A stretch of 64,000 bases of DNA, from positions 96,001 through 160,000 of the forward strand of contig JBMOPW010000044.1 in the NCBI GenBank assembly GCA_049322915.1. The letters are read 5' to 3'. Below are positions 1 to 64,000 of the stretch, one piece after another. Source of the stretch: Candidatus Zhuqueibacterota bacterium. Lineage in GTDB: Bacteria; Zhuqueibacterota; Zhuqueibacteria; Thermofontimicrobiales; Thermofontimicrobiaceae. The number at the start of each line of letters is the position of its first letter. Within the stretch, counting starts at the first letter, position 1. The translations under genes and the position numbers were made by a program. The notes below the pieces were generated by a model. It saw only the letters and a program-made list of their open reading frames with translations, was not told where the DNA came from and ran no database searches.

Positions 1-1
1 G

Positions 2-847
2 CGCCTGACCAACGATGTGAGCAAGGATGAATTTTACGTTTCCTATACCTGCAAAACCACCCGGGCGGAGTTATGTGTGCCGATTGAGAAAAGCAACCGG
101 TTGTATGGCGTTTTCAATATAGAAAATTATGAAACAAATTCTTTTAGTGAACACGATGTGCCGCTCATTGAAAATATTTCCTATCACCTGTCTCAGATGC
201 TGGAAAATGCCCGGCTATTCGATATGATCCGAATCGAAAAAGACAAGCTTGAAAAGATACTTTACAACCTGAATGAAGGCGTGTCCATCATCGATGCCGA
301 ATACCGGATCACCTATATGAATCAGTGGATGATCGATCGCTTTGGTAAGGAAGTAATCGGGCAGCGGTGCGATGTGGTACTTAGCCAGATCGATCCCATA
401 TTGAATGAAAATCTTTTGAGCAAGGCGTTCAAAGAAAAGTTGCCGGCGATTGAAACCAAAACCGCCCGACGGGAATTTTATTCGGTGCTTCTTTCTCCTA
501 TAAAAATTTCCAATAAGGCGACCGGTATTCTGGCGGTGATAAACGATACCACCCATAAAAAACGGTATGAGATTGAACTGATACATTCAGAGAGGTACAA
601 AGCGGTGATAAATCTCGCGGCCGCGGTGGCGCACGAGTTAAATCAGCCGCTCACCGGCATTGCCTGCTATTGTTCGCTTCTTCTGGAAGAGATCGCCGAG
701 GGGGAGAAGCACTATGAAGAAATTTTTGAAATCGACGTGCAAGCAAATCGACTGATGGAACTGATACGGAAGATACAGACCCTGGCTCGTGTCGAGACGA
801 GGGAGTATTTTGGCGATGATGAAATTCTGAATATTCACGCGGAGTGA
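2..847 (+). CDS. GAF-PAS-HisKA(DHp) sensor protein lacking a HATPase domain (5'-partial; frame is open to the window edge)
   Basis: GAF end (ELCVPI..LYGVFNIE..FSEHD), PAS (EGVSIIDAEYRITYMN), H-box AHELNQPL; stop about 65 aa later with no N/G1/F/G2 boxes. Confidence 0.8.
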   Translation, partial: RLTNDVSKDEFYVSYTCKTTRAELCVPIEKSNRLYGVFNIENYETNSFSEHDVPLIENISYHLSQMLENARLFDMIRIEKDKLEKILYNLNEGVSIIDAEYRITYMNQWMIDRFGKEVIGQRCDVVLSQIDPILNENLLSKAFKEKLPAIETKTARREFYSVLLSPIKISNKATGILAVINDTTHKKRYEIELIHSERYKAVINLAAAVAHELNQPLTGIACYCSLLLEEIAEGEKHYEEIFEIDVQANRLMELIRKIQTLARVETREYFGDDEILNIHAE

Positions 848-926
848 TCGGCCGACGTTGGCCGGATAAATCCCTATGCCAAGAATGTCGGGACATTAGA
901 TTGCAGCACAATGAGAAGAGAATTGG

Positions 927-2141
927 ATGAAAAATTTTTTCACTAAAAAAAGACTCAATAAAAAAATTCTGGTCGTTGATGACGAATTGGTCGTTCGGAA
1001 AACGTGCGAGTTGTCGTTGACGCGTGTCGGTTACGACGTCAAAACCGTGTGTAATGGCGTCGAAGCTCTGCAGGCTCTCGCCAGGTACGATGCGGATATT
1101 GTCATCATCGATCTCAAAATGCCATTGATGGGGGGAATGGAATTGCTGGAAAATATCCGGCGAGATTATCCGCATCTTCAGGTGATCATCATGACCGGCT
1201 ACGCCACGATCGAGAATGCTGTGCAGGCCATGAAATACAAAGCCTTCGATTTCATTTTAAAGCCATTCAATGCCGAACAGATCCGAATGGTCGTCGAGAA
1301 GTGCTCGGAAAATCTTGATATGAGTCAGGAAATTCACGAGTTGAATCTGGCGAATCAGAGGCTCCGGGAATTGCAGGAGATGAAAGACCGTTTCATCGCC
1401 ATCACCAGTCATGAATTGCGCACGCCGGTCAGCCACATCAAGGGCTATCTGACCATTCTCATGGACGAGACCTATCGGGACACCATCACGGCAGCAGAAC
1501 GCCAGGAGTTCATCGCGATTATCAATTCCGCTGTGGAAGACCTGGAGCACATTGTATTGAACATGTTCAACATCAACCAGCTTGAAAATAATTCGATGAA
1601 ATTATTGCTGGAACAGGTGTCTTTGAACGACATCATTGAACAGATTGTGAAGGAGTGTCAGTTAATTACCAGGGACAGAAATCTTACGGTGACGTTCGAT
1701 AAAAACGATGCCCTCCCCGTTATCATTGGAGACCGGTTAAAGCTGAAGCAGATGGTCAATGAACTGTTTCAGAACGCCATTAAATTCACGCCGGATGGCG
1801 GACACATCAGCTTTGCGACCAGAGTGGACGAGGAGTATTGCTACGTTTCGGTGAAAGACAATGGCATCGGTTTGACTGAATCGGAGAAGAGCAAAATTTT
1901 CGAAAAATTTTATGAGGCTCAAAATCCGGACCATCACAGCACAAGCAAAACGAATTTCATGGGAGGCGGACTTGGCATTGGCTTGAACATTGCCAAAGCC
2001 ATCGTTGAAGCGCATAAAGGTCGAATGAAAGTCATCAGCGAGAAGGAAAAAGGTTCTGAATTCACAGCGATCCTTCCCATTGAAAACTGGATAATTAATG
2101 AAAGTCATACTGAAGGCAATATGGAAGACTATGTCCAATAA
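927..2141 (+). CDS. Hybrid response regulator / histidine kinase (REC-HisKA-HATPase_c)
   Basis: REC (ILVVDDE..IDLKMP..KPF), H-box SHELRTP, NAIKF, DNGIG, GGGLGIGL. Confidence 0.92.
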   Translation: MKNFFTKKRLNKKILVVDDELVVRKTCELSLTRVGYDVKTVCNGVEALQALARYDADIVIIDLKMPLMGGMELLENIRRDYPHLQVIIMTGYATIENAVQAMKYKAFDFILKPFNAEQIRMVVEKCSENLDMSQEIHELNLANQRLRELQEMKDRFIAITSHELRTPVSHIKGYLTILMDETYRDTITAAERQEFIAIINSAVEDLEHIVLNMFNINQLENNSMKLLLEQVSLNDIIEQIVKECQLITRDRNLTVTFDKNDALPVIIGDRLKLKQMVNELFQNAIKFTPDGGHISFATRVDEEYCYVSVKDNGIGLTESEKSKIFEKFYEAQNPDHHSTSKTNFMGGGLGIGLNIAKAIVEAHKGRMKVISEKEKGSEFTAILPIENWIINESHTEGNMEDYVQ

Positions 2142-3594
2142 TCGAAAAAAAGTGTTAGTCGTGGATGATGATGAAAATATTTGCAAGTTGTGCGGCAACA
2201 GTCTTCGCAACGAAGGCTACCAGGTGTACACGACATGCCGGCCGGAGAATGTTCTGAAAATCGTGGATAAAGAAAATATTAACTTAGTCCTGACTGATAT
2301 TAAAATGCCCAGTCTGGACGGGCTGGAAATTTTGCGGCGTTTGATGGAATCCCATCCGGATATTGCTGTGGTTGTGATGACAGCATACGCCACCATGGAA
2401 GTGGCCATCAAAGCTGTCAACGACGGGGCGTATAGTTTCATTCATAAACCGTTTCATGTGAACGAGATGGCATTGGCTGTCAAAAATGCATTGGAGCGGC
2501 AACGGTTATTTCAGGAAAATATTCGCCTGAAGACGCTGGTCAGTTTATTCAAAGTGAGCGAACAAATTACAGGCACGTTGGACATCAAAGATCTGCTCAA
2601 CACGGTGGCCAGCGCTGTGCTGAAAGAGACCGACTCCAAAAGAGCGGTCATCTATTACCCGGATTCGGAGACCAACGAGCTTTACGCGCGTTACGCCATT
2701 GGCATCAATGAAGAGAGAATGGACAATATCCGGATACCGTTCGACGAAGGTATTGTCGGTGCGGCATTTCAAAATCGAAACCTGGTGCATGTCCCTAATT
2801 TTGTCGAGGAGGATTCCACCTATCCGCACCCGCTGGAACGCGAGTTGGGCAATTCAGCGCTGGCAGTGCCGATGCTGAGCAAGGAAAAAATTTTAGGTGT
2901 GCTTTCACTGTTCAAAAATGGACGGAGTCTCGGTTTCACGGAAGCGGACAAGGACGTTGCAGCGATTCTCACTTCCCAGGCGTCCATTGCGCTGGATAAT
3001 GCCGAGTTGATTCTCGACCTAGAGATTCTGTTCCTGGAATCGATGAAATCGCTGGCAAAAACGTTGGATGAACGCGACCCGTTCACTCATGGCCATTCTC
3101 ACCGCGTGTCCAAATTAGCCCGGGCCATCGGTCAGTTGATGGAATTGTCAGAAGATAATTTGGAGACGCTCAGGCACGCCGGGGTTCTGCACGATATCGG
3201 CAAGATCGGCATTCGGGACGAGATTTTGCTGAAGCCGGGGCCGTTGACTCTGGATGAGTATGAGATCATCAAAACGCATCCGGAAAAAGGCTACAATATT
3301 TTAAAACCAATCAGTCGACTGAACGATGTAGCCGAGGCGGTTTTCTGCCACCACGAGTGGTACAACGGGGATGGCTACCCTAGAAATTTGAGAAACAGCG
3401 AAGTCCCATTGGCAGGCTCCATTCTTGCAGTGGCGGACGCCTACGATACAATCACGACAGACCGTCCCTATCGGTTGAAGCAAGAACATCAGATCGCCAT
3501 TGAAATTATGAAACGTGCGAGCGGGACACAATTTTACCCCGATGTAGTCCAGGCGCTGGAATACGTCGATGTGCAAAAATTGAATCTCTATTAA
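2131..3594 (+). CDS. REC-GAF-HD-GYP c-di-GMP phosphodiesterase
   Basis: REC at the N-terminus; GAF; GHSHRV, HDIGK, HHEWYNGDGYP. Start moved to ATG 2131 (MSNNRKK), overlapping the upstream stop. Confidence 0.9.
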   Translation: MSNNRKKVLVVDDDENICKLCGNSLRNEGYQVYTTCRPENVLKIVDKENINLVLTDIKMPSLDGLEILRRLMESHPDIAVVVMTAYATMEVAIKAVNDGAYSFIHKPFHVNEMALAVKNALERQRLFQENIRLKTLVSLFKVSEQITGTLDIKDLLNTVASAVLKETDSKRAVIYYPDSETNELYARYAIGINEERMDNIRIPFDEGIVGAAFQNRNLVHVPNFVEEDSTYPHPLERELGNSALAVPMLSKEKILGVLSLFKNGRSLGFTEADKDVAAILTSQASIALDNAELILDLEILFLESMKSLAKTLDERDPFTHGHSHRVSKLARAIGQLMELSEDNLETLRHAGVLHDIGKIGIRDEILLKPGPLTLDEYEIIKTHPEKGYNILKPISRLNDVAEAVFCHHEWYNGDGYPRNLRNSEVPLAGSILAVADAYDTITTDRPYRLKQEHQIAIEIMKRASGTQFYPDVVQALEYVDVQKLNLY

Positions 3595-3682
3595 AAAAAA
3601 AGTTATGATCTACGGACCCCTGGAAGTCGCTCCTCAGAACAAAGTTCTCTGGTGGCGCCCCGATCCGTGAATCATAACTTTT
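3593..3682. terminator. Long inverted repeat between convergent genes (bidirectional terminator / extended hairpin)
   Basis: AAAAGTTATGAT (3598-3609) pairs with ATCATAACTTTT (3671-3682), with further inner stems. Confidence 0.65.
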
Positions 3683-3713
3683 CGTTTTCAGCCTTCCGAT
3701 TTGTCCGTTCTAT

Positions 3714-5531
3714 CTAAAAGAACATATACCGAAAATCTTTAATCTTGGCGCTTTCCTTCAAATCAGTATACCAGTTGTTGTAAATTCGGCGCTGCTTATC
3801 CTGCAGGAGCGATGATTTCAGGTTCTCTTTTTGCAGGTCAAAGGTGGCTTGATCGAACGGTTGCTTTTCAATCATCTGAATGATATAGGCGCCGCGAGTA
3901 CCTTTCACAACTGGCGAAATTTCCCCGACTTCCAGTGCGAATGCAGCGCCGCTGAAATTGACGTCGCGACCGACATTCTTCACATACCCGGTCAGAGCGA
4001 AAAACTCTGTTTCTTCAACTTTGAGAGAATCGTAGCTGGCGTATTGTTCAAGTTGACTGCCTGCGGGAATGCGGTCTCTCAACCGTTTCGCAGCTTCGGC
4101 AGCGCGTTCTTTGCCTTTTTCACGGGCAAGAATGTCGCGAATGGTTGATTCCACGTCCTTCAATTCCTTCTTTTTCTCCGGTTGAATGCCTAACAACTGA
4201 CAGACAACATAGCCCTGATTTTCGATGAAATAGGGTTGCGTGATCTTGCCAACTTTCGCATGAAAGATCGATTCGGAGATCCTCCGCTGCATGCCGAGTT
4301 TCTGGATAAAACCGCTATTGGTAAAATAGCCGGTCGTATCGACCGTCATTTTTTCATCTTTCACTGCTACGCTAAATCCTTGCTCATTGGCGATTTCAAC
4401 GAAATAGCCGGCATTGTCGCGCACAGATTCCTGAGTATCCCGCGATGGCTTGATTGTGAAAAGGATCTGGCTGGCTTTGACTTTATCTTTGCCATCCTCT
4501 TTTTTCTTCTCCGTCACTTTCAGAATGTGCAGGCCATTCTGGGTGGCAATTGGGCCGACCACGTCGCCGACATTAGCGGAGAAAAGCGCATTTTCCAGCT
4601 TGCTGTCTTTTGTCCCCGGTTCGATATAACCCATGTCACCGCCGCTGGAAGCCGTGGCAGCATCTTCGGAATAGGCTTCGGCCATCCGGGCGAAATCGAT
4701 GCCGGCGCGGAGACTGTCCATAATGAACTCCACCTGGAACATCACTTCATCTGAGTCGTTTTTCGTGGGGACCAGTGCGAATTTAACGAATTGAATCCGC
4801 CGCTTTTCCTGCTCGGTGTACTTTTCCGTGTTCTCGTCAAAATATTTTTCAATTTCCTTTTGACTGATTTCCGAATTTCTGGCTTTATATTTATTCTCAT
4901 CAAAAAAGAGATGTTTCACTCTCACTTTTTGATTGCGCTTCATGAAGTCATATTTCACTTCCTCGTCCGTGACAAACGCTGAGGAGACAACCTCTTGCTG
5001 CAGCTTGCTGAACGGAATGGTATTGGCCAGATAATTTTCAACGAATGACCAGTAATTGGAATTCCGCTGGTCGGCCAGCGCTGATTGATATTTTTTCATA
5101 TCGAAATTGCCCTGCTCATCGGCGAAGTTCGGGTTCTGAACGATGAACTGAGGCGGATTTTCAAAAATGTGAAAGGCAATTTCTTTTTTCGTGGCAACAA
5201 ATCCCAGTTCATCCGTCTTCTGGCGAATGAGCACTTCGCGAATCAAAGATTCCCACATTTGATCCTCGAGATTCTGCAACTCAACACCAACCGGGTCGCG
5301 CTGGTACTGTTGTTTATAGGCCTCGTATTGCTGCTGGTAATAGTCACTGTATTGTTTATAGGAAATGTCTTCGCCATTGATGGTGGCTATGGTATCCGCT
5401 CGGCGACCAAACAAGTGGGTAATATCTGCACCGCCAACCAGTCCACCGACCGTCATACTTAGTACGAACAACACCAATAAACCAAACAAAATGATATGCG
5501 TGTTTTCACGCATTTTGTTCATGATTGCCAT
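3714..5531 (-). CDS. ppiD: PpiD-like periplasmic chaperone / parvulin peptidyl-prolyl isomerase
   Basis: N-terminal TM anchor, SurA-N-like region (IATINGEDIS), rotamase motif FARMAEAYSED..SGGDMGY. Confidence 0.85.
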   Translation of the reverse strand: MAIMNKMRENTHIILFGLLVLFVLSMTVGGLVGGADITHLFGRRADTIATINGEDISYKQYSDYYQQQYEAYKQQYQRDPVGVELQNLEDQMWESLIREVLIRQKTDELGFVATKKEIAFHIFENPPQFIVQNPNFADEQGNFDMKKYQSALADQRNSNYWSFVENYLANTIPFSKLQQEVVSSAFVTDEEVKYDFMKRNQKVRVKHLFFDENKYKARNSEISQKEIEKYFDENTEKYTEQEKRRIQFVKFALVPTKNDSDEVMFQVEFIMDSLRAGIDFARMAEAYSEDAATASSGGDMGYIEPGTKDSKLENALFSANVGDVVGPIATQNGLHILKVTEKKKEDGKDKVKASQILFTIKPSRDTQESVRDNAGYFVEIANEQGFSVAVKDEKMTVDTTGYFTNSGFIQKLGMQRRISESIFHAKVGKITQPYFIENQGYVVCQLLGIQPEKKKELKDVESTIRDILAREKGKERAAEAAKRLRDRIPAGSQLEQYASYDSLKVEETEFFALTGYVKNVGRDVNFSGAAFALEVGEISPVVKGTRGAYIIQMIEKQPFDQATFDLQKENLKSSLLQDKQRRIYNNWYTDLKESAKIKDFRYMFF

Positions 5532-5638
5532 GATAACTCCTTCGTAAAGTATTCATTTCTCAGAAAAATAAGCTCTATCTTTTCACAGTTCAAGTCTTTG
5601 GTTATTTGGGAAAAGAGATTATGGAATAAAAGGCTCTT

Positions 5639-5667
5639 AATATAGTGATTCGATTAAAAAAAAGCAA
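5639..5667 (-). promoter_or_regulatory. sigma70-type promoter for ppiD
   Basis: Minus strand TTGCTT-N17-TATATT. Confidence 0.55.
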
Positions 5668-6057
5668 GATATTTTTAAGCGTGTTTTTAGTGGAAAATGA
5701 ACTATCATCTTCTCCATCGCTGTGCAAAATAGCTCCTCTGCATCGTTATTTCTGATTCGCTTTTCAGCGAAACCTCTCAACTCAGCAGCGGGTGCTGGAA
5801 TTGATCCACATGATTCAGTCGAGCTGAGACTCTGTTTTTAAAAGAAGTAGTAGCGATTTATTGTGTAGCTGATGAATTATTTCAATGATAAACCGCAGCG
5901 ACGTAACCTTAAAATGCTCAAGCTGAACTTTCATTCGTCCGCACGAGTCGGCACGAAGATACTCCCCTGGCATCAGTCGGAAAATGAAATTCACTGCCAG
6001 TAAATATTGCGGAACAAGACAGTCGGTTTGAATATCGTGTCGCATGAAAAAAAAGAT

Positions 6058-6086
6058 TTGACTTTTAATAAATAAGTTATTATATA
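6058..6086 (+). promoter_or_regulatory. sigma70-type promoter for pepD
   Basis: TTGACT-N17-TATATA. Confidence 0.5.
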
Positions 6087-6214
6087 TAAAGCCGCGGGTG
6101 AAGTTCATTGAAGTAACGACATAATGACGCATCAGGGAGGATGCCATAATTCAAAGTGAAGCGGCATGAACCTTACCATTATAATAATCAAATTCCTAAC
6201 AAAAGGAGTACGGA

Positions 6215-7669
6215 ATGAAATTTGATCATGCCCCAACCAATGAAATTCTCAAATGGTTTGAGGAAATTACCAGGATCCCTCGCTGTTCAAAAAACGAAGA
6301 AAAGATTGCAGCCTGGTTAATGGATTGGGCTAAGAAGAATGGGTTCGAAGCCAGGATGGATAAGGTAAAAAATATCGTGATAAAAATACCACCATCTGCC
6401 GGTTTCGAGAAATCACCGATTGTGGTGATACAGGGACACATGGATATGGTGTGCGAAAAGACACCCGATTCCACCCACGATTTCACTAAGGACCCCATTA
6501 AGCTGGTGTACGAAGGCGAGTGGCTGACTGCGGATCGGACAACCCTGGGCGCAGATAATGGCATCGCTATCGCCATGGCGCTGGCAATGGCGATGGATAA
6601 AACCGTGAAGCATCCACCGCTGGAATTGCTCTTCACTGTGGACGAAGAGACAGGGCTCACCGGCGCGAATGCGCTGGAACCGGGATTCATTGAAGGGAAA
6701 ATATTGATTAATGTCGATTCCGAGGATGAAGGTGTATTCACTGTTGGCTGCGCCGGCGGAGTGAATACCCGGTCGATATTGCCGCTCAATTTCGAGGAAC
6801 TGCCTGTCGGTTACAAAGCCTACAAGCTCACCAGCAGCGGCATGAAAGGCGGCCACTCCGGTATCGATATCGCCAAAGGAAAAGCCAATGCCATTCAGAT
6901 CTTAGGACGGACGCTGCACGCCATCCTGAACGAGAATGTCGATGCCCGAATTGCCAACGTCAAAGGCGGCAGCGCGCACAACGCCATTCCACGAGACGCT
7001 GAGGCTGTCGTATTCCTGGCTGAAGCAGAAGCCGCGAAAGCAGCCAATACAGTGACAAAGGCCTCTACGCTATTTTTGGATGAATTTAAAACGACAGACC
7101 CTGACCTGAAAGCGACTATCGCCCCGGCGAGCGGCAAATTCAACAAAGCCCTCACGGCGAAAGACACGCGACGGGTTGTTGATTTCATTCTGGCCATGCC
7201 CCACGGCGTGGCTGCCATGTCGCCCCATATCCCCGGGCTGGTGGAGACCTCCAATAATTTTGCCAAAATTTCCATCGAAGATAATGCATTGAATGTGCTC
7301 ACGAGCCAGAGAAGCTCAGTGATTTCCAGGCTCAAAGCCCACACCGCCAAAATTGAAGCCGTGGCGAAGCTGGCTGGCGGCGATGCGAAAACCAGTGAGG
7401 GTTACCCTCCCTGGCAACCCAATATGGATTCGCCCCTGTTGGCCAGGAGCGTGAAATTGTATGAATCAATGTTCCACAAAAAACCTGTGGTTGAAGTGAT
7501 TCACGCCGGACTGGAATGCGGCATTATCGGCGATAAGAATCCCGGGATGGATATGATTTCCCTGGGACCTGATTTGAAATACCCCCATTCGCCTGATGAG
7601 AAAATTCATATTGGCGCCATTGGCAAAGTCTGGGATTTTCTGGTAGCGCTATTGGCAACGATGAAATAA
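6215..7669 (+). CDS. pepD: Aminoacyl-histidine dipeptidase (peptidase M20C)
   Basis: QGHMDMV, LGADNGI, DEETGL, GGHSG, IHAGLECG, HSPDE; RBS AAGGAG. Confidence 0.95.
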   Translation: MKFDHAPTNEILKWFEEITRIPRCSKNEEKIAAWLMDWAKKNGFEARMDKVKNIVIKIPPSAGFEKSPIVVIQGHMDMVCEKTPDSTHDFTKDPIKLVYEGEWLTADRTTLGADNGIAIAMALAMAMDKTVKHPPLELLFTVDEETGLTGANALEPGFIEGKILINVDSEDEGVFTVGCAGGVNTRSILPLNFEELPVGYKAYKLTSSGMKGGHSGIDIAKGKANAIQILGRTLHAILNENVDARIANVKGGSAHNAIPRDAEAVVFLAEAEAAKAANTVTKASTLFLDEFKTTDPDLKATIAPASGKFNKALTAKDTRRVVDFILAMPHGVAAMSPHIPGLVETSNNFAKISIEDNALNVLTSQRSSVISRLKAHTAKIEAVAKLAGGDAKTSEGYPPWQPNMDSPLLARSVKLYESMFHKKPVVEVIHAGLECGIIGDKNPGMDMISLGPDLKYPHSPDEKIHIGAIGKVWDFLVALLATMK

Positions 7670-7691
7670 TGAGAGAATCGAGTAATATGAG

Positions 7692-7727
7692 AACAAAAAG
7701 GGAACGCAGTGTTCCCTTTTTGTTTTT
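7692..7727 (+). terminator. Rho-independent terminator
   Basis: AACAAAAAGGGAAC-gcagt-GTTCCCTTTTTGTT followed by Ts. Confidence 0.85.
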
Positions 7728-7947
7728 AGCGTGCAGCGAAACCGGACTCAAACGCATCAGATCGAAGCGGTGGATTCAAGCGATGCGACTTGTTGCCAAT
7801 GGCTGGAATAAAATTACTTCAATGGCTGTTCCACAGCGTGAAACAAAACCGCATTTGAATCCGTAACGAGAGAACCAACTTTTGGCCACGATGATGTGCG
7901 CAAACCCTGCTTCAAACCAATTTCAATATTAAACCAATGGAGGCTTT

Positions 7948-10900
7948 ATGAAAAGAATTCTTTGGACATCGCTATTCATTTTTCTCATGGCGTACTGTGT
8001 CGTGGGACAGGAAGAGGCGCGACTGCTTCGGTTCCCGGCGATACAGAAGAACCAAATCGTCTTCACCTACGCCGGTGACCTTTACACCGTTTCTGCCGAT
8101 GGAGGCGCCGCGCGCAAATTGACTAACCACGATGGGATAGAAGTTTTTCCGCGATTCTCCAGTGACGGAAAGTGGATCGCGTTCACCGGTCAATACGATG
8201 GCAACACCGAAGTGTTCATGATGCCGGCGGAGGGCGGCATTCCCAAACGACTGACCTTCACCGCCACCCTGGGGCGCGATGATTTATCCGACCGCATGGG
8301 CCCCAATAACATTGTGATGGGCTGGAAGAATGGCCTGAATGAAATTGTCTTTCGGTCCCGAATGAAGTCCTACAATCCGTTCAACGGCGAATTGTACGTG
8401 GTCTCCACCGAGGGAGCCATGCCGGAACAACTGCCCCTGCCGCGCGGCGGATTTTGCTCCTATTCTCCGGATAACAAGAAGCTGGCCTACAACCGTATTT
8501 TCAGGGAATTCCGAACCTGGAAGCGCTATCGCGGCGGCATGGCAGACGATATCTGGGTTTATGATTTCGCCTCTAAAAAGATCGAGAACATTACGAACAA
8601 TCCTGCGCACGACATTATTCCCATGTGGAAAGGCGATAAAATTTATTTTCTGTCGGACCGCGATCCCATGCAGCGCATGAATTTATACGTCTATGACCTG
8701 ACCACCAAAACCACGAAACAGTTGACTGAATTCTCCGAATTCGATATCAAATTCCCATCGCTGGGCGACAACGCCATCGTGTTTGAAAATGGCGGCTATA
8801 TCTATCGCTTCGATCTGGCTTCGCAGCAAGCCAAAAAAGTCACCATTTTCATTGCTGACGACAAAGTAGCCGGCCGCTGTGAATATAAAAATGTAGGCAG
8901 CAATGTGTCCAATTTCGAAATTTCTCCGGACGGCAAACGGGCTCTGTTCGGCGCGCGCGGCGAAGTTTTTACGGTGCCAGCCGAGAATGGCCCGACGCGC
9001 AATTTGACCAGTTCGTCCGGTATTCATGAGCGGAATTCCAAATGGTCGCCGGATGGGAAATGGATTGCGTTCATCTCCGACAAGTCCGGAGAGGATGAAA
9101 TTTATCTCGTCGCCCAGGATGGAACTGGCGAACAGATTCAATTGACCAACGACAGAGACACCTACAAGTATCAGATTTACTGGTCGCCGGACAGCAAGAA
9201 AATCCTCTGGGGCGACCGGCTGCAACGGCTGCGCTATGTGGATATTCAAACCAAAAAAATCAAGGATGTGTTCGTCTCCAAAGTTTTTGAAATGAACGAT
9301 TATACCTGGTCGCCGGACAGCAAGTGGATTGCCTACACTCGTCCTGAGGCGGAAGTGATGAACAGAATCTACCTCTATTCGTTGGATCAGGATAAGACCT
9401 TCGAGGTCACCGAGGGCTGGTATGCATCGTCGAACCCGGTATTCAGCACGGACGGGAAGTACCTGTACTTTGTGTCCAATCGCGATTTCAATCCGGTGTA
9501 TGGCTGGACCGAGTTCAACCATATTTACCAGGATATGTCCCGGATTTATCTGGCGGCGTTGACCAAAGACGCGGAATCGCCGTTCAAACCGGTGAGTGAT
9601 GAGGTTGCTATTAAGAAAGAAGAAGCGCCGGCGGATTCGAAGAAGAAAGACGATAAAAAAGCCGACGCCGAGAAAAAACAGCCGGAGATCGCAGTTAAAG
9701 TGGATGCGGACGGATTGAGCAATCGCATCATCGGGCTGCCGATTCAATCGTCCGGGTATTTCAATCTGACCTCTGCCGGCGATAAATTGTACTACATGCG
9801 TCGCGGCAGCAAAGATCAGAAACCACTCCTGTTCATGTATGATTTGAAAAAGAAAAAGGAGACCGAGTTAGGCAGTCTGAATGGGTATGAGATTTCTGCC
9901 GACCAGAAGAAAATGCTCGTCTCTCAGAATCAGACCTATGCTATCATCGACCTGCCGCAGGGGCCGATCAAGATCGAGGACAAACTGGACCTGTCCGGCA
10001 TGGAAATCAAATTGAATCATTACAAGGAATGGGCTCAGATTTACGAGGAGAGCTGGCGGCAGATGCGCGAGTTCTTTTACGCGCCCAATATGCACGGCGT
10101 CGATTGGGTGGCGGTGAAAGAGAAATATCAACCCCTGGTGAAGCATGTCAACCATCGTGCGGATTTGACATACATCATCGGCGAAATGATCGGCGAATTG
10201 AATACCGGCCACACCTATGTCGGCGGCGGTGAAATGCCTCAGACAAAACGGATTTCCACCGGTCTGCTGGGCGCTCAGATTGAAAAAGACAAGGTGTCGG
10301 GCTATTTTCAAATCGGGAAAATTTTGAAGGGCCAGAATTGGACTAATGCCAATCGCTCGCCGTTGACAGAAATAGGGGTGAAGGCGAACGAAGGCGATTT
10401 CATCCTGGCAGTGAACGGCCAATCGACGAAGGACATGAACAATCTGTACGAAGCGCTGGTGAATACCGTGGGAAAACAGGTGACGTTGAAAATCAATGCG
10501 ACGCCGACGGAAGCCGGTAGCCATACTTCTGTTGTGTTGCCCATCGCTGATGAATCCAGCCTTTATTATTACAACTGGGTGGAAGGCAATATCAAAAAAG
10601 TGAATGACGCCACCGATGGGAAGGTCGGCTACATTCACGTGCCGGATATGGGCGCTTCCGGACTCAATGAATTTATCAAATATTTTTATCCGCAACTGAA
10701 AAAGAAGGCGCTCATCATCGACGTGCGCGGCAATGGCGGCGGCAATGTATCGCCCATGATAATCGAGCGACTGCGCCGTGAGGCTGCCATGATTACAATG
10801 GCTCGCAATACAGTGCCAGATGTGAATCCGTCGGAACAGGTGTGGGGACCCAAAGTGTGCCTCATCGATGAATTTTCAGCGTCCGATGGGGATATCTTTC

Positions 10901-11238
10901 CGTATCGGTTCAGGAAACATGAATTAGGAAAATTGATCGGCAAACGCACCTGGGGCGGCGTCGTGGGTATTCGCGGCAGTCTGCCTCTGCTGGATGGCGG
11001 CTATTTGAATAAACCGGAATTCTCCCGCTACGATCTTGAAGGCAAGGAGTGGATCATGGAAGGTCACGGCGTGGATCCGGATATTCCTGTGGAAAACGAC
11101 CCGGCGCTGGAGTTTGCCGGCGTGGATCAGCAGTTGAATAAAGCCATCGAGGTGATCCTGGATGAATTGAAAACGCAGGAAAAGACAATCCCTGAAATTC
11201 CGCCCTACCCGGTGAAAACACCTCAGCCAAAGAAGTAA
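7948..11238 (+). CDS. Tricorn protease homolog (peptidase S41), secreted
   Basis: Signal peptide, PD40 repeats (WSPDGKWIAF), WKRYRGG, PDZ, DVRGNGGG, SASDGD, GKRTWGG. Confidence 0.95.
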   Translation: MKRILWTSLFIFLMAYCVVGQEEARLLRFPAIQKNQIVFTYAGDLYTVSADGGAARKLTNHDGIEVFPRFSSDGKWIAFTGQYDGNTEVFMMPAEGGIPKRLTFTATLGRDDLSDRMGPNNIVMGWKNGLNEIVFRSRMKSYNPFNGELYVVSTEGAMPEQLPLPRGGFCSYSPDNKKLAYNRIFREFRTWKRYRGGMADDIWVYDFASKKIENITNNPAHDIIPMWKGDKIYFLSDRDPMQRMNLYVYDLTTKTTKQLTEFSEFDIKFPSLGDNAIVFENGGYIYRFDLASQQAKKVTIFIADDKVAGRCEYKNVGSNVSNFEISPDGKRALFGARGEVFTVPAENGPTRNLTSSSGIHERNSKWSPDGKWIAFISDKSGEDEIYLVAQDGTGEQIQLTNDRDTYKYQIYWSPDSKKILWGDRLQRLRYVDIQTKKIKDVFVSKVFEMNDYTWSPDSKWIAYTRPEAEVMNRIYLYSLDQDKTFEVTEGWYASSNPVFSTDGKYLYFVSNRDFNPVYGWTEFNHIYQDMSRIYLAALTKDAESPFKPVSDEVAIKKEEAPADSKKKDDKKADAEKKQPEIAVKVDADGLSNRIIGLPIQSSGYFNLTSAGDKLYYMRRGSKDQKPLLFMYDLKKKKETELGSLNGYEISADQKKMLVSQNQTYAIIDLPQGPIKIEDKLDLSGMEIKLNHYKEWAQIYEESWRQMREFFYAPNMHGVDWVAVKEKYQPLVKHVNHRADLTYIIGEMIGELNTGHTYVGGGEMPQTKRISTGLLGAQIEKDKVSGYFQIGKILKGQNWTNANRSPLTEIGVKANEGDFILAVNGQSTKDMNNLYEALVNTVGKQVTLKINATPTEAGSHTSVVLPIADESSLYYYNWVEGNIKKVNDATDGKVGYIHVPDMGASGLNEFIKYFYPQLKKKALIIDVRGNGGGNVSPMIIERLRREAAMITMARNTVPDVNPSEQVWGPKVCLIDEFSASDGDIFPYRFRKHELGKLIGKRTWGGVVGIRGSLPLLDGGYLNKPEFSRYDLEGKEWIMEGHGVDPDIPVENDPALEFAGVDQQLNKAIEVILDELKTQEKTIPEIPPYPVKTPQPKK

Positions 11239-11252
11239 ACAATTTTCGCAGC

Positions 11253-11299
11253 GAACCTCCCGCTTCTCACAGATCGGGAATCGGGAGGTTCCCTCTTTT
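11253..11299 (+). terminator. Terminator hairpin
   Basis: GAACCTCCCG pairs with CGGGAGGTTC, followed by a pyrimidine run. Confidence 0.6.
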
Positions 11300-11439
11300 C
11301 ATCTTCAGTTACCGCTCTATGCCAACTCTCAAATCCCCTGCACAGGTCGTTTCCCTTCGTCGCTGCGGCAGCCGCATGAAAATACATTGGACAAAGACGC
11401 CGGAACTTATCGTCGCACCAGCGCCATTGTCGTGAACGG

Positions 11440-11979
11440 TCATTGTTTCGGTGGAAATTTTTCCATCACCTTTTCGACGGCGGCTAACAGATTTTTCCCG
11501 GGGTCTGACCGATCCAGCACGCCGGTCCCCACGCCGCGCCAGACCAGCTCATGCTTTCCCCGATCCACAATATCGATAATCAGTGTGCCCTGCTTGTAAT
11601 GGTAGACATGGCCCGGCGTCACCCAGCGCCGGCCGAAACGACCGATGTGATAGGTTGGCGGGGTTATCTGCGCTTTGTTTTTTGCCGTCGCGTAGAACGC
11701 AATGAGGAAATCAGCCTGTTCGGCTTCGGCGGCCTCCCGGAAACCCTTCTGCGTAAGTACGGCGCTGATTTCTCTGCCGGTCTGTTTCACAAAGAGCGGA
11801 TCTCTGATCACTGCCGGCTTCGCCATCTGCTTGTCCTGCACATCTTTTGGCGGGACAAAGTGGAAGGTTTTGTACTGGCTGAAATTGAACTGATCATCGT
11901 AGTCCACGACAACCTTCACCGAGGAACAACCAGCCAGGAACGCGAACAGGATCAATGCGAGAAAAGCATAACGTTTCAT
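11440..11979 (-). CDS. DUF4136-family lipoprotein
   Basis: Lipobox LAGC, VDYD..FSQYKTF, GTLIIDIVD..LVWRG. Confidence 0.85.
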   Translation of the reverse strand: MKRYAFLALILFAFLAGCSSVKVVVDYDDQFNFSQYKTFHFVPPKDVQDKQMAKPAVIRDPLFVKQTGREISAVLTQKGFREAAEAEQADFLIAFYATAKNKAQITPPTYHIGRFGRRWVTPGHVYHYKQGTLIIDIVDRGKHELVWRGVGTGVLDRSDPGKNLLAAVEKVMEKFPPKQ

Positions 11980-11991
11980 AGATGACTCCTT

Positions 11992-14900
11992 TCAATGAGT
12001 TGACGAATTTGCCCTACGGCTTGCCATGAATGTATCCAGAATGGCGGACATCATTTTATTCCGCCAGGTCTCTTCAATGATGGATTCAAAGGGAAATCCG
12101 AGAACGAACAGGGTGGACACCCCGGAATAGTGGATGCCGGCGCTGAACTTATTTTCCGCGTAGCGCAGCAGGGTCGTTGCACCGTTGACCGGATCGATTG
12201 CGTCCGACGACTCGACCGGATAGAGGCCGGAGACGCGGCCTGTATTGAACTGGAATTCCGAAAATCGGGGCGCGATCAGGGAGTCCGCGCAGAACACGCG
12301 CCCGGTGGCCGCGGCAAAATCGGTCTGCCACTGGAAATGCAGCGTGTATTGAGCGAATAACCGGTCAGCCGCGTGCGGGCTTCGGGCCAGGTCGCTGCCT
12401 ACAAAGGCGCCGGACACGAACAGGCATCCGCCGGATTCGCAGAACGATTGCAGGCAGTTTTGCAGCGGCGCCGGGAACGTCTGATAATTGAAGTCCCAGG
12501 GTTTCCGCGAGGCGCTTTCGAGACTATCCATTGGAAAGGGCGAGGTTTTTTCTTCGCCAAGAATTAAATCGACCATCGTGTACCGGCCAATATCCAGACA
12601 GTGCTCCATCACCGCTTCATCGCTGGCGCAGATGAACGAAGCGCCGTAATTCCGGATGGCGCGGCCGTGGATCATGGGAAAATCGAATGAGTTGCCGGGG
12701 ATCAACCGGGTCTCTAAATTGGCCTGACTCGCCCCAAATCCTGGCCCGTCATTGGAGCGAAATTTTGAAGCCGGAGAGAAATCGTATTGCGCGCCGGTGA
12801 AGTTGAACTCAAATCGATCCGGCACGCCGGGATCGATGAATCTGGCGAATCCTTTGAAATTCGGCTCATCGATCCATTGCGGGGGAGCAATCCGGTCGAA
12901 ACCATTGACGATAAGGACCGGCTGACGCGGATTTTCATTCCAGCAAACCGAGAGGATCTCCGATGGAAAACTCTCGCCGCCGTCGTTGATGGCGGTGACC
13001 TTGAAGCTGTAAATCACGCCTTTTTTGAGCGGTCCCAACGTGAATCCGGCCGAGTCGACCACGGTTCCGTTATCAAAACCTGAGTTTTCGATTCGCGTGT
13101 ACACGACATACTTTTGCGGCGCAGCGGACGGCTCCAGTGGATCGTGCACCGGCCGCCATCGGAGCGTCACTTCGGCGGAGTCTGAAAAGAACGAATGGAC
13201 ATGCGACACCGGCAATGGCTGCACCACATAATCGGCGCGGTATTGCGCGGACAGAAATTTCAACATGCCTTTGTAAATCGCGCGCGATACATCGAAGCGG
13301 AACTGCGGCGACAGCGCGTATTGCATGTCGATAAAATTTTGATGCGACAGTAATTCCAACAGGCACGATGGGACATTGGGTCGCTTCGCCTCGGCGTAGT
13401 CGGCGTTCATCAGAGCGCGCCGGGACCAGTCGGGCCGGTAGCGCGAGCGGATATCCTCCACCAGTTGGGTCTGTAAAATATCAGCCAGATCGCGATTGGC
13501 CAGCCGCGACATGCCGTCCGGGAACAAGGCGCTTGAATTGACGTCCGGAACCGAGTAAATCATGAGCGTGCCAATGGTGCTGTCGCCAATGCCGGCGTCG
13601 GTGTGAAACGAAAGCGTGGCGTCGATTGGGATGTTCAGGCCGTCGATGTCGCGATTGGCATTGGGGCCGCAGGGATCCCCTTTCAAATAATTGACGAACT
13701 CGGAGCGGCCCATGTAATCATCATTGTAGTCATTGCTGTCCGCATGAAAATTGTAAACGAGCGAATCCGGCATGCCGGCGTACTGGAGATAATAGCGGGC
13801 GCCTTCGGCGAAGCGGGGATAGCCGCTGACACAGCCGCCGCGGACGATATTGCCCATGCCTCCGCCGAAACGAACCGCATCCGCGGAGATGATTTTTCCA
13901 GGATGAGCGCTTCGATTTTCTATCGTCACTTTGCCATTTGCCGGATTAAAACCTTTTTCGAATTTGAACTGTCCCAGATACAACCAGGTATTTCCAGCCA
14001 TTTGTTGATTGACGACAAAATCGGTGCGGCCGCCGCTGTGATAGACCGAATACCGCGCATCCGGCGCGTGAAGCTCCGACGCTGTGTAGGCGATCTGAAC
14101 GCTGTAATCCCCGGTCTCAGGAATATCCGGGATCCACTCGGCGCGGGCAGTTGCCGTCGATTCGGAAAGGCAAAACCGATGGCTTCCGTGAGCGAAAGGA
14201 TTGTAGTTTACCGGGTAGGGCCGCTGACCAATGGCGAAACCGGCGCTGGCGCCTCTCTGCCATTGCCTGGCTTCGACTTCACGATATTCTCCGGCTGTGC
14301 TGGAATCGTTGTCCACAATCACTTCGTGGGTTTGAATATCCCGCTCGCGGCAGAGAAAAACAACGGCGCCGGCGTTTTCCAGCATGGGCGTCACGTAGGG
14401 CAACACAAACGCTGTGGGCAGCAAGTCCTCCACGGTGGTGAACAGACGCGGCCGCTGCCATTCCCAGCGATCATTCTCGTTGGAATAATAATAGCCATGA
14501 CTGTGCCGAATGACAATGTGCCGATTGAACAGTCCGCGCTGCGGCAGTCGATTCTCTCTGCTCGGTGAATAGAAAATCGGCGTCGATTGGGGCTGTGGCG
14601 ATATGGGCATTCGCGAAAGGTCCCAGGCAAGCGTGTCCTGTCGGTAGAAGTTGGGCACCAGGTTTTCGATGGGCTCGGTGATTGTGACAAGGTGGATGCT
14701 GAAATTTTTGAATTTCCGTCCCAGATACCTTTCGAACAACCGATAAATGGCGGCGTTCTGGTCGTCGCGAAACGGCTGGAATGAGAAGTGCTTGCTCAGA
14801 TAAATGGTGAGATCAAGTTCCTCCTGATCAATGAAGAGCGAATCAGCTTTCGAGTGAATGGGGATCGGGCCGCGGGCGTCGCCGGACATATTTTCGGCGA

Positions 14901-15051
14901 GGCAGGCGTTCACCCGCTTCAGCGCCTCGGCGGTCAGGTTTTGTTTTTTCCACGCCTGATAGTCCGCGGTGGTTTTGAACAGTCGGGCGCAGCTATTGAA
15001 AAGCGTCAGAAGAATGAGGATGGTGAAAAGAAAAAAGTGTCTCGATTTCAA
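11992..15051 (-). CDS. N-acetylmuramoyl-L-alanine amidase-like lipoprotein with golvesin/xanthan-lyase-C-like and FN3 domains
   Basis: HSHG..WQRPRLFTTVED, SADAVRFGGG, SFHTDAG, LLELLSHQN, FN3 (YSFKVTAINDGGES). Start moved to TTG 15051 behind RBS AAGGGAG, because the track's ATG at 15093 lies inside a MITE. Confidence 0.75.
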   Translation of the reverse strand: MKSRHFFLFTILILLTLFNSCARLFKTTADYQAWKKQNLTAEALKRVNACLAENMSGDARGPIPIHSKADSLFIDQEELDLTIYLSKHFSFQPFRDDQNAAIYRLFERYLGRKFKNFSIHLVTITEPIENLVPNFYRQDTLAWDLSRMPISPQPQSTPIFYSPSRENRLPQRGLFNRHIVIRHSHGYYYSNENDRWEWQRPRLFTTVEDLLPTAFVLPYVTPMLENAGAVVFLCRERDIQTHEVIVDNDSSTAGEYREVEARQWQRGASAGFAIGQRPYPVNYNPFAHGSHRFCLSESTATARAEWIPDIPETGDYSVQIAYTASELHAPDARYSVYHSGGRTDFVVNQQMAGNTWLYLGQFKFEKGFNPANGKVTIENRSAHPGKIISADAVRFGGGMGNIVRGGCVSGYPRFAEGARYYLQYAGMPDSLVYNFHADSNDYNDDYMGRSEFVNYLKGDPCGPNANRDIDGLNIPIDATLSFHTDAGIGDSTIGTLMIYSVPDVNSSALFPDGMSRLANRDLADILQTQLVEDIRSRYRPDWSRRALMNADYAEAKRPNVPSCLLELLSHQNFIDMQYALSPQFRFDVSRAIYKGMLKFLSAQYRADYVVQPLPVSHVHSFFSDSAEVTLRWRPVHDPLEPSAAPQKYVVYTRIENSGFDNGTVVDSAGFTLGPLKKGVIYSFKVTAINDGGESFPSEILSVCWNENPRQPVLIVNGFDRIAPPQWIDEPNFKGFARFIDPGVPDRFEFNFTGAQYDFSPASKFRSNDGPGFGASQANLETRLIPGNSFDFPMIHGRAIRNYGASFICASDEAVMEHCLDIGRYTMVDLILGEEKTSPFPMDSLESASRKPWDFNYQTFPAPLQNCLQSFCESGGCLFVSGAFVGSDLARSPHAADRLFAQYTLHFQWQTDFAAATGRVFCADSLIAPRFSEFQFNTGRVSGLYPVESSDAIDPVNGATTLLRYAENKFSAGIHYSGVSTLFVLGFPFESIIEETWRNKMMSAILDTFMASRRANSSTH

Positions 15052-15086
15052 TGGTTCTCCCTTCCCAAAAATCGTGATTGCTTCAG

Positions 15087-15247
15087 CCTGCATTATTCAT
15101 AGTATTTTTAAAGGAGGCTGGCTAACCTGAATGGTGCTCTTTTTAGAATAAATGTATAAAAACTGAGTTTCAAAATAGCTTAGCCTTTAGCTAATTGAAA
15201 ATCTGAATGTTGACTCAAATTCTGAGCAAGTTCATGAATAATTCAGG
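15087..15247. mobile_element. 161-bp MITE, copy 1 (IS1380-like terminal inverted repeats)
   Basis: Ends CCTGCATTATTCAT / ATGAATAATTCAGG; near-identical copy at 35481-35641; flanks TCAG/TTAG. Confidence 0.85.
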
Positions 15248-15816
15248 TTAGAGATGATGACACGCCGCGACCAGTCTGAACCGGCGGTCGAAAGCGTCTG
15301 AAAAGCAGGGCGCTTTCATATTCATCAGGAATGCCTGTCGGCGACGCCCTTTATCGTGAAGATTTGGAAACGCGGCGTTGAAATTCCGCGCGATCGTCCT
15401 GATGGCGGATTGTCGATTGATATATGATAAAAATTTTGAGGAATAATCCAAGATATTTTTTGGTAATTATTCGGCCCTGCGTTGGGAATTCTTTCAGCGA
15501 CGATGGAACTTAAAATATCTTCGGGTCGTTATAAGTGTTGACATTTTTTTGATGCACTAACAATATATCGAATTTATTGAATGTTATCGACTTTTATTTC
15601 CGGGGTGTTCAACAACTGGAGGGCGTTTTTATTTGATAAAAGTTCTGCTTGATGATCTCGCGCATTATAACTCCTTTTAATAAATAATCAAATCAACTTC
15701 GGAATGTCAACGGAATCACACGGCAATTCGCAACGCCGAGTTGCAGACATCGTGCAATCACTGGTTCGGTTCGCATTCCTGATTCCTGAATTTGAATCGT
15801 AACAGAGGGATACGTT

Positions 15817-16815
15817 ATGATTGAATTGAAACACGTCAGTAAAAACTATGGACTCACAAAGGCGCTGGATGATGTCAGCTTCTCCGTGAAAAAAGGGGAG
15901 ATCGTCGGCTTTGTGGGACCGAACGGCGCCGGGAAATCGACGGCCATGAAAATCATTACGACTTATACCGCTCCGACGTCCGGGACGGCTTCCGTGGGTG
16001 GTTTCGATGTGCTGGCAAATCCCATCGACGTTCGAAAACTAATCGGCTACCTGCCGGAAACTGTGCCTCTCTATTATGACATGCTCGTCTCCGAGTATCT
16101 GGAATTTATCGGTGAAGCGCGGCATCTGAATGGGCAATTCAAGCCGCGGTTCGATTGGGTGGTGCAGGCCACCGGATTGGGTTCGGTTCTCAAACGGAAA
16201 ATTGGCGTTCTCTCCAAAGGGTACAAACAGCGAACCTGTCTGGCCCAGGCGCTCATTCACGATCCGGATGTCCTGATTCTTGATGAGCCGACTTCGGGTC
16301 TGGATCCGCTCCAGATCATTGGGATACGCAATCTGATCAAAGACCTGGCCCACGAAAAGACCATTATTCTGAGCACGCACATCCTGCCGGAAGTGGCCAC
16401 GATTTCGGATCGCATCCTCGTTATCAATGGCGGCAAGATCGTCGCTGACGGTACATTTGAGGAGTTGCGGCAGAAAGTGACGGAGCGGCGCTCGCTTTAT
16501 CTGGCCGTTCGCGCCACCAAAAAGGATTTTGAAACAGCGATCAAATCGATTCCTGAAATTCAGGACATGCAGTACGATGGCTCTGTGCCTCGCGGCGTTG
16601 TTGGCTACCACCTGTACGCGTCGTCCAAAACCGATCTCGTCCCCAAACTGAACGAATTGATACGTGATAACAAATGGGATATTGTGGAATTTCAACAGGA
16701 AAAATTATCATTGGAAGATTCATTCATTCGGTTGACCCAGACGAAACATAGTCCGGCAGAAGCGCATGCCGGGGCCGCGAATCATTCTGAAACCGAGAAA
16801 GGAGGTGACGCATGA
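15817..16815 (+). CDS. ABC transporter ATP-binding protein (GldA-like)
   Basis: GPNGAGKST, LSKGYKQR, ILDEPTSGLDP. Confidence 0.92.
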   Translation: MIELKHVSKNYGLTKALDDVSFSVKKGEIVGFVGPNGAGKSTAMKIITTYTAPTSGTASVGGFDVLANPIDVRKLIGYLPETVPLYYDMLVSEYLEFIGEARHLNGQFKPRFDWVVQATGLGSVLKRKIGVLSKGYKQRTCLAQALIHDPDVLILDEPTSGLDPLQIIGIRNLIKDLAHEKTIILSTHILPEVATISDRILVINGGKIVADGTFEELRQKVTERRSLYLAVRATKKDFETAIKSIPEIQDMQYDGSVPRGVVGYHLYASSKTDLVPKLNELIRDNKWDIVEFQQEKLSLEDSFIRLTQTKHSPAEAHAGAANHSETEKGGDA

Positions 16816-17540
16816 AGGATATTGGAATCATTTTTCGCCGCGAATTTCGAACCTATTTTTATTCGCCCATTGCGTATGTCTTCAGCATCATTTTTATCAT
16901 TTTGAATTCAGGCCTGTACATGTTCCATTTCTTCTTCTTTGGCACAGCGGATATGCGCGCCTTTTTTTCATCCCTGCCATTGACGCTGGGATTGATTTTC
17001 ATCCCGGCAATTTCCATGCGACTTTGGTCCGAAGAACACAAATTAGGCACGGTGGAGCTATTGCTCACCCTGCCCATGAAAACCGAGCACATTGTACTGG
17101 GAAAATTTTTCGCCAGCTTCTTGTTCTATCTGGTGGCGCTGGCCGGAACGCTGGTCATTCCCATCATGCTGGTGATTCTGGGCAAACCGGATTTCGGGCC
17201 GATTTTCGGTGGTTATTTCGGCGCGATTCTGTTGGGAGCGTTTTTCCTGGCAGTGGGAATTTTCATCTCCAGCTTCTTCGCAGATCAGATCGTCTCGCTC
17301 ATCATCACCAGCCTCGCCTGCGGCTTTCTGGCGATCATCGGCTGGCAATATGTCCCCATGGTCATTGATGGCTGGGTATCCGGTCTGGGAGAATTTCTGT
17401 ACAATTATGTCGGCGTCACCCGGCATTTCAATGATATCGAGCGCGGGGTCGTTGATCTGAAAAGCATCATTTATTTTCTGTCCTTTACGGTTTTATTCCT
17501 CTATCTGAACGCCAAGTCACTGGAAAGGAGGAAATTCTAA
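16812..17540 (+). CDS. ABC-2 permease (GldF-like)
   Basis: YFYSPIAY, PAISMRLWSEE..GTVELLLTLP..IVLGKF. Confidence 0.9.
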   Translation: MKDIGIIFRREFRTYFYSPIAYVFSIIFIILNSGLYMFHFFFFGTADMRAFFSSLPLTLGLIFIPAISMRLWSEEHKLGTVELLLTLPMKTEHIVLGKFFASFLFYLVALAGTLVIPIMLVILGKPDFGPIFGGYFGAILLGAFFLAVGIFISSFFADQIVSLIITSLACGFLAIIGWQYVPMVIDGWVSGLGEFLYNYVGVTRHFNDIERGVVDLKSIIYFLSFTVLFLYLNAKSLERRKF

Positions 17541-17542
17541 TC

Positions 17543-19345
17543 ATGAAAAATTTGAAAAAGCAATTCATCCAGTCTTTTGTCATCGGCGCGGCGCTGCTCG
17601 CCGGCATAGTTATTTTAGTCAACATGATTTTTGATAATATCAATATTGGTCGTTTCGATCTGACAGCCAACCAGATGTTCAATATCTCCCCATCAGTCGA
17701 GAAGATTTTGAGCGATCTGGAAGCGCCGATTGATCTGACCTATTACGTATCTTCATCGGAAAAAATGCCGACGCAGTGGAAAAACCTGGAGCGGGATGTC
17801 ATTGATAAATTGAAGGAATTGAAACTCGCCTCCAAAGGAAAACTGAATTACACAGTCTTTGATCCATCGGTTGAGGAAGAGAAGGAAGCCTTTGAAGAGG
17901 CAAAGCAGGAAGAAGGAAAAGACGTTCTGGGTCAGGATCAAAAATCCCAGATCACCCGGAAGAAAATTGCAGAGCAACTCTATGAACGCGGCGTAATTCC
18001 TTTTGGAGTGCAAAGCGCCCAGCGCGATGAGTTTGCTGTCAAACGCGTCTACTCCTCCATTGTGCTTTCGTACCTGGATCGCAAAGAGGACGTTATCGCT
18101 GAGGTTCGGCCGGAGACATTCGGGAATCTCGAGTATGAAATCATGACCCGAATTTATAAACTGATTTCCAATAAGCGACCGCGGTTGGCATTTTATCCCG
18201 GCAAACCGGAAGCGCCGCAATATCAGCAGTATTACCAGCAGGGGCCGCCGCCGGACATGTACGAATTTGCCGTGCAATTGCTCAAAGAATCAGGCTACGA
18301 TGTGGTGCGTACGAACATCACCCGGGATGATCCCATTCCCGAGGGCATTCAAACCATGGTGCTGATGATCGATGAATATTTGAACGAGCGACAGCTCTAT
18401 GAAATCGATAAGCTGGTTCATAAAGGCGTGCGGGTGATTCTGGCCGGACAGCAGTACAATTACCGCATCGCTCCATCGCGCAACAACCCAGGCCAGTTCG
18501 ATCTGGTCGGAATGCCATCGCGGTTGAATATGAACAAGCTCACCAAGAATTGGGGCTTTGAACTGGATCAATCAATGTTCATGGATAAAAGCACCGCGTA
18601 CATTCAGGTGCCGGTGTATCAGACCCGCAAAATGGGATTTTTCCAGATACAGGAGCAGCGGTATGAACCGGTGACAAAGCCTGTGATCATCAAAGTCAAT
18701 GCTGAAAACATCAATTCCGATCTATCCATTTCCAATAAAATATCGGAGCTGTTTTATATGTACGGCGGGCGCTTGCTCGTCAATGAAGATGCAATGAAAG
18801 AGCAGAAGCTGAACGCGCGGACGCTATTCACATCGAGCAATGTGAGCTGGACGCGCGAGGGTCATGGCTACGGCCCGATAAATGAAGCGCCGCCGGCAGA
18901 GGAAGACCTGCTGAGACATCAGCCGCTGGGAATACTGGTCGAGGGCAAATTCAAACCCACGTATGTGGATCAGAATATTCCGAAATGGCAGGCGCAGCCA
19001 GGCCCGGATGCCGATGCGGCTTCAACGGCAGATCCTGAGCTCCCATCCGAAATAGTCGGCGATCCCAGAGAGACCAAGATCATTGCCATGGGCTGTTCCA
19101 ATATGTTCAAGAGCGATGTGCTGCAATCTGTGAACAGCCATAAGTTCCTGTTGCTCAACAGCGTGGATGCGCTCACGCTGGGCGATGAACTGATCAATAT
19201 TCGTTCTAAAAATATTTCGGCTCGCACGATTAAAACAACCAGCAGCGTTGGAAAAGCAATGGCCAAAGCCTTTGTTGTCTGGTTCCCACCGCTGGTGTTC
19301 GTCGCGCTTGGAATTTTCATTACAATCAAACGGAAGAAAGAATAG
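17543..19345 (+). CDS. GldG-like ABC auxiliary protein
   Basis: RFDLTANQMFNIS, LEYEI, LLLNSVDAL..DELINIRSK, terminal TM helices. Confidence 0.85.
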   Translation: MKNLKKQFIQSFVIGAALLAGIVILVNMIFDNINIGRFDLTANQMFNISPSVEKILSDLEAPIDLTYYVSSSEKMPTQWKNLERDVIDKLKELKLASKGKLNYTVFDPSVEEEKEAFEEAKQEEGKDVLGQDQKSQITRKKIAEQLYERGVIPFGVQSAQRDEFAVKRVYSSIVLSYLDRKEDVIAEVRPETFGNLEYEIMTRIYKLISNKRPRLAFYPGKPEAPQYQQYYQQGPPPDMYEFAVQLLKESGYDVVRTNITRDDPIPEGIQTMVLMIDEYLNERQLYEIDKLVHKGVRVILAGQQYNYRIAPSRNNPGQFDLVGMPSRLNMNKLTKNWGFELDQSMFMDKSTAYIQVPVYQTRKMGFFQIQEQRYEPVTKPVIIKVNAENINSDLSISNKISELFYMYGGRLLVNEDAMKEQKLNARTLFTSSNVSWTREGHGYGPINEAPPAEEDLLRHQPLGILVEGKFKPTYVDQNIPKWQAQPGPDADAASTADPELPSEIVGDPRETKIIAMGCSNMFKSDVLQSVNSHKFLLLNSVDALTLGDELINIRSKNISARTIKTTSSVGKAMAKAFVVWFPPLVFVALGIFITIKRKKE

Positions 19346-19412
19346 ATACGCATCATAATACAAAGTATAATTTTTCCAAAAGTTATGTGAATCATTTAAG
19401 AGGGACTGTTCA

Positions 19413-20474
19413 ATGAAAGAAAAACATCTGTATATTTTGGCCGGTGTTTTTGTATTCTTGTTGATTATACAATTTGTAACAAAGCCCAGGCACACCAGCG
19501 TCAATCTGGATGATTTTGTTCAGAGCATCCTCATTGGCGTGTCCAGGGATGATGTGCGCAATATTGAAATCTACAAACAAATAGCCGGAAAAGAAGCCCT
19601 CCAGATGCAATTCGCCCGGGTTGAAGACAAATGGTTCATCCCGACGTACTTCAATTGCAAGGCGCAGAAAAGCCGCATCGACCAATTGCTGGATAATCTG
19701 ATCGAAATGACCGGCAAGGTGCGGTCTTCAGATCCCAAGCATTTCGAAAAATATCTCATCTCGGATGAACAGGGAATTCATCTCATTCTGAAGGACGAAG
19801 CCGATAAGCCGCTGGCGAATTTGATACTCGGGAAAAAGGGCGAGGACGCAAACACCGGATTTGTACGTTTTGGCGGAAAAGAGAAAGTCTATTTTGTGGA
19901 CAAAAACATCCTGTCCCAGCTTGGCATTTACGGCGAAATTGATACCGTATCAGTTTTCAAATACAGCTCTTTCGTGGATTTGCAGGCTGTCGATGAAAAC
20001 GAGGTCAACTATGCCATGGTCGGGTTGGTCGCCAATGGCAAACAGATGGTATTGAAGAAAAATGAAAAACAGGTGGAAGTGACCAATGCCGACTCGACAA
20101 AGTCGACGAAAACCGAATATGAATGGGTGCTGCTGGAAGGGCGGATGAAAGAAAAGGCGCTCGATAAAAAAGAGGTAGCCAACTTTTTCCGCGATGTCAC
20201 CAAAATCCGGGGCACGGAAATCGTTGACCGCATTGGCAACACCCTGGGCGACTTGAACAAGAGCGCCCGGTATGGTTTCTCCCGCGCCAGCAATCAGATC
20301 GTTTTTGTGGATGCGGAGAACAACCAGAAAAACATCATCTTTGGCAAAGAATATGAAAAAGACAAGGGCTATTACATGAACATCCGCGAAGATGGATTGA
20401 TTTACAAAGTCAGCAAAAGCACCTACGATAAAATCTTCAAATGGATGGAAGACTTGCCAAAGAAAAAAGTATGA
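19413..20474 (+). CDS. DUF4340-like membrane-anchored protein
   Basis: N-terminal TM; usual position after gldA/F/G-like genes; LILGK...FVR..VY. Confidence 0.7.
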   Translation: MKEKHLYILAGVFVFLLIIQFVTKPRHTSVNLDDFVQSILIGVSRDDVRNIEIYKQIAGKEALQMQFARVEDKWFIPTYFNCKAQKSRIDQLLDNLIEMTGKVRSSDPKHFEKYLISDEQGIHLILKDEADKPLANLILGKKGEDANTGFVRFGGKEKVYFVDKNILSQLGIYGEIDTVSVFKYSSFVDLQAVDENEVNYAMVGLVANGKQMVLKKNEKQVEVTNADSTKSTKTEYEWVLLEGRMKEKALDKKEVANFFRDVTKIRGTEIVDRIGNTLGDLNKSARYGFSRASNQIVFVDAENNQKNIIFGKEYEKDKGYYMNIREDGLIYKVSKSTYDKIFKWMEDLPKKKV

Positions 20475-20498
20475 TCCCATCGAAATAAATTCAATGAG

Positions 20499-20532
20499 AA
20501 AGCCATGTTGATATTTCAGCATGGCTTTTTTT
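20499..20532 (+). terminator. Rho-independent terminator
   Basis: AAAGCCATGTTGA pairs with TCAGCATGGCTTT, followed by Ts. Confidence 0.85.
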
Positions 20533-20535
20533 ATA

Positions 20536-20564
20536 TTGCATTCTGCGAATATTTTTTCTATGTT
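20536..20564 (+). promoter_or_regulatory. sigma70-type promoter
   Basis: TTGCAT-N17-TATGTT upstream of 20688. Confidence 0.45.
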
Positions 20565-20687
20565 ATGCCTAACGAGACTGAACCTTTATTTCTTTCGGGC
20601 TGTCTTCTCATTTCAATTGTCATACCACCCACCAGGTATTCAAATTTGTTTTTCGAATTAGCTTCTCTATAATTTTGGAGGCTTGCA

Positions 20688-23600
20688 ATGAAAAAACTTA
20701 CGATTGCCACTTTAATTATTTTGATTGGAAGCGGTGTTTCCCTGTCTCAGGCGCAAAAAAGGTTGGCGATTTTACAGCCAACTGAGCCGGGGAAGGTGAG
20801 CCGGGCTATCCCAATTGCCCAGGAAGAAGTTGACGATAAAGAACAATTGTTGAAAAAACTGGCCCAGGCGAAAATGCAATTTGCAGCGACTTCCGATGAT
20901 GCAATTTTCAGGGATTATAAAGGTGATAGCCTCAGTTTCTCGGTCAACGATACCGGCTTTGTTTATTTCGATCCCGGTGTTCCGTGCCGAATAAAGGAGA
21001 TTGGGCTGTTCACCCAAAAAGTAAACAATAAAATGGGAGATGGCTATTTTCTTTGGATCAAAAATTCCAACTGGCATGCGGATACGCCGCCGGACAGCAT
21101 CGATGAAAAAGGCTGGGCCGGCGTATGGAATGAGCACAAATCGTGGGAACCAAGTGACTGGGGAATTTACCCGACCGGGGCAGTGTTGTGGGGTGAATTC
21201 CCTGTCACTGCATTGGATGGCGGATGGTCATGGACGACTATGGAATGGCTGGGATATGAACCAGATGTGGGTTTGGATGATTTTTGTGTTGTCTTTTCTC
21301 CGTATGGCGATCCTGCTTATAAAACCGGCTTTCTGGCCAGCGATTCGTCCCAGTCGATGGAGCATCATACCTGGAAATACTTTCATCCGGCCAATGCAAT
21401 TCCCGGGCCGGACGGCGAGCATTACGGCTGGTTCCATCTCAGCGCCGGCCTGGCAATTTATGCCGTGGTGGAATATTACGGGATGGTGAACGAGCCGCCA
21501 ACCATTCTCCAGGCGACGCAACTCCGAAACACCCACTCCACTGGCCCATTCACCGTGAAAGCCCAGATTACAGACACCGATGAAGTCGATCCAGACCGCG
21601 CCGGCGTCCAGGCCGCATTCCTTGCCTATAGCACCGACGAAGGAGCGCATTTTGATTCAACGAGAATGAGCGAATCGGAACAGCCAAATTTTTATATTGG
21701 TCAAATTCCTTCGATGCCTTACGATACACAAGTCCACTATTATGTCAGCGCGTTCGATTCCAGCGGTTTGTACAGCCGTAAAACCCTCAATCCCTTCAGC
21801 ATTCAGCTTTTTCGAAAATTATCTATTGGCGAAGTGACCTCCGAAGCAAAAAGTTCGTCCGGCGCCAGTTGGGCTGATTATGACAATGATGGATATTACG
21901 ATCTTCTTGTCACAAACTGGTTCGGCGATAAAAACAGTCTGTTCCGCGGTGGGAGAAACGGCGCGTTCACCAGAATCACCGATTCTGATCTCGTCAATGA
22001 AGCGTTTCAGGCGACGAGCAGCCGCTGGGCCGATTTTGACAACGATGGCGACCTCGATCTATTTGTGACCAATGCCGGCGGCGATAATTCTTTGTATGAA
22101 AATAGAAATAGCGGCTCAAGCTTTTCGCGGATCATGTCCGGCAGCATCGTTCGCGACGGCGGAGCTTCCAATTCCTGCGCCTGGGGCGATTTTGATAATG
22201 ACGGTTTTGTGGATTTGTTTGTCGCCAATGGAAATGGCGAAAACAATTTTCTCTACCGCAACAATCACAATGGCACATTCACGAAAGTGACGGATGGCCC
22301 GGTCGTGAACGACGGCGGCAGTTCCACGGACGGCTGCTGGGGCGATTTCGACTCGGATGGCGATCTGGATTTGTTTGTGACAAACACGAATAACGAGCAT
22401 AATTTTTTATATCGAAATGAGGGACAGGGCGTATTCACTAAAATCAGCGATGGCATAGTCGTCAACGATTTTGGGATGTCCGCCGGGGCCAATTGGGTCG
22501 ATTTTGACAATGACCGGGATTTGGATTTGTTCGTCGTGAATTCGAACCAGCAATTCAATTGTTTGTACAGGAATAACGGCGACGGCGCGTTCACGAAAAT
22601 TACAGATGACATTGTCGTTTCCGACTGGGGCGATTCCCGCGGAAGCGCCTGGGCCGATGTGGACAAAGACGGCGACCTGGATTTGTTCGTCGCCAATGCT
22701 GGAAATCAACATAACTGTTTCTATCTCAATGTGGGAAATGGCGCATTTCAGAAACAGACGTCTTCGGAAATTGCCACTGACTATGGCCAGTCCACCGGCG
22801 TCAGTTGGTGCGACTTCGACCATGATGGGGATTTGGATTTATTCGTGACAAATGATAACGGCGAGACCAACGATTTTTACCAGAACCTGGGAACAGAAAA
22901 TAACTGGATCAATATCAAATTAGTGGGAAGCGAATCCAACCGGGCCGGAATCGGCGCTAAAGTTTTGGTAAAGGCAACCATCGACAGCAGCGAGGCGCGC
23001 TGGCAAAGGCGTGAGGTCTCCGGCCAGGCCAAGTCCAGCCAGAGCTGCATGAACGAAACATTCGGCCTGGGTGTTGCCACGGTTATCGATTCCATCTGCG
23101 TCCAGTGGCCTTCCGGAAAAATTCAGGTTTTGACCGATGTGGCAGTGAATCAGTTTTTAGAAATCAATGAAGCCGAGCCCATTTTCACGCGTGTCACGAG
23201 TGGGAATGTTGTCAACGATGGCGGGCTGTCTCTGGGTTGCAGTTGGGGCGACTACGATGGCGACGGCGACGATGATTTGTACGTTTGCAACGGCAGCAAA
23301 TTCGAAGATCGCCCGAACTTCTTCTACGAAAATAATGGCGACGGCATGTTCACGAGGATTGTTTCAGGTGCGATTGTTGAAGATAACAAGCGAACTTTCG
23401 GCAGCAGTTGGGCCGATTACGATAACGACGGCGACCTGGATTTGTTTGTGACAAATTATTATGGTGGCTACAATGCGCTCTTTACCAATGACGGAAATGG
23501 CAATTTTTCCCTGGTCGGCGGAAAAAAGCTGGCGACCAAAGGCTCCAATAACACGGCGTGCAGTTGGGTGGATTACGATAATGATGGCTTGCTGGACTTA

Positions 23601-25886
23601 TTGGCGACCGGCGTATACAGCCTTTTTGTGCTCCACAATGTGGGCAATGGCACGCTCGTGCCTGTCTCCTCATCTTCAATCTTCAACAATGATGAAGAAT
23701 CCCTGGGGTGCGGTTGGTCGGATTTTGACAATGACCGGGATGTGGATTTGTTCATTGTGAACAGTATGGAACACGATGCGATTTTCAGGAATGAAGGCGC
23801 AGGAATTTTTACGAGGGTAACGAACGGCGTCATTGTCAGTTTACCGACATTCTCAAACGGATGTAGCTGGGGCGATTATGATAACGATGGAAATATAGAT
23901 ATTTTTATTACGTTTGCTTACGGCCATAACAAGCTCTATCGAAACAACGGCTTTGGCGCGTTCACCCCGATCACAAAAGGCCCAATCGTGACAAAATCAC
24001 CGGCGATTTCAACCGGCAGTTGCTGGGGCGATTTCGACAATGACGGAAACCTTGACCTGTTTGTGGCGAATAATGGCAGCAATAATTATTTTTATTTGAA
24101 CCGTGGGGACGGCAATTTCACCGCGCTCGAAAGCGAGGCAGTCGTTTCTGATGGCGGGCTTTCCATGGCCGCGTGCTGCAGCGATGTCGATCTGGATGGC
24201 GACCTGGATTTGTTCGTTTCCAACGGCTCCAACCATGACGACCAAAATAATTTCTTGTACCTCAACAATGGGAATGAAAATAACTGGATTAATATCCGGT
24301 GTATCGGCCAAGTTTCCAACGTCTCGGCCATCGGGGCGAAAGTGAAGGTGATGGCGGAAATTCAGGGCAAACTGCGCTGGCAATACAGGGAAATTTCATC
24401 GCAAACCGGCTATTTGAGCCAGAACAGCCTGGTCGCTCATTTCGGGCTGGGCGCTGCTGAAAAAATCGATTCGGTGGTTGTGGAATGGCCCTCCGGTCTG
24501 GATCAGGTGCTGACCGATATTTCTGTGAACCAGCATGTGACGATTCTGGAAACATCATCCATCTCATCCGTCATCACCGCTGAAATTCCTGTGGTCGCAG
24601 CATTTGCCGGTGATACCATCCTCGTTCCGTTCAATGTCCGGTTACCGGATTATCAGCATGTCCGTTCAGCAGAAATCGAAGTGAACGGTTATTTTGGCAG
24701 CCTGTCCCTTCTGGATGTGACGACCGAAACCAGCCTCACGTGGGACGCCGGGTGGACATGTCAATTTAATGAATCAGATAGTGTGACTTCGGTCTGGCTT
24801 GCCGGCGGTGATGCCATTGCCGGGGCGGGCGCCCTGTTTTATTTCAAATTTTTCGTCCCAACCGACCTGGTCGGCTTTGTACCTATTTCTCTGAAATCTG
24901 CTGTTTTCGACCAGGGTCAAATTCAAGTGATCCGAAGATCCGGCGGCGTGAATGTGTTGCCTCCCATTGTTTATGGCGATGTGGATTTGAACGGCGCCAT
25001 TCAGGCGTTTGACGCGTCGCTTATTCTGCAATATCTCGTCGGGAAAGTCGAATTCACAGGTCAGCAACTATTGAACGCCAACGTCACGATCGATTCAACG
25101 GTTTCTGCGCTGGATGCGACCATGATTTTGAAGTACGGCGTCGGCCTCATTCCTGCTTTGCCGGCTGATTCAGCGGCGTGTGATGCGCCTGCCTCCGGTC
25201 AAATTTTTATGGCTGATCAGGAAGTGACGCAGGGCCAGGCCGTGCAGGTTCCGCTCGTGTTAAGCAACGGCCAGAATATTTTTTCCTTCGAAGGAAAGGT
25301 GAATTTCAATCCGGAATATTTATCACTTCGGGAAATTCAGTGGCCCGAGCCGATGGATAATTTCGCCCTGCAAATGAATGAAGCAAGCGGGGAACTCAAA
25401 ATTTCAGGCGCTGGGGCGCAAAGCACGATGGAATCCGGGCTGTTCGCCAATCTGAATTTTCTAGTGAAAGAAAACCTCGCAGTCGATTCCATCCTTGTCG
25501 CGCTGGAATACCTGCGCTGGAATGAAAATGAACCGGTTCAACATGCTGCCGCGGCGACCCTGTATTTCACGTCTTCAATCGATGAAAAAAATAATGATCT
25601 GCCCCTGACCTATGCGCTGAATCAAAACTACCCGAATCCGTTCAATCAACAAACGACCATTCATTTCTCTTTGAGAGACGCGGACAGAGCGCAGTTGATT
25701 GTTTACGATGAACGCGGCTGTTCCGTGCGAACGCTCGTGGATGAAAATAAATCGGCCGGGAATTACGTTGCGTTTTGGGATGGTAAAAACAACCTCGGTG
25801 AAAGCGTGGCCAGCGGCATGTACATCTGTGTATTGAAAATCGGGAAGAGTGTGCTGCTATCGCGGCGGATGCTGTTGATCAAATGA
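20688..25886 (+). CDS. Large secreted protein: two FG-GAP/VCBS propeller + ASPIC/UnbV modules, cohesin-dockerin-cohesin, C-terminal FlgD/T9SS-type sorting domain
   Basis: Many WxDxDNDGDLDLFVxN repeats; two 'NNWINI..N..IGAKV..FGLG..WPSG' modules; dockerin YGDVDLNGAIQAFDASLIL; LNQNYPNPFN..WDGKN..ASGMY. Confidence 0.88.
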   Translation: MKKLTIATLIILIGSGVSLSQAQKRLAILQPTEPGKVSRAIPIAQEEVDDKEQLLKKLAQAKMQFAATSDDAIFRDYKGDSLSFSVNDTGFVYFDPGVPCRIKEIGLFTQKVNNKMGDGYFLWIKNSNWHADTPPDSIDEKGWAGVWNEHKSWEPSDWGIYPTGAVLWGEFPVTALDGGWSWTTMEWLGYEPDVGLDDFCVVFSPYGDPAYKTGFLASDSSQSMEHHTWKYFHPANAIPGPDGEHYGWFHLSAGLAIYAVVEYYGMVNEPPTILQATQLRNTHSTGPFTVKAQITDTDEVDPDRAGVQAAFLAYSTDEGAHFDSTRMSESEQPNFYIGQIPSMPYDTQVHYYVSAFDSSGLYSRKTLNPFSIQLFRKLSIGEVTSEAKSSSGASWADYDNDGYYDLLVTNWFGDKNSLFRGGRNGAFTRITDSDLVNEAFQATSSRWADFDNDGDLDLFVTNAGGDNSLYENRNSGSSFSRIMSGSIVRDGGASNSCAWGDFDNDGFVDLFVANGNGENNFLYRNNHNGTFTKVTDGPVVNDGGSSTDGCWGDFDSDGDLDLFVTNTNNEHNFLYRNEGQGVFTKISDGIVVNDFGMSAGANWVDFDNDRDLDLFVVNSNQQFNCLYRNNGDGAFTKITDDIVVSDWGDSRGSAWADVDKDGDLDLFVANAGNQHNCFYLNVGNGAFQKQTSSEIATDYGQSTGVSWCDFDHDGDLDLFVTNDNGETNDFYQNLGTENNWINIKLVGSESNRAGIGAKVLVKATIDSSEARWQRREVSGQAKSSQSCMNETFGLGVATVIDSICVQWPSGKIQVLTDVAVNQFLEINEAEPIFTRVTSGNVVNDGGLSLGCSWGDYDGDGDDDLYVCNGSKFEDRPNFFYENNGDGMFTRIVSGAIVEDNKRTFGSSWADYDNDGDLDLFVTNYYGGYNALFTNDGNGNFSLVGGKKLATKGSNNTACSWVDYDNDGLLDLLATGVYSLFVLHNVGNGTLVPVSSSSIFNNDEESLGCGWSDFDNDRDVDLFIVNSMEHDAIFRNEGAGIFTRVTNGVIVSLPTFSNGCSWGDYDNDGNIDIFITFAYGHNKLYRNNGFGAFTPITKGPIVTKSPAISTGSCWGDFDNDGNLDLFVANNGSNNYFYLNRGDGNFTALESEAVVSDGGLSMAACCSDVDLDGDLDLFVSNGSNHDDQNNFLYLNNGNENNWINIRCIGQVSNVSAIGAKVKVMAEIQGKLRWQYREISSQTGYLSQNSLVAHFGLGAAEKIDSVVVEWPSGLDQVLTDISVNQHVTILETSSISSVITAEIPVVAAFAGDTILVPFNVRLPDYQHVRSAEIEVNGYFGSLSLLDVTTETSLTWDAGWTCQFNESDSVTSVWLAGGDAIAGAGALFYFKFFVPTDLVGFVPISLKSAVFDQGQIQVIRRSGGVNVLPPIVYGDVDLNGAIQAFDASLILQYLVGKVEFTGQQLLNANVTIDSTVSALDATMILKYGVGLIPALPADSAACDAPASGQIFMADQEVTQGQAVQVPLVLSNGQNIFSFEGKVNFNPEYLSLREIQWPEPMDNFALQMNEASGELKISGAGAQSTMESGLFANLNFLVKENLAVDSILVALEYLRWNENEPVQHAAAATLYFTSSIDEKNNDLPLTYALNQNYPNPFNQQTTIHFSLRDADRAQLIVYDERGCSVRTLVDENKSAGNYVAFWDGKNNLGESVASGMYICVLKIGKSVLLSRRMLLIK

Positions 25887-26004
25887 TCCTCTCCCAACAT
25901 TAAAAAGAAGGAATATCATCGCATTGGAAATTTACATATTTCTTACTTTTTGTGTTCTTGCAGGAAATAACTGTTTGTCCAACTGGCGTATTCCGCGGGC
26001 TTTT

Positions 26005-26637
26005 TCATTGAATAAACGCCTCGTACATGAAAAGGCCCCCGGTTTCAAATGTCACCTGGCATCCATTTTCTGCAACCACGTTGCTGATGCCAATAAAATA
26101 TGATGGATAATTTTTCTCCGCCAGATTGAATTGAAAGCCGCTGAGCGAGAGTCCTGAAATTGGGCCTAATGAAAAGAAGGACACTGTGCTGCCTTTGACC
26201 ACATTGAGCGCATGATTCCCCGGCCGCAGCAGGGTGAGGCGGCCGAAGTTATCATAAATTTCCACCGGACATGTGCTATTGAATTCCTGCAGAATCAGCA
26301 GGTTGGCAGTCGAGTGGTCTGCCCGTTTCCCCAGGGCTGCCATGACTTTGATGCGCTGTGGCTTGAGCGATGCCGCAAAGTGAAGCGCCTTCTGCATGTC
26401 CGTCGTTTCCTGATCCGGGTCATGAATGATCCTGGCTGATGAGAAAAATTCGCGTTCAAGCCCTGTGGAAGAATCCATATCCCCAATGATGTAATGGGGC
26501 TGAATGTCCGCTGCCCGACAGGATTTTATCCCACCGTCCGTGACAATGATGATGTCTGACTGTTTGATGATTTTCTGCATCAGGCTCGCATGCAGCATTT
26601 CGCCATTGGCGATGATGGCAATGGTATTTCGATTCAC
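26005..26637 (-). CDS. thiN: Thiamine diphosphokinase
   Basis: IIANG, TDGG, IIGDMDS, DQETTDMQKAL, ALGKRADH, GISN. Start moved to GTG 26637 behind GGAG. Confidence 0.88.
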   Translation of the reverse strand: MNRNTIAIIANGEMLHASLMQKIIKQSDIIIVTDGGIKSCRAADIQPHYIIGDMDSSTGLEREFFSSARIIHDPDQETTDMQKALHFAASLKPQRIKVMAALGKRADHSTANLLILQEFNSTCPVEIYDNFGRLTLLRPGNHALNVVKGSTVSFFSLGPISGLSLSGFQFNLAEKNYPSYFIGISNVVAENGCQVTFETGGLFMYEAFIQ

Positions 26638-26750
26638 GTGCAAAGTTCTCCCAATAAAATGTTGACCGGGTCTTGCAACGTTGAACAGCCGGAATCGTTC
26701 ATAGTTCCTGCAATTCACGGGGACGACTCAGAACAGCGCTCTGTTTCACC

Positions 26751-27848
26751 TCATTCGTTTTTTTTGACGGGATCGGTCTCCGCCAATAGCGGATAGTCCA
26801 CCCTGCCCTGGGTCAGATCCGTCCGGCAACTGGGGCAGAAATTCCAGTCCGATTTAATGGGATACTGGCATTGCGGGCAAAATGTTTTGGATACATCGAA
26901 TCCGCAGTAGGGACAGAACGCTTTGGTGCCGTTCAGCTCTTTTTCGCACTGAGGACAAAAAAGCGACTTCGTCGTCTGCGGCCGGGTGAGCAGATAAATG
27001 ATCAATCCGAATGGCCCGGAAATGAGCGCTAAAAACGCCCAGAGGCCGGTGTTTTTGACATCGCGCTGCTGGGAATCGATGTACACCCACGTGGGCAGCA
27101 GGAACCAGAGAAACACGCCGGATAAAAAGAGCAGCACACCCAAAATTGGTTCAAGGACAGAATAGATGTCATTTTTTTCCAATCTATATTTGCTGTAATA
27201 CATTTCATGATTTACGGTATCATCGACCTTCAAATATAAGGTACCGATAATATTTCCTGTTTGGTCTGTAATTGGCGATTTTAAAACGAACCAGCTTACT
27301 TTGGAATGCCACCACTGATCCGGTTTTTGATCGTTATAGTATCGCCACTCGTTAGTCTCGAAATTTGTTTTGCTACTATTATCAAAATCAGAAAAATCAA
27401 TTTGGTCATATTTATTTATTAGTTTTTCTAAAAAATCAAGACGACTCCGATAGTATCCATCAGACTCAATTACATCAAAGTATTTGTCATAAGCCGAAAT
27501 GAGCCTGGCAAATGAAAAAGACGGGACACCGAAAATAAAAGCTCCCTGAGTTTCCATCCACAGATATTTTTTAATCGTATTTACCCGTTGATGTTCCTGT
27601 GTATATTTTGAATCCAGTTCCTGAATGATGAGCTGATCAACCGGATATTTCGTGATTGTCTTTGCAATTTCATCGAGATAATTTTGATTTTCTTCGATTA
27701 ATGCTGAGAAGTGGTCTTCCAGTTTTTGCTGGTGTTTTTTGTAATTCCAATTTCGATAGGGGATAGAGAGAATCAATAGAACAAAAGCAATAAAAAAAAT
27801 GATTCCGGCAATGGAACCAGATTTGTGGATTATTTTTTTTCGTTTCAT
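26751..27848 (-). CDS. Membrane protein with C-terminal double zinc ribbon
   Basis: TM helices, WVYIDSQQR..LW..GLIIYLLTRP, four CPxC motifs. Confidence 0.8.
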   Translation of the reverse strand: MKRKKIIHKSGSIAGIIFFIAFVLLILSIPYRNWNYKKHQQKLEDHFSALIEENQNYLDEIAKTITKYPVDQLIIQELDSKYTQEHQRVNTIKKYLWMETQGAFIFGVPSFSFARLISAYDKYFDVIESDGYYRSRLDFLEKLINKYDQIDFSDFDNSSKTNFETNEWRYYNDQKPDQWWHSKVSWFVLKSPITDQTGNIIGTLYLKVDDTVNHEMYYSKYRLEKNDIYSVLEPILGVLLFLSGVFLWFLLPTWVYIDSQQRDVKNTGLWAFLALISGPFGLIIYLLTRPQTTKSLFCPQCEKELNGTKAFCPYCGFDVSKTFCPQCQYPIKSDWNFCPSCRTDLTQGRVDYPLLAETDPVKKNE

Positions 27849-27934
27849 TTTACCCTCGTGTTAGTTAAGATTATTGGGTAGACGCTAACAAGCATTGAAT
27901 GCTTTGATACGTCTGGTGTGATATCTTTCCCAGG

Positions 27935-28052
27935 TCATTAATGACGTGGCTACTCAATCGAAAAAAATTAAAAGTGAGATAACCTGAATAGCCCCGACTT
28001 TTAAGTCGGGGAACAGAAATTTACCTTTGATTTTAGGCGTTAGCCCCTTATT
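27935..28052. repeat. REP-like palindromic repeat, copy A
   Basis: CCCCGACTT-TT-AAGTCGGGG hairpin; inverted homolog at 34690-34806 shares a 37-bp identical core. Confidence 0.8.
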
Positions 28053-28071
28053 AGAGTGGACTGATTATAGA

Positions 28072-28578
28072 TTACATATATTCAGTTGAAATTACCCTGA
28101 TATATTTTTGTTGATCGAAGATTAAAATTGGCGCGAGACAAAGTGTAATAAATGTACTAAAACAAAATAAAAAGAAAATGACTGTCCCGAAACTGCCGAT
28201 AGTTTGAATGAGCCAATTTTGTTGCAATATCAACCAAAGTTCAGTCCTTGTTAATTCATGCTGTAATATATAAATAGAAAACAGGATAAACATAATTGCA
28301 AATGCGAATTCGAAAAGTGGAAGAATCGGGATGGTGGATTTCTCGGTGATTGGAATCGGTTTTTCCTGTGGCAGTCCCGCCAAAATTTTGTCGAATGTGT
28401 CGCTGGCTGGCGCCTTGTCCTGCAAATTGTTCAGCAAAGCACCTGTCTCGTTCAGAATGGAAATGTATTCTCTGCACTGGCTGCACGCTTTGAGATGGCC
28501 TTTCACTTTTGCTTTCTGTTTGTTGGAGAGTTCGTTGTAGAAAAAAGCAGTCAGTTCATTTTTATTTGGATGACTCAT
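28072..28578 (-). CDS. Zinc-binding (zf-HC2) transmembrane anti-sigma factor
   Basis: H..HLKACSQC motif, two C-terminal TM helices, directly behind an ECF sigma gene. Confidence 0.85.
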   Translation of the reverse strand: MSHPNKNELTAFFYNELSNKQKAKVKGHLKACSQCREYISILNETGALLNNLQDKAPASDTFDKILAGLPQEKPIPITEKSTIPILPLFEFAFAIMFILFSIYILQHELTRTELWLILQQNWLIQTIGSFGTVIFFLFCFSTFITLCLAPILIFDQQKYIRVISTEYM

Positions 28579-28581
28579 GAT

Positions 28582-29196
28582 TCACCTTTGAATGGATGCA
28601 TCATTCAGGTCAGAGGGCGCTAAGATTTCCCGAAGCTGCGATATGGCGCGATGGAATCTGGCTTTGAGCGTGCCTTCGGGGGTTTCTGTAATCTCGGCAA
28701 TCTCTTTGAATTTCAATTGTTGAAAATGCTTCATGACGATGATTTCCCGCAGGACAGGACTGAGCTGTCCCAGCGCTTCGCCAATGACGTGTTTCAGATC
28801 GGACTGTTCGCTTGAATGATCCGGCAGCTCGCCGTGACTGTCCGCAATCTCATCCTGCCCTTCGTTCATTGCAGTGACATCCAGATAATGATAATCGTAG
28901 CGTTTTCGCGACAACTCATTTCGTGTCAGATTCAGCGCAATTTTCAGCACCCATCCTTTGAAATTGCCATGCATCAGATTGAATGTGTGCGCAGCCACCC
29001 AGACGCGGGTGAATGTCTCCTGCAGCAAGTCCTGAGCAAGTTCCCGGTTGCCGCTATATTTCAGGATGAAGTTGAAAATGAACAGTTCATACCGACAGTA
29101 AATAACCTCGAAGGCGCGGGTATCTCTATCGATGACACGTTTCATGAGTTCTTTGTCAGTATTCTGTTCCATTTTCTCCCAATCGATCTGCATCAC
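28582..29196 (-). CDS. ECF RNA polymerase sigma factor
   Basis: AQDLLQETF..FKGWVLKIALN; region 4 FKEIAEITETPEGTLKARFHRA. Confidence 0.92.
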   Translation of the reverse strand: MMQIDWEKMEQNTDKELMKRVIDRDTRAFEVIYCRYELFIFNFILKYSGNRELAQDLLQETFTRVWVAAHTFNLMHGNFKGWVLKIALNLTRNELSRKRYDYHYLDVTAMNEGQDEIADSHGELPDHSSEQSDLKHVIGEALGQLSPVLREIIVMKHFQQLKFKEIAEITETPEGTLKARFHRAISQLREILAPSDLNDASIQR

Positions 29197-29318
29197 TATA
29201 TACAGGATGATTTGAAAAATGGTTGTACGATTCAGGCATTTTTTTCAGAAAATCAGGGGTCATTTATAATTCGCGGGGATGAAGGAGAAACGCTGAATTT
29301 CGGTCGGCATGAATGGTG

Positions 29319-29352
29319 AAAAAAGTAGGGAATGCAAATGTACATTCCCTAC
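29319..29352 (-). terminator. Rho-independent terminator
   Basis: GTAGGGAATG / CATTCCCTAC with a T6 tail on the minus strand. Confidence 0.8.
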
Positions 29353-29366
29353 GGGCGATCTACTCA

Positions 29367-30860
29367 TTAAAATCTTTCCCAGATGGGCGCGATTCTGTCT
29401 TTACCGCGTGAGCCTAAAATGACCGGAGTGATTCCTGCAATTTCGCACAGGTAAATCAGGCTTTGCACATGGTCGCCGGCCACAGCGAGAATGTGATTGC
29501 AGGGGAACACGCTGACAAATTCATCGATGGAGCATTCCAGTTTGGCGTGAACGTGCGGCCAGGTGGGATCGGTCTGTTTGTTAATCTGGGAGCGTTTTGC
29601 GGCATCCAGTTCCAGAACTTCGCCGGGTACGATCACCATGTATGGCTTTTCATCCCACAATCCCAGTCGGGCAAACGTGAGCGGCCCCGGTTTGGCGTCG
29701 AATTCCACCGAAGCGCCGCCGGCTTTGAAATAGAACTCCAGCGCCGGATGGAAGCTGATGGTATTAAAATTGTCTTTCGGATCGCGACTCAGCGCGGCGT
29801 AGTAGCTGGCATGGTTTCCCGAATTGCAGAAATCCCAAATGCCCAACTCCGGATGGTACAGCCGCACATCCATGAACAGCGCCGGCATACCGCCACTGAT
29901 ATATTTCAGCAGTTGCATGGTGATGGCAGCGTAGGTGTCCGCCTCGGTGGCGCAGACAGTGGATTCTTTGGGGCCGCGCCAGTCATAGGGATCGTTCATC
30001 AGCATTTCCGGCACATCGCCCAGACACACGTATTCGGTCAATTCCCGCTGCCCTTTCAATCCGCAGAAGTCAAAGCCCTTGTTTTTGTTCACCATTTCCA
30101 TTGCCAGGTACAGCCGGATTTGGGTTTTCAGCGTTTGCGGCGTGAGCATTTTGCCGTCGTATTTCAGACGATCGCCCAGTAATTTTTCGAACCATTTCAG
30201 ACCTTTCTCCACTTCGGCTTCATCCACATGCTCCATCTGTTTCACGAGCCACAACTGATCAATCTGGCGGATGGTCGTGCCCAGGACTTTCAGCGTTGGC
30301 GTCAAATGCGAAAAACCCGTCTCCATGCCCATAGAATGGCCGCCGTAACAGCCGTACACTTCGTTGCGAATAGTGGTCACCGCCTGACTGGCGCGCACCC
30401 AATCAAGCACTTTTTTCCGCGTTTCCGGATCATTCTGCTCGCCGATGATGCGATGAGTGCGGATGCCCGCCTGGCGCAGCGCTCCATCCGTTGCCAGCAG
30501 TCCGACATTGCCGGGGAATTTCCCGTTGTTATTGGACAGGCTGAGAATTGGGATATTGCGGCCGATCGAGTTGAGCACGGGCCATACCAGAAATGGAAAA
30601 TTCCAGACATTGTAGCAGAAGATAATTTGTTTGCAGTTAGCCCTGGTGAGCTGTTCCCCGACGTGCTGCGCCGACCGCGCGTCGTAAATGATTTGATTCC
30701 CAATTTCCACGTCATAGGTTTCGCCGTAAAAATTGACGCCATCCGTTTTGATGATCTCGGCCCAGCTTTTCACGACGTCCATGTTCTGGGGATTGGTGGC
30801 AGAATGGACGTGAGGGCGTTCATCCGTTAACATCACAATTCCGATTTTTGTTTTTCGCAT
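29367..30860 (-). CDS. L-fucose/D-arabinose isomerase family protein
   Basis: GHSMGM, KGQRELTE, MMNDPYDW-like segment, ATEAD, FMDVR, CNSG, TWPH, NH. Start 30860 behind GGAGG. Confidence 0.85.
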   Translation of the reverse strand: MRKTKIGIVMLTDERPHVHSATNPQNMDVVKSWAEIIKTDGVNFYGETYDVEIGNQIIYDARSAQHVGEQLTRANCKQIIFCYNVWNFPFLVWPVLNSIGRNIPILSLSNNNGKFPGNVGLLATDGALRQAGIRTHRIIGEQNDPETRKKVLDWVRASQAVTTIRNEVYGCYGGHSMGMETGFSHLTPTLKVLGTTIRQIDQLWLVKQMEHVDEAEVEKGLKWFEKLLGDRLKYDGKMLTPQTLKTQIRLYLAMEMVNKNKGFDFCGLKGQRELTEYVCLGDVPEMLMNDPYDWRGPKESTVCATEADTYAAITMQLLKYISGGMPALFMDVRLYHPELGIWDFCNSGNHASYYAALSRDPKDNFNTISFHPALEFYFKAGGASVEFDAKPGPLTFARLGLWDEKPYMVIVPGEVLELDAAKRSQINKQTDPTWPHVHAKLECSIDEFVSVFPCNHILAVAGDHVQSLIYLCEIAGITPVILGSRGKDRIAPIWERF

Positions 30861-31150
30861 GATTTCCTCCAATTAATTTCTGATAATATTTCACCGATAA
30901 AATTGGCAACGACAACGAGTTGAATGAGTAAACGACTTTTAGCTGATGTGTCCGAACGGTTGAAGGCGTTGTTCATGGGTATGATGTTGATCTGTTTCCT
31001 GAATGCATTTTCCACCCCTGAGATATTGGAGCATCCAGCGCCTGGCTGGCTCGCCATGCAAGAATCAGCCAGCAAACCGAGTCGAATATACAAAAATAAA
31101 AAATGATTTGGAAGTAATATTTTCATTAAATGAATGGTTCGTTCCGGCGC

Positions 31151-31188
31151 AAAAAAAAGCTCTCTGTTAGGGTAGAACAGAGAGCTTT
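31151..31188 (-). terminator. Rho-independent terminator of the lexA unit
   Basis: 13-bp stem AAAGCTCTCTGTT / AACAGAGAGCTTT with a T8 tail on the minus strand. Confidence 0.9.
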
Positions 31189-31275
31189 AGAGGAGATTAT
31201 TTTATTTACTCCTGGAGGGAGGAAAGAAAATAAAAAGGAAAATGAGAAAAATGGAATCGACGTAAATCAATTTTG

Positions 31276-31497
31276 CTAAGCTGCAACTTTATTGGCGTTT
31301 TCCAAATGCTCAATTCGCTCTTCCAGAATTTCCTGAATTTCGATCATCTCCATGGACATGAGAACTCGTCCCATCGATGTCCGCAATTCCCCATAGAGCA
31401 CATCGATGTTGTCAAGGTATGTTTTCAATCCGGCTAAATCGTTGGAGTTGAGCAATAGTTTTTTCCAATCGGAAAAATTTTTAATTCGCTTTTGCAT
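31276..31497 (-). CDS. Small helical hypothetical protein downstream of lexA
   Basis: 73 aa, strong RBS AAGGAGG, amphipathic/coiled-coil pattern. Confidence 0.7.
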   Translation of the reverse strand: MQKRIKNFSDWKKLLLNSNDLAGLKTYLDNIDVLYGELRTSMGRVLMSMEMIEIQEILEERIEHLENANKVAA

Positions 31498-31517
31498 GGC
31501 GGGTGCCTCCTTGAAAC

Positions 31518-31535
31518 GGGTAAGCTTGTACCCTG
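31518..31535 (-). promoter_or_regulatory. Putative LexA operator, site 2
   Basis: Minus strand CAGGGTACAAGCTTACCC (GGGTA-N6-TACCC) between the lexA stop and the RBS of the small ORF. Confidence 0.65.
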
Positions 31536-32171
31536 TTAATGAGTTCGATGTATAACAGCTTCGACCCGACCAAGAACTTTGAAATAGAGATCATTCTTGC
31601 TGATCATTATCGGCTGAAAAGCCGGATTCTCGGGTTGAAGTCGGATGAAATCACTTTCCAGAAAAAACCGTTTGACGGTTGCTTCTTCATCCAAAAGGGC
31701 AACAATGATTTCATTGTTTTCCGGGAAGTGTTTTTGTTTGACAAAGATCAAATCGTTATGATTGATGTGGGCGTCCTTCATGCTTTCTCCCGAAACGCGG
31801 AGAATGAAATCCGCATCGATCCCCAGGATGCGGGTGTTCACGGTGAAATAGCCTTCGATGTTCTGTTCGGCAAACAGAGGACTCCCGGCTGCGACGGTCC
31901 CCAGAATTGGGATTATTTTTTCTTCGCCATCGTGCAGAGAACGCTTCTGAACGACTTCGATGCAACGGGCGCCACCGCGCAGATTTCGTTTTATGTAACC
32001 TTTATTTTCAAGAACATTCAAAATTCGCTGGACATTATTCACAGACGCATATCCCATTATCGCCATGATCTCCCGAATCGACGGCGGAAAACCATGCTCA
32101 TCCATAAATTGGATGATGGAATTTAAAACACTGTTTTGTGTTTCAGTGATCGGTTGAGTCATAGTTTCCAT
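31536..32171 (-). CDS. lexA: LexA transcriptional repressor
   Basis: wHTH (GFPPSIREI), cleavage site VAAG, catalytic GESM and ATVKR. Confidence 0.95.
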   Translation of the reverse strand: METMTQPITETQNSVLNSIIQFMDEHGFPPSIREIMAIMGYASVNNVQRILNVLENKGYIKRNLRGGARCIEVVQKRSLHDGEEKIIPILGTVAAGSPLFAEQNIEGYFTVNTRILGIDADFILRVSGESMKDAHINHNDLIFVKQKHFPENNEIIVALLDEEATVKRFFLESDFIRLQPENPAFQPIMISKNDLYFKVLGRVEAVIHRTH

Positions 32172-32178
32172 GGGATAA

Positions 32179-32226
32179 AGGGTAAAAATGTACCCTGAAT
32201 ATACAAAAAAAAATTTTGCTTGTCAA
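32179..32226 (-). promoter_or_regulatory. lexA sigma70 promoter with overlapping palindromic operator (site 1)
   Basis: TTGACA-N17-TATATT (32226-32198), followed directly by CAGGGTACATTTTTACCCT (palindrome 32179-32196). Confidence 0.8.
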
Positions 32227-32279
32227 GCTTTTTAAACGAAAATTAAAAAATGCCGGAAAAAAATAATAAATTAACTGGC

Positions 32280-32798
32280 TTAAAATTGTCCCTGGAGTTG
32301 ATTCCTGAATCGTCCTTCATAGGTCGCTTCGCCGATGGTTTTCTGAAAAATGAACTGGCAAATGGCCGTACCCGGATGGATGCGCAGCGGCATGGGACTG
32401 AAATTGGTCATTTCCAGAACCTGCTGGTTGTGAATACCCGGGTGCATGAAGCTTGCGGAGATGTGAACCAGCAGTCCCAATCGCGCAAAACGACTGCGAC
32501 CTTCCAGCCATCCGCAGATATTGGGCGCCAGACGAATTGTCTCCAGGGTGATCCCCAAAATTGTCTCGCCCGGCATCAGCACCATGCCCTCTGGCGCTCG
32601 CCGCAACTCAGTCATTTCTTCGTAATTGATGGTGTCATTGACATCGATGATGTCATGGACTTTTTTGAAAATTCGAAATGTATCGCCCAGATGCAGATCA
32701 ATCGAGCCCGGTCCGATCATTGAAATGTCGAGCGGTGTAACGGAGATATTGCCAGCGTTTATTTCTTTGAGAATTTCGGAACGCGTTAAAATACTCAT
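32280..32798 (-). CDS. dcd: dCTP deaminase
   Basis: PGSIDLHLG, EGRSRFARLGL, HPG, LEMTN, ICQFIF. Confidence 0.92.
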   Translation of the reverse strand: MSILTRSEILKEINAGNISVTPLDISMIGPGSIDLHLGDTFRIFKKVHDIIDVNDTINYEEMTELRRAPEGMVLMPGETILGITLETIRLAPNICGWLEGRSRFARLGLLVHISASFMHPGIHNQQVLEMTNFSPMPLRIHPGTAICQFIFQKTIGEATYEGRFRNQLQGQF

Positions 32799-32950
32799 GG
32801 TTTGCCTGCCAGGTTAATTTTGGAATGAGGGTTAATTTGAAAATGGCTCAAAAGTAGTGAAAATAATTTTAATGTCCAAGAAAAAAATGAGGCAGCAGGA
32901 CGACATCGCGGATGAGTCGTCGCGGAGTGGCGCCGATTCGCCATCGCCGA

Positions 32951-33949
32951 TCAGATGAGAACGTCACTCTCCACTTTTTCAAGACCGGCGTCCAGCATGG
33001 CCATGACTTCCAGCGCATTGCTGCCGTCCTGAGGGTAACTGGCGAGGCGAATTTGGAACGGTGAAAGGGAGATGTGCCGCTCGATTTTATGCTGTATTTT
33101 CGAGCCGATGATCTTTGCCATTTTCAAATGCGTATGAGGCAGCAGGATGCAAACAGCGTGGTGCTGCAAATCGACGCTCACGATGTCTGCGGTTCGCAGG
33201 CAATGTTCCAGGCTGGAGAAAAGTATGGAATAAATTGAATCGAATCCCAGCGATGCCGTGAGCGAACCCATGCGCTGCGCATCGTCGATATGGAAGCGCA
33301 TCAGGGTCATCTGGGTTGATTTGGCTACTGTCTGCTGAATGGATGTTGTCACAATTTCAGAGAATTCATTCCACGCGCAGTGCGGGAGATTGCTCTCCAA
33401 CAGCGCTGTGGTGAGGCTCTGTTCGCTGTAGCTGATTAAAAAATCGGACATGGACGCCATCAGGCTGTCCGAGGAAATATATCGGTCGGATACCTGTTCA
33501 TCGAGGTTGAAGGGAATTATATCGTCGATGGAAAACTGCGCGGGCGGCTGCAATGATGGAGCCTGGCCGTAGGATGATTTCGCGGGCTGAATCAGACATC
33601 GTATTCGTTCTGTCAACTCATTCCGATGAAATGGCTTTTTCAGAAAATCAAGACAAGGATATTCTCTCGGGTCGATAGTCGTCGGGATGTGGAACGCGAG
33701 CACGATGATCGGCACAGCGCCAAACATGGGAATGCTGCACATCAGGTGTAGCGCTGACAGTCGCTCATTGGCCAGCTCTGTCAGGTCAATTAAAGCAAGC
33801 CGGGAATGGCGCTGCTGAATTTTCAGCCGAAGCGCATCGAGGGAGGAGCAGGTCTCGACGGTTAATTTTTCATCTTCGCAAATCGATTTTAAAATCGGGG
33901 CGCCGGCAGTTTCGGAAAAAATCAGAATGGTGGAGTCGGTATTGTTCAT
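32951..33949 (-). CDS. Degenerate REC + degenerate GGDEF-like domain protein
   Basis: REC-like fold ending FLKKPF without the DD pair; LRTADIV..ILLPHT..ASYPQDG, with no GGDEF motif. Confidence 0.6.
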   Translation of the reverse strand: MNNTDSTILIFSETAGAPILKSICEDEKLTVETCSSLDALRLKIQQRHSRLALIDLTELANERLSALHLMCSIPMFGAVPIIVLAFHIPTTIDPREYPCLDFLKKPFHRNELTERIRCLIQPAKSSYGQAPSLQPPAQFSIDDIIPFNLDEQVSDRYISSDSLMASMSDFLISYSEQSLTTALLESNLPHCAWNEFSEIVTTSIQQTVAKSTQMTLMRFHIDDAQRMGSLTASLGFDSIYSILFSSLEHCLRTADIVSVDLQHHAVCILLPHTHLKMAKIIGSKIQHKIERHISLSPFQIRLASYPQDGSNALEVMAMLDAGLEKVESDVLI

Positions 33950-34012
33950 GGTCTTTCGTTCGGGAATTGGGTGAGTTACGGATGCCCAAAGACTTGCTCA
34001 TCGTAAGCATCC

Positions 34013-34027
34013 GCAATTCTTGTACCA
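34013..34027 (-). promoter_or_regulatory. sigma54 (-24/-12) promoter
   Basis: Minus strand TGGTAC-AAGAA-TTGC (GG-N10-GC), about 64 nt upstream of 33949. Confidence 0.65.
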
Positions 34028-34286
34028 GTAGTAATGAGCTGCATTACCACTTAAAAAGCAAGGAATTAAAAGAATGCGATGGAGCTTTTCAATTAAAAGT
34101 TAATGAGTTATAAGAATAATCAAATTGAGAATTGAAATATTTGTTACATTTTAAAACAAGCGTTCATTGCCATGGAACAGCGTGGTTCAATCGGTCGCAT
34201 GAAAATTAAGAAAGGCGGTACTCGCTCTCGTTGAATTGCCAGGGGGCATGGAATCGATCACGGAGCGAATTGCTGGCCGTGGCAGC

Positions 34287-34689
34287 GGACAGGGATTTTT
34301 TAGATTGAATTTATTTGAAGTTGCATCGTATGAAATAGAACGCGGATAACACAGATGACACGGATTTTCGCTGATTTTTTGCCTTGATCTGTAATGGAAA
34401 TTCAAATAAATTTTGGCGGTTAAAAATGGATAAGCTATTGTAATGAGATTGAAAACCGAGTAATTCACATCTCATATAGCAACCGATTTTTAAATCATTT
34501 AAAATTGAAAGCTTAAAAACCGGGTTTAAAACTAAACTGCCAAATCTTCTTTTACCTTTTGGGGTTAGCTTATATTAAATAAGTTTGTTCATAACTTAAC
34601 TCATTGTTAATCAGCGTTATCCCCGCTTAGCGGGATCGTCCGCGTTCTATGAAATGGTCAAATAAACAACGCTTGAAAAATCCCTGTCC
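34287..34689. repeat. About 400-bp element bounded by long imperfect inverted repeats
   Basis: Both ends read GGACAGGGATTTTT..TTTATTTGA..ATAGAACGCGGA..CGCTGATT inward. Confidence 0.7.
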
Positions 34690-34806
34690 AATAAGGGGCG
34701 GAAGCCCAACAATCAAAGGTGAATTTCTGTTCCCCGACTTAAAAGTCGGGGCTATTCAAGATGTCTAACTTTTAACTTTTTCAAGGAATTGCCACGTTAT
34801 TTATGA
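34690..34806. repeat. REP-like palindromic repeat, copy B (inverted relative to copy A)
   Basis: Reverse complement aligns with 27935-28052. Confidence 0.8.
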
Positions 34807-35480
34807 TGTGGATCAAAGTCGTTTAAGGCTTTTTAGAGTCGACCCGGGAATGAAAATGAAATTGACATCTTCTTGTAACTTCGTGGCTTGGTGACCTTGA
34901 GGCAAGAATACACGCCTGAATAGTGACAAAATACTTGATTTATTTTTTTGTTTTAACTATATTAAAAAGCCTGATAGCAACAACAGGTTTCTTGCCCGGT
35001 GCACAACGCAAAAGATGCACGATCCGGCGTAACCCTGAAGGAGCAGCCGATGTTGAACCCCCAAATTTTCTGGAATATTGTCGCTCTCTTTTTCGCACTA
35101 CATGCCATGCCACTCGCCGCATCTCCAACCTTGATGTTTCCCGAAAGCGCTGATATAAATACTGTTTTTAAACAGGAATCGTCTCATGAGTCTGCCATAA
35201 ATCCCTGTGGAAGCCGGGTCGTCCCGGCGATTTACCGACTGGACTTTGGGCGCGAAAGGGAGCGTTCGCGCCGGGGCCGGACTGCTCCATTCGCGTCATT
35301 CAGGGTGAATGAGATGCGCGGTGAAATTGTTTCGTCGCTTCCTCAATGGGTCTCTGGCCGAAGCGCTATCGCATTGTTTTCAGACAGCGGCACGGAAAAA
35401 GGCGCGTGCAAATGACCGCTCGAAAATCCGGGGATGAGCGACATTGTCGCATTCAGTTCGAAGATAGCTAATGAACATAG

Positions 35481-35641
35481 CCTGCATTGTTCATAGTATT
35501 TTTAAAGGAGGCTGGCTAACCTGAATGGTGCTCTTTTTAGAATAAACGTATAAAAACTGAGTTACAAAATAGCTTAGTTTTTAGCTAATTGAAAATCTGA
35601 ATGTTGACTCAAATTCTGAGCAAGTTCATGAATAATTCAGG
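35481..35641. mobile_element. 161-bp MITE, copy 2, with 4-bp target-site duplication ATAG
   Basis: ATAG|CCTGCATTGTTCAT...ATGAATAATTCAGG|ATAG. Confidence 0.9.
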
Positions 35642-35691
35642 ATAGATGAATAAATTCACTCAATTTACTCGTGCAAAATGGAGGATAGAGC

Positions 35692-36777
35692 ATGGCCGGT
35701 TTCGAAGGAATCAAGTGGGCATCTTCTCAAATGCGTTATGTGCTGAAGGATAAGTCTTTTACATTGATGGGTTCGAATGGTAAAGTGTTTGCAGTGTCTC
35801 GATCCATTCATTACGGTTTATTTCTGGCATTCGAAGGGATTCGCTTTTTCTGCAAGAGAACGAATAACGGCTCGTTGGTGGTGAATTTTTTAAATCTGGA
35901 GCAAAACCTGGATCGGTTCCAACGGGGAATTGCATTTAACCTGAGTACAGCCCAGCAGCCCATGGTGCCGACTGTGGAAGAAATGTTGACTATCTTTTTG
36001 AAATTCTTTCGGGACCCCGGCATGAGGAGCTTTTTCCAGGAGATGGCCGATCTGGGCGCCCAGGGCTACCTGCGTCCATTCACCATCGATGAAGAACAAT
36101 CCATTGGCGTCACTTTCCCCGGTAATCCGGCGATCCGCGCTGTCGTGTGTCGCTACGACCGCTATCTGGGCGAGCCATTTTCCGGCGTGGTGATTCCCAA
36201 TATGGTCAGGGCGGTGGATATCAACGGGACTGGCTGTCTGAAGCTGGGCATCAATTATTTAATGAGCGTGCGCGCTGTCGACGCCGCGAAAAAAATCCTT
36301 CCCGGCGCTGGCTCGGCTCTGTTCCTGGACGACCAGCCCCATGCGCCGCTGGAATCCCGGAAGGTGACCGAATGGGATTCCTCCTGTTGCCTCTTCGCCC
36401 TCAGCGATGGCACGGTGGTGAAGATTCCTGAAAGCAATCTCATCCTGCCATCGGTGACGATTCAGGGCATTTGCACGATTCTTACACAAATGGGAGTGAC
36501 CGTTGTTGAGCGCGACATGACCTATGGCGAATTGATCGAACGTTCGAAGCGAAAGGAGGTCGTCGCCAGTTGCAGTGTTGGCACAGCGGGGATTCTCAAT
36601 CGCGCCAACAAAGTCCTGCTCATCGATGGCGCTGGAAACACGCTGGCCATTCAGGAAGCGAATCCTTCGCACGAATTGTACGAAAAATTGGGGGAAGCGA
36701 GGACCTACTACTGGCACATTTATCAGGAAAAAGTGCCGGCGCCGAAAGGCTTGAAATTTGATAAATATGAAATTTGA
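35692..36777 (+). CDS. Class IV PLP aminotransferase (branched-chain amino acid aminotransferase-like)
   Basis: IHYG..FEG, YLRPF, LK-x-G-x-NY with the PLP lysine, ILPSVT, GTAG. Confidence 0.8.
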   Translation: MAGFEGIKWASSQMRYVLKDKSFTLMGSNGKVFAVSRSIHYGLFLAFEGIRFFCKRTNNGSLVVNFLNLEQNLDRFQRGIAFNLSTAQQPMVPTVEEMLTIFLKFFRDPGMRSFFQEMADLGAQGYLRPFTIDEEQSIGVTFPGNPAIRAVVCRYDRYLGEPFSGVVIPNMVRAVDINGTGCLKLGINYLMSVRAVDAAKKILPGAGSALFLDDQPHAPLESRKVTEWDSSCCLFALSDGTVVKIPESNLILPSVTIQGICTILTQMGVTVVERDMTYGELIERSKRKEVVASCSVGTAGILNRANKVLLIDGAGNTLAIQEANPSHELYEKLGEARTYYWHIYQEKVPAPKGLKFDKYEI

Positions 36778-37028
36778 AGCGACAGCTATTTTGAACGTGC
36801 GATATTGGGTGCATAAAATTTCATGGCGCAGCCCGGGATGAGCATGACTGACCTGGTTTCATTGAATTGAATATCACTGAACCGAAGGTCGGAGTGCTGC
36901 GACCGGGTACCGACTGTTCCCCTGTTTGGCTGATTAATTTTTGTCAAAACAAGGGCGCTGTTGGTATAGATATTCTTCATTAAAGGTTAAAAATTGGTCT
37001 TGCATGAAACAAATTCAGGAGGAGTTGC

Positions 37029-37367
37029 ATGAACAAACGCGCTGCCATTTTGACGCTGTTGAATATCACAGCGATGGCCGACGGTCAGATTACTGAGGAT
37101 GAAACAAAAATGATCACTGAAGTGCTGCAAAAGGAACTGGACTGTTCCGAGGATGAAATCGCGCGGGGACTGGAGGAGAATACCCAGATGCTGAAGAAGA
37201 ATTCAGCCCAGATGATCAAAGAAGCTGTGCTGATTTTACGGAATGAATGTAGCGTCAACGAAATGAAGGAGTTGATCAAATTGATCAAAAGGCTGACCAC
37301 TGTGGATAAAGACCTGGATCGTCGAGAAATTTTAATGGTGGAATTATTGACCCAATTGACAACATAA
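37029..37367 (+). CDS. TerB-like protein
   Basis: AMADGQITEDE and VDKDLDRRE duplicated motifs. Confidence 0.75.
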   Translation: MNKRAAILTLLNITAMADGQITEDETKMITEVLQKELDCSEDEIARGLEENTQMLKKNSAQMIKEAVLILRNECSVNEMKELIKLIKRLTTVDKDLDRREILMVELLTQLTT

Positions 37368-37382
37368 GGATCGAGCGCATCG

Positions 37383-38468
37383 ATGAGCAACAGTTTTGGC
37401 CATATTTTTCGAATTACAACATGGGGAGAATCCCATGGGAACAGCATCGGCGTTGTAATTGATGGATGTCCCCCCGGCATTGAGATTTCACTGGATTTCA
37501 TCCAGCAAGAGCTGAACCGGCGCCGACCCGGCCAGAGCGACATTGCGACGCCCCGGAAAGAGAGCGATACAGTGTATCTGCGTTCCGGCGTTGTCGGCAA
37601 TATCTCGACCGGCATGCCCATCACCCTGGAGATTTTCAACGAAGATGCGGACAGCTCTCAGTATGAGTCGTTTCGGCATACGTTCCGACCCGGTCACGCA
37701 GATTTCACATTCGAACAGAAATACGGCATTCGGGACTACCGCGGTTCAGGGCGGTCTTCCGGCAGGGAAACAGCGGCTCGCGTCGCGGCCGGCGCAGTGG
37801 CCAAAATGGTATTGCACCGATTGAATGTGGATATTTACGCATTCACCAGGGCGATTGGCGCCATTGAGGCTGAGGCGGTGGATCGGGATGAAATTGAGCG
37901 GAATATTGTGCGTTCGCCGGATAAAGCAGCCGCGGTGCGCATGATCGAGTTCATCAAAAAAATGAAAGATCAGAAGGATTCCATCGGTGGGATTGTGGAA
38001 TTGCGCGTCAACGGGCTGCCGGCCGGATTGGGTGACCCGGTGTTTAACAAATTCGATGCCGCCATGGCCTCGGCCATTTTCGGTCTTGGCGCTGTGAAAG
38101 GCGTGGAGATAGGCGATGGGTTTGCCGTTGCCCGCGCCACCGGTTCTGAGAACAATGACATTTTCGTCAACAAGGGCGAGCGGATCGGGACAGTGACCAA
38201 CCATTGCGGCGGAGTGCTGGGAGGCATTACCACCGGTGAGGAGTTCGTGCTGCGCGCTGCCGTGAAACCGCCCGCATCGATTGGCAAAAAGCAGAATTCT
38301 GTGGATAAACAGGGCGTGGCCACCACCATCGAAATCAATGGCCGGCATGACCCAACCATTATCCCGCGCATCGTCCCGGTGGTGGAGAGCATGGCGGCGA
38401 TTGTGTGTCTCGATTTCATTCTGCGGCAGGAATCCATTCGCGCGTTCATTCCTGATGCGCCTAAATAA
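37383..38468 (+). CDS. aroC: Chorismate synthase
   Basis: GESHG, RPGHAD, RSSGRETAARVAAG, GRHDP. Confidence 0.97.
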   Translation: MSNSFGHIFRITTWGESHGNSIGVVIDGCPPGIEISLDFIQQELNRRRPGQSDIATPRKESDTVYLRSGVVGNISTGMPITLEIFNEDADSSQYESFRHTFRPGHADFTFEQKYGIRDYRGSGRSSGRETAARVAAGAVAKMVLHRLNVDIYAFTRAIGAIEAEAVDRDEIERNIVRSPDKAAAVRMIEFIKKMKDQKDSIGGIVELRVNGLPAGLGDPVFNKFDAAMASAIFGLGAVKGVEIGDGFAVARATGSENNDIFVNKGERIGTVTNHCGGVLGGITTGEEFVLRAAVKPPASIGKKQNSVDKQGVATTIEINGRHDPTIIPRIVPVVESMAAIVCLDFILRQESIRAFIPDAPK

Positions 38469-38548
38469 TCGCTGCGGCGCTGAATTTTTATTCAGCCGTC
38501 TGCGCCCTCAGCCTCACCCGGCTCTTTGATCCTGAAAAAACATACAAT

Positions 38549-38587
38549 AGCCCTGATTGATTTCAACTCTGTCAGGGCTTTTTTTTT
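38549..38587 (+). terminator. Rho-independent terminator
   Basis: AGCCCTGA / TCAGGGCT followed by a T run. Confidence 0.8.
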
Positions 38588-38658
38588 ACCTGCACATATT
38601 CATCCGGCAGTGAATGACAATTCCCATTGCGCCACTTCAAATTTATCCTTCAAGCCAT

Positions 38659-38685
38659 TAATTTTTTAATGTTTCCTTCCGATGA
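38659..38685 (+). promoter_or_regulatory. Possible sigma28-type promoter for the chemosensory operon
   Basis: TAAT-N15-TCCGATGA versus consensus TAAA-N15-GCCGATAA. Confidence 0.35.
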
Positions 38686-38772
38686 AATAGATGGGTAAAA
38701 TAGCCCCGGATTTTGAACGGTGTAAAAAGCTATCAACTTATTGGTGAGCAGAGTTTCTGCCAGGTCATTTTT

Positions 38773-39237
38773 ATGCATGCGAATGAAGTTGACAAAACAG
38801 TGGAACTGACGATAATAATATTTAAAGTGGGCGAAAAGTTGTTCGGACTGAGCAGCACCGATGTGGTCGAAGTGCTGCCCATCCTCGAATTATTCGATGC
38901 CGGTGAACCTACCGAGGCCTATGACGCGGTGTTCAATCTGCGCGGAGAGATCATTCCTGCGCTGAACCTGAAGCGGCGATTCGGCGCGGACGACGGTCAT
39001 TTCGAAATCTGGAATAACATTCTGGTGGTCGAAAATGCCGGCGTGAAATACGGGCTGATCGTTGAGAAAGTGCTGGATGTGGTTACCTTCGATCCGGCAA
39101 TCAAACGAGCAGAACTGCACTGGACTCGGCTGAACAGAAATGAGGTGTTCAATTGGGGGCATTCGGTCGTTGCCATGCTCAACCTGAAAGACGTTTTGAA
39201 AAAGGCGAAACTCGCGCAATCTACGGAGGCAGTGTGA
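38773..39237 (+). CDS. cheW: CheW scaffold protein
   Basis: FGL..VVEV, FNLRGEIIPALNL, GLIVEKV. Confidence 0.85.
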   Translation: MHANEVDKTVELTIIIFKVGEKLFGLSSTDVVEVLPILELFDAGEPTEAYDAVFNLRGEIIPALNLKRRFGADDGHFEIWNNILVVENAGVKYGLIVEKVLDVVTFDPAIKRAELHWTRLNRNEVFNWGHSVVAMLNLKDVLKKAKLAQSTEAV

Positions 39238-40754
39238 TTCGAACTTCAGAGTCATTGTTTTTTCGTTTGAAAGAATTAATCGCCGGTAAAATAGGTTTGA
39301 ATATCAACGAGCGCAAACTGGACGAACTGGAAAAGGCGTTGCTCAAAGGATTCTCGAACTCTCAGTATTCCAGTTTGCAGGAATACATGTCCTGGCTGAC
39401 GCGGATCCCGATTTCGAGCCCGGATTGGCGCAGCCTGATAGAAATTCTGACGGTGAACGAAACCTATTTTTTTCGAAATGCACCCCAGCTTGAGTCGCTG
39501 CGGTCGGTGATTTTCCCGGCGATCATTGATGCGAAGCGCCAACGAAACCGGCGGGAGCTTCGTGTCTGGAGCGCTGGTTGCGCTACCGGTGAAGAGCCCT
39601 ACTCCATCGCTATAATGCTGAGCGAGATTCTGCCTGATTTTAGAAAATGGAACATCTTCATCCTGGGGACTGACATCAATCATTCATCCCTGGAAAAGGC
39701 AAAGGCCGGATTCTATCGCGAGTGGTCTTTCAGGGACGTGCCGCAACGGATTAAGAGCGAATATTTCACGCCGCAGGATGGGGGATTGGTCATTCGGCCG
39801 GATATTCAGCAGATGGTGACTTACAATTATCTGAATCTGGTCGAGAATTGTTACCCTTCATTCTACAATCAAACGACAGATATGGACATCATCATCTGTC
39901 GCAATGTGATGATCTATTTTTCGAATCCTACCTCCGAGCGGGTGATCGAGCGGTTTTACCAGACGCTGGATACGAACGGCTGGCTGCTGGTGGGCCATTC
40001 TGAACCCATGACCATGCTTCCCCATAATTTCGCCACCGTCAATATTCAGGACGCCCTGTTTTATCGCAAACCTGATCCCCTATCCGCGAAAGAGAAATCA
40101 GCCCATTCCGTGGTTGCGCCCTGGAAAAGCGGTGAGTCAGCGATGCGCTCTCCGAAATCACGACAAGGGAATTCCCACGCGGAAAAGAAAATCCGAACGG
40201 TAGGGAGATTGAATGCATCCCCATCGAATCCATCGCGCCAGCAACAGCACGCCGAGGACGTGTCCGAAGTGAACAAGCTGGTGGCTGCCGGAAAGTGGCA
40301 GGAGGCGATACAGACATTGACGCTCAAAATTCAGGCGCGCCCGGAAAAGGTGGACTATTACCTGGACATTGCCAAAATTTATGCGAATCAGAAAATGCCG
40401 GACCAGGCGCTGCGTTGGTGCGAGAATGCGCTGGAAAAGGACAGGAGTTATCTTCCTACCTATTTCATCACCTCGCTCGTGTACCAGGAACTCAATCGGT
40501 TCGCCGATGCAGAGCGGTTGCTGAAACAGGCGCTGTACGTGAACCAGGATTTCCTGTTCGGCCATTTTCATCTGGCCATGTTGTATCAAAAGACCGGCGA
40601 TTTGAATAAAGCAAAAAAAATATTTTCGACTATCCAGCGCCAGCTTGCAGAATTGTCCGGGACGGATAAATTGATTTGCAGCGATGGATTGACAGTCGAA
40701 CAAATGTCGAAGCTTGTTTCGACCTATACTGGAAAATTGGATCAATCGGGATAG
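39234..40754 (+). CDS. cheR: CheR methyltransferase with C-terminal TPR (WspC-like)
   Basis: TVNETYFFRN, WSAGCATGEEPYS, GTDIN, CRNVMIYF, GHSE; TPR helices; GTG start overlaps the cheW stop. Confidence 0.92.
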   Translation: MIRTSESLFFRLKELIAGKIGLNINERKLDELEKALLKGFSNSQYSSLQEYMSWLTRIPISSPDWRSLIEILTVNETYFFRNAPQLESLRSVIFPAIIDAKRQRNRRELRVWSAGCATGEEPYSIAIMLSEILPDFRKWNIFILGTDINHSSLEKAKAGFYREWSFRDVPQRIKSEYFTPQDGGLVIRPDIQQMVTYNYLNLVENCYPSFYNQTTDMDIIICRNVMIYFSNPTSERVIERFYQTLDTNGWLLVGHSEPMTMLPHNFATVNIQDALFYRKPDPLSAKEKSAHSVVAPWKSGESAMRSPKSRQGNSHAEKKIRTVGRLNASPSNPSRQQQHAEDVSEVNKLVAAGKWQEAIQTLTLKIQARPEKVDYYLDIAKIYANQKMPDQALRWCENALEKDRSYLPTYFITSLVYQELNRFADAERLLKQALYVNQDFLFGHFHLAMLYQKTGDLNKAKKIFSTIQRQLAELSGTDKLICSDGLTVEQMSKLVSTYTGKLDQSG

Positions 40755-40766
40755 TTGTGAACGGTC

Positions 40767-41336
40767 ATGAATGTGAATAAAACCAAACCGGCAGCGATTG
40801 CCAGGCCTGATGACGATCAAATGCTGCTTGAGACAATTCTGCGACAGCGGGCCTGGAATTACTCTCAAATCAAGACTATCGGCAAGCCTTCGCCGGGGAC
40901 AATCCGGGTGGTGCTGTTGTTATTTGGGGATGAAAAATATGGCCTTGAAGTTCGCTACGTCAAAGAGGTGGTGCCTCTGCGCCAGTTGACGCCGGTGCCA
41001 TGCACGCCGGATTTCGTCACCGGAATTATCAATGTCCGCGGAACCATTATTTCCACGATTGATATGCGCCGGTTTTTCAATTTAAAGACGACCGGCCTCA
41101 CCGACTTGAACAAAGTCGTGGTGATTAAATTCGGCGATTTCGAAATGGGGATTTTGGCCATGGATGTCTCCGAAGTGAAAAACATTCAGCTCGAAGATTT
41201 GCACCCGGCGGCCGGTTGCCTGACTGAGATTGATCCGGAATATATCAAAGGCGTTTCGAATAAAATGGAAGTGATTCTCGATCTGAAAAAGCTGATCGAA
41301 GAACAGCGATTTGTCATCAGCGAAGAAGTTGAATGA
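40767..41336 (+). CDS. cheW: CheW scaffold protein (WspD-like N-terminal extension)
   Basis: ILRQRA.., LTPVPCTPDFVTGIINVRGTI. Confidence 0.9.
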   Translation: MNVNKTKPAAIARPDDDQMLLETILRQRAWNYSQIKTIGKPSPGTIRVVLLLFGDEKYGLEVRYVKEVVPLRQLTPVPCTPDFVTGIINVRGTIISTIDMRRFFNLKTTGLTDLNKVVVIKFGDFEMGILAMDVSEVKNIQLEDLHPAAGCLTEIDPEYIKGVSNKMEVILDLKKLIEEQRFVISEEVE

Positions 41337-41390
41337 AACGCGGACACAGCGGGGGAGAGATGATTGCACGCTTGAAAATTGAGACAGCGC

Positions 41391-43049
41391 ATGAGCGAAA
41401 TTGAGCAAAAAAAAATTCTTGTAGTGGACGACAGCCCCACGCAGACAATGGTGTTGAAGATTGGACTGGAGCAGGCCGGCTTCTGCGTCGTGACGGCTGG
41501 CGACGGCATGGATGGCGTCAGTCGCGTGTACGAGGAAAGCCCGGACATCGTTGTGTCGGACATTGTGATGCCGGAATTGAATGGCTATCAACTGTGCCGG
41601 CTGATCAAAAACGATCCGCAGCTCCACAATATTCCCGTCATTCTGCTCACCAATCTGGGTCAGCAGCAGGACCGTTTCTGGGGCAGGGAGGCCGGCGCCG
41701 ATTTTTACGTGGTCAAGGATCGGGATTTGTCCCCATTGCTGGAGACTATTCAGAAATCGGTGGCATTGACGCGGGAAAAATCCGTCGACGAGATGAGCCG
41801 GGGCAGTCACCATGCAGTCACCAGTGAGGGAGTAAAAAATAAACTAAACCTGCTGCTGGATGATCTGCTTTTCGAATCCACCATTGCCAGCCGAATCCGC
41901 GAAATCGCGCGTTTCGCCTATGACACCGAAGCGCTGATGGAAAACCTGTTCTCGCTGCTTTCGGATCTTCTGGACGCTTCGATTTCCTGTCTGGCGGTTG
42001 AAGAGGGCGACTTCATTGCCGTGCATATCAACCTCACGAAGCACTATGACGACCGAATCATCGACCAGGTGAAACGCGACGTGGTGGGGGCTTTCCGCAA
42101 TGCCGATCGGAAATTGAAGGTGAAAATTTATGGCGACAGCGAGCCTTGCTCCCGGAGCCAGATGCCTGTCTTGCAGTCGAAACTGGTCTTTCCATTTCCG
42201 GTGAATGAAGACATCCATGCGGCAATGGCGCTTTTCGACGAGAGAGATGGGCTGTACAAAGGCAAAACGCTGGGACTGGTGAAGAAAATTTGCACGGAAC
42301 TGCACATGCTGATTTCATACGTGGCCAAGCTGAACGAGATCGAAAAGATCAAAGCGGACTTCACCTCGATGATTGTGCACGATCTGCGTTCGCCAATGGC
42401 CGGCGTGTTTGGATTGCTGCAGCTCATGCGCCAGGATCGGATTGGGCCGGTCAATGAAAAACAGCGTCAGACCCTCTCTCAGATTCTCGGGACCATCAAT
42501 AAATTGCTGAACCTTGTCAACGATATGCTCGATGTATCCAAGCTGGAATCGGGTCGGCTGGATGTTGTCCCTAAAAAAATCGATTTCAATGAAGTGATCG
42601 CCGAAGCGCTGGGCAACGTTGAAATTTTGGCCGAAGAAAAGCAGATCGAAATCCGGCTGGAAAATTTTTCACATCCTATGTTTGTTCTGGGCGATGCGCT
42701 GCGGTTGGAGCAGGTGATGATTAATCTTCTCTCCAATGCCATCAAGTTTTCGCCGGAGAACAGCCAGATTGTCATTCAAGGCCAGGCGCTTGAAGATCCG
42801 GATCAAGCGAATGGCTGGCTGAAGGTGAGCGTTCAGGATTCTGGCATCGGGATCGAGGAGGGGAGCCGCGAGATAATATTTGAAAAATACCGCCAGACCA
42901 TGAAAGGCAACTCGAAGGCGGCCAAAGGCACCGGGCTGGGGTTGGCTATTTGCCGGATGATTGTTCAGGCGCATGATGGTAAAATTTGGGTGACCAGTCA
43001 GGAAGGACAGGGCAGTACATTTTCGTTTACTGTGCCCCTCATTCAATGA
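41391..43049 (+). CDS. Hybrid REC-(GAF-like)-histidine kinase within the chemosensory operon
   Basis: REC VDDS..SDIVMP; VHDLRSP; NAIKF, DSGIG, GTGLGL. Confidence 0.9.
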
Positions 43050-43068
43050 GCAACTGTTCGAGGTAAAA

Positions 43069-44682
43069 ATGAACGAGTATTTGATGCTTTTCTTTGTATT
43101 ACTAATCAGCTACGGTCTTTTGACTGTTGCGGTCAATCGAATTTACAAATGGCGATTGATTACCAAATTCACGGTGGCGACCCTGCCGGCGGTTGGCATC
43201 ACCGTGATGCTGTCCTATATGTTCGGCAGAAGCCAGCTCAACTGGTGGAACGGCCCGACCCTGCCGCTGCTGGGCGTATCGTGCTGGATGCTGGCCATCT
43301 GGATCATGGTGCGGAATATTTCTATCCCGCTTCAAAAGATCAAAGATGCTGCGCAGCGGGCGGCCGATGGCGATTTGAATGTGCAACTTCACATTCAGGG
43401 CAATGATGAAAGCAGCGAACTGGCCGATGCGTTCAATCGCATGGCAGAAAATATTCGCGGCATGATGGAAGTTGAACGCCGCATGCGGAACGAATTGGAA
43501 GAGACGGTCAAGCGCTACGTCGATTTTGTCGCTGAAGTCGGGAAAGGAAAACTCGACATCAAGCTGGATGTTACGGCGAGCAATAATATGGGCATTCTGG
43601 GCGAACACCTCAATCAGATGGTGCTGAAACTTCGCGACTATACCGCGGAGATCGAGCAGAGCGGAAGCGTGGAGCGCAAGAACAAAGAAAAGCTGCAATT
43701 TACGATTGAGGAGTATCTGAGATTTATTGAACGAGTTTCCAAAGGCGATCTGCGCGGGCGCATTGAACTGACCGGCATCAATGGTCTGTCGGAAATGGGA
43801 AGTTATTTGAACAATATGGTCTCCAATCTGAAAGAATTGGCCCTGCAAAATCAACTGGCAGCGGATGAATTGGCCAGAGCGACGAGCGAGATTACCTCGG
43901 CGGCGTCGGAGCAGGTGAGCAGCGCCAACGAACAGATGGCGTCGGTGAACGAGACGTCCACCTCGGTGGATCAATTGAAGCAATCGGTGCAGCAGTCGGC
44001 TGACCGCGCCATGATGGTTTCGGATCTGGCGAAGAAATCGACCGAGATTTCTGAAAATGGCCGATCAGCCGTGGAAAAGACCGTCGACAGCATGGAGAAA
44101 ATTAAGGAGCAGATGGAGATCATCAATGAAACCATTCTGAATTTGAGTGAGCAGAGCCAGCAGATTGGCGACATCATCACTTCGGTCAACGAGATTGCTG
44201 AGCAATCCAATCTATTGGCGCTGAATGCCGCCATTGAAGCAGCGCGCGCCGGGGAGCATGGCAAGGGATTTTCTGTGGTTGCCGCGGAAGTGAAAAATCT
44301 CGCTGACCAATCCAAAGAAGCCACCATTCAGATCCGCTCGATTTTGAGTGATATTCAGAAGAACAGCGAACGGGCGGTTTTGGTCACGGACAAAGGCAGC
44401 CATCTTGCGCAGGAAGGGGTGGAAATGGTGCATCAGGCTGGCGCAACGATTCAACATCTGGCAGAGACCATTTCGCAATCGGCGCAGGTGACGTTGCAGA
44501 TCGTCTCTTCCTCCGGCCAGCAAGCCCGCGGCATCGACCAGATTTCCATCGCCATGGAACAGATCAATCAGGCGACCAATCAAAACGTGGTCAGCGTCAG
44601 CCAGATGGAAAAAGCAGCGGAAAACCTGAATCAGTTGGGGATGCGATTGCACGATCTGGTGAAAATGTATCAGATCGGGTAG
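43069..44682 (+). CDS. Methyl-accepting chemotaxis protein with integral-membrane N-terminus and tandem HAMP domains
   Basis: [37 protein letters not shown]; three hydrophobic helices; three HAMP-like repeats. Confidence 0.93.
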
Positions 44683-44795
44683 CCCGTGGGGAAGCGCCGC
44701 AGGAGGCGATTGTTGCCGCAGACCATTCAGACGGAGGCTTCATTTCATTCGATATTCTTGCAACGCACACACAACATTTTCAAAATTGACAGCGT

Positions 44796-47132
44796 ATGGA
44801 TCCGATTCAATTACAACAGGTATTGACCATTTTCAAAGCCGAAGCGGACGAGCATCTTCAGAAATTGAATGAAGGATTGCTCCTGTTAGAGCGTGAATCC
44901 GATGAGAGCCAACGTCAGGCATTGTTTCAGGAACTCTTCCGCGAAGCCCACAATTTGAAGGGCGCAGCGCGGGCGGTCGATTTCAGGCAGGTCGAAGAAA
45001 TCGCTCATAAAGTGGAATCACTCCTCTCGGCGCTGAAGCAAAAACAGGTGGCCATTACCAGACCGCTCATCGAGCTTATGTACAGTTCGCTGGATGTCAT
45101 CGGAAAACTGGTGGAATTGAACTTCAAGGAAAATTCCACGCACAGGGAAATATTCGGAGTCAATCAACTGCTGCAAGCCCTGGAAAACGGCGCATTGGGT
45201 CGTGCCTTTGAACTGGATCCGGATAAAATGGAAGTGGCGGCGAAGCCAACTCCCAAAGAGAATCAGGAAGCAGCGCCGCGAAAAAAGAGCACAGCGAATG
45301 GGACCAAAGGACCCCGAAAGCAAAATTCCGATTCGGCTGCCGGCAGCACGAAGAGTAATCCTGAAGGGCAATTGCTGGCCGGGCAGGAGATCGAAGAGAC
45401 GATTCGGGTGAGCACCCCGAAGCTGAATAAATTGATGGCGCGGGCCAACGAATTGATGGAGAAGAAAATCGAAGCTGAGCAGCGCGTCATTGAACTGAAG
45501 CAGATTCGGGATGAGATCAGGCGATTGTACCGGGACGGCGCCAAATCAAAATCAGCCAGATACGATGACGGTGCCACTTTGGATAGCTATTATTTCCCGG
45601 CGACTGGCGGCGATTCGTGGCTCAAGGGGCGGTTGCAGATAATTGCCAGCCAAATGGATGATTACTACAGAAAGCTGTCCAAAGATATCAAAGAGCTTTC
45701 GGCGTCCACGCGCAATTTGCAGGAAGAGATAAAACAGGTTCGCATGCTGCCCATGGCCACGATCCTCTCTCCGTTCAAGCGTATGATCCGCGACATGGCT
45801 GCGGAGACAAACAAGCTGGTGAATGTCACTTTTACCGGCGCCGAGACTGAGGTTGACAAAAAAATTCTGGAAGACCTGAAAGATCCATTGACCCACCTGT
45901 TTCGCAATGCGCTGGCCCACGGCATCGAAACGCCGGAACAGCGGAGACAATTGAACAAGTCGGAATCCGGCGTCATCTCGTTTCATGTGCATCAAAAGGG
46001 GAATCAACTTGTCCTGGAGTTATCGGATGATGGCGCAGGGATTGATCTGGAAAAAATCAGGACAGAGGCAGTCAGTCGCAAGGTGGTGTCCCCGGATGAA
46101 TTGCAGGAAATGAAAAACCATGAGCTGATTGACCTCATCTTCCGGCCGGGATTTTCGACGAATTCGATTATCACTGATTTATCCGGCCGCGGTGTGGGGC
46201 TCGATGTTGTGCGACAAACCGCTGAAAAACTTCATGGCGTGGTGCATGTAAAATCCGAAAAAAACAAGGGCACATCGTTCATCTTAAAGCTGCCCATTTC
46301 GCTGGTGACGCTGCAATGCATCCTTCTGGTCGTTGCAGGGAGGATGTTTGCTATCCCAACGCTGGCAGTGGATCGAATCATCCGGGTGAGTTACGAGGAA
46401 ATCAAGTTTGCGTCGGGCCGGGAGATGATCGAATTGGAAGGTCGACCTGTCGCCGTTGTCTCGCTGGCCAAAATTTTGGAATTGCCGGAAATGCACCCCG
46501 GTCGATTCGATGATAATAAAATTTCGCTGATTGTCGTTTCAGTCAATGAAACGCTCATCGCGTTCATTGTGGACCGATTCATTGGCAATCAGGAAATTGT
46601 CATTAAACCGCTCGGCAAGCAGCTCGTGCGGGTTCGCAATATTGCCGGAGCGACAATTCTGGGCGATGGCCAGGTGGTGCTGATGCTCAATGTGTCGGAT
46701 TTGTCCCGTTCAGCGACAAAGATGCGCCTGACGAGCGGTCGGCCCAAACATGAAATTGAGACAGCGCAAAAAAAGCACGTCTTGGTGATCGATGATTCCA
46801 TCACCACGCGCACCCTGGAGAAAAATATACTCGAGGTCGCCGGGTACGATGTGACAACAGCCGTCGATGGGGAGGATGGGCTGCGGATGGTCAATGCCAT
46901 GGATTTTGATGCGATCGTCACAGACATACAGATGCCCAATATGGATGGATTTGAATTCACTCGTCAGATAAAAGATAACGTCCGATTCAAGCAAATCCCT
47001 GTCATTCTGGTGACATCGTTGGATTCAAAACAGGATAAAGAACGCGGCATCGAAGTCGGAGCGGATGCGTACATTGTGAAGAAGAGTTTCGATCAACGAA
47101 GCCTGCTGGAGACCCTGGAACAATTAGCATGA
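44796..47132 (+). CDS. cheA: CheA-REC hybrid kinase (WspE-like)
   Basis: HPt FREAHNLKG, HLFRNALAHGIE, SGRGVGLDVV, CheW domain, C-terminal REC. Confidence 0.95.
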   Translation: MDPIQLQQVLTIFKAEADEHLQKLNEGLLLLERESDESQRQALFQELFREAHNLKGAARAVDFRQVEEIAHKVESLLSALKQKQVAITRPLIELMYSSLDVIGKLVELNFKENSTHREIFGVNQLLQALENGALGRAFELDPDKMEVAAKPTPKENQEAAPRKKSTANGTKGPRKQNSDSAAGSTKSNPEGQLLAGQEIEETIRVSTPKLNKLMARANELMEKKIEAEQRVIELKQIRDEIRRLYRDGAKSKSARYDDGATLDSYYFPATGGDSWLKGRLQIIASQMDDYYRKLSKDIKELSASTRNLQEEIKQVRMLPMATILSPFKRMIRDMAAETNKLVNVTFTGAETEVDKKILEDLKDPLTHLFRNALAHGIETPEQRRQLNKSESGVISFHVHQKGNQLVLELSDDGAGIDLEKIRTEAVSRKVVSPDELQEMKNHELIDLIFRPGFSTNSIITDLSGRGVGLDVVRQTAEKLHGVVHVKSEKNKGTSFILKLPISLVTLQCILLVVAGRMFAIPTLAVDRIIRVSYEEIKFASGREMIELEGRPVAVVSLAKILELPEMHPGRFDDNKISLIVVSVNETLIAFIVDRFIGNQEIVIKPLGKQLVRVRNIAGATILGDGQVVLMLNVSDLSRSATKMRLTSGRPKHEIETAQKKHVLVIDDSITTRTLEKNILEVAGYDVTTAVDGEDGLRMVNAMDFDAIVTDIQMPNMDGFEFTRQIKDNVRFKQIPVILVTSLDSKQDKERGIEVGADAYIVKKSFDQRSLLETLEQLA

Positions 47133-47149
47133 GGTAGCGTAACAAGACA

Positions 47150-48178
47150 ATGATTAAAGTGCTTATCGTGGATACCTCACCTGTTTCGAGATTTGTCGTT
47201 CGAAAAGTTTTGGAACGGGATGAGAATCTGAAAATCGTCGGGGAGGCTCGAAATGGCAAGGAAGCGTTAGAATTGATTTCTCATTTCAAACCTGATATTG
47301 TGACGATGGATATTAGCAACCCGGACACGGAAGGTCTGGAGACGACGAAGCGAATTATGCAGGATGCTCCAATTCCTATCATTGCTGTAACCGAGCCGCA
47401 CGATACAAGTGTGAAGCATGCCATTCAAGTGATCCAGGCCGGCGCACTCACTGTGGTTGAAAAGCCGGATCAATTTTTGTTGAATGATGCGAACGCGGCT
47501 GGCAAAAATCTGATCAATTCCATTAAAACGCTATCCGAAGTAAAAGTCGTACGCCGCTGGAATGATACTCGATTGCACCCGAATGGCAAACCGATACGGC
47601 ATGGCGCTTTAAAATCCTCCATCGAAATAATTGGCATTGCTACTTCGACCGGCGGTCCCAATGCTCTTGCCAAGCTCCTCAATCAACTTCCAGACGATTT
47701 TCAAATACCCATTGTCATTGTTCAGCATATCATGAAAGGCTTTGCTGCAAATTTTGTCACCTGGCTGGCAAGTGTCACCGGGCATCATGCGAAGCTGGCT
47801 GCGCAGCACGAACTCATTCAGAAAAACCATGTCTACATTGCGCCGGATGATTACCATTTAACGGTGAATCGGTTCAATCGGCTGGTGTTGAGCAGCGATG
47901 GGCCGGTGAAAGGGCACCGTCCATCGGCCGATTATTTGCTGTTTTCCATTGCCAAAAATTATGGCGAACGCGGAATGGGTATCATTTTAACCGGCATGGG
48001 AGACGATGGGGCCGAAGGTATGAAGGCCATCAAAGATGCGGGAGGATTGACCATCGCTCAGAACAAGGACAGTTCTGTCATTTTTGGCATGCCCAGCGAA
48101 GCGATCAATCTGAACGCTGTCGATAAAGTTGTGTCCATCGATAAGATCGGCGAAACTATTTTCAATCTCACCAAATAG
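47150..48178 (+). CDS. cheB: CheB methylesterase
   Basis: REC plus TSTGGP, VQHI, HRPSAD, LTGMGDDGA. Confidence 0.95.
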   Translation: MIKVLIVDTSPVSRFVVRKVLERDENLKIVGEARNGKEALELISHFKPDIVTMDISNPDTEGLETTKRIMQDAPIPIIAVTEPHDTSVKHAIQVIQAGALTVVEKPDQFLLNDANAAGKNLINSIKTLSEVKVVRRWNDTRLHPNGKPIRHGALKSSIEIIGIATSTGGPNALAKLLNQLPDDFQIPIVIVQHIMKGFAANFVTWLASVTGHHAKLAAQHELIQKNHVYIAPDDYHLTVNRFNRLVLSSDGPVKGHRPSADYLLFSIAKNYGERGMGIILTGMGDDGAEGMKAIKDAGGLTIAQNKDSSVIFGMPSEAINLNAVDKVVSIDKIGETIFNLTK

Positions 48179-48187
48179 GAGTCTGCG

Positions 48188-48652
48188 ATGAAGAATGTTC
48201 TTGTCGTTGAAGATGAAGAAGATGTGTTGAATATATTTTCAGAGCAGTTGAAACTGTGGGGATATAATCCGGTCATTGCCAGCAGCGGCGCCGAAGGGCT
48301 GAAAAAATTCAATGAAATGCCTATCGATTTAGTCATTTCCGATATAAAAATGCCGGGCATGGATGGCATTACCCTGCTCCAGAAAATCCTCAAAAAAGAT
48401 AAAGATGCAATTATCATTTTGGTCACCGGTTACCCTTCAATCGATACGGCAGTGCAGTCCATGAAGGACGGCGCATTCGATTACCTGACCAAACCGCTTC
48501 ATATTGGCGAATTGAAAATCAGGATCGAGCGCGCTCTGGAAAAGAAGCGGCTGCAAAAATCGCTGGCGCTGTGGAAGGGAGTCAATTGGTCGCTGATCAT
48601 TTCAGTCCCTCTCTGGCTGATTCTGGGCATCATTTTAGCTCGATTGCTGTAG
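48188..48652 (+). CDS. Response regulator receiver with C-terminal transmembrane helix
   Basis: Intact REC (VEDE, SDIKMP, TKP), then WSLIISVPLWLILGIILARLL. Confidence 0.85.
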   Translation: MKNVLVVEDEEDVLNIFSEQLKLWGYNPVIASSGAEGLKKFNEMPIDLVISDIKMPGMDGITLLQKILKKDKDAIIILVTGYPSIDTAVQSMKDGAFDYLTKPLHIGELKIRIERALEKKRLQKSLALWKGVNWSLIISVPLWLILGIILARLL

Positions 48653-49109
48653 CCGTGCGTACGCCGCAATCCGCTCGATCTGAGTGAGTACTGATGATCG
48701 TTTTTCAGGCTGAGATTAGCTCTTCCTTTTCAATGAGCCGTCGGGTGGCTGTGGAGTGTGACTTTCCACTCACTTCACACAATTCAGCAGACGCCTTATT
48801 TTCACCCGGCAATTCTGACCTGCTCACCGAATATCCCGCTCGTTCAAGCATCAATCCAGACCGTTTTCGACCGGGCTCCGACGTTTCAGACCAGATAAAG
48901 CGCCCGGGAAATAGAACCTTCCCCACATCAAAATGAATGTTACTATCCCCAACCCCATGCGAAAAAATTGCCTATCATTGGGATGTTTTTTCCGCTTATC
49001 AAATTGAAAAATTCGTATCCCGATCATTGCTTCAAATATCCATAGTTCTAATATGATGATTACTTGCATCTAACGGTGTTACGGAAACTTCATCATTCGA
49101 TGGGTTGGA

Positions 49110-49124
49110 TGGTATATCGTTTGC
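49110..49124 (+). promoter_or_regulatory. sigma54 (-24/-12) promoter
   Basis: TGGTAT-ATCGT-TTGC (GG-N10-GC), about 100 nt upstream of the GAF gene. Confidence 0.65.
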
Positions 49125-49227
49125 CAGTTATTCATGTGCATGGTGTGTGGTCCGTAATGGATTCTGGAGGAATGCCATTTGCGGGGACGATTTGATTTTT
49201 GGGCAACTCATAAATGGAGGATGGCGC

Positions 49228-49758
49228 GTGTTTGGAATACGATCGGAACAAGCAAAATTGGCGGGGGATGTGCTCAACAAAATGAATCAGGGCAATTACT
49301 ATGATGTCTGTCATCAGGCCAATGATTCCATGTTTCAATCCATACTGGCCCGGTTGAAAGGCACAGTCGATTATCAATCGGCAAGTTTGTATTTGATGAA
49401 CCGGGAGAAACAGCAAATGATCTCCGTCGCGGAACAGGGCGATGGCATTAACCTGATCAATGCCATCAATTTTCCCATGGGATTTGGTTTGTCCGCCTGG
49501 ATCGCCGAGAAGAAGCGAGTGATTCATCTGCCGGATATTCACAAGGGAACGCGGCACGGACACAATCCGATCCGCTCCTTTGTCGCGGTGCCAATTATTT
49601 ACAATGATGAGGTCATTGGTGTGCTGAATCTGGCGCATATAAAACCCAATGCTTTCGGCCCGGCTGAGGTGAAAAAATTACAATATCTGGCCCAGGCAAT
49701 TGCCATGCGGATGAATGATTTTACAATAGCCTTTTACACGAGGGAAGAAAAAGCATGA
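49228..49758 (+). CDS. Stand-alone GAF domain protein
   Basis: SASLYL, GFGLSAWIA, RSFVAVPI..VIGVLNL; GTG start behind GGAGG. Confidence 0.85.
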   Translation: MFGIRSEQAKLAGDVLNKMNQGNYYDVCHQANDSMFQSILARLKGTVDYQSASLYLMNREKQQMISVAEQGDGINLINAINFPMGFGLSAWIAEKKRVIHLPDIHKGTRHGHNPIRSFVAVPIIYNDEVIGVLNLAHIKPNAFGPAEVKKLQYLAQAIAMRMNDFTIAFYTREEKA

Positions 49759-50816
49759 TTACTGTATTGCTCATTGACGATGACCGATACATGCATCAAT
49801 ATACGCGGACGGTTTTGGAGTCTTACCAGCATCAACTCATCTCGGCCTACAATGGCCAGCAGGGTCTGGAAATGCTGGCATCATTCCGCCCTGATGTGGT
49901 CCTGCTGGATTATATGATGCCGGAGCTCGATGGCTACAAGGTATTCGAAATCATTTTGAAGGATGAAACATATAAGCAATACCAGGATATTCCCATCATT
50001 ATGCTGACGGCGGTGGACGAGCGCGCAGAAGTGAAAGACCAATTGCTGCAAATGGGGCTGGCCGCTTACCTGAACAAACCCTTCGGACACAAGGAATTAT
50101 TCAATGTCATTGAAAATATTTTGTCCACCAATAAAAAATATTTGCAAAGTAAAAAGCTGCATCAGGCCATCAAGGATGCGAAGGATTTTTTGGAAAACAT
50201 GATAGAAAGCTCACCGGATGCTTTCATCACCACGGACATGGAAGGCTATATCACTTCATTCAGTCGAAGCGCTGAGCTATTGTTTGGTTATTCGGCCGGG
50301 CATATCACCGGCGAAAAGCTGAGCGACTACTTCATTGAATCGAGTGAGTTAGCCCATATCATCAAAAATTTGAAATCCAGACAAATAATGAGAGACTATG
50401 AGACACAACTGCTGACAGTTCATAACCGATTCCGGCCAGTCAGCTTTTCATTTTCTCTCATTAAAAATAAAGAGAATCAGCATATCGGAATATTAGGAAT
50501 TGCCAAGGACCTCACGCATTTGAAAGAGCTGGAAAACAAATTGATCGAAAAGGAGCGTCTGGCCGCACTGACGGAAACAGCCGTGGCCATCAATCATGAA
50601 ATCAATAATCCATTGACGCCCATTCTTGGAAATATTCAGTTGCTTCTCTTTCGCAGAAATGAAATTGATAACTGGATTGTTGAGAAGTTGGAAGTGATTG
50701 AAAAAAACGCCTGGCGCATTCACAGCACAATTCAGAAGCTGAACAACATCACCAGGCCAGTCAAAAAGCAATATTGTGGGGAAACCCAGATGCTGGATAT
50801 TGAACAGTCAAAGTAA
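49755..50816 (+). CDS. REC-PAS-HisKA(DHp) protein lacking a HATPase domain
   Basis: REC (IDDD, LDYMMP, NKPF), PAS (SSPDAFITTD), H-box NHEINNPL, then stop. Confidence 0.85.
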   Translation: MITVLLIDDDRYMHQYTRTVLESYQHQLISAYNGQQGLEMLASFRPDVVLLDYMMPELDGYKVFEIILKDETYKQYQDIPIIMLTAVDERAEVKDQLLQMGLAAYLNKPFGHKELFNVIENILSTNKKYLQSKKLHQAIKDAKDFLENMIESSPDAFITTDMEGYITSFSRSAELLFGYSAGHITGEKLSDYFIESSELAHIIKNLKSRQIMRDYETQLLTVHNRFRPVSFSFSLIKNKENQHIGILGIAKDLTHLKELENKLIEKERLAALTETAVAINHEINNPLTPILGNIQLLLFRRNEIDNWIVEKLEVIEKNAWRIHSTIQKLNNITRPVKKQYCGETQMLDIEQSK

Positions 50817-50824
50817 CGGGCGCC

Positions 50825-51250
50825 ATGTCGAACATCAACACAGATAAAATACGATTGCTGCTCATGGCGGCAATATTTTCCGGTCTCTCACTTTTCGCGG
50901 CGAACAGTCCGGACCAGGAAAATCGTATTGAAATTAAAACGCACATTTATATTCTGGGCCCAACCATCACATTGGGAGAGGTTGCATTTATCAATCTGAA
51001 AGATGCCTATAGTGTCAGTCAACTGAAGCAGCTCAATCTGGGTCAGGCAGCGCCGCCAGGCGAGGCTAAGGAACTCATGCGTTCATTCATTCGCGCTAAG
51101 ATTCGGGAGACGAAATTCTTCGAATATGCCAGATATGTGAGCGGCCCACGCCTTGTCGCTGTGACTACCATCCCTGATAAAATGAGAAACATGTTCATGT
51201 TTGAAGGTATGGCGTGCATACACCAGGCGGCTTTGCGTGAGACAGAGTAA
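50825..51250 (+). CDS. Secreted protein resembling only the N-terminal domain of FlgA
   Basis: Signal peptide; ITLGEVAFI..LNLGQAAPPGE..IRAKI; no SAF domain. Confidence 0.55.
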   Translation: MSNINTDKIRLLLMAAIFSGLSLFAANSPDQENRIEIKTHIYILGPTITLGEVAFINLKDAYSVSQLKQLNLGQAAPPGEAKELMRSFIRAKIRETKFFEYARYVSGPRLVAVTTIPDKMRNMFMFEGMACIHQAALRETE

Positions 51251-51268
51251 ACTGTGAGGAGACGAGAG

Positions 51269-51823
51269 ATGGAATACATTGTGTTTAGAACCATGAGAAT
51301 GATTGAACGGGAAATTTCACTCTACAGAGATCTATACGCGTGCCTGTGTAACCAGCAGCAATTGATCATTCGCAGGGATATACTGGATTTGCTCATGGTG
51401 ATGGTCGAACAGAAAGAGCTGACGAGTGAAATCAGGCTCGTCGAGAATGATATCATGGAGGAATTGAAAGAAATGGCCATTTTCCTGGCTATTGACTTAC
51501 CGGCGAATAAGGAATTATCAATCAATGAAGTGGTTACTTCATTGCAGGAAAATTATAAAGAATTGGCGGAGATGATTAAAACGCGCTGCTGGGTTTTGAC
51601 GATACTGGTGAAAAAAGCCAATGCGCAAAATGAACAAAACATGGATGCCTTGCGCGACTGCCTTGCACTGTGGAAAAATGATCCGTCCATCCTGGATTTC
51701 TGGCAGGAGATTGGCGATGCGAATGCTTACGAACGCGTTGATGAATTGCTTGCATTCCATTCCAGCTCGCTGAAAAATGAATTGATTAAAGAGAATGAAT
51801 GTCCTTTTTATACCACCGCCTAA
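51269..51823 (+). CDS. FlgN-like helical chaperone
   Basis: LYRDL..QQQLII..D..LL...EQKEL..I..VE and KANAQNEQN pattern. Confidence 0.55.
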   Translation: MEYIVFRTMRMIEREISLYRDLYACLCNQQQLIIRRDILDLLMVMVEQKELTSEIRLVENDIMEELKEMAIFLAIDLPANKELSINEVVTSLQENYKELAEMIKTRCWVLTILVKKANAQNEQNMDALRDCLALWKNDPSILDFWQEIGDANAYERVDELLAFHSSSLKNELIKENECPFYTTA

Positions 51824-51858
51824 GCGAGTGGTCCTGAAAATTATGTGATTATCCTTTG

Positions 51859-51892
51859 GCGACAGCCTCAAGAAATTTGAGGCTGTTGTTTT
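51859..51892 (+). terminator. Terminator hairpin
   Basis: GACAGCCTCAA / TTGAGGCTGTT followed by GTTTT. Confidence 0.7.
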
Positions 51893-51905
51893 ATACATTC
51901 ATTCG

Positions 51906-52041
51906 CCGGGAGTTTAGTCACGGGTAGATACCCGAGTGGGTGGACATCGCAAGGTGAATGCAGCACCCTGAAGATTGCGGAAGACTGCTGCATTGTCCAC
52001 TGAGTCGCTGCAAGCGTCTGCCGGTTCTTTGGATATTCCGG
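51906..52041 (+). ncRNA. Candidate structured RNA, family unknown
   Basis: Nested stems GTGGAC/GTCCAC and AATGCAGCA/TGCTGCATT, a GCAA-tetraloop hairpin, CGGGT/ACCCG, closing CCGGGA/TTCCGG. Confidence 0.45.
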
Positions 52042-52042
52042 T

Positions 52043-52069
52043 TAAAGTTCCGGACAAGAGTGACGATAT
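52043..52069 (+). promoter_or_regulatory. sigma28 (FliA-type) promoter
   Basis: TAAAGTTC-N11-GACGATAT versus consensus TAAAGTTT-N11-GCCGATAA. Confidence 0.7.
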
Positions 52070-52208
52070 AATAATAGTAAGGTTGAATGCTGTATAAGAT
52101 AAGTTAAATGCCGCGTGGATTCAGGTGCGTGGTCAGAATCCCTTGCGTTTTAGTTTCTCGAACTGAACCGGACTTTTCATACAGGGAATGACAACTCAGG
52201 CAGAATAA

Positions 52209-52592
52209 ATGATGGAAAATCAATCCAATATTCGAGAGATAGAAGTAAAATTTCCAAATGCTCTACGCAAGCAAATCAAGATGCTGGACAGATTGGGCTC
52301 TATGCTGCACAAGCAGAAAGAGATGATCGAAAAAGGTGAATACGAGGAATTGTTTGCAACGAGATGTGAGAAAGACCAGATCGTTAGAGAAATTAGAATT
52401 CAGGGAGAAGGTATTTTCCAATTGCAGCAGGAATGGCGCGTTCAGAAAAATGAAATTCCAAAACACGTTCATGAAAATTTGAATTCTCTGGTGACAGAAC
52501 TGAGTCAGATGATTCAAACCATTTTGACACGTGAGAATCAAAATTACTCACTGCTTGAACGTACGAATAACTATCTGGAATTCATGGAATAG
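52209..52592 (+). CDS. FlgN/FliT-like helical protein
   Basis: L..QKEMIEKGEYEEL....EKDQIV and IL.RENQN..LL pattern. Confidence 0.55.
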   Translation: MMENQSNIREIEVKFPNALRKQIKMLDRLGSMLHKQKEMIEKGEYEELFATRCEKDQIVREIRIQGEGIFQLQQEWRVQKNEIPKHVHENLNSLVTELSQMIQTILTRENQNYSLLERTNNYLEFME

Positions 52593-52690
52593 TATGGACG
52601 AAGAGTTGAAGATGCTGCCAATTTTGTGGGAAGAGTTGAATTTCTCAAGCGCTCACTGTCACTATCAACGGACCACCCTTTCAACCATGA

Positions 52691-53074
52691 TTGGAGAATA
52701 CCCCATTGGATAAAGATGGAAAATATTCCGATATTTACCTGGTGAAGCCCGACAAAAATATCGGAAATGATCCACTCAAGAAAGTTAATACAATTTCTGA
52801 TATTAAGAATCAGTCGAAAAAACACGTGGCCACAATGTTATATAATGAAGCGGTCAGAAAAATCGCTCTCGGGCTTTACGACATCAGGAAATATGGCGAT
52901 TTCGAAGACGCATGTGAGACGGCTCAAAAAATGCTGAGTTCAATTGAACAGGATCCGCCCATCCGCGAGGATAAGGTGGCGTTAGCCAAACAACGAGTGA
53001 GATCTGGTTATTACAATCAGCGACATGTCATAGAACAGACTGTTGAGAATTTATTGAAATACATGGGAATGTAA
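52691..53074 (+). CDS. Protein with FlgM-like (anti-sigma28) C-terminus
   Basis: PPIREDKVALAKQRVRSGYY....EQTVENLL resembles the FlgM motif R.EKV..LK..I..G.Y; start codon uncertain. Confidence 0.6.
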   Translation: MENTPLDKDGKYSDIYLVKPDKNIGNDPLKKVNTISDIKNQSKKHVATMLYNEAVRKIALGLYDIRKYGDFEDACETAQKMLSSIEQDPPIREDKVALAKQRVRSGYYNQRHVIEQTVENLLKYMGM

Positions 53075-53206
53075 CGAGAGGAGTTTCCCTGCTTTCTGGA
53101 TACGCAGATGATGATGAGATGAATGCGAAATGTCATAGGGTAGTGATTTTTGATGATGATGAAGTGGAATATGACAGATGAATAGGGTTCCAGGACGTAG
53201 GTGAAT

Positions 53207-53240
53207 AAAACGCCGCTTGAAAAAGCGGCGTTTTTTTTTT
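53207..53240. terminator. Bidirectional Rho-independent terminator
   Basis: AAAACGCCGCTT-gaaa-AAGCGGCGTTTT, with a 10-T run at 53231-53240. Confidence 0.9.
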
Positions 53241-53261
53241 AGTATTTTAGATACTTGGAAG

Positions 53262-55523
53262 CTACAGCGCAAATCCCAATAACTTGAGTGCGCTGTTTTT
53301 CCCTGTCTCACCTATTTCAAGTACAGGGCCCACGCACGAAGGACAGCCGGATTTGCATTTGCAATCAAGTATATGTTGTCGCGCTGCCAGCAACACATCA
53401 TTGTGCGCATAGAATAATTTTCGGCTATAGCCAACGCCGCCGGGATACACATCGTAAATATAAATAGTCGCCCGTTTGGAAAAGGTCGCTTTCACCATGG
53501 GGATAGCCCGAAGGTCGCTGGGATCGCCCATGACGTAGAACGGCGCGACGTTGGACAGCACATTGGCCACAGCTTTCAACGCTTCCCCCAATGCTGCTTC
53601 GGACAATCCCAGCATGGCAGCAGTATTCTCTTCAAACTCTAACCAGTATGATGTGGTGTGCATCTCCAGTTCCGGCAGATGGATTTGGCCCATGCCGATA
53701 TTTTCATGGGTGTGAAATTTGATTTTTTTGTAGGCCACGGCCAGGGTTCGAACGCTCACTTCGCCGTAGGCTTTGCTTCCACCTTTTGCCGGCTCATTTT
53801 CAAAAACATCCAGCACCTGCAATTCAGTTTTCGTCTGAGCGTCGGTATAATGGTCGACATCGACTTCGTGAACATAGGCCTTGCGTCGCTCCCAGTCCAG
53901 CTTGTCCACATGAAATTGCCGGCTTTCGTGCATGTAAATTGAATCTTCGAAAATGAGCATGGGCGCGCTGAAATAATCGACTTCACCAATGACACGGTCG
54001 TCATAGGTCGTGTCGATGATGACGAAATTCTCCGGTGATGCGCTGCGCAGGCTGATTTCCTGAGCCGGGTAGATGTCGCTGGTCCAGTGCCAGCGGTTGT
54101 CCACGTGATGCAGCACGCCGTTTTCCTCGAGATAGGCGAGCATTTCGTGCGTGGCGTCGGTGCCGAATTGCTCCCCGTCTTCAAATGGCAACTCGAACGC
54201 GGCGCATTTCAGATGGCTCATGAGAATGACCAGATTATTGGGATCGACGATGCCTGTCTCCGGCGATTTGCCGAAAAAGTATTCCGGGTGATTGATGATG
54301 AACTGGTCGATGGGCGCGCTGGAAGAAATGAGAATTGCCACCGATGTCTCTGACCTTCGGCCGGCGCGACCAGCCTGTTGCCAACTGCTGGTGATGGTGC
54401 CAGGGTAGCCAGCCATGAGGCACACCGATAGCTGCCCGATGTCAATGCCAAGCTCCAGCGCGTTGGTGCTGACCACCCCCAGAATCTCGCCATTGCGCAG
54501 CCCTTTTTCGATGGCCCGGCGCTCTAATGGCAAATACCCGCCCCGATAGCCGCGAATCAGGTTGGGCGATTTGTTCAAATGCTGCATGATTTCTTTGAGA
54601 TAGGTGACCAGAATTTCCACGCGCAGCCGGCTTCGGGCGAAGACAATCGTCTGGATGGCCGAGCCCAGAAATTTCTGCGCCAGCTTCTGGGTTTCGTTCA
54701 CAACGGAGCGGCGAATGCCAAGCTCAAAATTCACCACCGGCGGATTGTACAGAATGAAATGCTTTTCACCGCGCGGCGCGCCGTTATTATCGACGAGCTC
54801 GCACTCATCCTCGATAATTTTTTCTGTCAATTCTTTGGGATTGCCGATGGTGGCGGAGCAGCAAATAAACAGGGGATCGCTGTTGTAAAATTTGCAGATG
54901 CGTTTCAGCCGGCGAATGATATTGGCGAGATGACTACCGAAAACGCCGCGGTAATGGTGAATTTCATCGATCACAACATAGTTGAGATTTTCGAAAAGCT
55001 TGATCCATTTTGTGTGATGCGGCAAAATGCCCTGGTGCAGCATGTCCGGATTGGTGACGACAATGTGACCGGCCGTGCGAATGGCCTTGCGCGCCGAAAC
55101 CGGGGTATCGCCATCGAATGTGTAGGTTTTTATATTGCGATTCAACGCCGATGAGATGGAGTAAAGCTCATTCAATTGATCCTGGGACAGGGCTTTGGTT
55201 GGAAAAAGAAAAAGCGCCCGCGATTCAGGGTCTTCGATGAGCTTGTTAAGCACCGGCACATTGTAGCACAGCGTTTTCCCTGAGGCAGTCGGCGTGACCA
55301 CCACAATGTTTTTCTCACTAAGAATAGCTTCGATAGAGGATGCCTGGTGACTGTACAGTTTCTTAATGCCGCGTTCCTGCAAAATTTTCACCAGGTCTGG
55401 ATGGATGGAATCCGGGAACTCGCTGTAGATGGCATCTTTCTCAGGTATCTTCTGCCAATGGGTGATATTGGCGATCATGTCCGGGTCGTTTCGGATCAAA
55501 TCCAAAATTTGTTCTAATGTCAT
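53262..55523 (-). CDS. DEAH-box helicase with DUF1998/MZB zinc domain (MrfA/YprA/Hrq1 family)
   Basis: TPTASGKT, DEIH, SAT, STNALELGIDIG, QQAGRAGRR, C-terminal CKCKSGCPSC. Confidence 0.92.
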   Translation of the reverse strand: MTLEQILDLIRNDPDMIANITHWQKIPEKDAIYSEFPDSIHPDLVKILQERGIKKLYSHQASSIEAILSEKNIVVVTPTASGKTLCYNVPVLNKLIEDPESRALFLFPTKALSQDQLNELYSISSALNRNIKTYTFDGDTPVSARKAIRTAGHIVVTNPDMLHQGILPHHTKWIKLFENLNYVVIDEIHHYRGVFGSHLANIIRRLKRICKFYNSDPLFICCSATIGNPKELTEKIIEDECELVDNNGAPRGEKHFILYNPPVVNFELGIRRSVVNETQKLAQKFLGSAIQTIVFARSRLRVEILVTYLKEIMQHLNKSPNLIRGYRGGYLPLERRAIEKGLRNGEILGVVSTNALELGIDIGQLSVCLMAGYPGTITSSWQQAGRAGRRSETSVAILISSSAPIDQFIINHPEYFFGKSPETGIVDPNNLVILMSHLKCAAFELPFEDGEQFGTDATHEMLAYLEENGVLHHVDNRWHWTSDIYPAQEISLRSASPENFVIIDTTYDDRVIGEVDYFSAPMLIFEDSIYMHESRQFHVDKLDWERRKAYVHEVDVDHYTDAQTKTELQVLDVFENEPAKGGSKAYGEVSVRTLAVAYKKIKFHTHENIGMGQIHLPELEMHTTSYWLEFEENTAAMLGLSEAALGEALKAVANVLSNVAPFYVMGDPSDLRAIPMVKATFSKRATIYIYDVYPGGVGYSRKLFYAHNDVLLAARQHILDCKCKSGCPSCVGPVLEIGETGKNSALKLLGFAL

Positions 55524-55707
55524 GATTGAACGCCCTTTATGTGTAGTCAGTGATCCGCAATTATTACGTTTTGTGTCGGCGCGATATATATTTTGGTTGG
55601 AAGAAAATGGTCTGGAAGTGCGGGCAATTTAACAAATAATTTTTAGAAATGCAAAGCTATTTTGGTGAGAGGCAATTTGGAACGGAAGCGAAATCCATTC
55701 AAATTCA

Positions 55708-55908
55708 TTATGTTTTTCTAAGGACTTGAACACGTCCTGCAACTGATTCAACATTCTTCGATTTCACTATGTTTGGATTAATTTCTAAAATTAAATCTGT
55801 ATAATAGCAGAGTAAATCCATTCGGTCTGTAAGTGCTAACGACTGAAACCAGCGAGCTTTTGATTCTATTGACTCTTTTTCGAAGCTATGAGAAATATTT
55901 TTTTTCAT
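55708..55908 (-). CDS. Small hypothetical protein
   Basis: 66 aa, ESIESKARWFQSL..RMDLLC; AT-rich context. Confidence 0.55.
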   Translation of the reverse strand: MKKNISHSFEKESIESKARWFQSLALTDRMDLLCYYTDLILEINPNIVKSKNVESVAGRVQVLRKT

Positions 55909-55984
55909 AAATAAACCATTAATTTCATACACAATAAAAGACGAATTAATTTAACAAATAATAAAGAAATTATCAAGAAAAATA

Positions 55985-57151
55985 TTACTCAGTTATCTCT
56001 ACCAAACTGAATCGCCTGACAACCCGAAATTCATCCTCGGTTGTAGTGATGCTGTATGCCTTCCCGCCTTTGAATTCGTAAATGGGATAATCCACGGACA
56101 CCTGTTTCAGGTAAATCCCATCAGGCGAAAACACATCATAAATCGTTCCTTTGAAATCCGAGTCGTGATAAATATTGACCCACACATTTCCCTCTTCATC
56201 GAACACCAGTTTTCTTTTGAAGGCCGGCTTGAATTTCGGCAGATTGGCTAAGTATTTTTCAAACAGCCGTTTCTGCTCTGCTGTCCAGTTTGGATTGTCC
56301 TTTCTTTCGAAAGTATTTGGAACCGGCGTGAATTCCCGCCCAAAACGGAAAGCCAATTTGCCATTGGGATCGTGCACATTGATTTGGTAATTTTCATTAT
56401 AGCCCTCGTACAGCCTGCCTGAAAAATCGATGCCCCACACTGTCGTGGGCATGTCGCGGGAACCGATGGACATGCTGGATTCTTTCCCGGTGCGAACCGT
56501 GAACTGCTTCTCGTTGATGAACTCGCCGAAATTCAGAAGCTCTTTGCCATCCGAACCAAAACGGTGAATGCTGATTTTGCTGTTTATATCTTCCACGTCC
56601 AGCGTGACGTTTCTCTGAAAATAGAGATGGTTGTTCCTGTCTGTTTCCATTTCAGAGTGATACCCATTCTCCAATCTGAAGCCGGAAATGAATTTACCCA
56701 GCGTATCCAGAATAGCCACACGCCGCAGCCGGCTATCCATGATGTATATTTTGCCATCGGATGGAAGATCGAAATACACAGGCACATCGAATTCGCCAGG
56801 GCCTTCGCCCTTTCGGCCCACAGTTCTCAGGAATTTACCACATGTATCGTAAACTTTGATAGTAACGTCTCCCCAGTCCAGAATGTAAATCGTTCCGTTT
56901 TCAGCGACTTTCACATCAAACGGGCGATTGAGAATGTAGCTTTCATCGCCTTCTTCCAGCCCAATGGTAACTTCCTCTTTCATCTCATAGGTGATTTTTC
57001 CATCCCTGGGAAAATCTGGGTTGCTGACGACTTTCACGCTGTCGATGGTTTCGATTTTTACAGGGTAATTTGCATTCAGATTCTCGTTGTCACGCGAAGA
57101 GCAAGAGAAGAGTAAAAACGGTAGCCATAGATAGATTAATATGTTATACAT
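55985..57151 (-). CDS. 6-bladed beta-propeller (NHL/TolB-like) lipoprotein
   Basis: Lipobox LFSC; G.IYILD..IKVYD..GKF..VGRKGEGPGEF; YDVFSPDGIYL. Confidence 0.85.
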   Translation of the reverse strand: MYNILIYLWLPFLLFSCSSRDNENLNANYPVKIETIDSVKVVSNPDFPRDGKITYEMKEEVTIGLEEGDESYILNRPFDVKVAENGTIYILDWGDVTIKVYDTCGKFLRTVGRKGEGPGEFDVPVYFDLPSDGKIYIMDSRLRRVAILDTLGKFISGFRLENGYHSEMETDRNNHLYFQRNVTLDVEDINSKISIHRFGSDGKELLNFGEFINEKQFTVRTGKESSMSIGSRDMPTTVWGIDFSGRLYEGYNENYQINVHDPNGKLAFRFGREFTPVPNTFERKDNPNWTAEQKRLFEKYLANLPKFKPAFKRKLVFDEEGNVWVNIYHDSDFKGTIYDVFSPDGIYLKQVSVDYPIYEFKGGKAYSITTTEDEFRVVRRFSLVEITE

Positions 57152-57180
57152 TTTCAAAATCTTAGCTCCAGCAAAATGAG

Positions 57181-58194
57181 TCAAAATAATTTCAACAGAT
57201 ACTGAATTATTTTTGGATTGAATTGTTCTTCTGTGCCTTCATCCCACTGTTCCACATAAAAACTGTTCCCGCGAGTGTACGCAATCTCTTTGTCGAATGG
57301 CAAGTCACCTGCCAAAAAGTTGCCTGCTATATCATAAATTTCCAGATGCTTGTTTACCTTTGCCATAATCAGCCCTTTCTCCAAATAGTAGGGACCGTAA
57401 ACAATGATCGGTGACTCATTTTCATCGGTTACAATTTTGAACAGACTGGTTTCTCTTGTAAATGAATTTATCAATTTCCCATCCGACGAATACTTGCGAA
57501 TTTTATAGAGCAACGGGTTCATTTCATAGATATAATTATTATCGTCTATGGCCACTCCATTTTGACTTGCCATCATTTTCACCTCAAGAACTTCTTCGGG
57601 AAACGGAGCAAACGAAATAAGAGTCTTCCCGTCGCCATCGTATTTGTGAATCGTATCGTAAATATCTTTTTTGAAGGGATGTAATTCACCGGAATACATA
57701 AATAATTCATCAAGATGATTTATATGGATGAAATGTTTAATTCGGGATTTTGGAATTATAGATCGCTTAAAAGCATAATCCTTTCCATAAATATTAATTC
57801 GATTGTTCAGATAATCTACTACAAAAATATCACCGGCGCTGTTGAGAGCAAGACTCACAGGCGTGCTGTATTCACCAGGACCCTGGCCCTGTCTTCCCAA
57901 TTCTTTTACGAATCGGCCGTCAGGCCCAAAGATAAAAACTGCTTTGGACTGCCATCCATCGGCGATAATGAAGTTGCCGCTACTATCAATTTTCATGTCC
58001 GTTACCAGGGAAATGGCATGATCCGCACCTGTTGAGAGCTGCACTTCACTGGTTTTTTCAAAAATATCATCGATACATTTTGCAGCAGATATTTTCTTCC
58101 TTTCTGCCGCGGATAAAGGGGATTCAGTAGTTGGTTTTTCTGTTGAACAACGGAGGATGATAAAGAGGCTAAGAAGCAGGATGACTATGCGCAC
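57181..58194 (-). CDS. 6-bladed beta-propeller (NHL/TolB-like) lipoprotein
   Basis: Hydrophobic leader ending in Cys; GRFVKELGRQGQGPGEY. Confidence 0.85.
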   Translation of the reverse strand: MRIVILLLSLFIILRCSTEKPTTESPLSAAERKKISAAKCIDDIFEKTSEVQLSTGADHAISLVTDMKIDSSGNFIIADGWQSKAVFIFGPDGRFVKELGRQGQGPGEYSTPVSLALNSAGDIFVVDYLNNRINIYGKDYAFKRSIIPKSRIKHFIHINHLDELFMYSGELHPFKKDIYDTIHKYDGDGKTLISFAPFPEEVLEVKMMASQNGVAIDDNNYIYEMNPLLYKIRKYSSDGKLINSFTRETSLFKIVTDENESPIIVYGPYYLEKGLIMAKVNKHLEIYDIAGNFLAGDLPFDKEIAYTRGNSFYVEQWDEGTEEQFNPKIIQYLLKLF

Positions 58195-58267
58195 GATAGC
58201 TCCTTTCAGGCTAATGTCTCTTTCAGGTGATTAATTGTAATTTACACCTGCTGGAGTTTTTTCAACA

Positions 58268-59644
58268 TCAATGCTTCACTTTTTCAAGGGCATTTTTAAA
58301 ATCAAAATCAGGGTCGCGTTCGGTGGTGTGGCAATTGGTACATGTGTGCTGGACAATGGGAGCCAGCATGCCTCTGGAATGTTTTTTATTGTCCATTTTT
58401 TCTGCGGTGGCCACGTGCGTTTTGCCGGTTCCGTGGCAGGCTTCGCACTGAATATTGACCATTTCCGGCGTGTCCTTGTAGGTATAAAATCCATTGAAAC
58501 GGGCAAATCCGGTGGTATGGCATGGCAGACAATTATAGTTTTGCTGCTGTTTCTCTTTTAAGAGTCGCTGGAATGCCCGCGCATGGCCGGTCTTTTGCCA
58601 TTGGTTGTACTGGGATTCGTGGCATTTTTTGCACGTCTCCGTCCCGGAGTACATGTCCATTCGCTGGTTTTGCTGGTGATTCATGTGATAGGTGAGCGTC
58701 AGTTCTTTGTCTTTGAACTCACTGATCAACGTCAGCATGTCCGGATCGTCGCTGAACTTTTCATCCAGCGCTGTCAACTTCCCCTCGTAGTCGAGTATAT
58801 TTTTATCTTTGATTATCAGACGCAGATCGCCAATGTACTGTCCCTTGTTTCCCCCGACGACAGAGATGGCGCGATTGAGATTTTCCGGCTGCATCCGCAT
58901 CACCGGGTCATGGCCGGAAAAGAACACGTCCACTTCCGGGACAGCATCAGCGAAAAGCTTCAATTCAGTGTAGCGCAAATGCGCCAGGCAAATGAGGATA
59001 TCGCATTTGTCTTTAATCCGGGCCACCACCTGCTGCGCCGCTTCAATGGGATCTCCGACGACCAGATTCGGCTCGCCGTCTCCCAGGAAAAGCTGATCGC
59101 GGTACAACATCACCCCGAAAATTCCAACGGTCAATTTGGGGATGGTCGTGTCGCCATGTTTGATTTTCTTCAATTCCTTGATGAGATAGGGGGCAAATAC
59201 CGGTTTGTTATTTTCCGCATAGAAAATATTGGCAGAGACAAACGGGAGCTTGTATTGTTTTTGCATTTCCAATAAAAAATTAACACCGTGCAGAAAATCC
59301 CGTTCGCCCGGAGTAATGGCATCGTAATTCAGGAGAGCGAATGAACGGAGGATGAATTCGGACTTGAGCTTCTCACGGCTGCCCCGTCCTCCATTGAAAT
59401 CTCCTGTTTCGAGAATGAGAACATGTTCTCCGGAGTGTGAATGCGATTTAATGTAAGTGGCTCGCCGAGCCATTCCGCCACTGCGCTGAGAGCCTCACCC
59501 GCACGGATCCAGATAGCCCACTAAATTGCCGGAGGAAAAAATATGCAGTGGATATGTCTCTGCATCGTCCATGGGATGCGCCGATGAGAAAGAAAGGGAT
59601 AGCGCGATGAGCACCAAAACGAAGGCGGCTACTTTTTCGAGCAT
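58268..59644 (-). CDS. Secreted selenoprotein: UshA-like (degenerate metallophosphoesterase) domain + tetraheme cytochrome c; 458 aa, Sec50
   Basis: In-frame TGA at 59497-59495 in GYLDPCG-U-GSQRSGGMARRAT; signal peptide from ATG 59644 (RBS GGAG); CKKCH, CLPCH, CEACH, CTNCH. Confidence 0.85.
59455..59475 (-). promoter_or_regulatory. Candidate bacterial SECIS hairpin
   Basis: Minus strand GAATGGCTC-GGC-GAGCCACTT; G-starting apical loop begins 29 nt after the UGA. Confidence 0.55.
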
Positions 59645-59868
59645 GGCATTCTCTCCATTGTCCTGATTCGTGCAGTGGTTTATGCTACGTTCTATGCACG
59701 TTGCCCTGTTTTGTTCCAACAAGCTTTTGTCAATTTTCCCGGCCATTGATTTGAAATGAATGGCGAATTGGAAATGGCTCGTGCAAAAATGCCGGTCCGG
59801 CCGGGAAATGGGGACCAGTTCAAAATTGTAACTGTGCTGAAACTTTTTTCCCGGGGGCATTATTTGTA

Positions 59869-59897
59869 TTGACTTTCTGAACGAAAAAAGTTAGATT
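59869..59897 (+). promoter_or_regulatory. sigma70-type promoter
   Basis: TTGACT-N17-TAGATT upstream of 59944. Confidence 0.5.
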
Positions 59898-59943
59898 GGT
59901 CATCAGCAAATCCAAAGAACGACCATTTTGAGGAGTATTTGAC

Positions 59944-62535
59944 ATGAAGAAAATTCTCTCAGTCAGCTTTTTCTTCTCGCTTTTAATAAATTCTCTCCAC
60001 GGCCAGATCGATGCCAGTCTGAAATTCCCATCCAATCTGTCGGTCTCGCCCGGCGTTGTCATTGAAATCCCGCTTCTCGTAACCACGGATTCGTTGATAT
60101 CCAGCGTGCTGATAACGCTGGATTATGATTCGACAAAAGTGATCTTTCTTGGGGCCTCGGCCGGCGCTTCATTTCCGGGAGCGACTGTGACCGGCAATGG
60201 CAGTCCGGCATTCCCGCCAACGACAACCGGGACTAATAAAAACGCACAGGCCGAAATATTCGCAGAACCATCGAATCCCGTGACCGGCGCAGAGGTTGAA
60301 ATGATCACCCTTCGCTGGCAGGTCAGCGGCTACAACGGAAATGCGCTCATTCAATTCGAGCCGGCTGAGGCGCGGACCTTCCTTGCAACGGTTCATGGGA
60401 AAATAATCAGTCAGGAAAAATTGGACGCGGGCGACGGCGTGATCACGATTGTCCCGGATACGACAGCCATTCTCAGCCTGGTCACCGATACCACGGATGT
60501 GCTGGAAAATACGCCGTTTGCAGTGACGCTCGCCGTGAGCCAGGTGGCTGACCTGCACCAATTCATCAGTACGATTTCATTTGATCCGACCATCATCCGC
60601 GTGGACTCTGTGCGGCCGGGAGATTTTCTGACCAATTCCGGCCTTAGCGCCATCACGTGGACGCCGCCTGTTCTGGATAATACCAGTGGACTGATTTCCG
60701 GAATTCAGGCGACGCGCGCCGATACTTTTGGGGTGCACGGAAGCGGCAGTCTGGCGCGGTTGTATTTCCGTTCCCTGATGCCCGGCGTATCTTCGCTGCA
60801 GTTCGTCACCACCGAATCTGCGCTACGTGACCCGGAAGCGAACGCCATTCCTGTGGCTTCATTCGCCGGCACTGACATGAATATTTACCGTGAACCGGTC
60901 GCCGAATTAGCGCTGCCGGACACATTCGCCGCGCAAAATCGGTATATCGATCTTCCGATCACAATCACCGGAGTCGGCGATGTGGACATTATCTCCGCGC
61001 TCATCGAAGTCGGGTTTGACACTGCCTGCATGAAAGGCGTCAGTGTGGTCAGCCAGAACACGCTCACTGAAGGCTGGCAGACGCCTGTCGTCAATCTGCG
61101 GAGTGAGAGCATGTATTTTGCCCTGGCCGGGGCGTCGCCGCTGGCCGGGGACGGGATTCTCGTCTACTTGCGATTTTACACGAATCCCGGGGCCGAGGAG
61201 AATGACCAATGCGAACTGCGGTTCATCGATGTTTTGCTCAATGAGGGCGACCCGACAACCATCATCCATGCCGGCAGTTTTCGGGTGAGAGGATTGCAAA
61301 TCGCCGGCAGTATTGACTACGAAGGGACCGGCCTGCCGGTGCCGTTTGTGGGATTCTCGCTGACCGGCCATCAATTATTGACCCATCAGACGGATGAAAA
61401 TGGCAATTTCAATTTTACGCGTTTGCATTACGGGAATTACGTGCTGACGCCGGAAAAGATAGGCGATCAGGGTCGCGCCATCTCTCCGTTCGATGCTGCG
61501 CTCGTTCTGCAACACGTTGTCGGTAGCAGTCAGTTGAGCCCGTACCAGAAAATTGCCGCGGACGTCACCGGGGATAGCACCGTGAGTTCGTTCGACGCGT
61601 CGTATATCATGCGGCTATCCGTGGATCTTGAAGAAAAATTTCCGGTCATGGACACCGCGGATGCATTCTGGGAGTTTGTGCCGGCCGCATTTGCCATTGA
61701 TGAAACGAACTGGTTCGCTCATCCGGATACCATTGTCTACAATCCGCTGGAGAAGGATGAATTCAATCAGAATTTTATCGGCATTATCTACGGGGATGTT
61801 TCCCAAAATTGGACAAGCCCCAGCCTGCAATCGGTTCGGGCGCAATTGCCCCCAATGCTCGCGGGCATGTCTGCCGGAGCGATTCGCCCGACCGGAATGA
61901 ACTCGTTCGCCATGCCAATTATTCTTGAATCCAGCCAGGCCATTCACTCCATTGAACTGGAAATTAGTTATCCAGCAGAACTGATGGTTGTCTCGCGGGT
62001 GTCGCAGACGGACGGTTCCGGGCCGAGCCTGATTTCGTACAGCGTCGGGAATGCGCTGTTGAAAATCGCACTGGCTTCGGCAGAGCCAATGACGCAGCAG
62101 GGTGAGGTTATCGCTGTCCATTTTCAGATGAAAGCCGGGCAGACCGAAGGGTGGGATGGAGCCATCCGCATTGAGTCGGCGAAATTGAACGACGTGCCGG
62201 TACCGCTGGTGACAGGCGCTACTGATACGCGCGAAGCCATGATTCCGACGCGACTATCGCTGGAGCAGAATTACCCCAATCCTTTCAATCAGGAGACGGT
62301 TTTCAAAGTGGATGTTCCGCTTTTGAGCTCAGGAGAAGAAGTGGCGTTGAAAATATATAATCTCACAGGCCAACTGGTGCGGACTTTGTTGAGCGGAGAA
62401 AGCCAGCCCGGAACGCGGCTCGTTCATTGGAGCGGCAACGATGAGGGGCAGCGACCAGTTTCGTCCGGAGAATATCTTGCCGTGCTGACCGCCGGCCGGC
62501 AGCGAATCGTTCAAAAATTCATCCTGCTGCGCTGA
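59944..62535 (+). CDS. Secreted scaffoldin-like protein: multiple cohesin domains, dockerin-like module, FlgD/T9SS-type C-terminal domain
   Basis: Cohesin patterns (ISFDPTII..GDFL..GSGSLARLYF; GDGILVYLRF), dockerin AADVTGDSTVSSFDASYI, LEQNYPNPFN..VSSGEY. Confidence 0.8.
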   Translation: MKKILSVSFFFSLLINSLHGQIDASLKFPSNLSVSPGVVIEIPLLVTTDSLISSVLITLDYDSTKVIFLGASAGASFPGATVTGNGSPAFPPTTTGTNKNAQAEIFAEPSNPVTGAEVEMITLRWQVSGYNGNALIQFEPAEARTFLATVHGKIISQEKLDAGDGVITIVPDTTAILSLVTDTTDVLENTPFAVTLAVSQVADLHQFISTISFDPTIIRVDSVRPGDFLTNSGLSAITWTPPVLDNTSGLISGIQATRADTFGVHGSGSLARLYFRSLMPGVSSLQFVTTESALRDPEANAIPVASFAGTDMNIYREPVAELALPDTFAAQNRYIDLPITITGVGDVDIISALIEVGFDTACMKGVSVVSQNTLTEGWQTPVVNLRSESMYFALAGASPLAGDGILVYLRFYTNPGAEENDQCELRFIDVLLNEGDPTTIIHAGSFRVRGLQIAGSIDYEGTGLPVPFVGFSLTGHQLLTHQTDENGNFNFTRLHYGNYVLTPEKIGDQGRAISPFDAALVLQHVVGSSQLSPYQKIAADVTGDSTVSSFDASYIMRLSVDLEEKFPVMDTADAFWEFVPAAFAIDETNWFAHPDTIVYNPLEKDEFNQNFIGIIYGDVSQNWTSPSLQSVRAQLPPMLAGMSAGAIRPTGMNSFAMPIILESSQAIHSIELEISYPAELMVVSRVSQTDGSGPSLISYSVGNALLKIALASAEPMTQQGEVIAVHFQMKAGQTEGWDGAIRIESAKLNDVPVPLVTGATDTREAMIPTRLSLEQNYPNPFNQETVFKVDVPLLSSGEEVALKIYNLTGQLVRTLLSGESQPGTRLVHWSGNDEGQRPVSSGEYLAVLTAGRQRIVQKFILLR

Positions 62536-62639
62536 TGGTTTCCGCGCTGGCCAATCGATGAATTCGCCGGCGCGTCTCTTCCAGCCAACGTCTCCACATC
62601 ACCGGGCGCGATGCAGCAGCCGGGGAAGGCCTGAAAACT

Positions 62640-62671
62640 GCATGGGAGCGAATGCGAAATTGCTCCCATGC
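62640..62671. terminator. Hairpin between convergent genes
   Basis: GCATGGGAGC / GCTCCCATGC. Confidence 0.5.
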
Positions 62672-62788
62672 GTTCCACACGCTTCATGACAGTCTCACCA
62701 ATTCATTCCATTGTCGCAGTCAGATGCACCTGCGGACCAATAGCCATGCGCGGCGACTCCGCCGCAATTCGATGAATTTGACCCGCTT

Positions 62789-64000
62789 CTATCCGGCTGG
62801 ATTTTCCGGTAAATTTGGCGGCAGTGTGAATGGCACCTCTTCGATGACCCGCATGGACTCCCACTTTCCCTGGAGAAATCTCAAGTAAAACACTATCCCT
62901 AACAGCGTAATGTACAGGGTGACGAAGCACCAGGTCACGTACACTCCCCAATTGTAAACCACGCTGGAAAAGTAGGATGGAATGATCATCGTCACCCAGG
63001 ATAACACCACGCAGATTTTCATCACCTGGCGCGTGTCGCCGGCGCCTTTGAGCGCGTTGGCAAAAATGATATTCATCGTGTCGAACAGGGAGTACAGCGC
63101 GACAAATCGCAGCAGCACAATCGCCATCTCCCGCACCTCGCCAAATTGCTGCGGGTCGGAGTGCATCGAAAACGGATAAATGAACAGTGATGGAATCAGA
63201 ACGTAGGCGAGCGCCATGAGTCCCATGTACATACAGGTGAGATGAAACGCTGAATAGGTGCTGTACCGGGCCATTTTAGGATTATTGTCGCCCAGATACT
63301 GTCCCACTATAATTTCAACGGCTATGCCCACGCCGATCATCGGCATGAAAGCGATGGAATTGATATTGAAGGCAATGTTGGTTGCTGCCAATGCGGATGT
63401 TCCGAATCGCCCCACGAACAAAATGAACAGGGTGAATCCCAATAAATCCAGCAGAATTTGACCGCCATTGGGAAGTCCGAACCGCATGAGCCGTTTGAAC
63501 AGCGCCGGCCGAAACTGGCGATTCTGATGCGTCCCGTAGGCCAGCCGGAATTTGGGTCTGAGCATCCAGTAAAAAAGGATAATGGCGCCCGCCCAGTTGG
63601 CAATGACTGTCGCGATGGCGGCGCCCTGCATCCCCAATTCAGGCATGCCGGCGTATCCGAAAATGAGCAGATAATCGAGAACCATATTGACGCCGGTGGC
63701 GATGATATTGACCCACATGAGAATCATTGTCTCGCCGCGCCCGCCGAAGAAGCCGGAAATGGCTGCCATCAAAAAAACCGGCACGGCGCCGAAGCATAGA
63801 ATTTCGAAATATTGGATCTCCAGGCGTTTCACGCCCGGCACATGGCCGGCCAGATTGAAAATTGGCTCAGCCAGAGGGATGAACGCCAGAAACAGAATGC
63901 CGGAACCGATTGAAAAATAAATACCCTGCCACACGGCCGGGGCGATGTTCTGGCTTTTCTTTGCCCCGTGATATTGGGCCACGAACGTGTTGACATAGGC
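62789..64000 (-). CDS. MATE family efflux transporter (5'-partial)
   Basis: VAQYHGA, NMVLDYLLIFG..PELGMQGAAIAT, VGQYLG, ALKGAGDT. Confidence 0.92.
   Translation of the reverse strand, partial: AYVNTFVAQYHGAKKSQNIAPAVWQGIYFSIGSGILFLAFIPLAEPIFNLAGHVPGVKRLEIQYFEILCFGAVPVFLMAAISGFFGGRGETMILMWVNIIATGVNMVLDYLLIFGYAGMPELGMQGAAIATVIANWAGAIILFYWMLRPKFRLAYGTHQNRQFRPALFKRLMRFGLPNGGQILLDLLGFTLFILFVGRFGTSALAATNIAFNINSIAFMPMIGVGIAVEIIVGQYLGDNNPKMARYSTYSAFHLTCMYMGLMALAYVLIPSLFIYPFSMHSDPQQFGEVREMAIVLLRFVALYSLFDTMNIIFANALKGAGDTRQVMKICVVLSWVTMIIPSYFSSVVYNWGVYVTWCFVTLYITLLGIVFYLRFLQGKWESMRVIEEVPFTLPPNLPENPAG

Follow-up and report, generated by a model that had tools for sequence, protein, structure and literature searches.

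LexA is unusual among global regulators in that its binding motif has changed repeatedly, and every additional motif sheds light on the way in which a regulon outlasts such a change. A paper from 2021 puts the number of reported LexA binding motifs at 17 (PMC8565304). In the cyanobacterium Nostoc PCC 7120 the LexA box is RGTACNNNDGTWCB, and the cyanobacterial consensus is AGTACWNWTGTACT (PMC3091678). The LexA motif of E. coli is CTG(TA)5CAG and that of the alpha-proteobacteria is GTTCN7GTTC (PMC3091678, PMC9578287), while the box of B. subtilis and the Gram-positive bacteria is CGAACN4GTTCG (PMC9578287). Further motifs are TTAC-N3-GTAA and GGTT-N10-AACC, in Bdellovibrio and Geobacter, respectively (PMC8565304), and TTACACATATTTTWTACATA in the Balneolaeota, a motif that EMSA has confirmed and for which a regulon is defined (PMC7739468). 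Autoregulation of lexA is the rule across phyla (PMC8565304).

The stretch of DNA analysed here (64,000 nt; the window) encodes a LexA between two copies of a 16-bp palindrome, GGGTA-N6-TACCC. Because of its position, symmetry and conservation, the palindrome is predicted to be a LexA operator; more precisely, candidate division KSB1 very probably has its SOS box here, i.e., the operator for a dimer formed by the LexA whose gene lies between the copies. The same features support the proposal of an earlier note, made from the letters of the window, that the palindrome is the operator of this LexA. A search of the main texts of open-access papers found no publication on LexA in KSB1 or Zhuqueibacterota, and the predicted motif would be new for this uncultured phylum.

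Two palindromes flanking lexA and their conservation

An exact search of the 64,000 bp for GGGTA-N6-TACCC returned two matches (Table 1), placed precisely as the earlier note had described them. On the minus strand, which encodes lexA, both copies read CAGGGTACA-N3-TTACCC, and the extended form given in that note was therefore correct as well. Box 1 and box 2 are GGGTAAAAATGTACCC and GGGTAAGCTTGTACCC, respectively, on the plus strand, and A-GGGTACATTTTTACCC and A-GGGTACAAGCTTACCC on the minus strand, where the extended footprint of box 1 covers 32180-32196. In 100 dinucleotide-preserving shuffles of the window the exact pattern occurred 0.01 times on average, and two copies occurred in 0/100. 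When one mismatch was allowed, a third match (0.39 expected) was found at 47977-47992, inside a cheB-like open reading frame; its score with the site matrix described below is 8.5 bits, and it was taken for chance. The relaxed pattern GGTA-N6-TACC with one mismatch gave nine matches against 6.1 expected and is uninformative.

Table 1. Features of the lexA unit, with positions numbered from the first letter of the window
Feature	Position	Strand	Basis or remarks
-35 hexamer TTGACA, lexA promoter	32221..32226	-	consensus match; TTGAC[AT] in 14/14 loci
-10 hexamer TATATT, lexA promoter	32198..32203	-	ends 1-3 nt before box 1 in 14/14 loci
Box 1, predicted LexA operator on the lexA promoter	32180..32195	.	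exact palindrome arms
lexA, 211 aa from the first ATG	31536..32171	-	Pfam, TIGR00498, alignment with E. coli LexA
Box 2, second predicted LexA operator	31518..31533	.	after the lexA stop
Shine-Dalgarno sequence AAGGAGG of the small gene	31506..31512	-	read from sequence
Conserved 73-aa gene downstream of lexA	31276..31497	-	C-terminus ...KVAA, all-helical
Intrinsic-terminator-like hairpin closing the lexA-small gene unit	31156..31188	-	13-pair stem, 7-nt loop, T run

The unit runs in the order promoter, box 1, lexA, box 2, small gene and terminator. The promoter, TTGACA-17-TATATT, agrees with the consensus at 11 of 12 positions, which bears out, as a consensus match, its previous description as near-perfect. 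Since box 1 starts 2 nt past the -10 hexamer, transcription starting some 7 nt past the -10 would begin within it, and the lexA start site is probably inside box 1.

Genome contigs were searched with an alignment of 20 LexAs of the clade, which yielded 13 KSB1 loci, all from metagenome-assembled genomes, with LexAs 57-80% identical to that of the window. The earlier note had named, as evidence against its proposal, orthologous lexA genes that have no such motif upstream; the motif was present at all 13 loci, on the lexA promoter and in the same position as in the window, which brings the count for box 1 to 14/14. The promoters themselves score at least 10 of 12 in 12/14 loci. One locus (L013) ends inside lexA and the remaining 12 continue past the gene. 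Box 2 is found just past the lexA stop in all 12 of these and in the window (13/13); its arms are exact in 11 of the 13 (ten loci and the window) and carry one mismatch in L011 and L012. Positions 1-9 and 12-16 of box 1 are invariant in 14/14 loci (2.0 bits), and the arms reach 2.0 bits per column compared with 0.05-0.7 bits in the adjoining non-coding columns. The genes around the lexA unit vary among loci and include dcd, a transposase gene, aminotransferase genes and others. By this comparison the element is a clean phylogenetic footprint rather than residual similarity.

A site matrix of 17 columns was derived from the 27 sites (14 box 1 and 13 box 2), and both strands of the 196,327 bp that make up the window and the loci were scanned with it. 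The 27 sites scored between 18.0 and 29.5 bits (28.7 bits for box 1 and 22.3 bits for box 2 of the window), and the best unrelated position scored 11.1 bits. The exact pattern was likewise absent from the 196,327 bp beyond the positions flanking lexA. A Pfam screen of the 36 open reading frames of the window and 84 of the loci found no recA, uvrA/B, dinB, umuDC or imuAB-dnaE2, and the one repair-type gene of the window, which encodes an MrfA-like helicase (53262-55523), is without a site. The motif was seen at the lexA-small gene unit alone, in 196,327 bp devoid of recA, uvr and polymerase genes, so that a wider regulon is neither supported nor opposed by this result.

The consensus of the 27 sites is A-GGGTACAT-N3-TACCC. 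The bases G, G, G and T at positions 1-4 and T, A, C, C and C at positions 12-16 are each conserved in 27/27 sites. Between them, position 5 is A in 25/27, position 6 is C in 24/27, position 7 is A in 26/27 and position 8 is T in 24/27, and the preceding base (position 0) is A in 21/27. Positions 9-11 are variable, with T at position 9 in 14/14 box 1 sites. The dyad is imperfect in that C6-A7-T8 of the left half lacks a counterpart in the right half. Relative to transcription, this CAT points the same way in 14/14 box 1 and 10/13 box 2 sites; of the remaining box 2 sites, those of L011 and L012 have it flipped and that of L009 has neither form. The asymmetry could stem from constraints on the promoter or start site rather than from the repressor.

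The LexA protein and competing readings of the palindrome

In the Pfam analysis, the product of the window lexA contains LexA_DNA_bind (PF01726; residues 6-63; E value 3.5e-16) and Peptidase_S24 (PF00717; E value 1.7e-29), and it scores 181.2 bits with the TIGR00498 equivalog model, for which the cutoff is 110.95. It aligns end to end with the structures of E. coli LexA (E value 1.7e-32), starting from residue 8, and comparison with the orthologues suggests that the true start may be the second ATG, at 32162. The cleavage site A95-G96 (VAAG), together with S130 (GESM) and K167 (TVKR), aligns with A84-G85, S119 and K156 of the E. coli protein (numbering from PMC3091678). Because every LexA feature tested was found, the protein was filed as LexA, and by these alignments it is a canonical, full LexA. 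Approximately 100 protein clusters share 57-94% identity with it, after which identity falls to 47% or less; the source names of the close clusters, where given, are 'candidate division KSB1 bacterium' or 'bacterium'. The window LexA belongs to candidate division KSB1.

The recognition helix SVNNVQRIL, to which the earlier note had drawn attention as atypical, is present and lies opposite SPNAAEEHL of E. coli LexA. It is specific to the clade. Of the five residues listed as contacting DNA in E. coli LexA (PMC3091678), the Ser and Asn are kept, and three are changed (A42 to N, E44 to Q and E45 to R; N46, Q48 and R49 in the window LexA). A pattern search of 104 clade clusters recovered SVNNVQRIL in 87, SVHNVQRIL in 11 and SVYNVQRIL in 3, leaving 3 unmatched, and the helices of 16 more distant matches (39-47% identity) are different. 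L002 has the His variant of the helix and unaltered box arms. As far as these sequences go, conservation of the box goes hand in hand with that of the LexA helix throughout the clade, and since both are near-invariant, this is co-conservation and not covariation. In two loci, L008 and L010, LexA is without the cleavage site and the catalytic Ser, and both boxes are still present. The LexA of this sub-lineage appears, from its sequence, to be unable to self-cleave, and the retention of the boxes despite the loss of these features indicates that the predicted operator does not depend on a repressor that can be cleaved.

Two properties that would mark an SOS box, its position and its conservation, were found at these loci. 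The 16-bp dyad, whose size suits a LexA dimer, overlaps the lexA promoter, 1-3 nt past the -10, in 14/14 loci, and conservation extends across the clade for box 1 (14/14), box 2 (13/13) and the helix (101/104). A LexA dimer on box 1, i.e., just past the -10 and over the probable start, would block RNA polymerase and thereby occlude the strong sigma-70-type lexA promoter, which would result in negative autoregulation. Following DNA damage, RecA-stimulated self-cleavage at Ala95-Gly96, involving Ser130 and Lys167, would free the lexA promoter.

A similar footprint might be left if a regulator other than LexA controlled lexA and the small gene and the palindrome were its operator. The occurrence of the site at this unit alone, with no tie to a wider SOS regulon, would suit such a regulator, and so would the persistence of the boxes in L008 and L010, where LexA looks non-cleavable. 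However, no second DNA-binding protein is consistently encoded nearby, the neighbouring genes vary, and the small protein has no match to a DNA-binding family or fold. The joint conservation of the box with the recognition helix points to LexA itself, autoregulation of lexA is the norm (PMC8565304), and a different regulator is in our view improbable. We attach very little probability to an RNA element, in which GGGUA and UACCC would form a 5-bp hairpin, at the 5' end of the lexA mRNA and in the intergenic region, with a function in processing, stability or weak termination. The arms can indeed pair, and their sole change, A5 to G (at box 2 of the loci L011 and L012), permits a G-U pair; in these two loci a T run follows the hairpin. 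Nevertheless, none of the 27 sites has a compensatory change. The arms are invariant in 27/27 at positions 1-4 and 12-16, which suggests that sequence and not shape is recognised. Folding of the RNA around box 2 gave a z-score of -0.39, with 65 of 200 shuffles folding as well, and neither palindrome matches an Rfam family (the whole window has no Rfam matches and no tRNAs). At box 1, which lies 2 nt past the -10, the transcript probably begins within the left arm and would then form no stem.

Conservation might also reflect core-promoter features, such as the discriminator and the initial transcribed sequence, or shared ancestry, with no protein site involved. Box 1 abuts the -10, and start-site context could account for both the one-sided CAT (positions 6-8) and the T that all box 1 sites have at position 9. 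On the other hand, identical arms are found again some 660 bp away, past the lexA stop, where a good promoter is absent in approximately half of the loci, and TACCC on the right, 12 nt into the element, varies no more than the left arm. With regard to ancestry, the adjoining non-coding columns are saturated with change, and the LexAs of the loci have diverged to the identities of 57-80% given above. An origin of the palindrome in promoter architecture or common descent is thus highly improbable, and binding by LexA is the reading carried forward here.

Box 2, the small gene and a proposed circuit

In the window, box 2 begins 2 nt past the lexA stop, and 20 nt separate it from the small gene. 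In the other loci, too, the small open reading frame is preceded by GGAGG-like sequences. This conserved gene behind box 2, which is missing from the earlier note, follows lexA in all 13 sequences that reach that far, and in L009 it lies 179 nt past box 2. The terminator-like hairpin of the window is located about 88 nt past the small-gene stop. The family comprises 121 clusters, all of them from KSB1; their source names, where given, are 'hypothetical' or guess at a prefoldin. One contig of 5.2 Mb carries both a LexA cluster (P0039) and a cluster of the small protein (P0132). Searches of Pfam (E value up to 10) and NCBIfam (E value up to 1) gave no family above its cutoff. The matches obtained were weak and of coiled-coil type, such as Prefoldin_2 (14-23 bits against a cutoff of 27.6). 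The AF2 model of the protein has four helices (mean pLDDT 91.1), and a Foldseek search with this model gave 0 matches in the PDB at E <= 0.001. The protein atlas returned generic helical look-alikes and no usable feature match. The charge of the small protein is acidic to neutral. A complex prediction for LexA with the small protein gave 0.00 in both runs, which were made without controls and count neither way.

The C-termini of the family are nearly uniform, with Ala-Ala in 118 of 120 members (VAA in 83 and IAA in 16). C-terminal LAA and VAA tails are recognition signals for ClpX, as in the ssrA tag and in the N-terminal fragment of LexA after cleavage. The corresponding fragment of the window LexA would end in ...TVAA. 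By analogy, the (V/I)AA end of the small protein resembles a ClpX-type degradation tail and is a putative degron; nothing that joins LexA, ClpXP and VAA was found in the literature searched. The degron-like tail and the predicted gating by an operator together suggest that the small protein may be a short-lived, damage-induced effector.

Box 2 is most likely a second layer of repression, acting on the 73-aa gene. LexA bound to it might form a roadblock to basal read-through transcription from the lexA promoter, or box 2 might be an operator that controls a weak promoter located within the 3' end of lexA. With either arrangement, the small protein would be made solely when LexA is depleted, and its AA tail would make it short-lived once repression returns. 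A/T-rich hexamers that resemble a -10, and that are formed in part by the stop codon, abut box 2. Promoter-like arrangements with at least 8 of 12 matches occur in 7/13 loci, compared with 11% of random positions. For the window itself, the best arrangement before box 2 has 6 of 12 matches and a promoter scan detects none; here the roadblock is favoured over an internal promoter, although sequence cannot separate the two.

These elements can be combined into a more speculative scheme, which we think unlikely to hold as a whole. It envisages a phylum-specific SOS module of KSB1 in which two operators bracket lexA, the second of them gating a ClpX-labile 73-aa effector with a (V/I)AA tail, which would act as a damage checkpoint or as a modulator of LexA or RecA. 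Where LexA has lost the cleavage site and the Ser, the small protein or another factor would take over induction, and the outcome would be an SOS-like circuit independent of self-cleavage. The points of interest are the bracketing of lexA by two predicted operators, a new family of small proteins and a sub-lineage with an apparently non-cleaving LexA. A new SOS effector may be encoded by the small gene, which is predicted to be gated by an operator and whose product has a putative degradation tail, and the site matrix allows the SOS regulon of KSB1 to be predicted from sequence.

Comparison with described LexA systems

None of the LexA boxes compared here equals the KSB1 box, and to that extent the statement in the earlier note that the palindrome matches none of the boxes known to its author holds; it needs qualifying for the core, which is within one mismatch of the Nostoc consensus in 22/27 sites. 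When the sites were read by eye in their listed orientation as GGTAC-N4-DTACC and set against RGTACNNNDGTWCB, 0, 1, 2 and 3 mismatches were counted in 1, 21, 4 and 1 of the 27, respectively. By this count the nearest of the motifs compared is the cyanobacterial box, and the KSB1 box is best taken as a further variant among LexA boxes and not as an unrelated motif, although the count does not place it firmly in the cyanobacterial type. The two have in common a GTAC...TAC core, four bases between the tetramers, a 14-bp frame and a location upstream of lexA, and sites listed for Synechococcus lexA (PMC3091678), such as GGTACAAATGTATT, look very like the KSB1 core. They differ in that the invariant G1-G3 and C14-C16 of KSB1 fall at the margin of the cyanobacterial 14-mer or outside it, and the G that opens the right-hand GTWC of the cyanobacterial consensus is found in just 4/27 KSB1 sites. 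In addition, the flanks are G/C in KSB1 and A/T in the cyanobacteria.

With the E. coli box, TACTG(TA)5CAGTA (PMC9578287), the KSB1 box shares a 16-bp dyad in which four to five bases are specified at either end and the centre is A/T-rich. Both have GT...AC at positions 3-4 and 13-14, and both overlap the lexA promoter. A wHTH-S24 dimer is bound at the E. coli box in the complex 3JSO, and such a dimer is predicted at the KSB1 box. In contrast, the outer bases are GG/CC in KSB1 and CT/AG in E. coli. CTGT/ACAG arms of the E. coli type were not found in KSB1, where GGGT/ACCC occurs in 27/27 sites, and GT/AC is all that the arms share. The lexA gene of E. coli has two boxes, both of them upstream, whereas the KSB1 boxes lie one on each side of the gene.

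The Gram-positive CGAACN4GTTCG and the Verrucomicrobia box TGTTC-N4-GAACA, quoted in the earlier note, have the same tetramer-N4-tetramer arrangement as KSB1, although the KSB1 tetramer is GTAC instead of GAAC/GTTC and has extra invariant G/C flanks. GGTT-N10-AACC of Geobacter has the outer GGT...ACC of KSB1, but it spans 18 bp as opposed to 14-16 and its half-sites are differently spaced. The Balneolaeota motif, too, was derived from the lexA promoters of genomes that have been little studied, and it contains TACA(T) units, although it is a 20-bp direct repeat and the KSB1 box a 16-bp dyad. The Balneolaeota, like KSB1, are placed in the FCB group. As for the small gene, DdrR of Acinetobacter, which accompanies UmuDAb (PMC11332147), is also a lineage-restricted small protein encoded beside the gene of an SOS repressor, a likeness of gene context.

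Among these systems, the predicted KSB1 motif bridges two geometries, combining a core of the cyanobacterial GTAC-N4 type with a 16-bp frame and specified ends as in E. coli. Because of this bridging position, the changes in the recognition helix, A to N, E to Q and E to R, are directly testable as determinants of specificity.

LexA variants and the start of lexA

The LexA proteins of one KSB1 sub-lineage, which accounts for 4 of the 104 clusters of the KSB1-type clade (P0081, P0084, P0086 and P0088), carry Pro-Asp (KPD or TPD) in place of the Ala-Gly cleavage site. In the same proteins the catalytic Ser is replaced with His or Gln, while the Lys is retained. Self-cleavage is probably absent in this sub-lineage. 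Box 1 and box 2, the predicted LexA operators in the lexA promoter and just after the lexA stop codon, are both unaltered there, as is the small gene that follows.

The window lexA opens with two in-frame ATG codons, at 32171 and 32162 (METMTQ...). Because its orthologues begin at the position of the second, the annotated start (32171) may have been placed 9 nt upstream of the true one. A strong Shine-Dalgarno sequence precedes neither codon, in contrast to the small gene, which has AAGGAGG.

Box 2 and the small gene

Two loci, L011 and L012, have a box 2 of flipped orientation with one arm change, A5 to G, which keeps RNA pairing possible as a G-U pair. A run of T comes after the box in both, and the box may also act there as a weak terminator. 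The distance from box 2 to the small gene is 39–51 nt in these loci rather than 5–21 nt.

The product of the small gene (73 aa) is a member of a protein family without a name, whose 121 clusters occur alongside KSB1-type LexA. Its predicted model has four helices (pLDDT 91), and returned no fold match in PDB (E <= 0.001); Pfam and NCBIfam gave no family match at cutoff. The C-terminus is Ala-Ala in 118 of 120 members (VAA in 83), an ending that resembles a ClpX-type degradation tail.

Neighbouring and other window genes

Near the window lexA lies a trio encoding an ECF sigma factor, a ~166-aa protein without family and a double-zinc-ribbon protein; in three other loci it is immediately 3' of the lexA-small gene unit. 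In one locus, L004, the lexA promoter and its box are undamaged beside a Mutator-family transposase.

Features of the window and of related KSB1 loci
Feature	Location	Strand	Remark
Small gene	window 31276-31497	-	behind lexA
Variant box 2	L011:870-895; L012:10640-10665
Pro-Asp LexA	L008:2800-3420; L010:1453-2073
ECF sigma factor trio	window 26751-29196	-
ECF sigma factor trio	L002:1768-4160; L003:1889-4207; L004:2479-5105
Mutator-family transposase	L004:107-1201		adjoins lexA promoter, upstream side
DEAD/Helicase_C protein	window 53262-55523	-	MrfA Zn-binding domain
Chemotaxis cluster	window 38713-48652	+	complete
Very large FG-GAP/ASPIC-UnbV proteins	window 20688-25886; 59944-62535	+; +
FG-GAP/ASPIC-UnbV protein	L001:8218-11442		related locus

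The only DNA-repair-type gene of the window encodes the MrfA-domain helicase, and no LexA-box-like site was found upstream of it. The chemotaxis cluster comprises CheW, CheR-TPR, CheW, a hybrid kinase, an MCP, CheA-CheW-receiver, CheB and a CheY-like protein. A palindrome with one mismatch (47977–47992) is internal to its cheB and looks like chance. A stretch of ~1.7 kb (33950–35690) holds short ORFs only; neither a tRNA or tmRNA nor any Rfam match lies within it.

The FG-GAP/ASPIC-UnbV proteins of the window also present cohesin, dockerin and FlgD-Ig domains, a combination seen again in the related locus L001. They are integrin-like repeat proteins bearing cellulosome-type modules, an unusual pairing.

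Follow-up and report, generated by a model that had tools for sequence, protein, structure and literature searches.

A gene cut at an in-frame UGA in a Candidatus Zhuqueibacterota genome is predicted to encode an exported selenoprotein of the UshA-like, haem-carrying family NF041198

Introduction

In a stretch of 64,000 nucleotides from a Candidatus Zhuqueibacterota genome (the window, from whose first letter positions are counted), a list of open reading frames reports two pieces of coding sequence on the minus strand that are parted by a TGA. The first, 59860..59495, ends in ...GYLDPCG, and the second, 59473..58268, encodes 401 amino acids beginning MARRATY. This arrangement raises the question of whether the TGA ends one gene or is the selenocysteine (Sec, U) codon of a single longer gene and, if the latter, what the complete protein might do. 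A reading made from the sequence alone (the sequence-only reading) had proposed a hidden selenoprotein, in which a degenerate UshA-like domain with a Cys-Gly-Sec motif is fused to a tetrahaem cytochrome c.

UshA-like selenoproteins as such have been catalogued for some time. A 2008 table of selenoprotein families counts, under 'COG0737, UshA-like, CxU', 76 selenoproteins from 20 samples next to 92 homologues with Cys (Zhang & Gladyshev; PMC2398784), and the family also appears in tables of reviews from 2022 and 2026 (PMC9312934, PMC13188914), in the latter under the accession NF041198. A search of the full-text literature, with subscription journals outside its coverage, found no functional study of any family member.

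Results

When the TGA is read as U, the frame stays open over 458 codons from the ATG at 59644, a start that agrees with the aligned homologues, and the single internal TGA is codon 50 (59497-59495). This is how the gene had been described in the sequence-only reading, as split by one in-frame TGA whose read-through gives 458 residues with a signal peptide and four CxxCH motifs, and both statements were borne out, the signal peptide being judged here by eye. The N-terminus begins MLEK and runs through a hydrophobic stretch to SSA/HP, as in a Sec-type signal peptide, and AlphaFold2 modelled residues 2-20, which fall within it, as a single helix. The 401-residue downstream piece has four haem-attachment motifs and, as had also been pointed out, no export signal. 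A Pro-Cys-Gly-Sec motif (DPCGU, residues 46-50) stands after the first metallophosphatase motif and is invariant in the family alignment. The features of the locus are collected in Table 1.

Table 1. Features of the gene, its neighbours and the selenocysteine machinery. Plain coordinates refer to the window; C2, C14 and C34 are contigs of the same genome.
Feature	Coordinates	Strand	Remarks
Whole gene, UshA-like (seleno)protein NF041198	59644-58268	minus	458 codons plus TGA stop (58270-58268)
Putative GGAG ribosome-binding site	59653..59656	minus	8 nt upstream of ATG; read off the sequence
Putative signal peptide, residues 1-22	59579..59644	minus	cleavage likely after SSA; by-eye inspection
Cys48-Gly49-Sec50, Sec codon TGA 59497-59495	59495..59503	minus	C48, G49 and position 50 invariant in 31 sequences
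SECIS-type hairpin UGGCUC-GGC-GAGCCA	59458..59472	minus	within the Met58-Ala59-Arg60-Arg61-Ala62 codons; comparative pairing
Remodelled 5'-nucleotidase N-terminal (metallophosphatase-fold) domain, residues 27-320	58685..59566	minus	NF041198 profile, AlphaFold, Foldseek, PDB profile
Cytochrome c554-like tetrahaem domain, residues 321-458	58271..58684	minus	PF13435, NF041198 profile, PDB 1bvb
CxxCH 1, residues 338-342	58633-58619	minus	
CxxCH 2, residues 372-376	58531-58517	minus	
CxxCH 3, residues 400-404	58447-58433	minus	
CxxCH 4, residues 435-439	58342-58328	minus	
Tandem pair of genes for six-bladed beta-propellers (DUF5128 / NHL-type)	58194-57181 and 57184-55985	minus	downstream, same strand
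863-aa cohesin/dockerin protein with FlgD-Ig and T9SS C-terminal sorting domain	59944-62535	plus	upstream, divergent
selA	C2:24216-25583		561.6 bits
selB	directly after selA		364.6 bits
selD	C14:562220-563146 (L010)		408.4 bits
selD, second copy (contains one in-frame TGA)	C2:57472-58398 (L011)		374.4 bits
tRNA-Sec, anticodon TCA	C34		63 bits

The codon was compared across the 30 best-scoring loci from other genomes, which were picked by score and not by stop content. The aligned codon is TGA at 29 of these loci and TGC at one (L036), and the protein is conserved on both sides of it in the relatives (...GY(L/I)xPCG-U-...GG(L/V)ARRA...). The recurrence of TGA at the same codon between conserved flanks excludes chance or sequencing error. 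Homologues with Cys aligned to the UGA had been named as a check, and they exist: besides L036, Cys is found in 86 of the 96 database representatives that cover the site. A second check was for TGC or TGT in reads as a sign of sequencing error, and a 151-nt contig from a different study, which spans 59439-59589, has no difference listed at the TGA codon. A full-length contig (X1) may have given rise to the assembly and is not independent of it, and two further contigs (X2 and X3) do not reach the codon; no RNA run is among those listed as containing the locus.

Downstream of the UGA lies a hairpin with arms UGGCUC/GAGCCA and a GGC loop. It begins 22 nt after the UGA, occupying nt 26-40 counted from the U of UGA, and its loop starts with a G at the 29th nt after the UGA, just where the sequence-only reading had placed it. 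The codons that form it encode Leu-Ala-Arg-Arg-Ala in most relatives and Met-Ala-Arg-Arg-Ala in this gene. Support for the hairpin is comparative, as the 101 nt after the UGA, folded alone, gave no significant signal (z = 0.62, with 144 of 200 shuffles folding at least as well). Across 30 Sec-form sequences, 96.7% of the cells of a 7-pair helix were paired, compared to 21-44% with a slid partner. Compensatory, two-sided changes occurred in three of the seven pairs (14 cells) and three pairs never varied; the observed covariation score was reached by none of 500 shuffles, a control that ignores relatedness. The hairpin was absent at the corresponding place in the Cys form L036, and an Rfam scan of 59300-59700 returned no SECIS family, its only match being a chance snoRNA hit (E 4.4).

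The source genome (6.25 Mb in 45 contigs, 96% complete) encodes the machinery to decode such a codon. The presence of selABCD had been implied by the selenoprotein reading, and selA, selB, two copies of selD and tRNA-Sec were all found, with the selA, selB, selC and selD matches above their curated cut-offs (Table 1). These comparisons indicate that the in-frame TGA is a genuine selenocysteine codon, decoded with the downstream hairpin and the genome's own selA, selB, selC and selD. The claim of a selenoprotein gene was thus upheld by the TGA at 29 of 30 loci and by a hairpin with compensatory changes. The selD copy on C2, a contig that it shares with selA-selB at a distance of roughly 30 kb, probably encodes a Sec-containing SelD, given its one in-frame TGA. 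The copy on C14 sits in a 736-residue open frame, which suggests that it is part of a fusion protein.

Against the NCBIfam model NF041198 ('UshA_like_PCGU'), an equivalog model of 519 positions, the read-through protein scored 286.3 bits (E 4.1e-85; curated cut-off 275 bits). A six-frame search of the genome with the same model gave 278.5 bits and matched profile stretches 4-269 and 346-519, so that the UshA-like and CxxCH regions were both matched and positions 270-345 were not; the latter account for the protein, at 458 residues, being shorter than the model. As NF041198 itself spans the UshA-like and haem regions, the fusion is a feature of a known family, and the novelty that the sequence-only reading had attached to it was overrated. 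The family shares with this protein the motif P-C-G-U and both regions, and nothing essential differs. Within the family, the clade of this gene has Asn for Asp in motif I and Glu for Asp at position 79. UshA-like (seleno)protein family 2 (NF049981, CxxU) was a poor match to this protein with its CxU motif (56.5 bits against a cut-off of 140).

We therefore regard the gene, almost certainly, as that of an exported selenoprotein of the catalogued family NF041198 in which UGA codon 50 is read as Sec, an assignment made by sequence comparison. It is an ordinary, mis-annotated family member and is not unusual among its relatives. A scan of 167 genomes of the phylum with NF041198 gave matches at E <= 1e-20 in 132 of them and scores above the curated threshold in 16. 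Two unpublished genomes (G158 and G162) are part of this tally, and no individual claim depends on them. The nearest named relatives in the databases are metagenome-assembled genomes labelled candidate division KSB1.

The AlphaFold2 model, built from a 31-sequence alignment, had a mean pLDDT of 81.3, with the N-domain mostly above 90 and the haem part at 40-70. The top Foldseek matches of the N-domain were 5'-nucleotidases (3ive, 1oie and CD73; E about 1e-20), and a profile search of the PDB found venom 5'-nucleotidase (3e-34), UshA (6e-24), SoxB (2e-13) and cytochrome c554 (1bvb; 1.7e-11). A Pfam search of the protein gave no Metallophos or 5_nucleotid_C match at E <= 0.01 and returned only cytochrome families. 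In a gapped and uncertain profile alignment of residues 44-57, the Sec position falls opposite a Cys in a loop of the vertebrate and venom 5'-nucleotidases; in CD73 that loop holds a structural disulfide.

The motifs of the 5'-nucleotidases are altered in the way the sequence-only reading had spelled out (SSGNLVG, ETGD, and PGERDF for GNHEF). The His of motif I (DxH) is lost throughout the family, and its Asp, present in most members, is Asn40 in this clade, so that the site here reads N40-L-V42. Motif III, GNHE, has become G-E114-(K/R)115-D116, here E114-R115-D116. The GD of motif II (D82), the His of motif IV (H222) and the GH of motif V (H245) are kept. In the close family of 31 sequences there is almost no variation at D82, H222 or H245, and E114, which stands where the canonical motif has Asn, is conserved. 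The C-terminal substrate-binding domain is absent, the cytochrome domain occupying residues 321-458. The motif losses and the missing domain make phosphoester hydrolysis by this domain appear very unlikely, and a residual metal or anion site is possible. The earlier description of the domain as catalytically degenerate holds for phosphoester hydrolysis but not for the metal positions D82, E114, H222 and H245, which are kept or nearly invariant. The same genome holds two canonical 5'-nucleotidase paralogues (L024 and L025) with HTND(I)H or HVNDTH, GNHEF and GGHSH intact.

Escherichia coli UshA, human CD73 and the snake-venom 5'-nucleotidases (1ush, 4h2i, 5h7w) have in common with this protein the N-domain fold, the GD, the motif IV His and the GH of motif V. 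They differ in having the motif I His, the Asn-His of GNHE and a C-terminal nucleotide-binding domain; in this protein the first two are replaced, the third is missing, and a Cys-Gly-Sec loop and four haems are added. Nucleotidase-type models scored far under their cut-offs (UshA, 47.8 against 600 bits; CpdB, 55.5 against 883). The thiosulfohydrolase SoxB (TIGR04486, 2wdc) belongs to the same superfamily and is periplasmic, with sulfur chemistry carried out alongside cytochromes; this protein is not a member of that family (62.1 bits against a cut-off of 550). Unlike this protein, SoxB retains a dimanganese site, and it is not known to carry a CxU motif.

The N-domain (residues 27-320) was searched against 1.84 billion cluster representatives, giving 7604 matches at E <= 1e-3, 2105 at E <= 1e-10 and 51 at E <= 1e-30, and the best 150 were aligned. 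Residue 48 is covered by 96 of these; the other 54 start after it, and many of them are probably Sec forms cut by gene callers. Among the 96, 90 have CxC (86) or CxW (4). The C-G-W proteins (P0125, P0135, P0178 and P0231), with Trp at the Sec position, are probably cases of TGA translated by a gene caller that used another code. Two of the six representatives without the pair have the canonical His at positions 42 and 115; among the 90 with it, His occurs at position 42 in three and at position 115 in one. Of the 90, 58 retain the full set of four leftover ligand positions, 20 have lost one to three of them and 12 retain none; three or more CxxCH motifs are present in 35 and fewer than three in 55. 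From these counts across aligned sequences, the Cys/Sec pair appears as the constant feature, kept far more strictly than the metal ligands, and both ligands and haems as optional.

The haem part scored 63.4 bits with PF13435 (cytochrome c554; gathering threshold 20.8), and its four CxxCH motifs have the c554-type arrangement that it shares with Nitrosomonas cytochrome c554 (1bvb). Cytochrome c554 is a free electron carrier, whereas this domain is fused to a catalytic-looking one and was modelled poorly (pLDDT as above). At the 30 loci, 17 genes encode long forms (452-470 residues, four CxxCH) and 13 encode short forms (309-368 residues, no CxxCH). No CxxCH was found in the 151 open reading frames of at least 80 amino acids within the 1.5-kb flanks of the 30 loci. 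A maximum-likelihood tree of the N-domain (31 rows, with L033 and L055 on long branches) requires at least four changes between long and short forms, forced by well-supported branches. Judged from this tree, the haem module is accessory and has been gained or lost at least four times.

Outside the CxxCH motifs, only two His residues, H354 and the C-terminal H458, are clearly conserved for four haems, so that one haem or more may be without a His partner. All 17 complete long forms (16 relatives and this protein, codon 58271-58273) end in His, with the sequence ...K(V/I)(T/K)H-stop; the long form L056 runs off its contig, and several short forms end in G-T-(H/N/K). The terminal His of the long forms may be a distal haem ligand.

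Several database proteins join these modules to others. P0136 and P0139 (1188-1195 aa) each combine four haems and a thioredoxin-like CxxC with a pair of UshA-like domains of the CxC type. P0124 (1207 aa) has two CxC domains, four haems and a DsbA-like Pfam match, with no CxxC outside the haem motifs. P0149 combines a CxC domain with thioredoxin-type CxxC motifs, and in P0083 a CxC domain is followed by c554 and then by a DsbA/GILT-like domain without CxxC. P0072 and P0084 have AhpC/Redoxin domains and two c554-like tetrahaem modules, with no UshA-like part, and each may be a haem-driven periplasmic peroxiredoxin. As circumstantial evidence, these fusions suggest a link between electron transfer by haems and chemistry of the thiol/disulfide type.

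The gene's surroundings were compared with those of its relatives. In the window, the two DUF5128 genes (337 and 399 aa, with lipoprotein-like N-termini) lie between the selenoprotein gene and a DEAH helicase gene; in the relatives L052, L053 and L057 the helicase gene follows the selenoprotein gene directly. Genes for RmlC-like, SDR, GWxTD and DEAH helicase proteins are the conserved neighbours in relatives. Neither the relatives' flanks nor the window, with its beta-propeller genes, gave a hint of function or substrate.

Discussion

If the read-through product is made and exported, what might it do? The reading that we put first, while giving it somewhat less than an even chance of being right, is that of a thiol/selenol redox centre in the periplasm, built on a former 5'-nucleotidase and fed, in this form, by its own haem wire. 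The 5'-nucleotidase-fold domain would have given up phosphoester hydrolysis and would serve as the scaffold for a Cys48-Gly-Sec50 redox pair, which would cycle between the selenol/thiol and the selenenylsulfide. In the long form, the fused c554-like four-haem domain would carry electrons between the CGU centre and periplasmic or membrane respiratory carriers, and the protein would reduce (or oxidise) a disulfide, a polysulfide or a peroxide-type compound in the periplasm. D82, E114, H222 and H245 may still hold a metal or bind substrate, and would not be the conserved core. Identity and mechanism taken together, this account as a whole has a slightly better than even chance of being the best explanation.

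Four observations point to a thiol/selenol role: the Cys/Sec pair is retained where metal ligands have been lost, the haem module is present in some forms and missing from others, UshA-like domains are fused to thioredoxin/DsbA-like ones, and c554-like modules are fused to peroxiredoxins. The function suggested by the sequence-only reading, a thiol/selenol redox or metal-binding protein wired to its haems, appears reasonable in this light and is strengthened by the domain fusions. Close redox-active pairs are known elsewhere: Erv2 has a Cys-Gly-Cys shuttle, and thioredoxin reductase has a Gly-Cys-Sec-Gly tail. These are close Cys/Cys or Cys/Sec pairs that form a strained, reactive (selenenyl)sulfide, as is proposed here, but their folds are unrelated and they are driven by flavin and not by haem, so that the likeness is an analogy only.

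Other observations count against this mechanism. The near-invariance of D82, H222 and H245 and the conservation of E114 in the close family would also fit an important metal centre, the neighbours are silent on function, and the DsbA-like domain of P0083 is without CxxC. In addition, the 2008 survey, in the part of its discussion that deals with the major families, places the UshA-like family among the few without a recognised Cys-based redox motif and leaves it out of those that have one (PMC2398784).

The main rival, which we consider unlikely, is a metal centre ligated by Sec and Cys. Cys48 and Sec50 would be ligands of a rebuilt one- or two-metal centre together with D82, E114, H222 and H245, replacing the His of motif I, and the centre would perform haem-fed redox catalysis on a small molecule. 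Other enzymes, formate dehydrogenase and NiFeSe hydrogenase among them, bind a metal through Sec, which lends the idea precedent, and the CGU loop lies directly after motif I. The 31-sequence family conserves four positions that are ligands in the canonical enzymes, and all four are kept in 58 of the 90 wider representatives with CxC or CxW; however, CxC stays in the 12 that have lost all four positions and in the 20 more that have lost one to three, and in the clade of this gene Asn has taken the place of the motif I Asp.

A direct bond to haem is improbable. Here Sec50 or Cys48 would be the sixth ligand of one haem, as in the Cys-ligated haems of sulfur-cycle cytochromes, and the UshA-like domain would be a mere holder. 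Such a role would suit a protein with two clearly conserved non-CxxCH His residues (H354 and H458) for its four haems, but it sits badly with the 13 of 30 loci that have CGU or CGC with no haem domain and no CxxCH frame within 1.5 kb, and with the 55 of 90 CxC/CxW representatives that have fewer than three CxxCH motifs.

Still less credible is a protein that still cleaves nucleotides or phosphodiesters in the periplasm and in which Sec is an accessory residue. The 5'-nucleotidase fold and the weak matches to the UshA, CpdB and SoxB models speak for such an enzyme, but the scores of all three models are far below their cut-offs, and the catalytic His, the motif I His and the substrate-binding C-terminal domain are absent. 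The sequence-only reading had likewise held that this is not a nucleotidase, and the missing catalytic histidines and nucleotide-binding domain bear this out. Least credible of all is the TGA as a plain stop, whether from an error in sequencing, in a gene that has only recently become a pseudogene, or between two distinct genes: gene callers do cut the gene there, but the same codon is TGA in 29 of 30 other genomes with both flanks conserved, the hairpin co-varies, the tail has four haem-attachment motifs yet no signal peptide, and the contig from another study agrees at the codon.

For this genome, the result is a correction of the annotation, since the public protein (P0002) is the 401-residue tail, which has neither the signal peptide nor the Sec motif. 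The family itself, in the catalogues since 2008, is large: the N-domain alone matches 2105 cluster representatives at E <= 1e-10. In the most far-reaching reading, which we regard as doubtful, its CxC/U pseudo-5'-nucleotidase domain could provide the catalytic site of a class of periplasmic thiol/selenol oxidoreductases not described before, and the haem-fused forms would draw electrons directly from the respiratory chain through their own four haems. If it is true, disulfides, polysulfides or peroxides would be reduced in the periplasm without DsbD or thioredoxin.
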